Part shown: piece by piece, positions 1 to 32,000 of the stretch
How positions within the stretch are numbered: position 1 is the first letter of the stretch
Layout: every line of letters begins with the position of its first letter
NCBI GenBank assembly: GCA_017609205.1
Contig: JAFCEL010000001.1
Coordinates: forward strand, 390,001-422,000
Direction of reading: 5' to 3'
Origin: Candidatus Saccharimonadota bacterium
GTDB taxonomy: Archaea > Nanobdellota > Nanobdellia > Pacearchaeales > GW2011-AR1
Length of the DNA: 32,000 nt
Translations under genes and position numbers: made by a program
The notes under the pieces: model-generated
Told to the model about the DNA's origin: nothing
Database searches by the model: none
What the model saw: the letters and a program-made list of their open reading frames with translations, nothing else

Positions 1-89
1 GATCCTCTCTAACAGAAAATTTTAAACTCACGGGGGGCTTTTTTAGCCCAGCTCGTGCCTTCCGCTTCGCTTCGGAAACTTCGTTAAAT
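1..89 (+). repeat. GC-rich attC-like intergenic repeat, copy A (5' end cut by window edge)
   Basis: About 50% GC against an AT-rich background. TAACAG (10-15) plus ATTTTAAAC (19-27) parallels TAACAGCGATTTAAC of copy C. CTTCG-rich middle (GCTTCGCTTCGG, 64-75). Ends ACTTCGTTAAAT (78-89), as in copies B and C. GTTAAAT (83-89) fits GTTRRRY. Confidence 0.5.
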
Positions 90-120
90 TCCGATGTTAA
101 GTGAAATTCCGAACCCCTTA

Positions 121-140
121 AAAACGAAATGTTTATATAT
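121..140 (+). promoter_or_regulatory. Archaeal BRE/TATA promoter for the 160..717 gene
   Basis: AAAACGAAATGTTTATATAT: purine-rich AACGAAA followed by TATA box TTTATATAT (132-140), centred ~24 nt upstream of ATG 160. The same layout recurs at several other genes in the window. Confidence 0.45.
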
Positions 141-159
141 CAATTAATATTATTTTACT

Positions 160-717
160 ATGGGCAAATTAGATTTTAAAACTGCGTTCAAATACCCTTT
201 CAACAGGATGAAAGGATTATTAAACATATTATGGATTTTATTACCTATTTTTGGATGGTTTGCTTTAGGAGGATATGGCGTTAGAATTATCCAAGAATTT
301 AGTAAAGGTAAATTTAAAAAATTACCTGTTCTTAAATTTGGTAGTGATATGAAATTAGGATTTTTTATGTTCCTAAAAAGTATTCCTTTTGTTCTTGCAT
401 ATATTGTAATTCTTATCTTTGCCGAGAGAGTAGGAGGGCCTTGGACCGCAGGATTAACCAGGATTTTAGTAGAACTCTTTGTAATCCCAATATTGACTAT
501 AAATTTTGTTAATAAAATGACTGTTGGTTCATTTTTTGAATTTGGAATACTAAAATCTGTTTTTAATAATTTAGGAGACTATATCATAACAATATTGAAA
601 AGTATCTTGTTATTTTTAGTATATCTAGTTATGGTTATAATCTTAGTTGGTATCCCTGCTATGTCTTTTACTCAGAATATATTTTTAGCAGATTTTTACA
701 GAAGAAGAATAAAATAA
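160..717 (+). CDS. DUF4013-like integral membrane protein
   Basis: 185-aa ORF. The N-terminus (KTAFKYPF...LLNILWILLPIFGWFALGGYGVRIIQEF...GKFKKLPVLKF) matches my recollection of the DUF4013 pattern (YPF ... GY..R.I ... LP.F). Multiple hydrophobic helices. Confidence 0.6.
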   Translation: MGKLDFKTAFKYPFNRMKGLLNILWILLPIFGWFALGGYGVRIIQEFSKGKFKKLPVLKFGSDMKLGFFMFLKSIPFVLAYIVILIFAERVGGPWTAGLTRILVELFVIPILTINFVNKMTVGSFFEFGILKSVFNNLGDYIITILKSILLFLVYLVMVIILVGIPAMSFTQNIFLADFYRRRIK

Positions 718-726
718 TATTTTTCT

Positions 727-881
727 TATAGGGGGTTCGGAACTCTGCGCTCACTTCGTTCGGGACGCCTAACACGGCTTATGAGGTTCGCTTCGTTGCA
801 CTTCGCTCTCCCAAATTGAGTTCTCAGCTCTGTTCCCTTTGGTCACGAGGAAAACTGAAACTTCGTTAAATCGCATATGTT
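727..881 (+). repeat. GC-rich attC-like intergenic repeat, copy B
   Basis: Homologous to copy C with indels. Shared blocks: CTGCGCT (745-751 vs 1331-1337); 15-nt identity CGTTGCACTTCGCTC (794-808 = 1385-1399); 22-nt identity ACTTCGTTAAATCGCATATGTT (860-881 = 1421-1442). GCCTAAC (767-773) fits RYYYAAC and GTTAAAT (865-871) fits GTTRRRY. Starts with TATAGGGGG (727-735), which recurs at 1527-1535. Confidence 0.6.
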
Positions 882-923
882 TATTTCAATTGTTCGAAGT
901 GCACCAATAATGTTAAAAACAAA

Positions 924-933
924 CATTTATTTA
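924..933 (+). promoter_or_regulatory. Possible TATA box for the 959..1288 gene
   Basis: CATTTATTTA lies ~30 nt upstream of ATG 959. A second TATA-like TTTATAT (944-950) is too close to the ATG. Confidence 0.3.
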
Positions 934-958
934 CTTAAAATGATTTATATCAAATATA

Positions 959-1288
959 ATGAAAATAAATTTTATACCAAAAAGCAATCTAAGTAAATGG
1001 TCTGTTGGATTGATTATCATAACTCCAATATTATTCTACATGGGTATGTCGTTTGTAGGTTTTTATCAATCTGTTCCGGCTGGGAAAACAATACTCCATG
1101 ACATCATTGCCAGACCAGGATTAGCGCTATCAATGTTGGGGGGATTCTTTTCTGGTATTGCCGCTTTTTTTTGTGGTATAATTGGTATTATAAGAAAGAA
1201 AGATTATTCTGTTTTTGTATTTATATCCACACTTCTAGGTTTTTTTGTTTTGTTATGGGTTATTGCAGAGATTTTGTTCCCACACTAA
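959..1288 (+). CDS. Small hypothetical membrane protein (about three hydrophobic helices)
   Basis: 109-aa ORF with hydrophobic segments (WSVGLIIITPILFYMGMSFVGF, LALSMLGGFFSGIAAFFCGIIGII, VFVFISTLLGFFVLLWVIAEILF). No family recognised. Confidence 0.55.
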   Translation: MKINFIPKSNLSKWSVGLIIITPILFYMGMSFVGFYQSVPAGKTILHDIIARPGLALSMLGGFFSGIAAFFCGIIGIIRKKDYSVFVFISTLLGFFVLLWVIAEILFPH

Positions 1289-1328
1289 ATGTGCCCATTG
1301 AAAAACTTCTTCGGCTCCGCCTAGACCA

Positions 1329-1442
1329 CGCTGCGCTTTTGCCTATCGGCTCGGGGCGTATAACAGCGATTTAACTGTTTCGCTCGTTGCACTTCGCTCC
1401 ACCCAAATCGGCTAACGCCGACTTCGTTAAATCGCATATGTT
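1329..1442 (+). repeat. GC-rich attC-like intergenic repeat, copy C (contains a perfect 10-bp inverted repeat)
   Basis: GCGATTTAAC (1366-1375) and GTTAAATCGC (1426-1435) are exact reverse complements separated by 50 nt of partly self-complementary sequence. ATTTAAC fits RYYYAAC and GTTAAAT fits GTTRRRY. Shares 15-nt and 22-nt identical blocks with copy B. Confidence 0.6.
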
Positions 1443-1542
1443 CAATTGAGTTATCGCTTAATTTTAAGAAACGGGAAGGGGGCTTAGTCTCTGCGGGACA
1501 GATAGTTTCGGCTTCGCCTCAAAGTTTATAGGGGGCGTCTTT
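1443..1542 (+). repeat. GC-rich repeat tail carrying the left arms of the inverted repeats that bracket the helicase operon
   Basis: GGGAAGGGGGC (1473-1483) and AGGGGGCGTCTTT (1530-1542) are reverse complements of 7184-7194 and 7178-7190. AATTGAGTTATC (1444-1455) resembles AATTGAGTTCTC (814-825). TATAGGGGG (1527-1535) repeats 727-735. Confidence 0.6.
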
Positions 1543-4500
1543 ATTTTTTTACTAGAATTATTCTTCCATTTTGATTGCTCACTATATTTTCTTTTTCTAA
1601 ATATTTTATAGCTTCTTCTATCTTTGATTTAATTTTCCCACCAGTCCTATTGTTGTGAAAGATTCCTTTCGCAATATCTGCAACTAGTGTTTCTTTTGTT
1701 GCTCCAAAAGTATTTTTTAGAATATCCACAATAGCACCGCCAATCTCTTCTTTTGGAATTAATGTAAATGGTCGTTGTGTTTCTTTTGAAATCCTAATAG
1801 GACAAACACCATCAATCTTATCAATTGAAACAGTATTTCCATAGACATAAATATTCTTATATTCTCTTTTCATTTCATTGACTAAATCATCAAAATTTCT
1901 CTTTAATCTGGCACCTAATTTATTTATCCCAAACGAACTCAGAACTCTTTTGTATAATAATTCCTTTTCAATAGGCGATTCAACTTCTAGAACAGAGAGC
2001 ATTAATTCTTTAGCTTTTGTCCCGCCCCAAACCATATATCCATAACCATCAAACTCTATTTTTGCTCTGGATTTTGGTAATTCAGCAACTTCATATTTTT
2101 CATATTTGTCTTTTAAAGAAACTTCCTTAAAATCTTCCACATCTTCAACCTTTTCAAATCTCAATCCCTCTCTGTGATTCACTTTTTTTGATTTCAATAA
2201 TGAATTAACTTTTTCATTTATTTTCTTGATTTCATATTCCCTGTTATTTAACCAATCATCAGACCAGATTCTGTGAATATTCCATCCAAGACTTTCTAGA
2301 ATAAGCTGCCTAACTTTATCTCTGTCTCTTGCAAATCTTGAAGAGTGATATTGTGAGCCATCACATTCAATTCCCAAAATATAAACCCCTGGTTTTTTAG
2401 GGTGCTTTATTGCCAAATCAACTCTGTAACCAGAGCAACCCACCTGTGTGCTGATGGAAAATCCCTCCTTAACTAATGCCTCATAAACAGATTCTTCAAA
2501 ACTTGAATCAAAATCCAATCCTTCGGTTGTCTGTAAAAACTTGTTGAAATCCTTGTTCTTTGCATAATCCAGATAATATTTTAAATAACGAACCCCATCA
2601 ACATTTATTTTATCCTCATCTAATTCTTCAGGTAAGATAGAAGATAAGACTACTGTTTTGAGTCTTGATCTTGTTATAGCAACATTTAATCTTTTATATC
2701 CTCCTTCCTTATTAAGCGGACCAAAATGGTAAGTTAATTTCCCTGAAGAATCTTTTCCATAGCCAACACTCAATAAAATAATATCTCTTTCATCTCCCTG
2801 AACTGTCTCAAGATTTTTAATAAACAGGTCTTCTCTTGTAGAATCTATTGATTCATCAATATTTATACCAACGACTCTAAACTCTTCTCTGATTGCGTTT
2901 TCCTGTGCAATGCTAAATGCAATAATCCCCATAGACTTTTCAGGGAATTTCTTTTTAAGTTCTTTGTATTTTTTAACAACCTCCCTTGCTTCGACCCGAT
3001 TCTTTCGTGATTTGCCTCTATCATAAACACCATTTTTAACATAGACAAAATCTAACCCAGAATTATCTTTTATTTTTGAATTTGGAAATGTAATAAGTCT
3101 ATGTTCATAAAAAAATCTGTTTGAAAAAGCTATTAAATGCTCATTCTTGCTTCTGTAATGCCAAAGAAGTGGCTTAGTTCTAAATTTAGTGCTGCATTCA
3201 CTAAGAAAGCTCTCTAAATCCTCAATCTCTTCTTCTACAATTTCGTCCTCTCGCCCACTCATAAAAAATGAAGTTGGTGGAAGTTGTTGCATATCTCCGA
3301 CCACAATAGCCTGTTTCGCCCTAATCAAACAAGGGACAGCATCTTCTGGCATAATTTGGGATGCCTCATCAAAAATGACAACATCAAACTTTATAACCTC
3401 TGGATTTATGTATTGGCTAACAGAAAGAGGACTCATCATAAAGCAGGGCTTTAAAGAAAATACTAAATTTGGTATCTCTTCAAGTAAGTTTCTTATTGGT
3501 TTCAATCTTCTTTTCTTTTCGTTCTCTCTTTTTAGGATTGAAACTTCATTTATTCCATGGCTATGATAATTTACAGATGGCTGGTCTTGTTCAATGGAAT
3601 TCATTATTTTATACCGTTTAATATCTCTAACCTCAAAGTCCTTCTCTCTAAACATTTCAACCTTATTTTTTGGAGATGGAATATTATTTTGTCTTAATAT
3701 CTCTTCAAGCAACTGCAAATAGTAAGCTTTCAGGAAAACAGAACTTAATTTTGAAATTATGTCCTCTGTAAAATATCCTCTTATAAACTCTCTTATTTCA
3801 TCGTTCAGAGAGTTGTATTGTTCTTTAAAGATTAAGACATCATCCAAGTGTTCTATATTCTTAATAAACTCGTGGATTTTATCTTCTATTTCATTTATGT
3901 TCTCGGCATTATTCAAGATTGATTTAGATAAGTAATCGTCAATATCTTTAATCTTCTCTTTTAATTCTTCTAAAGAATCTCCTTTATTTTCTTGCGATAC
4001 CCAAAATCTGATTAGCTTAACAGAATCTCTTGATATTCTTTCAGCATTTTTGTGTATTTCTGAAAATTCCTCTGCTTTTTTATTTAACTCATTCAAGTTC
4101 TGTTTGGAATAAATATCCCCCAAATCTCTTACATATTTTTTGTTTTGGTTCTCAATCTTTTTGTGTTTCCCTAAAGTTTTTATGTAGCTATTCTTTAATT
4201 CAAATAACTTAATCCAATCGCTATGCCCTAATTTCTTATTAGAAAATCTCTCAAGCTCTTTTTTAACATTTTTGTATTCTTGATTAAATATCCTTGCCAA
4301 AAAAGAAGTTTCTCTAAAAATCCTCTCATAAGTGTCCGTTTTGTTCTCAATAAATTTCTCTTTTACATTTTCTAGAATTTTTGATTTAATATCATTTATT
4401 TCACTAAGATTTTTGTTTAATTCTGAAATTATATTTTTGTAATCTTCAAATTTTTCAGAGAGAAAATATTCAGGTACATCTTTTATCTTGTTAGCTGTTC

Positions 4501-6052
4501 TATGGAGTTTACAGAATTCTTCCAATTCCTTTAAGGTTTTAATATCTAGGTTTGTTTTATTCTTAATTTCTTTGAGAAACTCCAGAATTTCCTTTAATAT
4601 CTGATGCGTATTATCAATTAAAGTTTTAAATTTATTTCTTGATAAAGTAGTGTTCTTTGAAACTTTGAAATTGAAATAAATATTTTCCATAGGTCGTGGG
4701 ACTTTCTCAATAATCAAATCCAGATCTTGTATCTTTGATAATAATTTTGTAAATTTCTCTTCATTGAATGAGATTGTATCGCTAAGATTTTTATCAAGGA
4801 TTTCAACATTATATAGTCTTGCCAACTCACCACGGATATCATAAATGGATAATGATCTTGGCTTATGCTTCTTGCATAGAAAATCATAAAAATTATTCAA
4901 AGCTCTTTGAGTTTCAATATAATCTGCAAACGAATATCTTTTTACACTCTCTTTAATCTTCGGGGATGTTTCTAATTCTGAAATTAATTGTTTAATAACC
5001 TCTTTTTTATTCCCCTTATAATTGTGTAAATTTAAACAATATCTACCTAAACCAACTTCTTGTAATCTTTTATGGACAACATTAAGAGCTGCCATTTTCT
5101 GGCTCACAAAAAGAATTTTCTTTTTCTTTTCTAAAAGTGCAACAATTATATTTGAAATTGTCTGGCTCTTTCCAGTTCCAGGAGGTCCCTGTAAAACAAA
5201 AGTTACTCCGGCTTTTGCTAATTCAATGGCTAATTTTTGAGAAGAATCTGCTGGCAAAACATCTATATCCTTGGCATCATCAAATTCATCTCTTTGCATT
5301 TCGGCAATTTCATCTTGTAATGCATTCCTATCCCCAACAAATGCCTTAACCAAATTACTTTCATGAAGAAGTTTATTATGCTCTGTCAAATCCCTAAACA
5401 TAATGTATTTCTGGTACGAAAATATGTCAATGTAAATTTCTTTTGTAACTTTCCAATCTTTCATTCCTGAAATAACTTTCTTTATAGAACTTAGATAATC
5501 TTCAATTGATTGTTCTTTAAATTCTGGCAAATTAATATCAAAGTCGTGTGATAGTTTCTCAATTAAAGCAGGATTGACTTGGAGATCCTCAGAACCAGAA
5601 ACCAGCTCAAAACGATGTTTGTCTTTTGATGTTGAAGAGAGCCTATTTAGACTAACTGGATAAAGAAATATTGGAGCTTGTGAATAAAGCTCAGAATTTT
5701 GTGATTCTTTATATTTCAAAATTCCTAAACTTACAAAACAAGTGCTTATACCCAATTCCTGAAAATTTTCTTTTGTTTTTAGGTAAAGGTTAGTTAATTT
5801 TTTATCAACAATATCCTCTTCTTCTGAACAAAGCCAAAGTCTCTCTTTTGGTTTTCCATTCTCTTTTTTTAGAATATTGACATTTTTTTCGTGATGCAAA
5901 TCTTCAATAATCTGCTTAAACTCAGGTTGTATGACTTGCAATGACTTAGATTTTGTAAACCGATAATTTACAAGATTATTCCTTTTAGATAAATCTATCA
6001 GTTTTTTCTTCCAATATTCCGCTTTCTTGGTTATAATTTGCTGGGTATCCAT
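1541..6052 (-). CDS. Large SF1B (Upf1/DNA2-like) helicase: DUF4011-like N-terminus, AAA_11/AAA_12 core, DUF559/Vsr-like endonuclease domain, DUF3320-like tail
   Basis: Intact 1503-aa ORF. The N-terminus (YWKKKLIDLSKRNNLVNYRF) looks DUF4011-like. Helicase motifs: Walker A VLQGPPGTGKSQT (nt ~5165-5200), motif II VVIFDEASQ (nt ~3356-3382), VVGDMQQLPPT, TVQGDERDIILLSVGYG, RLNVAITRSR. The C-terminal GYRVDLAI...ILGIECDGSQYHSS...RDRDKVRQLILESLGWNIHRIWSDDW looks like a PD-(D/E)xK DUF559-type nuclease. Family names come from remembered motifs, not a search. Confidence 0.8.
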   Translation of the reverse strand: MDTQQIITKKAEYWKKKLIDLSKRNNLVNYRFTKSKSLQVIQPEFKQIIEDLHHEKNVNILKKENGKPKERLWLCSEEEDIVDKKLTNLYLKTKENFQELGISTCFVSLGILKYKESQNSELYSQAPIFLYPVSLNRLSSTSKDKHRFELVSGSEDLQVNPALIEKLSHDFDINLPEFKEQSIEDYLSSIKKVISGMKDWKVTKEIYIDIFSYQKYIMFRDLTEHNKLLHESNLVKAFVGDRNALQDEIAEMQRDEFDDAKDIDVLPADSSQKLAIELAKAGVTFVLQGPPGTGKSQTISNIIVALLEKKKKILFVSQKMAALNVVHKRLQEVGLGRYCLNLHNYKGNKKEVIKQLISELETSPKIKESVKRYSFADYIETQRALNNFYDFLCKKHKPRSLSIYDIRGELARLYNVEILDKNLSDTISFNEEKFTKLLSKIQDLDLIIEKVPRPMENIYFNFKVSKNTTLSRNKFKTLIDNTHQILKEILEFLKEIKNKTNLDIKTLKELEEFCKLHRTANKIKDVPEYFLSEKFEDYKNIISELNKNLSEINDIKSKILENVKEKFIENKTDTYERIFRETSFLARIFNQEYKNVKKELERFSNKKLGHSDWIKLFELKNSYIKTLGKHKKIENQNKKYVRDLGDIYSKQNLNELNKKAEEFSEIHKNAERISRDSVKLIRFWVSQENKGDSLEELKEKIKDIDDYLSKSILNNAENINEIEDKIHEFIKNIEHLDDVLIFKEQYNSLNDEIREFIRGYFTEDIISKLSSVFLKAYYLQLLEEILRQNNIPSPKNKVEMFREKDFEVRDIKRYKIMNSIEQDQPSVNYHSHGINEVSILKRENEKKRRLKPIRNLLEEIPNLVFSLKPCFMMSPLSVSQYINPEVIKFDVVIFDEASQIMPEDAVPCLIRAKQAIVVGDMQQLPPTSFFMSGREDEIVEEEIEDLESFLSECSTKFRTKPLLWHYRSKNEHLIAFSNRFFYEHRLITFPNSKIKDNSGLDFVYVKNGVYDRGKSRKNRVEAREVVKKYKELKKKFPEKSMGIIAFSIAQENAIREEFRVVGINIDESIDSTREDLFIKNLETVQGDERDIILLSVGYGKDSSGKLTYHFGPLNKEGGYKRLNVAITRSRLKTVVLSSILPEELDEDKINVDGVRYLKYYLDYAKNKDFNKFLQTTEGLDFDSSFEESVYEALVKEGFSISTQVGCSGYRVDLAIKHPKKPGVYILGIECDGSQYHSSRFARDRDKVRQLILESLGWNIHRIWSDDWLNNREYEIKKINEKVNSLLKSKKVNHREGLRFEKVEDVEDFKEVSLKDKYEKYEVAELPKSRAKIEFDGYGYMVWGGTKAKELMLSVLEVESPIEKELLYKRVLSSFGINKLGARLKRNFDDLVNEMKREYKNIYVYGNTVSIDKIDGVCPIRISKETQRPFTLIPKEEIGGAIVDILKNTFGATKETLVADIAKGIFHNNRTGGKIKSKIEEAIKYLEKENIVSNQNGRIILVKK

Positions 6053-6056
6053 TCAA

Positions 6057-6539
6057 TTATCTCCTTTTATTCACTTCTTTTTGAAATTCACTTCTTATCT
6101 GATTAATTTTCTTTTCATTTAATTTGATAAGAATAGATTTACATTTAATCAGAAATTCAGGGGCTTTTGCTATCATTTTATTGTATTGTTCATCTGGAAC
6201 AGTCCTGTCAACATAATACTGGGAATCTATCCTCGCCTTTAATGAATCCTCAGTAAAGTCTAATTCTTCTTTGTTGAAATAATCTTTGAGAAACCTCTTT
6301 GCAAATTCTATTGTACAGGAATGAATTTCACATTTTACCCCAATCTTTGTTAAAATAGAATAAAGTGAAAAGTAGAGGGTATAATACGCTGTTGAAATTT
6401 TCCAGTCTTTTACAACATTTATTCTCATTGATTCAAGAGATTCCTCAGCTTTTTTGATATAAGCATGAGCAAGATCAGAATTTGGCTCAATCAGGCTTAA
6501 CCCTCCTTTCTTTTTAGAACACCATAATATCTTATTCAT
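6057..6539 (-). CDS. HEPN-like all-helical protein, partner of the upstream nucleotidyltransferase
   Basis: 160-aa ORF that overlaps the MNT gene stop by 8 nt and ends 4 nt before the helicase start. AHAYIKKAEESLESMR...YYTLYFSLYSILTKIGVKCEIHSCTIEF resembles archaeal HEPN (PF05168-type) helices. I find no canonical Rx4-6H motif. Confidence 0.5.
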   Translation of the reverse strand: MNKILWCSKKKGGLSLIEPNSDLAHAYIKKAEESLESMRINVVKDWKISTAYYTLYFSLYSILTKIGVKCEIHSCTIEFAKRFLKDYFNKEELDFTEDSLKARIDSQYYVDRTVPDEQYNKMIAKAPEFLIKCKSILIKLNEKKINQIRSEFQKEVNKRR

Positions 6540-7122
6540 TTTTGAACACCGCCTCTATAAATTGTTCAGCATTAACGAAAACAATATGATTTTTTAATAT
6601 TTCCTTTAGCAGAATGTCTTTGTTTAGATTCTTTTCAAAAGTCTTTATAGGGTAACATTTTATACTTATTTCTATTCCCAAGTTTCTTGAAACTTTCTTT
6701 ATCTCATTTCTATTGTAATCACCAGCAATAAAAATATCCAAATCAGAACCTTTTTTCTCCAACCCCTTGACATAACTCCCAAAGATAATACCAATTCCCT
6801 TAATGTGTGGAGTAATTTTTTCTATAATTTCCTTAATAATAAGCCTCTTTTCCAAAAACGCAATCGCTTTGTATTGCTCAACAAAAACAAGATACCTTTT
6901 AGTAAACTCACTTTGATTAATCTTATAAGTCTTAATCTTCCCCCTTGTCTTTGATTCTATAATACCTTTATCTTCTAAATCTTCAAGGATGAGCTGCGAA
7001 GTTCTCGGACTTATTTTTAATAATTTTTCAACCTCCCGAACATAATATTCTCTCTTAAAATCATTTGTGAATAGAGACAATACCAGTAATGTATTCTCAG
7101 TGATTCTTATTTTTTCATACAT
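6532..7122 (-). CDS. Winged-helix DNA-binding domain fused to a minimal nucleotidyltransferase (MNT)
   Basis: NTase signature GIIFGSYVKGLEKKGSDLDIFIAGD. The N-terminal part (REVEKLLKISPRTSQLILEDLEDKGIIESKTRGKIKTYKI) looks like a MarR/TrmB-type wHTH. I place the start at ATG 7122 (MYEKIR...) because a strong TATA box lies ~28 nt upstream. The ORF track's start at 7170 is the alternative. Confidence 0.75.
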   Translation of the reverse strand: MYEKIRITENTLLVLSLFTNDFKREYYVREVEKLLKISPRTSQLILEDLEDKGIIESKTRGKIKTYKINQSEFTKRYLVFVEQYKAIAFLEKRLIIKEIIEKITPHIKGIGIIFGSYVKGLEKKGSDLDIFIAGDYNRNEIKKVSRNLGIEISIKCYPIKTFEKNLNKDILLKEILKNHIVFVNAEQFIEAVFKNE

Positions 7123-7143
7123 ATGTATTATTAAACATACAGG

Positions 7144-7156
7144 TAATATATAAAGC
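7144..7156 (-). promoter_or_regulatory. TATA box for the MNT/HEPN/helicase operon
   Basis: The minus strand reads GCTTTATATATTA, centred ~28 nt upstream of ATG 7122. Confidence 0.45.
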
Positions 7157-7170
7157 TTTTGGTGGTTCAT

Positions 7171-7279
7171 TAAAGTAAAAGACGCCCCCTTCCCTTAGAA
7201 TATAGTCTGCTTCGCAGAATTGATATGGCGAGAACTCAACTTTGATTTTTTGCCTTTGGCATCGTCGCCTAACTTAAAT
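7171..7279 (-). repeat. GC-rich repeat block related (in inverse orientation) to copies B and C; carries the right arms of the bracketing inverted repeats
   Basis: AAAGACGCCCCCTTCCC (7178-7194) is the reverse complement of sequences at 1530-1542 and 1473-1483. GAGAACTCAA (7230-7239) is the reverse complement of TTGAGTTCTC (816-825). GCCTAAC (7267-7273) reads GTTAGGC on the minus strand, a perfect GTTRRRY core. CTGCTTCGCAG hairpin at 7208-7218. Confidence 0.55.
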
Positions 7280-8380
7280 TCAAAGCCCTAATTGTTTGAT
7301 AAATTTCTTTTTATCAAAGACCTCTATTTTTTCGTATTCCTGTCCTGTACCGAGAAAGAGGATTGGTTTTTTTGTGACATATCCCACAGATAGTGCAGTT
7401 CCTCCTTTTTCATCTGTGTCTGCTTTTGTTAAAATTATTCCGTCAATTCCAATTGCCCAGTCAAAGCTTCTAACCTGCTCAATAATATCATTTCCAGCAA
7501 TTGCCTCGCCGACAAAGATTTTTGTATCTGGCTTGCAAACTTTGGCAATTTTTTCAATTTCTTTTAAAAGATTTTTTGCAGTATGCATCCGTCCTGCAGT
7601 ATCTATAAGTACACAGTCGATAAAATTCTTCTTGGAGTATTGAATTGCGTCAAAACCTACAGAGGCTGGGTCAGAACCATATTTATTTGCAATAACTTTT
7701 ATTCCTAATTTCTCTCCATGTTTTTTTAGTTGTTCTATTGAAGCAGCACGAAATGTATCTGCAGCAGCGAGAGTGCAAGAAATATCCTTCTTTTTCAAAT
7801 ATTTCGCGATTTTTGCAATAGATGTTGTTTTGCCTGTTCCATTAATACCACAGAATAAAATTACATACGGCTCTTTTGATTGGTCCTGTTTTTTGTCTTT
7901 GATTCTTTTGGTGATATCGAATGGTTCTATTAAGATATCCTCTATGATTTCTTTTAAAGAATCTTTTATCTCTTCTTCAATCTCTTTTTTTAATAATTCT
8001 TTTCCAATGATTTTTTCCTTAAGCTGCTTGATGACTTTCTCTGCAACTTCTAATGCGACGTTATTTTCTAAGAGAAGCATCTCTAGTTCTTCTGCATAAA
8101 TCTCAAAATCTTTTTCAGATATTTTAACTTTTGAAATTCTTGAGGTTACTTTTTTAAAAAAAGATTCTGTTCCAGGTTCGGATTTTAACTTTTTTTGAAT
8201 GTTTTTTAATTCTTCAGTATCTGGTTCGAATTTTTGTTTTCCAGGGTCAAATTTTAGGGGCATCTCTATTTCTTGTTTCTTCTTTTTGGATTTGCCCTCT
8301 TTTTTTTCTTCAACTGGAGCTGATTTTTCTGATATCTTCTTTGTCCAGTCTTTTAATTTTTCTTTTAGTTTGTTAAACAT
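7280..8380 (-). CDS. ftsY: Signal recognition particle receptor FtsY
   Basis: K/E-rich N-terminal domain followed by an SRP-GTPase domain: ILFCGINGTGKTTSIAKIA (G1), DTAGR (G3), LTKADTDEKGG (G4). Confidence 0.9.
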   Translation of the reverse strand: MFNKLKEKLKDWTKKISEKSAPVEEKKEGKSKKKKQEIEMPLKFDPGKQKFEPDTEELKNIQKKLKSEPGTESFFKKVTSRISKVKISEKDFEIYAEELEMLLLENNVALEVAEKVIKQLKEKIIGKELLKKEIEEEIKDSLKEIIEDILIEPFDITKRIKDKKQDQSKEPYVILFCGINGTGKTTSIAKIAKYLKKKDISCTLAAADTFRAASIEQLKKHGEKLGIKVIANKYGSDPASVGFDAIQYSKKNFIDCVLIDTAGRMHTAKNLLKEIEKIAKVCKPDTKIFVGEAIAGNDIIEQVRSFDWAIGIDGIILTKADTDEKGGTALSVGYVTKKPILFLGTGQEYEKIEVFDKKKFIKQLGL

Positions 8381-8427
8381 ATTTTGATAAGAAAGAGTAT
8401 GTTTATAATTTTTATTGAATATAAATT

Positions 8428-8436
8428 TTTATAAAG
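8428..8436 (+). promoter_or_regulatory. TATA box for apgM
   Basis: TTTATAAAG is centred ~25 nt upstream of ATG 8457. Confidence 0.4.
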
Positions 8437-8456
8437 AAACTATGATTCTGATTAAT

Positions 8457-9692
8457 ATGAAAGGTATTTTAGTGATTTTAGACGGGATAGGTGATTTGCC
8501 TCATAAGCTGCTTGATGATAAAACTCCTTTAGAAGCAGCAGAGACCCCCAATATGAATTTTTTTGCTTCAAGAGGGGAGTTAGGTTGGATGTATCCTGTT
8601 AGACCTGGTTTTGTTCCTGAATCAGATGAGGCTATTGTTTCTATTTTTGGGAATGATTTGATTTCAAGTACGAGGGGTCAGTTGGAAGCGAGAGGGACGA
8701 ACTTAAATCTTGTTAGAGGTGATTTAGCTTTTAGAGTCAATTTTTCAACTGTTGATGAGAAAGGAAATATTCTTGATAGACGTGCTGGGAGGACTTTAAC
8801 GACTGATGAGGCAGAGAAACTTGCTAGGTCTTTAAACAAGATTGAGCTTCCTGTTAAGTTTGATTTCAGATCCACTATTCAGCATAGGGCAGTTCTTGTT
8901 TTTAGGGGGGGTTTTTCGGACAATCTTCTTCCAAATGATATAACTTATATACAAGGCAAGTCACATAAAATATCTAAAATAAGAGAATGCAAACCATTAG
9001 ACGACGACGAAAATACTCTTTATTCTGCAAATATTGTAAATGAGTTTCTTACTAAGGCCCATAAAGTTCTTGAGAATCACCCAGTTAATATTGAAAGAAG
9101 GAGAAAAGGACTTTTGCCTGCAAATTATATTCTTGTTCGAGGTGCAGGAATTGAACCACCAAAATTAAAGCAATATCGCAAGTGGATTTCTCCGAGCTAT
9201 ATGCCCCTTGAAATAGGTTTTTCAAAACTTTCAGGGATGAATGTTCATAGTTTTGAATATCCTAAATTAAAGAAACTTGATGCTTATGAAAATTTATGGG
9301 ATGGTTTGAAAAAGGCATGCAAGTTTAATATAAAAATCATAAAAAAGAATTATAAAAAATTTGATTATGCTTATGTTCATATCAAAGAAACAGATTTACC
9401 TGGACATGATAATAAACCTATTGAGAAGAAGTTAATGATAGAATATATTGATAAAACTTTGTTTAAGTTTCTGAAGGGTTTTGCTCCTCAAAAAAATATT
9501 AGAATTATTGTGACAGGAGATCATTCAACTCCTTGCAAGTTAAAAGACCATTCTGCAGATCCTCTTCCTGTTTTGTTTTATAATAATTCTATTCCGAAAG
9601 AGAAGAAATTTTGTGAAAGAGAGGCACGAAAAGGAACTCTGGGTAAAATATTAGGGAAAGAACTCCTGAAGATTGCAGGATTTGTTAGATGA
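8457..9692 (+). CDS. apgM: 2,3-bisphosphoglycerate-independent phosphoglycerate mutase, archaeal type
   Basis: MKGILVILDGIGD... N-terminus, ETDLPGHD and TGDHSTP metal-site motifs, ~410 aa. The TTG start at 8415 in the ORF track is replaced by ATG 8457, which has a TATA box at the expected distance. Confidence 0.85.
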   Translation: MKGILVILDGIGDLPHKLLDDKTPLEAAETPNMNFFASRGELGWMYPVRPGFVPESDEAIVSIFGNDLISSTRGQLEARGTNLNLVRGDLAFRVNFSTVDEKGNILDRRAGRTLTTDEAEKLARSLNKIELPVKFDFRSTIQHRAVLVFRGGFSDNLLPNDITYIQGKSHKISKIRECKPLDDDENTLYSANIVNEFLTKAHKVLENHPVNIERRRKGLLPANYILVRGAGIEPPKLKQYRKWISPSYMPLEIGFSKLSGMNVHSFEYPKLKKLDAYENLWDGLKKACKFNIKIIKKNYKKFDYAYVHIKETDLPGHDNKPIEKKLMIEYIDKTLFKFLKGFAPQKNIRIIVTGDHSTPCKLKDHSADPLPVLFYNNSIPKEKKFCEREARKGTLGKILGKELLKIAGFVR

Positions 9693-9738
9693 TTTTTATT
9701 ATAGCAATCATTAAAAATCTCGAAATTTTCTTAATTGC

Positions 9739-10293
9739 ATGATAACTTATAATGAGATCTATGAAGCTGCTAGAAAAGAGAGATATTCTAAGCAATTACA
9801 AAAGCTTCCTAAAAAATTTGTTTATGAAGTTGCTAAATATATTAGGGATAAAAGGGATGTTGCTTCAAAAGAAGATGATGTTTTTTCTGATGTAATAATT
9901 AAGACAAAAAAGCAATTGGAAAATGCAATAACATTATTCAAAGAATTAATGCTTCGGAGAAGAAAAAAAATTCTCGGTCTTGTTCTCGTTGCTGCTGAAA
10001 CAGGAATTTCAAAGCAGGATTTTGAAAATATGTTTGATTTTGAAAAGGATTTATTTGAAAAGATAATGAAATGTATTGATGAGTCAGACAGAAGTCTGAA
10101 TAAGATATTTAATGGGGAAGAGAGTAAAAAAGAAGAAAATAAAATGATTGTTTTTTTAGATAGTGTTGAAGAATTTGTGAATCGTGATGGGGAGAAAATG
10201 GGTCCTTATGAGAAAGGACAGATTGCAAATCTTCCAAAAGAAATTGTAAAGATCCTTGTTGAAGACAAAAAAGCTGAAATTATTGGAGAGTAG
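9739..10293 (+). CDS. GINS-family DNA replication protein (Gins51/Gins15-like)
   Basis: N-terminal ITYNEIYEAARKERYSKQLQKLPKKFVYEV and C-terminal FLDSVEEFVNRDGEKMGPYEKGQIANLPKEIVKILVEDKKAEII match the remembered archaeal GINS pattern (LP.dFy...; DG..yGP...G.ia.LP...a..L...g.Ae.I). Confidence 0.55.
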   Translation: MITYNEIYEAARKERYSKQLQKLPKKFVYEVAKYIRDKRDVASKEDDVFSDVIIKTKKQLENAITLFKELMLRRRKKILGLVLVAAETGISKQDFENMFDFEKDLFEKIMKCIDESDRSLNKIFNGEESKKEENKMIVFLDSVEEFVNRDGEKMGPYEKGQIANLPKEIVKILVEDKKAEIIGE

Positions 10294-10303
10294 TTTGTTT
10301 AGA

Positions 10304-10555
10304 ATGGTTTGGCAGGATACAATAATTAGTATTTGTATTGTTTTATTTAGCTATGCATTAATTCCTCAGGTTTATCAAGGATTTAAAGAAAAGAAAGGAT
10401 TTGTAAATACGCAGACCTCATTTATAACTTTTATAGGAATGTATGTTTTATCTTTTGTTTATTTTACATTAGGTCTTTATTTTTCTTTTATTATGGGGGT
10501 TATTACAGGAACTTTGTGGTTTCTTTTATTTGTTCAGAAGATGGTTTATGGATAA
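10304..10555 (+). CDS. Three-helix PQ-loop (SemiSWEET-like) membrane protein
   Basis: 83 aa from ATG 10304 (the track's TTG at 10256 overlaps the GINS gene). Helix 1 ends in the PQ motif (YALIPQVYQGFKEKKG) and two more hydrophobic helices follow. Size and topology are typical of SemiSWEET. Confidence 0.5.
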   Translation: MVWQDTIISICIVLFSYALIPQVYQGFKEKKGFVNTQTSFITFIGMYVLSFVYFTLGLYFSFIMGVITGTLWFLLFVQKMVYG

Positions 10556-10557
10556 TT

Positions 10558-10611
10558 ATGAATATCTATTCAAAAACGAAACATTTAAATAGTATAATGA
10601 ATATCTATTCA
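10558..10611 (+). promoter_or_regulatory. Promoter with a TATA box flanked by two identical 15-nt direct repeats (putative operator)
   Basis: ATGAATATCTATTCA occurs at 10558-10572 and again at 10597-10611. Between the copies lies AAAACGAAACATTTAAATAG, i.e. a BRE-like AACGAAA plus TATA ATTTAAATA at 10583-10591. Confidence 0.45.
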
Positions 10612-10651
10612 TAATTAAATTTAGGCACCTTTGGTGTCAGGAGTTGATAAA

Positions 10652-10897
10652 ATGCCTGGAATGGATGGAACTGGACCATTAGGATTAGGACCTCTTACTG
10701 GAAGAGGACTAGGACCTTGTGGTAGAGGAAGAGCTCTTGGCAGACGTGGTTTTGGTAGGAGATTTGGTTGGGGTGCTATGATGGCTCAACCAGTTGAATT
10801 GACAAAGGACCAAGAAAGAAAAGTCTTGCAGGAAGAGCTCAAGGAAATAGAGAGAGAAAAGAAGGAGTTAGAAGCTGCCTTGAAAAAAATCAAATAG
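10652..10897 (+). CDS. DUF5320-family protein (Gly/Arg-rich N-terminus, coiled-coil C-terminus)
   Basis: MPGMDGTGPLGLGPLTGRGLGPCGRG... is the characteristic DUF5320 start. The C-terminus (ELKEIEREKKELEAALKKIK) is a coiled coil. The start is taken at ATG 10652, not the TTG at 10631. Confidence 0.7.
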   Translation: MPGMDGTGPLGLGPLTGRGLGPCGRGRALGRRGFGRRFGWGAMMAQPVELTKDQERKVLQEELKEIEREKKELEAALKKIK

Positions 10898-10927
10898 TTT
10901 TTAACCCCTTCTTTTCTTTATTTTAAA

Positions 10928-11404
10928 ATGCCTCGTCCTCGTATATGCAGAAGAATTAGGAGAAGTCCTGGTGTGACTTATTTTAAGCCAGTTGGGACGA
11001 GAATGGTCGAACTTGGTGAAGTAATTTTGACTTTTGATGAATATGAGGCAATTAGGTTGGTTGATCTTGAAGGAGTGGAACAGACAAAAGCTGGAAAGCA
11101 AATGAAAATTAGTCAGCCAACTTTTTCAAGAGTATTAAAATCAGCAAGAAAAAAAATTTCAGAGGCGATTATAAAAGGGAAAGCTATAAAGATAAAAGGA
11201 GGTGATTTTGAAATGGTTCAGCCAAGAGGTGTGGGTTTGGGGCGAGGTATGAGGAGAGGACAGAAGAGAGGTATTACAGCAGGTCCTGGTGGAGACTGTA
11301 TTTGCCCTAAATGCAAATATAAAATTTCCCATAATGTTGGAGTTCCTTGTTCTCAAGAGACTTGTCCTAGATGTGGAGCAAAAATGACGAGGTTACAAAA
11401 GTAG
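10928..11404 (+). CDS. DUF134 (UPF0251) putative DNA-binding protein with a C-terminal Gly/Arg-rich linker and Cys4 zinc ribbon
   Basis: MPRPRICRRI...YFKP...LTFDEYEAIRLVDLEGVEQTKAGKQMKISQPTFSRVLKSARKKISEAIIKGKAIKI is the DUF134 signature with an HTH. The tail has CICPKC...CPRCG. Confidence 0.75.
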   Translation: MPRPRICRRIRRSPGVTYFKPVGTRMVELGEVILTFDEYEAIRLVDLEGVEQTKAGKQMKISQPTFSRVLKSARKKISEAIIKGKAIKIKGGDFEMVQPRGVGLGRGMRRGQKRGITAGPGGDCICPKCKYKISHNVGVPCSQETCPRCGAKMTRLQK

Positions 11405-11462
11405 ACTATTAGAGATGTGAAGTAATCAGTTAAATTTATTAAGATTCTTATTCAATCTCTTT

Positions 11463-11663
11463 ATGAGTATAAGCCGAACAATAACAGGTGTTGTTTTAAT
11501 TTTGATAGGGTTGGGTTTTGTTATTAGTTCCTCTCTTTTTAGCATTTTTTTGTTGATTTATGGGATTCCTATTCTTATTATTGGTTTTTTTATTTTATTT
11601 AATAATGATGAGGATAAAATTGAAGAACGTAAAGATTTAAATAAAATAAACACAAAGAAATAA
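11463..11663 (+). CDS. Small hypothetical membrane protein
   Basis: 66-aa ORF with two hydrophobic helices. Its stop lies 1 nt before the ybjQ-like start. Confidence 0.4.
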   Translation: MSISRTITGVVLILIGLGFVISSSLFSIFLLIYGIPILIIGFFILFNNDEDKIEERKDLNKINTKK

Positions 11664-11664
11664 A

Positions 11665-11991
11665 ATGGGAAAAGAGATTATTGTTACTACAGGGAATGAA
11701 ATCCCTGGAAAAAAAGTCGTGCGGGTTTTAGGAGTTGTTAGAGGAAGCACTGTAAGAGCAAGAAATATTGGAAGAGATTTTGGAGCAGGATTGAAAAATC
11801 TTATTGGTGGAGAGATAAAAACCTATACTCAAATGACTGCACAAGCAAGAGATGAAGCATTCAATAGGATGGTAAATGCAGCAGTCGATAAAGGTGCTGA
11901 CGCAATTATTGGTGTTAGATTTATGACTTCAATGGTAATGCAAGGGGCTAGCGAGATGCTGGCTTATGGAACTGCTGTAAAGTTGAAATGA
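11665..11991 (+). CDS. YbjQ/UPF0145 family protein
   Basis: IVTTGNEIPGKKVVRVLGVVRGSTVRARNIGRDFGAGLKNLIGGEI...ARDEAFNRMVNAAVDKGADAIIGVRF...AYGTAVKL is the typical YbjQ (DUF74) pattern. Confidence 0.8.
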   Translation: MGKEIIVTTGNEIPGKKVVRVLGVVRGSTVRARNIGRDFGAGLKNLIGGEIKTYTQMTAQARDEAFNRMVNAAVDKGADAIIGVRFMTSMVMQGASEMLAYGTAVKLK

Positions 11992-12035
11992 TTCTAGACT
12001 TATAAATTGATAAAATATTCTGTTTATTTTAAAAA

Positions 12036-12119
12036 GCCTGCAGAGAGATTCGAACTCCCGACCTACTGCTTTCCCGAAGGATATACAAGGCAGCCGCTCT
12101 ACCACTGAGCTATGCAGGC
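12036..12119 (-). tRNA. tRNA-Thr (anticodon TGT) with a 13-nt intron after position 37
   Basis: The minus strand reads GCCTGCA TA GCTC AGTGGTA GAGC G GCTGC CTTGTA[TATCCTTCGGGAA]A GCAGT AGGTC GGGAG TTCGAAT CTCTC TGCAGGC. All stems pair. 71 nt plus a 13-nt intron; no CCA encoded. Confidence 0.85.
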
Positions 12120-12152
12120 CTAAAGAAATTAGAATAAATTAGTTTAAAAGAT

Positions 12153-12692
12153 TTATTCCTTAAATTTTTCAACTTTTAAAACCCTGATTTCACAAAGTGA
12201 GAGAGGGTAAATCTTTTTAAGAATTAGACTTAATTGTTTTTGGAGTTTGTTTTTTAGTATGTCATTAAAGATTTCTTCTGAATCTTTATCTTTCGTATAT
12301 GAGATTATTTCTTCTTTTGCTTTATTTCTTAATGCCTTTCGAACTGCACGAGACACTTTTCTTCTTGTGATAAGGAATGGTTTGATTTTTATTTTTGCAT
12401 TCTTGCATTCGGTAGAAAAAGAATCTTCAACATAGTTTGTACCTTTTCTTACCATACGCTTTAGGTAGCAGGACATTAATTTTATTTCTGTGGGAATTGT
12501 TTTAATCTCACTTTCTTTGACTTTTACTAATAACTGAAGCATTATGCTTTTTCCTCTGAGAATCCTTGTCAAATCGTATTTTATTATTCTTTTATCTAAA
12601 TCTCCTATTTCATATGCATAGAGTTGTGTTGTTTTTCCAATTAAGGGGATTTCAACATCGAAAAATTTTCTTTTCTTTTTTGCTATTGCCAT
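12153..12692 (-). CDS. rps3ae: 30S ribosomal protein S3Ae (eS1)
   Basis: The N-terminus (KKKRKFFDVEIPLIGKTTQLYAY...DLDKRIIKYDLTRILRGK) and ~180-aa length fit archaeal S3Ae. Its start lies 2 nt downstream of the L44e stop, so the two genes form an operon. Confidence 0.8.
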   Translation of the reverse strand: MAIAKKKRKFFDVEIPLIGKTTQLYAYEIGDLDKRIIKYDLTRILRGKSIMLQLLVKVKESEIKTIPTEIKLMSCYLKRMVRKGTNYVEDSFSTECKNAKIKIKPFLITRRKVSRAVRKALRNKAKEEIISYTKDKDSEEIFNDILKNKLQKQLSLILKKIYPLSLCEIRVLKVEKFKE

Positions 12693-12694
12693 TC

Positions 12695-13006
12695 TTATTC
12701 TTGTATTAATTTACCTGTTCGTTTACCTTTTTTTTGATAGTGTGATTTTTTACATATCTGACATGTGTAAAGGATATTTGTTTTTTTATTTGTTTTTGTT
12801 TTTCTTTTATGTTTTGTTTGTGCTGGTTTAGAACCCCATTTTCCAAGATTGCCAATTCCTCTTCCCAAGCCCCTTAATTTAGCTCTGAACTTTGAACCCC
12901 TTGTTAAAGTTCCTCTTTTGAACCCAGTTCCTATTATCTTTATCTTGTGTTCTGTTTTTTTCTTGCAATAGGGACAATATCTGTTTGTTTTTTTTGGGAT
13001 TTTCAT
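12695..13006 (-). CDS. rpl44e: 50S ribosomal protein L44e (eL42)
   Basis: MKIPKKTNRYCPYCKKKTEHKIK...YTCQICKKSH: Cys4 zinc ribbon, highly basic, ~100 aa. On the minus strand a TATA-like CTTTAAAAA lies ~25 nt upstream. Confidence 0.85.
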   Translation of the reverse strand: MKIPKKTNRYCPYCKKKTEHKIKIIGTGFKRGTLTRGSKFRAKLRGLGRGIGNLGKWGSKPAQTKHKRKTKTNKKTNILYTCQICKKSHYQKKGKRTGKLIQE

Positions 13007-13136
13007 AAATAGAGATAAAAAAACGGGTTTTTAAAGTTAATTAATCATCATGCTAAGAATCTTATCTTACAAATTTTTTTATAGGGTTTATCCTTTGGGA
13101 ATTTGTTTCACAGGATTTGTTCAATTTGAAATTAAT

Positions 13137-13207
13137 GGTCCTGCCCAGAATCGAACTGGGGTCTCTTCCACGTCAAGGAAACGTCTTAGCCACTGGACTA
13201 CAGGACC
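13137..13207 (-). tRNA. tRNA-Val (anticodon GAC)
   Basis: The minus strand reads GGTCCTG TA GTCC AGTGGCTA AGAC G TTTCC TTGACGT GGAAG AGAC CCCAG TTCGATT CTGGG CAGGACC. 71 nt, with a canonical T-loop. Confidence 0.85.
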
Positions 13208-13268
13208 TTCTTTTAATAATAATTTTTTATTTAATAAACTTTATATACAATATTTTATTATTCTTTCT

Positions 13269-15128
13269 ATGTTTAGTAAAAGAGGAAGTAAGAAAGGACA
13301 AATCACAATTTTTCTTATTCTTGCGATTCTTCTAATTGCAGGAATTGGAGGGTATTTTTTATTAAAGAATAGATTATCTTCTTCTGAAATCCCTGCGAAT
13401 TTAGAGCCTGTTTATACTACTTTTTTGCAATGTTTTGAGAATGATGTTCTGACGGGAATAGACGTTTTAGAAAGTCAAGGAGGGTATATTGAGTTACCTG
13501 ATTTTGAAGTCGGTTCTGCCTATATGCCCTTTGGTTCTCAACTTTATTTTTTTGGGAATCCGATTCCTTATTGGTATTATGTTTCTGGAAATAATATTCA
13601 GAAGGAGCAGGTTCCTTCTTCTTCTGAGATGGAAAGGCAATTAGGAAATTTTATCGCAGGAGAAATCATGGATTGTGTTTTTGACTCTTATTATGAGCAG
13701 GGTTTTGAAATTAGCTATGATAAGCCAAATGTTGATGTTAATATTGAAAAAAATTCTGTTAGAGTTAATCTTAAAATGAATCTTAATATTACTAAGGGAG
13801 ATGATACTGTTCTTGTGAGAGACCATGAGATCGAAGTTAATTCTAAGCTTGGTTCTCTTTATGAATCAGCTAGAAAAATCTATGATTATGAGCAAAATAA
13901 TCTTTTCTTAGAAGAATATGCTATTGACAATCTGAGACTTTATGCTCCTGTGGATGGTGTTGAATTAACTTGCTCTCCTCTCATATGGAAGGCAGATAAT
14001 ATTTTTGAAGATCTAAAAAATGCAATAGAGCAAAATACTTTGTCCTTGAAACTTAAAGGTGGTGATTATTCTCTTTTAAGTAAAGAAGATAAATATTTTG
14101 TTATTGATTTAGATGTTGGTTCAAATGCAAGGTTTTTGACTTCAAAGAATTGGCCAAGCAGTTTTGAAGTGACGCCTGCTGAGGGAAGCATTCTTCTTTC
14201 TAATCCTATTGGAAATCAAAAAGGATTAGGAATACTGGGTTTTTGTTATGTTCCTTATCATTTTGTTTATAGTATAAAATACCCTGTTTTGGTTCAGGTT
14301 TATGAAGGAGAGGAAGTCTTTCAATTTCCAGTTGCAGTTGTTATTGAGGGTAATAACCCAAGACAGGCGCTCAAATCCAATGCTGTTGAGGTTGAGTCTC
14401 CTGGTATCTGTGAGCATAAAAATACAGAGGTTGAGGTGAGGGTTTATGATTTAAAATATAATCCTCTTGATGCAGAAATATCTTTTGAGTGTTTTGGAGA
14501 GAGGTGTTCTATAGGGAAAGCAAAGGAGGGTGTTCTTGTCTCTGAATTCCCCCAGTGTGTGAATGGATATATTATTGCTGAAGCAGACGGCTTTGCGAAA
14601 TCAAAATCTCTTTTTTCAACAGTGTCGAGTAATATTTCAGAGATATTCTTGGATAAACTTTATGATGTTGATATTGACCTTAAATTAGATGGAGCAGATT
14701 ATAAAAAAGGTGCTGTTATTGTTTTTGTTTCTGATGATTTTTCAAAGACCATTGTTTATCCTGATACTTCTAGTGTTGAATTAAAGCAGGGGCAATATGA
14801 AGTTCAAGTTTATGTTTATAGGAATTCTTCTATCAACTTAGAGGGATCGTCGATGAAGCAGTGCCTTGAGGTTCCTCGTGAAGGACTCGGGGGTTGGTTT
14901 GGTTTGACTGATGAAAAATGTTTTGATGTTGAAATTCCTCCTCAGATTATTTCGAATGCTCTTGCAGGAGGAGGCAGACAAAATCATTATATTTTGGAAA
15001 GTGACTTAGAAAACGCAGAGGTTATTGAGATAAATGCTCAGAGTTTGCCGACTCCGAAGTCTCTTGAGCAGTTACAGGAAAATTATATTTTGTTTGAAAA
15101 TAAAGGGCTGGATATATATTTCAGATGA
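13269..15128 (+). CDS. Large secreted or surface protein with an N-terminal class III (type IV pilin-like) signal or anchor; function unknown
   Basis: The start is moved to ATG 13269 because the track ORF (13050) reads through tRNA-Val. The N-terminus is MFSKRGSKKGQITIFLILAILLIAGIGGYFLL, i.e. a basic stretch, G/Q, then a hydrophobic helix. 619 aa, several Cys, no recognised domain. The stop overlaps the next gene's start (ATGA at 15125-15128). Confidence 0.7.
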   Translation: MFSKRGSKKGQITIFLILAILLIAGIGGYFLLKNRLSSSEIPANLEPVYTTFLQCFENDVLTGIDVLESQGGYIELPDFEVGSAYMPFGSQLYFFGNPIPYWYYVSGNNIQKEQVPSSSEMERQLGNFIAGEIMDCVFDSYYEQGFEISYDKPNVDVNIEKNSVRVNLKMNLNITKGDDTVLVRDHEIEVNSKLGSLYESARKIYDYEQNNLFLEEYAIDNLRLYAPVDGVELTCSPLIWKADNIFEDLKNAIEQNTLSLKLKGGDYSLLSKEDKYFVIDLDVGSNARFLTSKNWPSSFEVTPAEGSILLSNPIGNQKGLGILGFCYVPYHFVYSIKYPVLVQVYEGEEVFQFPVAVVIEGNNPRQALKSNAVEVESPGICEHKNTEVEVRVYDLKYNPLDAEISFECFGERCSIGKAKEGVLVSEFPQCVNGYIIAEADGFAKSKSLFSTVSSNISEIFLDKLYDVDIDLKLDGADYKKGAVIVFVSDDFSKTIVYPDTSSVELKQGQYEVQVYVYRNSSINLEGSSMKQCLEVPREGLGGWFGLTDEKCFDVEIPPQIISNALAGGGRQNHYILESDLENAEVIEINAQSLPTPKSLEQLQENYILFENKGLDIYFR

Positions 15129-18100
15129 AAATGAATAAAAAAACAGGGATGGAAGTTTGTTTGATATTAGGAATTATCTTTTTCTCATTTGTTAGTGCAG
15201 GAAGTTATTCTCAGGCAAATCCTAATTATGGTCTCATAAATCAATATGTAGATGGGGGTTCAGTTAATTTAGATCATAGAAAATGTGAAGCAGGACAGGA
15301 TTTTGTTTTGCAGATTTCTCCATTTGGTTGTACGCCTCCTGTTGTGAGAAGCGATCTATTAGAGGAGCAGAATGTTCCTGTATTTTGTGCTATTGCTGCA
15401 ACGCAGGTTAATCCTTTAATTGATGTCGAAGCTATTGAGGGAATATCTTTTTCAGGAGAATATCCTAAAGAGGTTTCAGGAATTGGATTCCATCCTGCTA
15501 GAGCCGCATTAGGAACTGCTAAGAAGACAAATTATCCTCTTTTAGAGAATATTGGCTATGCAGTGATTGTTTTGAAAAAACAGCCGAATGAATCAGCAAT
15601 GCCTGATTTTGTTGAGGGAAATTTGACTGCGAAAATTAGATATGATATTAAGAATGCTTTTGGAGTTGGCAATGCTTTATTTTATCTTCCTGAGATGGAT
15701 GATGGTGAATTTGAATTGAACAAAGGCTATTATAAATTCTGGAAGAAATTTTACTTAAGAGCAGAAAGAATTGAGGAAAATTATGCAGTTGTTTCAATAT
15801 ATGATGATTCAAAGAAAATTTCTACAACAACTCTCAAAAAGGGAGAGACCTCAGGTAAAATTTCTGTTCCAGGTTTTGGTTGTATGGCTAAACTACAATT
15901 GAGGTTGGATGATCTTGAAAACCCAGGGACAACTGCTAAATTAGATGTTAATGGAGAAATTATCGAACTTGTCGAAGGGCAGAAATTTTTAGAAAATAAA
16001 TGCCAGATTGTTGGAATAGAAAAACAAGGGCTTGTACAGAAGGTTAAGATAAAGTGTTATGAGGATAAAAAATCAGATATCTTTGAGTTAAAAATTGTTC
16101 CAAGAGTAAGGATTGAATTTGACAATGATGGTGGAGAGGATTATGGTATTGAAGAGGAAATAGGAGGAACAGGATTTAGAATTGTGTCTATAAAAGTTGA
16201 AGATAAGGAGGGTATTAAGGAGGAAAAGTTAATCGTTGAATTGCAGAAGGATGATGATAAGAAGAGTTTGAGATATGGTGATGCAATAACTATTGGTGAT
16301 AAGAGCGTTAGACTTCTTGGGTTTGCAGGACCGCAGGATTCTGAACTTGCAGGAGATGTTAGAACTTATTATGAATCAGCGATGAAAGATTATGAAACTA
16401 TTATTAATAGTTTTTCTAGTGAGAGTTGCGATGGGTTTAAGGATTGTGGAGAAAAGGCTTTTATTGAGGAGATGAAACTCGCTTATGATATTGGACAAAG
16501 CAAGACTTTTTATGAATTATGTAAGAAGTTTGATGAAAAATATCCTGATTCTGATAAGGAATTAGAAGAATGCAGTGAGGATTATAAGCTTTCAAGTAAT
16601 GAACCTTCAAGTATACAGGTTTTGATTAATGGCGAGGTTAAGGATATTTCTTTTATTGGGGTTATTGAATCCTCTTTTGATGATTATGGAGCAAGAGTGG
16701 TTGTTGATGGAGCGACTTATGATTTAATAAAGGATAAGGTTTTTTATCTTGCAGATGGTCAGAAGGAATATTTGCAACTTCTTGGATTAGAAGAGGACTA
16801 TGCGAAGATTAAGGTTTATCTTAGGAAAGATAATTCCGATGGTTTTGTGAATGGCATATATACTTTGAAAAAAGGGATTCATGAAAGTTTTGGAAGTGTT
16901 CATGATATCTATCTTGGGGATATTAATTTGAGGAAATATGCTAAAGTATCTGTGATTTCTAACATTGATAATGTTGGTAGTGTGGGAAATTTTGGTTTTA
17001 AAATTGGGATTGAGAAAAGAGCAATCAAACTTGCACCTGAAAAGATTCAAGAAAAAATAGATTCTTTAAATGAAACTATCTACAAATGGGAGGAGCGTTC
17101 TGAGAATTTGGGACAAATGGTTAAAGGTTTAAAGGGAGCCTGTGTTGCGACGAGTGGTTTTTTAATAGCTAAAAATTTCTTGTTTAATTCTGGGGATTCT
17201 CTTGCAAGAAAAGATGTGATGGATATTTGGAATAAAAAATGCACACGATTAATTAGTGAAGGGAAGTATAGAACGCATGATGAATGTTATGCAGATAATG
17301 ACAAGGCAATTGACGACGCTGTTAAAAATAGGGCTAAGATAATGAAAGAAATCAGTGGCGAATTTAGTAAGATTCAGGATGATCCTGATATAACAACAGA
17401 GAAGTGGGCGGGATTAGAAAAAGAGATTAATGACAAAAAGCTTTGGGAAAAAATAAAAACAAGGTCTGATTTTTTAACAGAATTGAAGTCTGATTTGAAA
17501 GAGTGTTATGGGGACGAAAAAATAGTTGTTAATGAAAGAGAGAGTTTTTCTATTGATGATTTGATGGAGGATAATAAGAGATTTGGTTCAGAATATTTGA
17601 CTATTACTCAATTAAGGGATTTGATGGTAGATGCTAAGGATTGCAAGAATAATCCTGAACTTGCAAAACAGAGATTGAATTCTTCATTAAAATCTTTGTG
17701 GGTAAATAGCCAATCAACTTATATCAAAGAGGGTCTTTCTGAGGAATTAGAGAAGGGTGGTTTTGGGGATTTTGAGGTTGATTCTTATGGAGATAGGAAT
17801 GCAATTGAGGGTATTTATTATGGTGGGACTCTTACTTCTGATAAGATTTTGAATTCAGACAATGAAAAATTTCTAAAAGATAAAGAAGATGATGGAAAAG
17901 TGATAAATTATCCTGTGCAGATTATTATTTATAATAATCAAAAGTATCTTGTATTATTAGAGCCTACAAAAAGAGGGGATTATATTGTTGACAAGGTATA
18001 CGAATTTAGGGATGCAGAAGAGGGGAAGTTAATTGTTGGAAAAGAGCGGGACGATATTAGAAATAAATTTAAGTCTTTTACTCTTGAGGATAGAGATTCT

Positions 18101-20098
18101 TATAACAATCCGTTCAAGGCATCGATGGGAGAGACAAAACCTGTTGTTAGGTATTTTGAGACAGAGCCTCATAAGGGTTTGCCTGCTGTTGTTCCTTTTG
18201 ATTTGAAGAAAGGGTGGTATGTTTATGTAAGCCAAGATATTGGTTTTGCAGGGGGAACTGCTAGTTATGATGATTCAGGTGCTGTGAGAAATTATTATAT
18301 TTGTAATGTTGGAAAAGATGGAATCGAAGATGGAATGCGTCCTGATGATAAATGTAGGATGATTAACAAAGGAACAGGACAGCTTTATAATCGATTTGGT
18401 GGGTTGGATGAGTCAGAAGCTGGTAGGTTAGTTAAATGTGCAGAGGATTCTATTGTGCAGGCATCAAGGCAATATGGAAAGAAAAAGATTTCAATTAGCA
18501 CAACCTGTGGAGGAAGTGTAACTCTTGATGTTGGAAGTCCTGCTGTTGATATCCCTTCTATGCAATGCCAGAATTTTATGTCCCCTTCTGATTGCCAGAT
18601 TTTGTTTAATGTTTGTGACCCTGTGATTTGCCCGTCGAGTAGATGTGATTTTGGAGGCAGGTTTCCTGTAAAAGATGTTGTTCAGTCAGGAATTATCGGC
18701 AGTTTGTTGCTTTGCCTCCCTAATTTTGGAAATCCTGCAAAAGGAGGTGTTGCTATTCCTATTTGTTTGACTGGATTAAAAGCAGGAATTGATGGTTTGC
18801 TGTCAGTATATAAATCTTATAGAGATTGTTTACAAGAAAGTCTTGATACTGGGAAGACTGTTGGAATATGTGATGAAATATATTCAATTCATCTATGCGA
18901 ATTTATGTGGAGACAGGCATTGCCTCTAGCAAAGTATTCTATTCCTAAGATTATAGAATTTTTGATTGACCAAAATGCGAGAGGGGGAGGGGAATACCTC
19001 ATGTTTAGGACTGCCTTGAATAATATGGATAATTCAATGAATTACTTTACAAATTATTATGCTGCAAATGCTTTCAAGGCGTTCAAAGTGCGTTCTGTTG
19101 AGGAGGTTGGGACAGAGGTTTGCAGAAATTATATCTCTGGCGTTGGCCCAAATATCGACGGGATGTTAGAGTCTTTCACAGAACCAGACTCTCCTGCTCA
19201 GTTTCATGGAAGGTTTGATGAAATTCCTTTCACAACAGCAACAGTACCAGCAACTTCTCATTATAAAGTGTTTTATCATATCTATGCAGGAAAAGATTCG
19301 CGAGTATATTACTCTGTTTATTTAAGGGGTGCTCCAGAAAGTTCTTATTATATGGATTCAACTCAAACAAGAATTGTAGACTCTGGGTATATCAAAGCAG
19401 GAGAATATGTCTCACAGACAAAAGATTTTACTGCTCCTTCAGGATATAAGGAAATGTGTATTAGGGTAAATGAGCAGGAGGAGTGCGGATTTAAAGAAGT
19501 TTCTACTTCTTTTGCTGTAAACTATGTTAAGGATTCTTATACTAAGTCACAGGCAACTGAGAAGAATATACAGTCAGAGAGTGAATGTATTTCTGGAACA
19601 GTCAATACTGGGACTATTCTATCAGGGGCATTAAGCTCTAATTTGCAGGAGGGTGCTGAGAAAATTGTTAATCCAAAGATTTATGAGAGAGGAATTATCA
19701 GAATATGTGCTCATGATAATCCTGGTATTGGGACAGATGCAAAAGCAGAGGCAAATGGCTCACGTTGGGTTGAAGTTGGATATTGTGATAAGGATAGAGA
19801 AATAAAATGCTGGCTTGATACAGAGAGTGTTAAGAAGATAATCAGGGATAAGGAAGTTAAAGGCGAGACACTTGAAGAAATTAATAGCAATTATATGAAT
19901 ATTCTTGGAGATACAAAAGAGGCAAAAGCAGCAAAAGAAAAACTTGTTGGGTTGGGTAATGAAAAAGATTCTAAGAAGATTATTCAGGTTATTGATGAGA
20001 TAGTTGATGATTTGATTATGAATAAAGATAAAGCACATGCTTTATTATTAAGAGCACAATCTTATGGAAAATTAGCAATAGAAAACGGTTCTATTTAA
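15125..20098 (+). CDS. Giant (1657 aa) Cys-rich secreted or surface protein; function unknown
   Basis: Intact ORF with an N-terminal hydrophobic signal (MKMNKKTGMEVCLILGIIFFSFVSAGSYSQ). I count about three dozen Cys. Dense Cys module CQNFMSPSDCQILFNVCDPVICPSSRCDFGG (nt ~18560-18657). No recognised catalytic motif. Confidence 0.75.
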   Translation: MKMNKKTGMEVCLILGIIFFSFVSAGSYSQANPNYGLINQYVDGGSVNLDHRKCEAGQDFVLQISPFGCTPPVVRSDLLEEQNVPVFCAIAATQVNPLIDVEAIEGISFSGEYPKEVSGIGFHPARAALGTAKKTNYPLLENIGYAVIVLKKQPNESAMPDFVEGNLTAKIRYDIKNAFGVGNALFYLPEMDDGEFELNKGYYKFWKKFYLRAERIEENYAVVSIYDDSKKISTTTLKKGETSGKISVPGFGCMAKLQLRLDDLENPGTTAKLDVNGEIIELVEGQKFLENKCQIVGIEKQGLVQKVKIKCYEDKKSDIFELKIVPRVRIEFDNDGGEDYGIEEEIGGTGFRIVSIKVEDKEGIKEEKLIVELQKDDDKKSLRYGDAITIGDKSVRLLGFAGPQDSELAGDVRTYYESAMKDYETIINSFSSESCDGFKDCGEKAFIEEMKLAYDIGQSKTFYELCKKFDEKYPDSDKELEECSEDYKLSSNEPSSIQVLINGEVKDISFIGVIESSFDDYGARVVVDGATYDLIKDKVFYLADGQKEYLQLLGLEEDYAKIKVYLRKDNSDGFVNGIYTLKKGIHESFGSVHDIYLGDINLRKYAKVSVISNIDNVGSVGNFGFKIGIEKRAIKLAPEKIQEKIDSLNETIYKWEERSENLGQMVKGLKGACVATSGFLIAKNFLFNSGDSLARKDVMDIWNKKCTRLISEGKYRTHDECYADNDKAIDDAVKNRAKIMKEISGEFSKIQDDPDITTEKWAGLEKEINDKKLWEKIKTRSDFLTELKSDLKECYGDEKIVVNERESFSIDDLMEDNKRFGSEYLTITQLRDLMVDAKDCKNNPELAKQRLNSSLKSLWVNSQSTYIKEGLSEELEKGGFGDFEVDSYGDRNAIEGIYYGGTLTSDKILNSDNEKFLKDKEDDGKVINYPVQIIIYNNQKYLVLLEPTKRGDYIVDKVYEFRDAEEGKLIVGKERDDIRNKFKSFTLEDRDSYNNPFKASMGETKPVVRYFETEPHKGLPAVVPFDLKKGWYVYVSQDIGFAGGTASYDDSGAVRNYYICNVGKDGIEDGMRPDDKCRMINKGTGQLYNRFGGLDESEAGRLVKCAEDSIVQASRQYGKKKISISTTCGGSVTLDVGSPAVDIPSMQCQNFMSPSDCQILFNVCDPVICPSSRCDFGGRFPVKDVVQSGIIGSLLLCLPNFGNPAKGGVAIPICLTGLKAGIDGLLSVYKSYRDCLQESLDTGKTVGICDEIYSIHLCEFMWRQALPLAKYSIPKIIEFLIDQNARGGGEYLMFRTALNNMDNSMNYFTNYYAANAFKAFKVRSVEEVGTEVCRNYISGVGPNIDGMLESFTEPDSPAQFHGRFDEIPFTTATVPATSHYKVFYHIYAGKDSRVYYSVYLRGAPESSYYMDSTQTRIVDSGYIKAGEYVSQTKDFTAPSGYKEMCIRVNEQEECGFKEVSTSFAVNYVKDSYTKSQATEKNIQSESECISGTVNTGTILSGALSSNLQEGAEKIVNPKIYERGIIRICAHDNPGIGTDAKAEANGSRWVEVGYCDKDREIKCWLDTESVKKIIRDKEVKGETLEEINSNYMNILGDTKEAKAAKEKLVGLGNEKDSKKIIQVIDEIVDDLIMNKDKAHALLLRAQSYGKLAIENGSI

Positions 20099-20158
20099 TT
20101 TGATTAAGGAAATATAAATTTGTTTGAAATCTTTTGAAATTAATTTTTATAATTCATA

Positions 20159-20184
20159 TGCGGGAGAAAGGATTCGGGCCTCAC
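20159..20184 (-). pseudogene. Fragment duplicating the 3' end (T-arm 3' half plus acceptor 3' strand) of tRNA-Leu
   Basis: The minus strand reads GTGAGGCCCGAATCCTTTCTCCCGCA. The last 18 nt are identical to the 3' end of the intact tRNA-Leu. The T-loop is degenerate (CCCGAAT instead of TTCGAAT) and there is no matching 5' acceptor strand. Confidence 0.6.
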
Positions 20185-20246
20185 ATTCGCTCGACCTTGT
20201 CCGTCGAAACGCCGAACAAGACCCAAGAGTTCGAATCTAAAAATAA

Positions 20247-20330
20247 TGCGGGAGAAAGGATTCGAACCTTCGCAGGCACTAAGCCACGAGGGCCTAAACC
20301 TCGCCCGTTTGACCGCTCCGGCACTCCCGC
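20247..20330 (-). tRNA. tRNA-Leu (anticodon TAG), long variable arm
   Basis: The minus strand reads GCGGGAG TG CCG GAGCGGTCAAA CGG G CGAGG TTTAGGC CCTCG TGGCTTAGTGCCTGC GAAGG TTCGAAT CCTTT CTCCCGC A. Confidence 0.85.
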
Positions 20331-20406
20331 ATAGGATAAAGGGTGATTTCTCATATAAAAAGTTTTACAACACATAATCTTAAAAACTATTTTTTAGATT
20401 TTTCTA

Positions 20407-20643
20407 ATGCAATTCAATTTTTTAGAAAAAGAAGTTTTTATCTCTTTATTTACCTTTTTAGGGATTGTTCTCTATCTTTACCTTTTTTCAATTTTTTTTA
20501 ATACCCACTCTATGTGGATTTTGCTGACTTTTTTATTTTGCGTTTTGTTTTTAATGGAGGACATTTGTCTGAGAGTGAAGAAAGAGAATGAATTGGTTAA
20601 AATTAAGGACACGAAGGAGATTAGGATTAATTTCTGGCATTAA
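20407..20643 (+). CDS. Small hypothetical membrane protein
   Basis: 78-aa ORF with two hydrophobic helices. No family recognised, and it could be spurious in AT-rich DNA. Confidence 0.3.
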   Translation: MQFNFLEKEVFISLFTFLGIVLYLYLFSIFFNTHSMWILLTFLFCVLFLMEDICLRVKKENELVKIKDTKEIRINFWH

Positions 20644-20660
20644 TCTCCTTGGGGTGAAAA

Positions 20661-21590
20661 TTATTGTTTTTTCCTGGCTAATTCTTTTTCTTTTTGTTTT
20701 ATTTTTTCTTCTAGTCCAAGTTTTTCAATCAGTTCTTTATAGCGGTTTCTTATTGTAACCTCTGTTATTCCTGCAATATCTGCGACTTCTCTTTGTGTCT
20801 TTTTTTCATCATTTATTAGTGCAGCGACATAAAGTGCTGCTGCAGCGATTCCTGCAGGGCCTCTTCCAGAGGTAAGTTCAACTCTCTCTGCGTTTTTTAG
20901 AACTTTTAATGCGTCATTTTGGGTTTTTGGTGATAACTTAAGAACAGATGAAAATCGTGAGATATAATCCTTAGGAGAACTTTGTTTTACTTTTATTCCC
21001 AATTTCCTTATTATAAATCTATAGGTTCTTCCGATTTCTTTTCTTTCTACATCTGATGCAGTAGCCATTTCGTCGAGGGTTCTTGGGATGTTGTATGAAC
21101 GGCAGGCGGCATAAAGACACGCAGCAATTACAGATTCCATTGAGCGTCCTCTTACTAAGCCTCTTTGCAGAACATAATTGTAGATTCTTGCTGCTTCATC
21201 TCTAACGACATTTGGAAGATTTAGATAAGATGCAGTAACTCTTAATTCAGCCATTGCAAGGCGAAGGTTTCTTTCAATTGAGGTAGAGACTCTTTCTTGC
21301 CATTTTTTTAGTCTGAGAAATTTTCTTGTTTGTCCTGGTTCAAGTTTGTATATATCTGAAATCTCTCCGATATTTGTTGTTAGTCCTTTATCGAATTTTT
21401 GGATTGAAATTGGTGCTCCTCCTCGCCCCTTTTTCTCTGACTTGTCGAATTTGCCCGATAAATCAATTCCAGTATCGACCATCTTTTCTTCTATTACAAG
21501 CCCGCAATCATTGCAGATTATTTCTCCAAGGTGAGAATCATAAGTTAAATTTATGCTGCCACATTCAGGGCATTTCTTTATTCCAGCCAT
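20661..21590 (-). CDS. tfb: Transcription initiation factor IIB (TFB)
   Basis: N-terminal zinc ribbon CPECGS...CNDCGLV, a B-linker, and two cyclin-fold repeats (RNLRLAMAEL...; C-terminal HTH QREVADIAGITEVTIRNRYKEL). Confidence 0.95.
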   Translation of the reverse strand: MAGIKKCPECGSINLTYDSHLGEIICNDCGLVIEEKMVDTGIDLSGKFDKSEKKGRGGAPISIQKFDKGLTTNIGEISDIYKLEPGQTRKFLRLKKWQERVSTSIERNLRLAMAELRVTASYLNLPNVVRDEAARIYNYVLQRGLVRGRSMESVIAACLYAACRSYNIPRTLDEMATASDVERKEIGRTYRFIIRKLGIKVKQSSPKDYISRFSSVLKLSPKTQNDALKVLKNAERVELTSGRGPAGIAAAALYVAALINDEKKTQREVADIAGITEVTIRNRYKELIEKLGLEEKIKQKEKELARKKQ

Positions 21591-21620
21591 TTTGTCGTCG
21601 TGAAATCCTCTAACAGTAAG

Positions 21621-21653
21621 TTTTATAAACTTTTCTCTTTTATAAACTTTTCC
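21621..21653 (-). promoter_or_regulatory. Tandemly duplicated BRE/TATA element upstream of tfb
   Basis: TTTTATAAACTTTTC occurs at 21621-21635 and again at 21639-21653; the minus strand reads GAAAAGTTTATAAAA. The proximal copy is ~30 nt upstream of ATG 21590. Confidence 0.45.
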
Positions 21654-21682
21654 TTTTTTATAGTTATGATAGAATAGTGAAA

Positions 21683-22042
21683 TTATCCTATGAGAATTCC
21701 ATTAATACACCCTTCCTGGCTCGGACGATTTGTAATTTTTGCCTTTCCTAATTCTGTTTCGACAATTGTCCCTTTTGTTAAGATATTTTGTCTTGCAAAG
21801 AATCGATTTGAAGGTGTTTCAAGAACGTTCTTTATTTTTGTCTTCTTTATTTTGTCTTTTGTTTTAATATTGATTTCGTTTGAATTAAGAAGAAATGTTT
21901 TAAGATTCCCTCCTAAAACTTTTTTGGTTCGTTTGTTCCTCTCTCCGAGTTTTACTAATCTTCCTGGTCTTTTTCTCTCGTGCTTTTTTTTCTTTCTCGC
22001 TTTTGCGTACTTCTTTCCAGTTATTTTTCTCTTCCTTTTCAT
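21683..22042 (-). CDS. rps8e: 30S ribosomal protein S8e (eS8)
   Basis: Basic N-terminus, then GGNLKTFLL...VLETPSNRFFARQNILTKGTIVETELGKAKITNRPSQEGCINGILI, the typical S8e pattern. Confidence 0.9.
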   Translation of the reverse strand: MKRKRKITGKKYAKARKKKKHERKRPGRLVKLGERNKRTKKVLGGNLKTFLLNSNEINIKTKDKIKKTKIKNVLETPSNRFFARQNILTKGTIVETELGKAKITNRPSQEGCINGILIG

Positions 22043-22110
22043 TAGAATACCTGAATGATTTTGTTTAAATAGTTTTTGTTAAATGAACTGTCTGGGATTT
22101 TAACGAAAGT

Positions 22111-22119
22111 CTTATAAAG
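22111..22119 (+). promoter_or_regulatory. TATA box for the Sm-like protein gene
   Basis: TAACGAAAGT then CTTATAAAG, centred ~25 nt upstream of ATG 22140. Confidence 0.4.
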
Positions 22120-22139
22120 AGAGTTGGATAAAACTTTTT

Positions 22140-22385
22140 ATGGTTAACGGAATAGAACGACCTCTTGATTTGTTAAATAATTCAAAAGGGAAGGAGGTTT
22201 TAGTTCATTTGAAAGGCGATAAGCAATTTGTCGGAACCTTGTTAGCTTTTGATATACATCCAAATTTGGTTTTAGACAATGCAAAAGAAATGAAAGACGG
22301 AGAAATTAAAAGAAATCTTGGATTGATTTTTTTAAGAGGAGATGTGATTATTTTTATCTCACCTGCTTCTACCGCTCTTAGTTAA
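22140..22385 (+). CDS. Sm-like (LSm/SmAP) RNA-binding protein
   Basis: Sm1 motif (RPLDLLNNSKGKEVLVHLKGDKQFVGTLLAFDIHPNLVLDNAKE) and Sm2 motif (LIFLRGDVIIFISP). Confidence 0.9.
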   Translation: MVNGIERPLDLLNNSKGKEVLVHLKGDKQFVGTLLAFDIHPNLVLDNAKEMKDGEIKRNLGLIFLRGDVIIFISPASTALS

Positions 22386-22440
22386 TTGCGTTGTTTTATT
22401 TTTCGCAAGGTTCATTTATTTTTAGTATGAACTAGGAAAA

Positions 22441-22449
22441 CATTTAAAC
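22441..22449 (+). promoter_or_regulatory. TATA box for rnz
   Basis: GGAAAA then CATTTAAAC, centred ~24 nt upstream of ATG 22469. Confidence 0.4.
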
Positions 22450-22468
22450 TAATTTCTCATTATTAAAT

Positions 22469-23374
22469 ATGGCTTCAAAACTGAAAGTAACTTTTTTAGG
22501 GACATCTGCGCAGATCCCTACTACGAAGAGAAATCATACAGCAATCTTTTTGAATTGTGATAATGAGAATCTTCTAATTGACTGCGGAGAGGGAACTCAG
22601 AGGCAATTTAAGAAAGCAAGATTAAGCCCTATGAAACTCACTCGTCTTTTGATTACTCATTGGCATGGGGATCATGTACTTGGGATTCCGGGTTTATTGC
22701 AAACTCTGGCTGCAAGTGATTATAAGAAGACACTTCTTATTTATGGACCTAAAGGAACTAAGAAATTTATGAGAAATATGTTGAATGTTTTTGTTTTCTC
22801 TGGAAAAATTAATTTTAAAGTCGAAGAAGTTGATGAAGGAGTATTCTTTGAGAATCAAGATATTTGCTTAAAAGCGAAAAAAGTTTTTCATGGAACTCCC
22901 TGCAACGCATATTCTTTTATTAAAAAAGGACAAATTAGAATTGATAAGAAAGCACTAGAGAAATATGGTATTAAAAGTGGACCTCTTTTGAAAGATTTGA
23001 AAGAAGGAAAAGATATAATTTATAAAAATAAAAAATATTCTGCGAAAGGTTTGACTTATTGCGAGAAGGATAAAAAAATATCTTTTGTTCTGGATGCAAG
23101 ATTTGATGAGAAAATTGCTGATTTTGTTGAGGGCTCTAATATATTTGTTTGTGAGTCCAGTTTTAGTTCTGATGACGCTGAGATAGCCAAGGAATATAAT
23201 CATATGACTTCAGAACAGGCTGCTAAAATCGCTAAAAAAGCAAAAGTTGAGAAATTGATTTTGACTCATTTGAGTTCTCGTTATGAGACAGAGAAAAAAA
23301 AGGTTTTAGAAGAAGCAAAAAAAGTTTTTAAGAAAACCGAATTGGCAAGAGATTTTGATAGTTTTGAGGTTTAG
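22469..23374 (+). CDS. rnz: Ribonuclease Z (tRNA 3' endonuclease)
   Basis: Metallo-beta-lactamase motif ITHWHGDH. N-terminus VTFLGTSAQIPTTKRNHTAIFL, DCGEGTQRQ, and C-terminal LTHLSSRY. Confidence 0.9.
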   Translation: MASKLKVTFLGTSAQIPTTKRNHTAIFLNCDNENLLIDCGEGTQRQFKKARLSPMKLTRLLITHWHGDHVLGIPGLLQTLAASDYKKTLLIYGPKGTKKFMRNMLNVFVFSGKINFKVEEVDEGVFFENQDICLKAKKVFHGTPCNAYSFIKKGQIRIDKKALEKYGIKSGPLLKDLKEGKDIIYKNKKYSAKGLTYCEKDKKISFVLDARFDEKIADFVEGSNIFVCESSFSSDDAEIAKEYNHMTSEQAAKIAKKAKVEKLILTHLSSRYETEKKKVLEEAKKVFKKTELARDFDSFEV

Positions 23375-23403
23375 GATTCTTGATTGGTTTCTCCTGAGGA
23401 TTA

Positions 23404-23476
23404 AGCGCAGGCCGGGACTCGAACCCGGGAAAAATCGGGCTGCAACCGATTGCAGTAGCCGCTGTGCCACCTGCGC
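23404..23476 (-). tRNA. tRNA-Cys (anticodon GCA)
   Basis: The minus strand reads GCGCAGG TG GCA CAGCGGCTAC TGC A ATCGG TTGCAGC CCGAT TTTTC CCGGG TTCGAGT CCCGG CCTGCGC T. The U73 discriminator is typical of tRNA-Cys. Confidence 0.8.
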
Positions 23477-23554
23477 CTAACTCCAATAAAATAATCACCT
23501 ATATAAAATTAATCATCACAAAACTTTAAATATAATTCTAACAATTCTTAGTAT

Positions 23555-23642
23555 GGTCCTGTAGCTCAGTCTGGATAGAGCGACTGCCTTCTAACTCTTC
23601 GGAGGTGAGCAGTAGGTCGCAGGTTCAAATCCTGTCAGGGCC
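23555..23642 (+). tRNA. tRNA-Arg (anticodon TCT) with a 14-nt intron after position 37
   Basis: GGTCCTG TA GCTC AGTCTGGATA GAGC G ACTGC CTTCTA[ACTCTTCGGAGGTG]A GCAGT AGGTC GCAGG TTCAAAT CCTGT CAGGGCC. 74 nt plus a 14-nt intron. Confidence 0.85.
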
Positions 23643-23720
23643 ATTTTGAGAATGATTTTTCAATTTATTTTCTAGAGAACTAGTAAGGCTGTTAGGTTAC
23701 TGGAATCTTGGTTCAGAAAT

Positions 23721-23730
23721 TCTTAAATAC
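23721..23730 (+). promoter_or_regulatory. TATA box for glyS
   Basis: TCTTAAATAC is centred ~24 nt upstream of ATG 23750. Confidence 0.35.
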
Positions 23731-23749
23731 TATTCTTTCTAGAAGATAT

Positions 23750-25207
23750 ATGAAAAAAGAAAAAATAACAATAGAAGAGCTTGCTAATTTTTGTAGGAGA
23801 AAAGGTTTTGTGTTTCAGAGTTCTGATATTTATGGAGGATTTGCAGGTTTTTGGGATTTTGGTCCTTTAGGAGTGGAGTTATTCAATAATATTAAGTCCT
23901 GCTGGTGGAACTTTTTTGTCCAGCAAAAAGAGAATATGATTGGAATTGAAGCGAGTATTATTTCTCACCCTAAGACATGGAAGGCTTCAGGACATCTTGA
24001 TAGTTTTAAGGATCTCGCGGTTGTTTGTAAAAATTGTAAAAAATCAACAAAACTTGATCCTAATGAATTTGGAAAGATTAACTGTGTTTGTGGAGGAGAG
24101 TATGAAAAAAAGGGAGAATTTAATCTGTTGTTTAAGACGAATGTTGGGGCTTTAAGTTCTGAGGATGCTTATCTTCGAGGAGAAACTGCTCAAGGGATGT
24201 TCTTGAATTTTAAATTATTATATCAAACTTCAAGAATGCAATTACCTTTTGGTGTTGCTCAAATTGGAAGATGTTTTAGAAATGAGATAGCACCTCGGGA
24301 TTTTTTATTCCGAAGCCGAGAATTTCATATTGGGGAATTTGAGTTTTTTTTACGACCTGACGATAAGAAATGTGATCTTTTAACAAAGAAACATCTTGAT
24401 TTAGAATTTGATTTCTTGGATTCTGAAACCCAGGAAAAAGGAAGTGATAAACTAAGAAAACTCTCTATGAAGGATTTGTTGGGGAGTGGGAAACTTGAAG
24501 AATGGCATGCTTATTGGCTTGCTGAGCAGATTATGTGGTTTAAGTCTTTAGGTTTAGAGGAGATTAAGATAAGAGAACATACTAAAGATGAATTATCTCA
24601 TTATTCTTCTGCTACGTTTGATATCGATTATGAATATCCTTTTGGAAGCAAGGAAGTGGCTGGAAATGCAAATAGAGGACAATATGATCTAACTCAACAC
24701 GAAAAAGAAAGCAAAAAAAATATGAGTATTTTTGACGAGAAATCAGGAAAAAACATTATCCCAAAAGTTATTGAGCCAACATTTGGAATGGAAAGGGTTT
24801 TTTTAGCATTATTAACCAAGGGTTATAGTAGAAATTCAAAAGGAGATATTGTCTTAAGATTGCCCAGGAAACTGGCACCTGTTAAAGCAGCTGTTTTTCC
24901 GATTGTTAAGAACAAAGAAGAGTTTGTTAAATTGTCGAGAGAGGTTTATGATCTTTTAAAGAAGGAGTGGAATGTTAGTTATGATATTTCTGGTTCTATT
25001 GGTAGAAGATATGCTCGTAATGATGAAATAGGAACACCTTATTGTATTACTATCGATGGGGATTCTTTGAAGAATAAGGATGTTACTATTCGCGATAGGG
25101 ATACTACAAAGCAAATTAGAGTTAAGATTTCTGAATTAAAGAATATTCTTAGAGAATTGATTAATGAGGATATTAAATTTGAAGATGCAGGCGAATTAAT
25201 AAAATGA
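23750..25207 (+). CDS. glyS: Glycyl-tRNA synthetase (archaeal/eukaryotic alpha2 type)
   Basis: LANFCRRKGFVFQSSDIYGGFAGFWDFGPLGVEL..., class II motif 2 region QIGRCFRNEIAPRDFLFRSREFHIGEFEFF, motif 3 region VIEPTFGMERVFLALL, and a C-terminal anticodon-binding domain. ATG 23750 is preferred over the TTG at 23708. Confidence 0.9.
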   Translation: MKKEKITIEELANFCRRKGFVFQSSDIYGGFAGFWDFGPLGVELFNNIKSCWWNFFVQQKENMIGIEASIISHPKTWKASGHLDSFKDLAVVCKNCKKSTKLDPNEFGKINCVCGGEYEKKGEFNLLFKTNVGALSSEDAYLRGETAQGMFLNFKLLYQTSRMQLPFGVAQIGRCFRNEIAPRDFLFRSREFHIGEFEFFLRPDDKKCDLLTKKHLDLEFDFLDSETQEKGSDKLRKLSMKDLLGSGKLEEWHAYWLAEQIMWFKSLGLEEIKIREHTKDELSHYSSATFDIDYEYPFGSKEVAGNANRGQYDLTQHEKESKKNMSIFDEKSGKNIIPKVIEPTFGMERVFLALLTKGYSRNSKGDIVLRLPRKLAPVKAAVFPIVKNKEEFVKLSREVYDLLKKEWNVSYDISGSIGRRYARNDEIGTPYCITIDGDSLKNKDVTIRDRDTTKQIRVKISELKNILRELINEDIKFEDAGELIK

Positions 25208-25311
25208 ATTTGATAAAAAAGAAATTCTTGCTGGATTTTGATTGTAGTTCATCTTTTTTTAAATCTCAAATGGATTACGTCAGTATTGAAGAAAAGGATA
25301 TAAGGGAAATC

Positions 25312-25320
25312 TTTTAAATA
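25312..25320 (+). promoter_or_regulatory. TATA box for the HIT gene
   Basis: TTTTAAATA is centred ~24 nt upstream of ATG 25340. Confidence 0.4.
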
Positions 25321-25339
25321 ATGACATTCTTTTTTATCT

Positions 25340-25693
25340 ATGGAGGATTGTGTTTTTTGTAAAATTATTAAGGGAGAGATTCCTTGTGAAAAGGTGTGGG
25401 AAAATGAAAATTTTATTGCTTTCTTAGATGCTAATCCTGTTGGAGAAGGGCATACTCTTGTTATTCCAAAGCAACATTTTGAGACTCTTTTAAGTTTAGA
25501 TGAAAAATTTTCTTCAGGATATATTCAGGCTTTGCAGGAAGTTGGAAAGGTTTTAAGGGATAAATATAATAGCGAGGGGTTTAATGTGATTTTAAATAAT
25601 GGAAAAGCAGCAGGACAAATTGTTGAGCATGTGCATTTCCATTTACTTCCTAGAAAAAAAGGAGATAACAAAAGAGGTTTTTTTATTGCCTAA
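25340..25693 (+). CDS. HIT (histidine triad) family nucleotide hydrolase
   Basis: CVFCKII N-terminus and the histidine triad HVHFHLLPR. Confidence 0.9.
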   Translation: MEDCVFCKIIKGEIPCEKVWENENFIAFLDANPVGEGHTLVIPKQHFETLLSLDEKFSSGYIQALQEVGKVLRDKYNSEGFNVILNNGKAAGQIVEHVHFHLLPRKKGDNKRGFFIA

Positions 25694-25700
25694 TCTCGAA

Positions 25701-25773
25701 TGGCTGCTCTGGGAGTTGAACCCAGGACCTCGAGCTCATGAGACTCGCGCTCTACCAACTGAGCTAAGCAGCC
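25701..25773 (-). tRNA. tRNA with anticodon CAT (elongator Met or Ile2-type; not initiator-like)
   Basis: The minus strand reads GGCTGCT TA GCTC AGTTGGTA GAGC G CGAGT CTCATGA GCTCG AGGTC CTGGG TTCAACT CCCAG AGCAGCC A. The G1-C72 pair and the absence of a GGG/CCC anticodon stem argue against an initiator. Confidence 0.8.
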
Positions 25774-25822
25774 ACCTTTAGGAATCGGAAATAATTTAAA
25801 AAGTTTCTTCTACTTATTTAAA

Positions 25823-26029
25823 ATGGTTAATGGAGCTATAATTACGTCTATTCCTCAAGAAGTTATTCAAAATTTAACAAAAGTGATTGGTGCACTTGGA
25901 GGTGTAATCTTTCTTTATCTCATTTTTAATGTCATTAATTTCCTTTTAAATCGAAAAAGAGCAAAAGAGATTAAAAATATTAATAGAAAATTGAATGAGA
26001 TAAAATCTCTCCTTGAAAATAAGAAGTAA
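25823..26029 (+). CDS. Small hypothetical single-pass membrane protein
   Basis: 68-aa ORF with one hydrophobic helix (VIGALGGVIFLYLIFNVINFLL) and a basic coiled tail. Confidence 0.35.
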   Translation: MVNGAIITSIPQEVIQNLTKVIGALGGVIFLYLIFNVINFLLNRKRAKEIKNINRKLNEIKSLLENKK

Positions 26030-26032
26030 TCT

Positions 26033-26227
26033 TTAGGATATTTTTTCTTTTCTTTCTCTTTTCTTTAGTCTTGCAATATATCCTGCTATTTGGTTTCTAA
26101 CTTTTTTGCTTGGAGAAATATTTTTTAATATCTTCTTGTTTTTCTCAAAGCTTTCACTAAACTCTATATCTTTTTCTATTAAAGCTTGTGCAGCCTTCTT
26201 TATTGTCTTGGTTTTTATTTTTCCCAT
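26033..26227 (-). CDS. rps17e: 30S ribosomal protein S17e (eS17)
   Basis: MGKIKTKTIKKAAQALIEK...FEKNKKIL...KVRNQIAGYIARL, ~64 aa, the typical archaeal S17e pattern. Confidence 0.85.
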   Translation of the reverse strand: MGKIKTKTIKKAAQALIEKDIEFSESFEKNKKILKNISPSKKVRNQIAGYIARLKKRERKEKIS

Positions 26228-26280
26228 ACAAAAGATGATAAAATGGTTATTTAAAAGTTTTTGTAATCTATACTAAAAGC

Positions 26281-27729
26281 TCATTTTCCTTCGGGCTTCA
26301 TAAAAGGGAACATAATTACATCCCTTATTGATTGTTGATTCGTGAAGAGCATGATTAATCTCTCAATCCCGATTCCTACTCCGCATGCAGGAGGCATTCC
26401 GTGTTCTAATGCAGTTATGAAGTCTTTGTCTGTTTCCATTGCTTCAATATTTCCTCTTTTTCTATCTTCTTCCTGTTCTTTAAAATGTTCTGCTTGAAGT
26501 GTGGGGTCATTTAGTTCAGAATATGCTCTTCCTAGTTCCATTCCTCCAATGAATGGCTGAAAAATCTCTGCTTTTGTTGGATCACCTCTTTTTGGCTTTG
26601 CAAGAGGAGCAAGTTCAATAGGATAGTCAATTAAAAAAGTTGGCTGAACCAGTTTTTCTCTGAATAGCTTCATCAATTCGTCAGCAATATTCCCTTTAGT
26701 AATTTTGTTTGAATCAATGCTGTATTTTTCTGCAATTTTCTTTGCTTCTTTGTCTGTTTTAATTTTATTAATATCTTCTCCCAAGTATTTTTTAATAGCC
26801 CCTGTTAATGTTATTCTCTTCCATTTTGTTAAATCAATTTTTTTCCCTTGGTATTCAAAATTTAATCTTCCAAAGAGGTTTTTTGCAATTGCTTTTATTA
26901 ATTCTTCAAAGAGAATCATGCCGTCATTATAATCTGCATAAGATTGGTACCATTCAAGGGTCATATGCTCTGGGTTGTGGTGTTTATCTGCTCCTTCATT
27001 TCTGAATTTTTTTGTTATTTCATAGACTCTGTCAAATCCTCCAACGAGGGCTTTTTTCAGAAATAATTCAGGAGCAATACTCAAATATAAATCAATATTA
27101 TATGCATTGCAGTAAGTTTTAAATGGTTTTGCCATAGCTCCTCCGTAAATTGTTTGTAGCAAAGGTGTTTCAATTTCAATAAACCCTTTTTTTTTCATAA
27201 ATTCTCTCATTATACCTAAAATCTTTTCTCTGGTTTCAAAGATTTCTCTAACCTTAGGATTCATTGTTAGGTCTAAGTATCTCTTTCTATAACGCTCTTC
27301 TTTGTCCTGCAAGCCATGGAATTTCTCAGGCAAAGGTAGAATGCTTTTCGTTAGTAATTCTATTTTTTTTACAAGTATAGAAGTTTCTCCTGTCTTGGTT
27401 TTGATAATCTTTCCTTCGACACCTATAATATCTCCAATGTCTGTGTATTTCTTGAAAAATTTCATGTCTCTTTCAGGAGTGTTTTTTGATTGGAAAACAA
27501 TTTGAACTTGTCCTGAAAAATCTTGCAATTTCGCAAAAGTAATCTTTCCTAATTCTCTTTTCGTCATTAAACGCCCAGCAGTTTTCACTGAAGTTCCTAA
27601 TTTCTTTTTTAAGCATTTTTCAACACAGAATTTCTTATCAAATCTATAAGCATAAGGTTCAATTCCTTTTTCCCTTAATTCTTTTATTTTTCTCAGCCTC
27701 TCCTTAATTATTTGTTGTTCTCGTCCCAT
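26281..27729 (-). CDS. lysS: Lysyl-tRNA synthetase, class II
   Basis: N-terminal OB anticodon-binding domain (GRLMTKRELGKITFAKLQDFSGQVQIVF). Class II core motifs: FIEIETPLLQ, ITKKFRNEGADKHHNPEHMTLEWYQ, and GMPPACGVGIGIERLIMLFT (motif 3). Confidence 0.9.
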   Translation of the reverse strand: MGREQQIIKERLRKIKELREKGIEPYAYRFDKKFCVEKCLKKKLGTSVKTAGRLMTKRELGKITFAKLQDFSGQVQIVFQSKNTPERDMKFFKKYTDIGDIIGVEGKIIKTKTGETSILVKKIELLTKSILPLPEKFHGLQDKEERYRKRYLDLTMNPKVREIFETREKILGIMREFMKKKGFIEIETPLLQTIYGGAMAKPFKTYCNAYNIDLYLSIAPELFLKKALVGGFDRVYEITKKFRNEGADKHHNPEHMTLEWYQSYADYNDGMILFEELIKAIAKNLFGRLNFEYQGKKIDLTKWKRITLTGAIKKYLGEDINKIKTDKEAKKIAEKYSIDSNKITKGNIADELMKLFREKLVQPTFLIDYPIELAPLAKPKRGDPTKAEIFQPFIGGMELGRAYSELNDPTLQAEHFKEQEEDRKRGNIEAMETDKDFITALEHGMPPACGVGIGIERLIMLFTNQQSIRDVIMFPFMKPEGK

Positions 27730-27795
27730 AAAGAATAAAAAGAATTTTAGTTTAAATATCTTTTAGTTTTATCCTCGCTTACAGCTAATTAATTT

Positions 27796-28224
27796 TTATT
27801 TGTAATATTTCTTTTTCCAAAAGCCTCTTTTATTTAGTTCTTTGTTTAGAATTTCGTCTGTAATTTTTTGAAAATAATTCCATCTTGGCACGTGCTTATA
27901 TTTTATTTGATTAAATTCCTCCTGTAATTTCTGAACTTTTAGGAAAAGTGGAAGGAGCCGGGGATTTTTGACTTTATATTTTCCTAATAATTGGTTGATG
28001 ACAAGTTCAGAGTCAAGGTAGCAAGTTATCTTGTCTTTTGTGAATCTAGTTGCAAGTTCAAGGGCTTTGATTAATGCTTCATATTCTGCGATATTATTTG
28101 TAACTTGTTGTCCTATAAATGCGCTATATTTTGTAAGAATTGTTTTTTTATTCCTGATAATTACTCCAATTGCACCTGGTCCAGGATTTCCACGACATCC
28201 ACCATCGGAGTTAGTGTATATCAT
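27796..28224 (-). CDS. rnhA: Ribonuclease HI (type 1 RNase H)
   Basis: IYTNSDGGCRGNPGPGAIGVII...TNNIAEYEALIKALELA...YLDSELVINQL contains the DEDD-type RNase H1 motifs. Confidence 0.85.
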   Translation of the reverse strand: MIYTNSDGGCRGNPGPGAIGVIIRNKKTILTKYSAFIGQQVTNNIAEYEALIKALELATRFTKDKITCYLDSELVINQLLGKYKVKNPRLLPLFLKVQKLQEEFNQIKYKHVPRWNYFQKITDEILNKELNKRGFWKKKYYK

Positions 28225-28282
28225 TGAAAAAAAATTTCTTGAACTTTAAATAAAATTTGTGTCACTTAGAGGTTAGTTAAGG

Positions 28283-28558
28283 TTAAATATGCAGCATTTT
28301 AAAATTACGAAAATCCTGAAAAGTTTCTGGCTTTATTTCAACTTTTCTAATCTGTGCGTGACGTGGTCCTTTTTTACATAATTCAATCATCTTATTTACT
28401 TTATCTGCGTCACCTTCTAGAAAGACTTCTACTCTCCCATCTTCGAGATTTCGCACAAAACCCCTGACATCTAATTTTTCTGCATTCTGTTTGACGAATA
28501 ATCGAAAAAAGACTCCTTGAACAGTTCCAGTAATATAGAGGCGGACTGATTTTTTCAT
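28283..28558 (-). CDS. acyP: Acylphosphatase
   Basis: 91 aa. ITGTVQGVFFRLFVKQNAEKLDVRGFVRNLEDGRVEV carries the acylphosphatase signatures VxGxVQGVxFR and GWVRN-like. Confidence 0.9.
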   Translation of the reverse strand: MKKSVRLYITGTVQGVFFRLFVKQNAEKLDVRGFVRNLEDGRVEVFLEGDADKVNKMIELCKKGPRHAQIRKVEIKPETFQDFRNFKMLHI

Positions 28559-28590
28559 ATGTGAGATAATGTTTAATACTTTATTAAATT

Positions 28591-29172
28591 TTATATCCTT
28601 CTGTTGTCTAACTCATTATTCACAACAGCAATAACCTGCGATGCAAAATACATTTTGGGTCCTATGGAGATTAGTGTTGCTATTTCTTTTAGCCTTCGCA
28701 ATTCTTTTTTTGGAAGTCCGTCATGGTCTCCAATAATAAAGACGCAATTTTCATTTATTTTTGCTTTGCGAATATTCACACCTCTTTTATCTAGTATGAA
28801 TATTTTGTTTTTCTTTTTACTTAATTCTTCAATAACTTTCAAGAAACTTTTTTTCTCAATAAAGCATCCTGGAAGCACTTCTCTTTTTTCTCCTTGTTTG
28901 TATTTATATAGAAGTTTTTGTATAATTTTTGCGATATCTTTTTTATTTATTGGTGTATCTTTTTTGATTTGTATTTCTATATGCTTTGGTGGATCAGGCA
29001 TTCCATAGAAAATCATATGGAATATGACATCTTTTCTAAAATCATGAGAAAGAAATAATCCTTGGATTAGTGAATGAATCGCAATATCCATGCGTCCTGC
29101 TTTCATCAAGTCTCCTGATAATGCTTTTCCACTTGTCGCTGCTTTTGCTGAGAAATATATAAAGTGTCTCAT
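28591..29172 (-). CDS. trmY: tRNA (pseudouridine54-N1)-methyltransferase TrmY (SPOUT, DUF358)
   Basis: MRHFIYFSAKAATSG...GRMDIAIHSLIQGLFLSHDFRKDVIFHMIFYGMPDPPKHIEI resembles the Mj1640/TrmY family as I remember it. Confidence 0.7.
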   Translation of the reverse strand: MRHFIYFSAKAATSGKALSGDLMKAGRMDIAIHSLIQGLFLSHDFRKDVIFHMIFYGMPDPPKHIEIQIKKDTPINKKDIAKIIQKLLYKYKQGEKREVLPGCFIEKKSFLKVIEELSKKKNKIFILDKRGVNIRKAKINENCVFIIGDHDGLPKKELRRLKEIATLISIGPKMYFASQVIAVVNNELDNRRI

Positions 29173-29222
29173 AGAAAAAGAAGAAGTAAGAGGTTATTAA
29201 ATTTTTATATTATTCCTACAGT

Positions 29223-30107
29223 TTATTTTTTGTTCGTTATTTCTTGCATAACGAATTCTGGTTTGGCAAAAATATCCTTATCATTAATGACCCTGTACAT
29301 TCCAACGAATCTTTTATTGCAAAAAATACCAATTATTTCTTCTTTCTTTAATCTCTCGTCTTTTTTTAGATCTTTTTTATAAATCAGTTTTCCAGTTAAG
29401 ATTTTTTTTAGGTTATCTTCCTTAATTTGCACAATAGAATAAACTTTTTTTACAATTTCTTCAGCAGGGATTATAATTTCTTTTAGAAATTTGTCATTGC
29501 CTTTTTTATATTCTTCAACAGCTTTTTCAAAATCATATAGATTTATAGATTTGTTTTCATTGAATATTCCGGCACGTGTTCTGCGAAGTTCAAGCATATG
29601 TGCTCCAGTACCAAGTTCTTTTCCTAAATCGTCAATCAATTTTCGTATATAAGTTCCACCCTCAACTTCTGCAATAAATAGAATATCTTTTCCTTTCTGT
29701 TCTAATAATCTAAATTTTTTAATTTCTCTTTCTCTTTCTCGTCGTGCAACACGCGAACGTACAGGAGGTATTTGTTTTATTTTTCCTATGAATTTTTTAT
29801 TAATAACTTCCTGAATTCTGTTTAGTTCAGTTTCTTTGTGAAATCTCATAATCCCGACGTATTCTTTATCATGTCCTATGAAATAACCAGTTAATTTACA
29901 TGCTCTGTTTAAAGCAATAGGTAAAACTCCTGTAACTTTTGGATCTAGTGTTCCAAAATGGCTTGTTTTTCTAAGTCCTAATCTTTTTTTTACAAATTCT
30001 GAAATCTTAAAACTTGTCGGTCCAGAGGGTTTATCAATGTTTATGATACCGAATTCAAGGAGTTCTTCTGTTGATTTTTTTTGCTTAAGTTTTTCTATGT
30101 TTATCAT
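29223..30107 (-). CDS. cbf5: tRNA/rRNA pseudouridine synthase Cbf5 (TruB family, H/ACA RNP catalytic subunit) with a C-terminal PUA-like region
   Basis: INIDKPSGPTSFKISEFVKKRLGLRKTSHFGTLDPKVTGVLPIAL contains the catalytic Asp motif GTLDP. YIRKLIDDLG also fits. ATG 30107 is preferred over the TTG at 30125 because of its spacing to the shared TATA box. Confidence 0.85.
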   Translation of the reverse strand: MINIEKLKQKKSTEELLEFGIINIDKPSGPTSFKISEFVKKRLGLRKTSHFGTLDPKVTGVLPIALNRACKLTGYFIGHDKEYVGIMRFHKETELNRIQEVINKKFIGKIKQIPPVRSRVARREREREIKKFRLLEQKGKDILFIAEVEGGTYIRKLIDDLGKELGTGAHMLELRRTRAGIFNENKSINLYDFEKAVEEYKKGNDKFLKEIIIPAEEIVKKVYSIVQIKEDNLKKILTGKLIYKKDLKKDERLKKEEIIGIFCNKRFVGMYRVINDKDIFAKPEFVMQEITNKK

Positions 30108-30128
30108 AGAATCTCTATTCTGCAAATG

Positions 30129-30138
30129 TTTATAAATA
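30129..30138. promoter_or_regulatory. Single near-palindromic TATA box shared by divergent cbf5 and glmS
   Basis: TTTATAAATA sits in a 50-nt divergent intergenic spacer, ~26 nt from ATG 30107 (minus strand) and ~25 nt from ATG 30158 (plus strand). Confidence 0.4.
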
Positions 30139-30157
30139 TTTTAATTTTCAGTTTCTA

Positions 30158-31933
30158 ATGTGTGGGATTATAGGATATTGGAATCAAGAAAAAGATGCAT
30201 GTCCAATAATTATTGAGTCCTTAAAAAAATTGGAATACAGAGGGTATGATAGTTTTGGATTTGCAATTGTATTGAATAATAAATTATCTGTAGAAAGAAA
30301 AACAGGAAAAGTAAGTTCTACAGAATATCAAAATTTTCCTGGAGTAATTGGTATTGGTCATACAAGATGGGCAACTCATGGAAAAATAACTGAGAATAAT
30401 GCACATCCTCATAGAGATTGTTTTATGAAAATAGCAGTTGTTCATAATGGTATTATTGAAAATTATCAAGAAATAAAAAATCAATTATCTAAAAAAGGCC
30501 ATAATTTCTTGAGTGAGACAGATACTGAAGTAATTCCTCATTTAATTGAAGAAAACATTAGAAATGGATTAGATTTTAAAGAGGCTGTAATGGATGTTTG
30601 CCCTTTATTGCAGGGAAGAAATTCTTTTATTGCTTTGAGTTCTGATCAGGAGATGATTGCTTTTAGAAATGGGTCTCCTCTTATTTTAGGTGTGAAAAAA
30701 AACAATAAAATTCCAGAAATTTTCATAGCATCAGATATCCAAGGATTCTTAGATGAAACAAGAGATGTAATCTACTTAGATGATAATCAAATAGCCATAA
30801 TTAAAGAGAATTTGGAATTTTATGATATTAATACTAAAAAAAGAATTGAAAAAAGATTAATCAGACTGGATATTGATTTAAAAGAAGCTGAAAAAGGATC
30901 TTATCCTCATTTTATGCTAAAAGAAATTATGGAGCAGAAAAAAGCTTTGAGGAGAGCAATAAACCAGGATGACAAAAATTTAATGCATCTCGCTAGAGAG
31001 ATTAATGAGGCTAAAGGAATTTTTTTTATTGGATGTGGGACTGCTGCAAAAGTATGTCATATTGCAGAATATATTTTTTCAAAAATTGCAAACAAACATG
31101 TAAATTTTGTTCAGGCATCTGAGTTTGAGAATTATAATCACTTTCTAATTCCAGAAACATTAGTAATTGCAATTTCTCAGAGTGGAGAAACTGCAGATGT
31201 TTTAGAATCTTTAGAAATTGCTAAAAAAAGAAAATCAAAAATAATCTCAATAACTAATACTAAGCAGTCTTCGCTTGATAAAATCTCTGATTATACTTTT
31301 TTTATAAATGCAGGAATAGAGAAAGCAGTAGCATCTACAAAAGCAACAACTTCTCAATTAATTGTTGTTCTTTTATTAGCTTATGCATGTGCTGGAAGGC
31401 TTGAAGAAGGAAAAAGAATTTTAATAGATTTAATTGGAAAAGTTAATGATATGTTAAATCCTCGTTATGAATTGCATATAAAAAAATTGGCAGAAAAAAT
31501 TTATCAGGAAGAAAATATTTTTATTATAGGACGGGGAATAAATTACCCTCTCTCTTTAGAATCTGCAATTAAAATTATGGAAGTGAGTTATATCCATGCT
31601 CAGGGTTTTGCAGGAGGAGAATTAAAACATGGGCCAATAGCTTTAATTAAAAAAGACTCTCCAGTTATAGTTCTCATGTCAAATGATGAATCAAAAAAAG
31701 AAATAATAAGTAATGCAATAGAAGTAAAATCCCGAGGAGCTTATGTGATTGGAGTTTCTCCTGAGAATAATCCTATTTTTGATTATTGGATTAAAACACC
31801 AAATGTAGAAGCAGAAACTTCACCCATTGTTAATTTAATTCCAATCCAGCTTTTAGCATATTATTTGGGAATTTTAAAAGGGTGTGATGTGGATTATCCT
31901 CGTTCTTTAGCTAAATCTGTGACTGTGAAATAA
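30158..31933 (+). CDS. glmS: Glutamine--fructose-6-phosphate aminotransferase (isomerizing)
   Basis: MCGIIGY N-terminal nucleophile of the Ntn amidotransferase domain, two SIS domains (SQSGETADVL), and a C-terminal AKSVTVK-type ending. Confidence 0.95.
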   Translation: MCGIIGYWNQEKDACPIIIESLKKLEYRGYDSFGFAIVLNNKLSVERKTGKVSSTEYQNFPGVIGIGHTRWATHGKITENNAHPHRDCFMKIAVVHNGIIENYQEIKNQLSKKGHNFLSETDTEVIPHLIEENIRNGLDFKEAVMDVCPLLQGRNSFIALSSDQEMIAFRNGSPLILGVKKNNKIPEIFIASDIQGFLDETRDVIYLDDNQIAIIKENLEFYDINTKKRIEKRLIRLDIDLKEAEKGSYPHFMLKEIMEQKKALRRAINQDDKNLMHLAREINEAKGIFFIGCGTAAKVCHIAEYIFSKIANKHVNFVQASEFENYNHFLIPETLVIAISQSGETADVLESLEIAKKRKSKIISITNTKQSSLDKISDYTFFINAGIEKAVASTKATTSQLIVVLLLAYACAGRLEEGKRILIDLIGKVNDMLNPRYELHIKKLAEKIYQEENIFIIGRGINYPLSLESAIKIMEVSYIHAQGFAGGELKHGPIALIKKDSPVIVLMSNDESKKEIISNAIEVKSRGAYVIGVSPENNPIFDYWIKTPNVEAETSPIVNLIPIQLLAYYLGILKGCDVDYPRSLAKSVTVK

Positions 31934-31999
31934 TTAAACTCTTCCTTTTAGATATTCTTTTCTTTTAGTTTCTTCAAATTTTTCAATAGCATATCTTAA
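31934..31999 (-). CDS. 3' end of an unidentified minus-strand CDS running out of the window
   Basis: The minus-strand frame reads ...LRYAIEKFEETKRKEYLKGRV* and is open to the window edge. Only 21 codons are visible. Confidence 0.25.
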   Translation of the reverse strand, partial: LRYAIEKFEETKRKEYLKGRV

Positions 32000-32000
32000 T

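Follow-up and report, generated by a model that had tools for sequence, protein, structure and literature searches.

An apparently undescribed family of folded DNA sites separating gene cassettes in archaea

Integrons serve as the model of how genes are captured through recombination at structured single-stranded sites and, to our knowledge, have been regarded as relying on a single integrase clade (IntI) and a single site family (attC). The VCR repeats of the V. cholerae superintegron are bona fide attCs confined to one genus. A folded single-stranded hairpin is also the substrate of CTX phage, an exploiter of the Xer/dif system (IMEX). Archaeal integrons with canonical attCs (e.g., ACATAAC...GTTATGG) and with IntIs containing the IntI-specific domain have been described (Ghaly et al. 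2022, Sci Adv, PMC9668308). The dif site of Thermococcales is not adjacent to xerA (PMC2958812).

We analyzed 32,000 nt of a Pacearchaeales genome (contig JAFCEL010000001.1, positions 390,001 to 422,000; hereafter the window), in which the original prediction had recognized an integron-like cassette array. This architecture was borne out, and we read its repeats as cassette-boundary recombination sites. They are members of a family of folded DNA sites, apparently undescribed, that separate gene cassettes; no paper describing the element or the system was found, and no Rfam family either. We consider it likely that the repeats are structured site-specific recombination sites with the role of attC in a cassette platform of DPANN and other archaea. 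The system is integron-like in architecture and logic and is built from different parts.

Repeat copies and genes of the window

Three GC-rich repeats and a fourth, truncated one lie on the same strand of the window (Table 1). That the three copies are real is evident from ACTTCGTTAAAT, which occurs exactly at positions 78, 860 and 1421 (+) and nowhere else in the 32 kb, and from their GC content of 0.53-0.54, compared to 0.325 window-wide. ACTTCGTTAAAT was not found in the 7 kb of the source contig upstream of the window. At up to one mismatch, L001 contained 3 matches (0.22 expected), a number reached by 0 of 200 shuffles. As first described, copies B and C have a 15-nt block (794-808 and 1385-1399) and a 22-nt block (860-881 and 1421-1442) in common, and copy C contains a perfect 10-bp inverted repeat, its inner stem. 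Each copy was also correctly placed 3' of a same-strand ORF or at the window edge, B following ORF1 and C following ORF2. Copy A, at the edge, follows the gene for an ABC-transporter ATPase, which ends 47 nt before the window. The TAAC box points toward the preceding ORF and the GTT box is distal, the polarity expected of integrons.

Table 1. Features of the repeat array in the window.
Feature	Position	Strand	Details
Copy A, degenerate element	5-108	+	left box TAAC 10-13; right end GTTAAATTCC-GATGTTA, GTTA 96-99
ORF1, DUF4013 membrane protein, between A and B	160-717	+	Pfam PF13197, E=3e-9
Copy B	727-891	+	left extension 727-764; core 765-891; boxes TAAC 770-773, GTTT 879-882
ORF2, 109-aa predicted membrane protein, between B and C	959-1288	+	ORF list
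Copy C, intact element	1300-1452	+	left extension ~1300-1355 (CCACGCTGCGCT motif and hairpin); core 1356-1452
Copy C, boxes		+	TAAC 1361-1364 (left), GTTC 1440-1443 (right)
Copy C, inner stem		+	1366-1375 with 1426-1435
Copy C, internal hairpins		+	hairpin 1 ~1378-1402; CCCAAAT 1403-1409; hairpin 2 1410-1421
Reverse-oriented block, copy C to truncated copy	1541-7170	-	Pfam
DUF4011 helicase with MTES_1575 nuclease domain	1541-6052	-	Pfam
HEPN protein	6057-6539	-	Pfam
Nucleotidyltransferase	6532-7170	-	Pfam
Truncated element	7233-7273	+	left extension (AACTCAACTTTGA..., hairpin GCCTTTGGC) and left box GCCTAAC only

The assignment of recombination boxes had to be revised. ATTTAAC and GTTAAAT, proposed as R'' and R', are part of a freely covarying inner stem, and conservation lies instead in the outer boxes, TAAC and GTTA. 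GCCTAAC, proposed as R'' of copy B, is located at 767-773 and is homologous to GTATAAC of copy C (1358-1364) and not to ATTTAAC. Two small minus-strand ORFs within copies B and C (769-876 and 1321-1437), both beginning MRFNEV, are spurious, since hairpin 2 varies in length by 12, 13, 14 and 16 nt among the copies and the reading frame is not kept.

The copies differ in their state of preservation. Copy C scores 90.9 bits (E=5e-19) against the family covariance model R1, and its bottom strand folds as DNA with -16.9 kcal/mol (z=-2.76). Copy B (43.8 bits, E=2e-7) is chimeric, with the left arm of its inner stem (GGCTTATGAGG type) mismatched to the right arm (CGTTAAATCGC); it has a long variant of hairpin 2 and folds no better than shuffled sequences (z>0). 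Copy A (L001:7075-7178) is a weak member of the family (12.9 bits, E=0.37, with filters off) and has the right-end type of L017:5557 and L005. The truncated element, recognized by aligning it with the left extensions of copy C and L021:1966, stops exactly at TAAC (7270-7273), 6 nt ahead of the ftsY stop codon (7280-7282). The segment 6012-7241, containing the nucleotidyltransferase-HEPN block, shows 88% identity to L007, which comes from another species and has a full element after the block.

ORF1 has more than 400 homologues in DPANN archaea (60-75% identity) in varied contexts with no elements adjoining. We rejected it as a travelling cassette, as its homologues in L037-L040 lack an adjoining element. 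For ORF2, no Pfam family match was obtained. The flanks from A to B, B to C and C to the truncated copy are all non-complementary, as judged by flank comparison and by eye. Neither a recombinase gene within -7/+30 kb of the array nor an attI-like half-site in the window or its 7 kb upstream was found. These flanks and the missing recombinase count against a recombination-site reading, as does the nature of ORF1, a conserved DPANN gene and not a typical accessory gene. An integrase had been expected to the left: by analogy with the related loci, left would be the correct side, but the window holds none, and neither do the 7 kb that remain before the contig ends. The array, extending from the ABC-transporter operon to ftsY, is orphan, CALIN-like and partly decayed. 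With copy C as its only intact member and no cassette signature left, it is probably inactive.

Related arrays and the linked recombinase

Exact matches to a 20-nt core of the element are present in 28 species-representative genomes, which span at least eight archaeal lineages (Pace-, Woese-, Aenigmat-, Micr-, Alti- and Hydrothermarchaeota, Methanosarcinales and ANME-1). An rRNA, tRNA or other known RNA as the source of these cross-phylum 20-mers was dismissed for want of any Rfam match. In the same genomes R1 finds 52 copies, with same-orientation arrays of up to 6 members spaced 0.4-1.5 kb apart. The uniform long repeats between small ORFs in a chromosomal array resemble VCRs (~120 nt); unlike VCRs, the archaeal family keeps exact 20-mers across phyla. 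The element is usually 3' of a co-oriented ORF, and every ORF between the elements of L022 is reversed. Scanning metagenomes with a two-block pattern added only one contig (L005). Virus-borne copies were considered and discarded: a generic pattern gave 6 matches in IMG/VR, 0 of which were confirmed by R1.

Many copies elsewhere are singletons beside housekeeping genes and at contig ends, and among the 143 ORFs neighbouring 20-mer loci neither recombinases (by Pfam) nor transposases were enriched. The singletons and the lack of recombinase enrichment argue against recombination sites. The link to a recombinase surfaced only through a direct phmmer scan with IntI1. In L011 and L030, a XerA-like gene is located ~1 kb away from the first element, the L030 copy being truncated. 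At all seven loci with the recombinase, which is highly conserved, the array lies upstream of the recombinase gene on the opposite strand (divergent), behind an attI-like half-site. Five of these loci were fetched blind, via recombinase homologues alone, and all carry arrays. The half-site, (T)CGYTTAATAGT-TGTTA, is conserved and is positioned between the recombinase gene and the first cassette.

Judged from its sequence, the linked recombinase is a member of the XerA family without the IntI-specific domain, and the original prediction of an IntI-like integrase was not upheld. Its best solved structures are XerA (PDB 4A8E and 5HXY, E=1e-39), and it scores 206.7 bits against NF040815 (XerA_Arch), just under the equivalog cut-off of 220. 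Against TIGR02249 it reaches 179.8 bits (cut-off 265), split in two stretches. The alignment with IntI1 has a gap of ~40 aa at the IntI-specific additional domain, and the match to IntI4 (2A3V) is likewise in two stretches. The recombinase homologues are 62-76% identical across phyla, compared to an FtsY identity of 57% within Pacearchaeota, suggesting horizontal spread. The neighbours of the gene include housekeeping genes, e.g., those for ribosomal protein S10, topoisomerase VI and primase.

It is possible that the recombinase is not a dedicated integrase but the housekeeping XerA of the host. The cassettes would then be Xer-dependent modules (IMEX- or pdif-like) exploiting a single XerA, with the half-site being or overlapping dif. 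The family and structure matches and the housekeeping neighbours are in line with this, and modules bounded by inverted sites are reminiscent of pdif modules; Xer/dif and its exploiters (CTX phage IMEX, Acinetobacter pdif) likewise combine a Xer-family recombinase with modules bounded by short sites. However, the NF040815 score is below the XerA cut-off, the cross-phylum identity exceeds that of FtsY within one phylum, and a truncated recombinase copy exists in L030. By eye, no 28-bp dif-type dyad (two 11-bp arms, 6-bp spacer) was seen at the half-site or in the element, and no similarity to the P. abyssi dif ATTGGATATAATCGGCCTTATATCTAAA was found. The archaeal sites are units of 100-170 nt in a single orientation, and the array begins at a half-site adjoining the recombinase gene. 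In Thermococcales, dif does not adjoin xerA (PMC2958812). We regard exploitation of Xer/dif as unlikely.

Fold of the element and complementarity of its flanks

The element is a unit of ~100-170 nt (core 93-130 nt) with the organization nnnnnTAAC-A-[stem]-GG-[hairpin]-CCCAAAT-[hairpin]-ACTTC-[stem]-ATAT-GTTAnnnnn. Covariation establishes this structure: 91.6% of cells are paired (75.9% in shuffles), double-change cells number 188 (54 in shuffles), and the covariation score is 0.415 compared to 0.136, with 0 of 500 shuffles reaching it and slid controls at ≤0.10. The inner stem forms an uninterrupted helix of 10-12 bp with no bulged bases, and the two internal hairpins complete a three-way-junction fold in which CCCAAAT and ACTTC are invariant. 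Symmetry is broken only by a 3-nt bulge (ATA), which sits between outer and inner stems on the top strand's 3' side. The outer boxes (T/G)AAC and GTT(A/C) are near-invariant, with deviating R/Y positions (e.g., AATGAAC, GTTCATT). In 47 of 49 copies the bottom strand has the more stable fold. Note that G.T (36) and A.C (35) mismatches in the stems are about equally frequent and uninformative on strand, so that the strand inference comes from energies alone.

Flanking sequences carry a cassette-type signature. When consecutive elements are paired, the right flank of the first and the left flank of the second are complementary at ≥5 of 6 positions in 12 of 22 pairs, 9 of them perfect. By the same measure, own-flank pairs scored 4/49 and random pairs 5.8%, and 0 of 20,000 permutations reached 12/22. 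This complementarity, found in the related loci, was replicated in the recombinase loci, where the half-site flank and the first element's left flank are complementary at 6/6 positions in L047, L048, L052 and L011 and at 5/6 in L049. A natural breakpoint falls exactly after GTTA: the strains L050 and L051 share 99.88% identity over 10 kb and split exactly after ...AAGTTA into different toxin-antitoxin cassettes. The core type tracks the left flank while right flanks differ, as in the GAAATG family (core identity 0.82-0.97, four right flanks). A strict linkage of the core to one flank only was not sustained; there is a lean to the left flank, but it is not clean. The AAGAG-type core family is variable on both flanks, and some array members in L048 and L052 reach only 22-28 bits; both observations speak against recombination sites.

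A covarying three-way junction, mostly located after a co-oriented ORF and followed by a promoter-like TATA, could also be a structured RNA (3'-UTR, terminator, processing element or small RNA) transcribed with the upstream gene, with arrays reflecting one copy per transcription unit. Rfam 15 gave no match at gathering scores for the window and 20 loci, and only unrelated noise at E≤10. Moreover, G.U pairs are not in excess over A.C mismatches, and the ORFs of L022 are all reversed. An RNA would not account for the complementarity between neighbouring flanks, the presence of an attI-like half-site, the link to a recombinase, the position of the strain breakpoint exactly after GTTA or the exact 20-mers common to phyla, and we consider it very unlikely.

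The singletons beside housekeeping genes and at contig ends would suit a selfish MITE/REP-type repeat that inserts itself into intergenic DNA and forms arrays by chance at hotspots. Two copies (L010 and L011:2955) indeed have perfectly complementary own flanks. However, own-flank complementarity is at background overall, and the complementarity that does occur spans the intervening genes. Target-site duplications were absent, the 143 neighbouring ORFs showed no transposase association, orientation is uniform within arrays, and no copy was confirmed in viral contigs. We consider a selfish repeat highly improbable.

Comparison with integrons and the proposed platform

The arrays have much in common with integrons: a recombinase gene divergent from co-oriented sites, one imperfect-palindromic site at each cassette's 3' end, outer boxes ending AAC and beginning GTT with probable exchange at the GTT box, a flank past one site complementary to the flank ahead of the next, toxin-antitoxin and defence genes as cassettes, often reversed, and the existence of orphan arrays without integrase. 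They differ in the fold of the site, a conserved three-way junction that has a 3-nt bulge and whose single-stranded motifs are invariant, in the lack of the R/L boxes with extrahelical bases found in attC, in the XerA-type recombinase without the IntI additional domain, and in that each cassette appears to have its own promoter.

The predicted identity of the repeats as canonical attCs was not supported. A proxy attC covariance model (R2), built from 10 experimentally verified attCs, matched 12 of 12 attCs in three class 1 integron loci (E 2e-17 to 1e-5) and 0 of 52 elements at E≤10. An ordinary cassette array (CALIN), with IntI encoded elsewhere, would accord with the architecture, the AAC...GTT outer boxes, the polarity and the core size, and Nanoarchaeota do have canonical integrons (Ghaly 2022, PMC9668308). 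The archaeal integrons of that study have the same host range, including Nanoarchaeota/Pacearchaeales, and, like the arrays described here, are for the most part found in MAGs without an integrase; its IntegronFinder output does not include the contigs of the present analysis. Specifically, the Pacearchaeota genome of L030 was screened and has a CALIN on another contig, but the contig of L030, on which 1.6 kb separate two elements, is not listed. Given also an inner stem without extrahelical bases, a bulge, two internal hairpins, CCCAAAT and ACTTC without attC counterpart, and a recombinase without the additional domain, ordinary attCs are hardly credible. Inversion of the segments between elements, instead of excision, is an alternative suggested by the reversed ORFs of L022, but the difference between L050 and L051 is a replacement.

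Returning to a platform of structured recombination sites, a full version would comprise a XerA-family recombinase gene, an adjoining, outward-facing attI-like half-site and a cassette array, each cassette having its own BRE/TATA-like promoter and one element at its end. The recombinase presumably catalyses exchange, with a folded single strand, probably the bottom one, as substrate, similar to the hairpin of CTX phage IMEX. Strand exchange would take place at the right box or immediately ahead of it (...ATATG|TTA), so that a cassette would have TTAnnnnn at its 5' end and nnnnnTAAC with the folded core at its 3' end. Cassettes may move as circles, in which the two ends would pair and complete the outer stem.

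On balance, we favour the view that archaea have a second, independently built integron-type platform, consisting of a horizontally mobile XerA-clade recombinase without the IntI domain, the promoter-bearing cassettes that it inserts and excises, and a folded three-way-junction site invisible to current integron finders, in DPANN, methanogen/ANME lineages, Thermoplasmatota, Altiarchaeota and Hydrothermarchaeota. If so, the integron design either evolved more than once or is older than IntI. The variable region between the ABC operon and ftsY in the window would be explained as a fossil cassette array. The covariance model and the half-site motif could be used for annotating further arrays. DPANN and other archaea would harbour a large unseen pool of mobile cassettes, with toxin-antitoxin, SIR2, nuclease-helicase and methyltransferase genes as cargo, providing a handle on gene exchange by the tiny DPANN genomes.

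Repeats in the window

The window is archaeal, with a Gins51 homologue and a GC content of 32.5%. The GC-rich copies A, B and C peak at 0.53-0.54 and share the block ACTTCGTTAAAT, which matches exactly on the + strand at 78, 860 and 1421. No further exact match was found in the 32 kb window or in the 7 kb upstream on the source contig (3 matches against 0.22 expected, the contig including these 7 kb). The original prediction was correct on the GC peaks and the shared block and, upon checking of the sequence, on the 15-nt and 22-nt blocks common to B and C and the 10-bp inverted repeat in C.

We scored the copies with R1, a covariance model of the folded element family to which they belong. Copy C (90.9 bits) is an intact element, and its bottom strand folds well (-16.9 kcal/mol, z=-2.76). 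Copy B (43.8 bits) folds no better than shuffled sequences and is chimeric, because its stem arms do not match. Copy A (12.9 bits) has a degenerate interior and only a marginal fold.

Over 1.26 kb, the block between copy C and a fourth, truncated copy (the stump) has 88% identity with locus L007, which comes from a different species and carries a full element after its counterpart of the helicase-HEPN-MNT block. In the syntenic Pacearchaeota genome L027, a two-element array lies downstream of ftsY. Two pairs of inverted repeats bracket the block, and a conserved hairpin module, TAGTCTGCTTCGCAGA..., adjoins it and recurs in L007 and L027; the module may be part of cassette ends. In L007 (1415-1457), the DUF4011 helicase gene is cut off after 14 codons, where unrelated DNA begins; the deletion breakpoint lies away from any element.

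Features of the window
Feature	Position	Strand	Observation
Copy A	5-108	+	
Inverted repeat TTCCGAACCCC / GGGGGTTCGGAA	107-122 / 727-742		Flanks ORF1; differs from cassette-type flank pairing
ORF1	160-717	+	DUF4013 gene between A and B
Copy B	727-891	+	
Copy C	1300-1452	+	
ATCGCTTAATTTTAAG...GGGGGC	1453-1486		Directly after copy C
Inverted repeats GGGAAGGGGGC/GCCCCCTTCCC	1476-1486 / 7184-7194		Bracket helicase-HEPN-MNT block
Inverted repeats GGGGGCGTC/GACGCCCCC	1531-1539 / 7182-7190		Bracket helicase-HEPN-MNT block
DUF4011 helicase-nuclease, HEPN and MNT genes	between copy C and stump	reverse	
Stump (fourth copy)	7233-7273		Left extension and left box only; its last four nucleotides are the TAAC at 7270-7273, 6 nt short of the ftsY stop codon
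Two adjacent large ORFs	13050-20098		692 aa and 1657 aa; no Pfam match (E<=0.01)
tRNA	23555-23643		89 nt; Rfam 59.9 bits, none reported by ARAGORN; probably intron-containing, in keeping with an archaeal origin

A folded element family distinct from attC

Exact copies of the 20-mer ACTTCGTTAAATCGCATATG are present in 28 species-representative genomes, from Pace-, Woese-, Aenigmat-, Micr-, Alti- and Hydrothermarchaeota, Methanosarcinales and ANME-1 as well as three bacterial-labelled MAGs, often with contig ends close by. These MAGs (L006, L008 and L025, labelled Saccharibacteria or 'bacterium') are either misbinned archaeal contigs or true bacterial hosts. Rfam has no family at the sites of the 20-mer, and the 20-mer was not found in any published paper searched.

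R1 detected 52 copies across the loci with the 20-mer. The aligned unit reads nnnnnTAAC-A-[inner stem, left arm]-GG-[hairpin 1]-CCCAAAT-[hairpin 2]-ACTTC-[inner stem, right arm]-ATAT-GTTAnnnnn-(C)AATT, preceded by a left extension of up to ~75 nt. Among copies not picked by the 20-mer, the inner stem was fully changed yet paired (GATTAAGAG/CTCTTAATC, GGGCTTAAACG/CGTTTAAGCCC and GCGATTATCTG/CAGATAATCGC). Formal covariation counts support a real structure: 91.6% of cells were paired (75.9% in shuffles), 188 cells had changes on both sides (54 in shuffles), and the covariation score was 0.415 compared to 0.136 in shuffles (0/500), with slid controls at <=0.10. The bottom strand formed the more stable ssDNA fold in 47 of 49 copies; no strand bias was detected in G.T versus A.C mismatch counts. 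Small antisense ORFs over the element are spurious, because the length of hairpin 2 varies out of frame.

The copies had been read as attC sites. As control we used a covariance model (R2) built from attC(aadA7) and 9 archaeal attCs that recombination assays had verified (Ghaly et al. 2022, Data S9 and S10; PMC9668308). In three class 1 integron loci R2 matched 12 of 12 attCs, sites of 90 and 127 nt among them, but it matched 0 of the 52 elements (E<=10). R1 had no match on the class 1 loci. Unlike attC, the element is without extrahelical bases, and its internal hairpins and invariant single-stranded motifs have no counterpart in attC. The element is therefore not a canonical attC. Note that the L030 contig, with two elements 1.6 kb apart, is missing from Ghaly's IntegronFinder table, which lists another contig of the same genome (PMC9668308).

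Cassette arrays and the exchange point

Elements form same-orientation arrays of up to six, spaced by 0.4-1.5 kb and usually with 1-2 ORFs between them. The 6 nt after the right box (GTTA) of one element are complementary to the 6 nt before the left box (TAAC) of the next: 12 of 22 consecutive pairs reach >=5/6 positions, and 9 of these are perfect. By comparison, an element's own two flanks were complementary in only 4 of 49 pairs and random between-genome flanks in 5.8%, and the observed count was reached in 0 of 20000 permutations. Core type tends to track the left flank, with the right flank variable; the GAAATG family is an example. Since the inner-stem arms always match within a single element, the exchange point must lie outside the inner stem.

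Two of three strains with a common recombinase platform, L050 and L051, have 99.88% identity over 10 kb, up to and including the third element. Their sequences part immediately after ...TATAAGTTA, continuing into a PemK cassette in L050 and MazE and MNT-HEPN cassettes in L051. This breakpoint puts the point of exchange at the right box, the position also used by integrons (G|TT).

All three inter-element ORFs of L022:5449-7633 are reversed relative to the elements, which may reflect a segment inversion. In each of the elements L010:3746-3843 and L011:2955-3053, the two flanks are perfectly complementary to one another over 10 bp; the L011 element is the first after an attI-like site, and the cassette model gives no ready explanation for the same flank class on both its sides. 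Cassettes beside a Thermoplasmatales recombinase gene (L048:252-5868) encode 1236-aa SIR2_2 and 541-aa HATPase_c_3 proteins, which suggests defence genes, of a very large size for cassettes.

Recombinase and attI-like half-site

Searching all six-frame ORFs of the loci with IntI1 (phmmer) identified tyrosine recombinases in two of them, L011 (261 aa) and L030 (truncated), both encoded ~1 kb from the first element and divergent from the array. The L011-type enzyme scores 206.7 bits with NF040815, has 4A8E and 5HXY as best solved structures, shares 31% identity with IntI1 and is missing the IntI additional domain. It is of the XerA type. Homologues with 62-76% identity occur across Aenigmat-, Pace-, Woese- and Nanoarchaeota and Thermoplasmatota. 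We examined the loci of four homologues, picked on contig size and taxon alone; each had an R1-detected array upstream of the gene on the opposite strand, making 7 of 7 recombinase loci with an array, counting L011 and L030. The enzyme may serve as a dedicated integrase or may be the housekeeping XerA of its host.

A half-site, (T)CGYTTAATAGT-TGTTA-nnnnn-AAT, is conserved between the recombinase gene and the first cassette and resembles only the right end of the element. Complementarity between its variable nucleotides and the left flank of the first element is 6/6 in L047, L048, L052 and L011, and 5/6 in L049. The sequence directly after copy C resembles the half-site (TCGCTTAATAGTTGTTA...CGGGGGC), has no TGTTA box, and could be a half-site remnant.

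An integrase had been predicted left of the window, but no recombinase gene was found within 7 kb upstream (to the contig end) or 30 kb downstream. Flank complementarity was likewise absent from the element pairs of the window. The window array is an orphan and probably a fossil.

No account of such a system was found in the literature searched on archaeal integrons and archaeal tyrosine recombinases, in Xer reviews or in a tyrosine recombinase survey. The system shares its architecture and logic with integrons; its site family and recombinase clade differ from theirs.

Follow-up and report, generated by a model that had tools for sequence, protein, structure and literature searches.

A wHTH-MNT/HEPN cassette joined to a DUF4011 helicase-nuclease in a DPANN-type archaeon: a rare operon, probably composed of two separable modules

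The stretch of DNA analysed here (32,000 nt, hereafter the window) carries, on the minus strand of a small DPANN-type archaeon, three genes that code in order for a winged-helix minimal nucleotidyltransferase (wHTH-MNT; 6532-7122, 196 aa), a HEPN protein (6057-6539, 160 aa) and a helicase-nuclease (1541-6052, 1503 aa). The operon is real, and the preliminary description, which read the three genes as one transcription unit, is confirmed in this respect: the MNT and HEPN genes share 8 nt at the MNT stop and HEPN start (ATGAATAA, 6532-6539), 4 nt (TTGA) separate the HEPN stop codon TAA (6057-6059) from the helicase ATG at 6052, and a single archaeal TATA box (TTTATATA, 7147-7154, minus strand), recognised by reading the sequence and preceded by a BRE-like CCAAAAGC, is the sole promoter-like element for all three genes. 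With a gap of 4 nt and nothing else that resembles a promoter, the helicase gene must be expressed from the cassette promoter. Since the 3' end of the TATA box lies 25 nt ahead of the ATG at 7122, the mRNA would be leaderless or nearly so. A start at 7170, which would give a longer MNT ORF (6532-7170), was rejected because the TATA box would lie inside it, and the start at 7122 is backed by the gene callers and by homologue lengths of ~196 aa among the best 120 of 743. The TATA box is invariant in nine cassettes, including that of L003, a divergent Woesearchaeota MAG that carries the intact trio, and homology to other loci starts just upstream of it, at ~7161-7167. The interval between TATA box and start codon holds a candidate operator, TGTAT-N8-ATACA-TA-TGTAT (7117-7141, minus strand), which overlaps the start codon, contains the 12-bp palindrome ATACATATGTAT and constitutes the invariant non-coding block in 9/9 aligned cassettes. 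It can be hypothesised that the wHTH domain binds this site.

The composition proposed earlier for the first gene, a winged helix followed by a minimal nucleotidyltransferase, is corroborated by Pfam matches to NTP_transf_2/Polbeta and by fold matches of the N-terminal domain to MarR/TrmB/ArsR regulators. Its NTase motif GSYVKGLEKKGSDLD includes G115 and S116, then S126, D127, L128 and D129, all invariant in 20 homologues. The protein matches PADLOC PDC-M05A (PDLC04368) with an E-value of 2.7e-16 (aa 13-185 against profile positions 17-190 of 201) and scores 22.1 bits against the MntA equivalog NF047752, under the cut-off of 60; it may act as an MntA-type antitoxin and autoregulator. The second gene product is HEPN-like, as had been stated, with 23 bits against Pfam HEPN PF05168 (cut-off 22; UPF0332-type) and an AF2 model (pLDDT 85) that matches 2hsb, the HEPN protein AF_0298, best among PDB structures (TM 0.77), followed by the HEPN-MNT toxins of type VII HepT-MntA systems: the AMPylated HEPN toxin 8xdj, the HEPN-MNT complex 8xeh and MntA-HepT 6m6u. 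Residues H73, S74, R103 and Y108 are invariant in the homologue and PDB alignments. The canonical R-x4-6-H RNase motif is absent from the protein, R103-IDSQ-Y108 reading R-x4-Y with no His, and the model has low confidence in the motif loop; no PADLOC match was obtained even at E<=10, PDC-M05 subunit B included. For these three reasons, the HEPN protein is regarded as a putative toxin partner. Y108 and Y109 are, by position only, candidate AMPylation sites. The pair resembles type VII HepT-MntA in that the MNT gene comes first and overlaps the HEPN gene by 8 nt, in the GS...DxD NTase motif and in the HEPN fold; it differs in its PF05168/UPF0332-type HEPN with R-x4-Y and in the extra N-terminal wHTH of the MNT. 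With PDC-M05, an NTase and HEPN two-gene candidate system enriched in archaea (PMC12988326), it shares the subunit A match of gene 1 and the NTase+HEPN architecture, whereas the window HEPN has no PADLOC counterpart and a helicase follows the pair in the same operon.

The third gene product is built as the preliminary description had it, as judged from Pfam domains and conserved motifs. All on the minus strand, a DUF4011 N-terminal domain (5552-6004; aa 17-167; Pfam E 8e-27) precedes an SF1B helicase core (2642-5248; aa 269-1137; Pfam AAA_11/AAA_12), in which an insertion of ~450 aa separates Walker A from Walker B, an MTES_1575/DUF559 nuclease domain of the Vsr-like PD-(D/E)xK type (2207-2500; aa 1185-1282; Pfam E 4.6e-35) and DUF3320 (Pfam, aa 1349-1384). 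The Walker A motif GPPGTGKS (289-296), DEASQ (895-899) and the residues of motifs V/VI are invariant or nearly so in 15 homologues down to 32% identity; in the same homologues, D1212 of the nuclease and the C-D-G of E1229-C-D-G are invariant and E1229 nearly so. Sequence matches in the PDB are Upf1/Nam7, IGHMBP2 and Sen1 (2xzl, 4b3g, 5mzn and 2gjk; E 5e-10 to 1e-7), and this similarity, together with motifs I, II, III, V and VI, places the enzyme with the Upf1-like SF1B helicases.

The defence or addiction character attributed to the locus at the outset is sustained by profile matches, and a PADLOC search assigned gene 3 to PDC-S37 and gene 1 to PDC-M05A and left the HEPN gene unmatched. The helicase matches PDC-S37 over its full length (1192.8 bits; aa 5-1495 against profile positions 4-1541 of 1550). 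PDC-S37 is a single-gene phage defence candidate proposed by guilt-by-embedding (Payne et al. 2024 preprint, 10.1101/2024.01.29.577857); relatives of the window helicase also lie next to or within R-M loci, but here the gene is the third of an operon headed by MNT-HEPN. In the literature, no experimental validation of PDC-S37 or of PDC-M05, likewise a guilt-by-embedding candidate, was found. Hhe, a single-gene helicase and nuclease defence system, has been used experimentally (bioRxiv 10.1101/2024.10.10.617714). The window protein resembles it in joining DUF4011, an SF1 helicase and a Vsr/DUF559-type nuclease in one polypeptide, and the C-terminal half aligns well (NF042953, 752 bits, best stretch aa 669-1323; PADLOC Hhe model, 528 bits); in contrast to Hhe, it is an archaeal protein, smaller by ~300-400 aa, whose gene is coupled to one upstream, and it does not reach the NF042953 cut-off of 2000. 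The anti-phage protein ProA (NF058533), for which no published description was found in the literature searched, aligns over aa 5-1462 with 1127.6 bits, although the cut-off of 1500 is not reached and the first 353 profile positions are unmatched. Since both scores fall under the NCBIfam equivalog cut-offs, we infer the role of the helicase in defence only from family resemblance and context. Within neighbourhood samples of modest size, relatives of the helicase lie near type I/II R-M systems, integrases, IS elements and SoFic.

The preliminary description also called the region repeat-bounded. This stands for pieces or copies of a structured element and for an inverted repeat of 10-11 nt, which bracket the module, and fails for long flanking repeats, of which none was found. 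Just upstream of the cassette promoter lies the 3' ('B') part of the multi-copy structured intergenic element (7180-7242, minus strand), ending in GGGAAGGGGGCGTCT; the same piece precedes the RHH-helicase genes in L091 and MNT-HEPN in L152. A full 5' ('A') copy (1300-1443, minus strand; nhmmer E 9e-36; covariation in the P1 helix) is found ~100 nt past the helicase stop and a second, more diverged copy at 743-881 (minus strand), with a 109-aa ORF (959-1288, plus strand) between the two. Immediately 3' of the helicase stop codon, AGACGCCCCC (1531-1540, minus strand) is the inverted complement of GGGGGCGTCT at 7180-7189, and GCCCCCTTCCC at 1473-1483 is a second, partial inverted copy; homology with the RHH-helicase loci extends downstream to 1522. 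TA modules can stabilise or regulate accessory genes beside them, TA cassettes of integron arrays being an example, and TA and restriction cassettes are reported to be common in archaeal CALINs (Ghaly et al. 2022, PMC9668308); the locus recalls them in having an addictive pair among small accessory cassettes with structured repeats between. It differs from them in that its repeat departs from a canonical attC: although ATTTAAC/GTTAAAT stands by coincidence in the window copy, the RYYYAAC/GTTRRRY cores are not kept among element copies, whose outer helices differ and covary, and no integron integrase or tyrosine recombinase was found within the 32,000-nt window. Housekeeping genes (FtsY, phosphoglycerate mutase, GINS, ribosomal proteins and tRNAs) immediately flank the module.

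The MNT-HEPN pair is one of several occupants of the position ahead of the helicase. Among ~14 distinct loci of the close archaeal helicase clade, adjacent MNT-HEPN genes occur only in the window lineage and in L003, and none adjoins the helicase at the other ~125 helicase loci, so MNT/HEPN genes adjoin this helicase family very rarely, an outcome that the preliminary description had itself named as refuting its reading. A conserved 48-aa RHH-like gene instead ends 0-3 nt ahead of the helicase ATG in L081, L082-84, L089, L090, L091, L092, L094 and L132, whose helicases are 68-85% identical; other clade members have a Zn-ribbon gene (L002), an 83-aa ORF (L085), a gene for an AlbA_2+HTH protein (L001) or nothing (L133). 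The exact point at which DNA homology between the window and the RHH loci sets in is the helicase ATG (6052). As L091 also shares the upstream element (7242-7181) with the window, MNT-HEPN (7180-6053) is exactly replaced there by 278 nt with the RHH gene. The helicase gene of this archaeal clade is nearly always coupled translationally to a small, interchangeable upstream gene. The window and L003 are 54% identical in the helicase, 72% in MNT and 78% in HEPN, and the translational coupling is kept.

The cassette, for its part, is much commoner than this helicase and far from confined to it. There are 743 MNT and 1016 HEPN homologues, the best 120 of each being nearly all 196 and ~160 aa long and 77-100% identical (80-97% for MNT), against ~16 helicase clusters at >60% identity; at 90% identity, the HEPN cluster has 14 members and the helicase cluster 4. 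Cassettes occur in many unrelated contexts, and stand-alone cassettes and tandem arrays are seen in L134-149. Five related cassettes retain 5' stubs of the helicase gene (~9-48 codons), which end at about codon 9 (L151), 13 (L152-154), 31 (L099), 35 with a frameshift (L098/L150) and 48 (L096/97), the subset being biased in that L096-99 were picked up by a helicase N-terminal pattern; two further groups (L134-141 and L142-149) terminate within the last HEPN codons. On a rough NJ tree, the intact trio is found in basal L003 and the window clade, and stubs are scattered over the tree. This distribution indicates that the helicase has been lost repeatedly and the TA pair retained. Since the trio occurs in both basal L003 and the window clade and helicase stubs stand behind related cassettes, the linkage appears to be ancestral for the subfamily with a 196-aa MNT and a 160-aa HEPN. 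A chance juxtaposition was rejected: divergent lineages share the fusion junction by descent, and the stubs lie behind related cassettes.

We propose that the locus is probably a composite operon of two separable, catalogued modules, in which a stand-alone helicase-nuclease of defence type receives its promoter and its regulator from the TA cassette. On the profile matches, both already figure in PADLOC as separate candidates (PDC-S37 and PDC-M05A). The first would be an autonomous and very abundant DPANN cassette of ~1.1 kb, a PDC-M05-like, type VII-like toxin-antitoxin pair with its own TATA promoter, palindromic operator, wHTH-NTase and UPF0332-type HEPN; the second would be a stand-alone DUF4011/Upf1-like helicase/Vsr-like nuclease (PDC-S37), a relative of Hhe and ProA, whose small-gene slot the cassette fills in the window lineage. 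A wHTH-MNT dimer may repress the single promoter at the operator, and the HEPN protein would be kept inert by MNT through nucleotidylation or binding. The same leaderless transcript would yield the helicase-nuclease, which may act on its own against viruses or plasmids, much as Hhe does. The modules would then be tied together in transcription, by a shared promoter with TA-style autoregulation, and in evolution, by the persistence of the addictive pair; MNT-HEPN would not be an obligatory protein-level sensor for the helicase, which would be expendable cargo, reduced by repeated deletion to a stub directly behind the HEPN stop codon. The three-gene operon is rare and readily lost, and it probably does not represent a new, obligate defence system of three parts. 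Against the composite reading, the trio is kept with its coupling over a long divergence, and functional cooperation is equally possible.

A genuine three-component system, in which MNT-HEPN detects infection or serves as a protein-level gate on the helicase-nuclease and full function in the window lineage requires all three genes, appears rather unlikely; control by nucleotidylation, or HEPN RNase and DNA nuclease as dual effectors, are examples of how it could work. The tight translational chaining under a single promoter, the inheritance of the same junction by L003 despite 54% helicase identity, the apparently ancestral linkage in the subfamily and the independent flagging of both halves as defence candidates argue for it. 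However, the slot holds the unrelated 48-aa gene or other small genes in those relatives whose helicases are most similar (up to 85% identity), MNT-HEPN has been kept in at least seven separately derived configurations that lack the helicase, and the other ~125 helicase loci have no adjoining MNT/HEPN. The earlier suggestion of an undescribed system with MNT-HEPN as dedicated sensor or regulator of the helicase is likewise not supported, given the rarity of MNT/HEPN neighbours, the use of an RHH-like gene by the closest relatives, the survival of the cassette beyond the helicase and the separate PADLOC entries of the two halves. Quite unlikely, in our view, is a neutral hitch-hiking event, in which a mobile TA cassette landed upstream of the helicase with no meaningful functional effect: the sharp homology borders of the cassette (7161-7167 and ~6065-6077), its many contexts and tandem arrays and the structured repeat elements that bracket such cassettes would agree with it, but the helicase must rely on the cassette promoter, the cassette sits exactly in the coupled-small-gene slot of the relatives, and the arrangement is kept over a long divergence. 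A housekeeping role of the helicase-nuclease in DNA repair or replication (DNA2/Upf1-like), with the TA pair merely stabilising the chromosomal region, would suit the housekeeping flanks of the module and the core status of a DUF4011 gene in Pseudomonas aeruginosa, by which not every family member is accessory, but is highly improbable for a gene that is patchily distributed in variable, R-M-, integrase-, IS- and SoFic-associated contexts, repeatedly deleted, and of a family that includes the anti-phage models Hhe, ProA and PDC-S37.

The composite reading leaves room for a bolder proposition, itself unlikely, that wHTH-MNT/HEPN is a TA-type switch for the helicase-nuclease and that the archaeal DUF4011 helicases are 'regulator-slot' effectors. 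The wHTH-MNT protein would restrain both the operon, via the invariant operator, and the HEPN protein. If this were true, a virus disturbing MNT or host expression would simultaneously free an RNase and de-repress a DNA helicase-nuclease, and the locus would represent a three-gene, dual-nucleic-acid abortive/defence system not yet described. At the level of the family, RHH, Zn-ribbon, AlbA_2-HTH and MNT-HEPN genes would, on the same proposition, be exchanged as cassettes at a precise junction ahead of the helicase.

The locus is most likely a composite operon, in which a putative toxin-antitoxin (TA) cassette of promoter, wHTH-MNT gene and HEPN gene heads a stand-alone helicase-nuclease of the Hhe/PDC-S37 type. 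Within the AT-rich window (GC ~32%), gene 1, encoding the wHTH-MNT protein, has its longest ORF at 6532-7170 (minus strand), followed on the same strand by the HEPN ORF (6057-6539, 160 aa) and the helicase ORF (1541-6052, 1503 aa). Read directly from the sequence, the first two genes share an 8-nt overlap, ATGAATAA, and the HEPN stop is separated from the helicase ATG by 4 nt, TTGA, a gap preceded by GGAG; the anatomy given in the preliminary description holds. The true start of gene 1 is 7122, not 7170: the longer ORF encloses the TATA box (TTTATATA, 7147-7154), all close homologues among the matches listed are ~196 aa, and public gene calls start at 7122. The distance of 25 nt from the end of the TATA box to this ATG implies a leaderless or nearly leaderless transcript. 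The block from TATA to start codon, TGTAT-N8-ATACA-TA-TGTAT, is invariant in nine cassettes, among them that of L003, a Woesearchaeota MAG; further upstream than the BRE, the nine have unrelated sequences. The classical site of an archaeal repressor is a palindrome between the TATA box and the transcription start. We infer that wHTH-MNT may autoregulate the operon, and hence also the helicase, at this candidate palindromic operator.

The two halves of the operon are each already catalogued as separate candidates. The helicase protein comprises DUF4011, an AAA_11/AAA_12 SF1 helicase core resembling Upf1/Nam7, IGHMBP2 and Sen1 at the sequence level, an MTES_1575/DUF559 Vsr-like nuclease and DUF3320, and 15 homologues (identity down to 32%) keep its helicase motifs and nuclease acidic residues with little or no change. 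When checked against PADLOC, it is an end-to-end match to the single-gene candidate PDC-S37 (1193 bits) and a partial match to Hhe, MkoA and MkoC; the NCBIfam models ProA (1128 bits) and Hhe (752 bits) each score under their cut-off. A literature search on 'ProA' and 'PDC-S37' found nothing, so that the ProA label is taken from the NCBIfam name alone. As a single-gene helicase and nuclease defence, hhe is in experimental use (bioRxiv 10.1101/2024.10.10.617714). Gene 1 combines an N-terminal winged helix, like those of MarR/TrmB/ArsR regulators, with a C-terminal minimal nucleotidyltransferase (NTase; GS...SDLD), and matches PADLOC PDC-M05A; PDC-M05 is an archaea-enriched NTase and HEPN candidate pair whose antiviral role is unconfirmed (PMC12988326). 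For the HEPN gene PADLOC gave no match. PADLOC PDCs are guilt-by-embedding predictions, and such candidates dominate the finds in DPANN archaea, in which few defence systems are recognised (PMC12988326). The proposal of an undescribed module stands in part: the locus joins two candidates of known kinds in one operon and is more than an artefact, though not a system of a categorically new type.

Gene 2 lies barely above the Pfam HEPN threshold, and its fold is supported by an AF2 model (pLDDT 85) whose best match is the AF_0298 HEPN protein (TM 0.77), followed by the sacsin HEPN and then by HEPN toxins from HEPN-MNT systems. In an alignment including paralogues of 23-35% identity, the invariant polar residues are H73, S74, R103 and Y108; this subfamily therefore carries R-x4-Y plus H-S (aa 73-74, 103-108), whereas the canonical motif is R-x4-6-H. 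The same R-x4-Y is found in the weak PDB match 9xbd/9xbc (HEPN domain proteins), two entries that differ (Y/F) at the tyrosine aligned with the motif; the motif loop of the AF2 model is of low confidence. By analogy with type VII HepT-MntA, RNase activity of HEPN and nucleotidylation of the tyrosine are plausible.

From the helicase side, the comparison concerns the gene lying directly upstream. The sample comprised 80 helicase loci of species-representative genomes, 11 of metagenomes and 30 of viral contigs, and individual close homologues were added by further look-ups. In L003, whose helicase shares 54% identity, MNT-HEPN stands upstream just as in the window, 8-nt overlap included, and so it does in L101, a strain 97% identical. 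The trio is otherwise rare: phmmer with the window proteins found no adjoining MNT/HEPN at the sampled loci except L003, custom HMMs, for which diverse MNT and HEPN sequences were used, found none in the wider helicase family, and neither did a Pfam census that took in 122 upstream ORFs at 68 helicase loci. The gene-neighbourhood check thus spoke against MNT-HEPN recurring beside this helicase, the two adjoining, among the loci sampled, only in the window lineage and L003. A weak MNT-profile match in L092 was rejected as MNT, the gene being Fic+wHTH (SoFic-like).

In the closest other relatives (L081, L082-84, L089-L092, L094 and L132; helicase identity 68-85%), a conserved 48-aa gene (MGSKNITLKVDE..LVISRQFEIF..) stops 0-3 nt before the helicase ATG; in most of the close relatives it is translationally coupled to the helicase. 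Its pattern is RHH-like, with sub-threshold RelB-like/RHH similarity only (RelB E 0.04), and it lies at L081 422-568, L084 1229-1375, L089 3851-3997, L090 2578-2724, L091 339-485, L092 3812-4000, L094 230-382 and L132 239-385. In other members of the clade the slot holds a Zn-ribbon (L002), an 83-aa ORF (L085) or an AlbA_2+HATPase_c_4+HTH protein (L001), or is empty (L133). A small hypothetical gene paired with a large DUF4011 gene is also on record from the border of cDHS1, a defence hotspot of P. aeruginosa. At the DNA level the window and the RHH-type loci are homologous from the helicase ATG (6052) through a shared 3' sequence to 1522, ~20 nt beyond the helicase stop. Upstream, 7242-7181 is common to the window and L091, and window 7180-6053 (1128 nt; promoter, MNT and HEPN) is replaced in L091 by 278 nt with promoter and RHH gene, the DNA being otherwise collinear around the swapped segment. 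The cassette swap at the helicase start codon is exact. A true three-component system, the main rival, would account for the shared arrangement of L003, and is judged unlikely given how rare the trio is and how exact the swap; tight operon packing alone is poor evidence of an obligate multi-component system. In the composite operon that we propose, an autonomous, addictive and autoregulated wHTH-MNT/HEPN cassette would supply the promoter and fill the upstream small-gene slot of a helicase-nuclease that is a probable anti-virus or anti-plasmid effector.

The cassette side offers the reciprocal picture. Homologues (wHTH-MNT 743, HEPN 1016) far outnumber the ~16 helicase clusters of >60% identity, and clustering at 90% places 14 members in the HEPN cluster and 4 in the helicase cluster. 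The best 120 of the 743 MNT and 1016 HEPN homologues are 77-100% identical, nearly constant in length, and come from Woese-, Pace- and Nanoarchaeota; the names that homologues bear suggest a Woesearchaeota/Nanoarchaeota affiliation for the window. Homology among cassettes breaks off sharply at 7161-7167, a little upstream of the BRE/TATA, and at ~6065-6077. L134-149 are stand-alone cassettes and tandem MNT-HEPN arrays; in L134-141 and L142-149 homology gives out within the final HEPN codons, and the protein has a changed C-terminus. The arrays of L142-L149 (4001-8268) hold two or three different MNT-HEPN pairs of only 23-36% mutual identity, one variant having a 207-aa protein in place of the second HEPN. 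The cassettes closest to that of the window carry a truncated 5' piece of the helicase directly behind HEPN, then unrelated DNA: ~9 codons in L151 (7073-7099), 13 in L152-154 (L152 6488-6528), ~31 in L099 (4001-4098), ~35 with a frameshift in L098 (3982-4092) and L150 (7071-7180), and ~48 in L096 (484-632) and L097 (849-994). The differing breakpoints indicate that the helicase was lost independently at least five times, and probably seven, with the TA pair kept. Every stub is <=48 codons out of 1503, which would fit progressive erosion of dead DNA to the border of a selected gene. In a rough NJ tree of MNT and HEPN, L003 with its intact trio is basal and the intact window clade is nested among stub-bearing cassettes, so that this cassette subfamily seems to descend from a helicase-linked ancestor and the stand-alone copies look derived. 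Neutral hitch-hiking is a lesser rival, which we regard as somewhat less likely still than a three-component system.

That the helicase serves a housekeeping role is very unlikely: its context is variable and accessory, with no conserved housekeeping setting, and its relatives neighbour type I and II R-M, a tyrosine recombinase, an IS transposase, a PDDEXK gene and a SoFic-like Fic+wHTH gene. In L092 the latter (8487-9530), and in L085 a PDDEXK_1 nuclease gene (9503-10180), overlap the helicase stop codon, so that the downstream side, too, is a slot for defence-type genes. In the window, the module is placed between FtsY (7280-8380) and small accessory ORFs, and the remainder is housekeeping (GINS, S3Ae, S8e, TFB, aaRSs, tRNAs). 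Two large overlapping plus-strand ORFs, 13050-15128 (692 aa) and 15125-20098 (1657 aa), have no Pfam or PADLOC match; a tRNA-Val (13136-13207; ARAGORN and Rfam) lies on the opposite strand inside the former. An 89-nt tRNA at 23555-23643 (plus; Rfam, 59.9 bits; not reported by ARAGORN), head-to-head with tRNA-Cys 23403-23477, may be an intron-containing archaeal tRNA.

The description of a repeat-bounded accessory region holds in part: no direct or inverted repeats of >=14 nt bound the module, and the sole repeat at its borders is an inverted one of 10-11 nt. In a 10-nt form, GGGGGCGTCT / AGACGCCCCC (chance expectation 0.14 matches), this abuts the two module ends, at 7180-7194 (minus; GGGAAGGGGGCGTCT) upstream of the promoter and at 1531-1540 (AGACGCCCCC) directly behind the helicase stop, where RHH-linked helicases carry it too, with a further copy (GCCCCCTTCCC, 1473-1483) ~60 nt past the latter. 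The module is also bracketed by pieces of a GC-rich, multi-copy structured element of ~150-215 nt, with minus-strand copies at 743-881 and 1300-1443 and a 3' part at 7180-7242. A 109-aa ORF (959-1288, plus) with no family matches has an element copy on each side and a 22-nt direct repeat, AACATATGCGATTTAACGAAGT, at 860-881 and 1421-1442, a cassette-like arrangement. Elsewhere, copies sit between small accessory genes and beside helicase or MNT-HEPN cassettes: in L085 (12071-12152, 12756-12861, 13625-13775) they separate single small genes, and others occur in L089 (8935-9095), L090 (1167-1335), L091 (17-212), L093 (2085-2269, 2696-2848), L142-149 (3637-3721), L143 (6734-6874) and L152 (5140-5330), with more in L081, L092, L098 and L150. 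The stub of L098/L150 adjoins a copy, and the L099 stub junction, GATTTAACGAA, is the start of the element's outer helix. The ends of the window copy resemble RYYYAAC...GTTRRRY, and TA cassettes are known to occur in archaeal CALINs (PMC9668308). A classical attC/integron reading was rejected as contradicted by compensatory changes between copies in 9/10 pairs of the outer helix P1 (92.7% paired, vs 27-53% in slid controls), by a three-way-junction interior with conserved single-stranded joints (AACAT, GAAGT, ATTTGGG, TGTTA..CCCCGA, GAGAGCGCAGCGTGG, GAAGAAGT) and variable helices, and by the absence of an integrase within the window. The covarying helix and conserved junctions mark the element as structured RNA or ssDNA, not a canonical attC, and it may prove to be an ncRNA of an unknown kind, a MITE or a site marking cassette boundaries. 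An Rfam search of the flanking GC-rich sequences from the window and 7 loci gave no match (gathering or E<=1).

Of most use here are the flanking structured element and the series of swaps and losses that nature provides. With PDC-M05 and PDC-S37 physically fused in one transcription unit, the locus supplies clear constructs for first functional tests of both. It is also a natural experiment, with one helicase whose different upstream genes are swapped at the exact start codon, and one TA cassette whose helicase is intact, a stub or gone. This pattern bears on which part is addictive and which is expendable cargo, and on how archaeal defence genes are wired to regulators.
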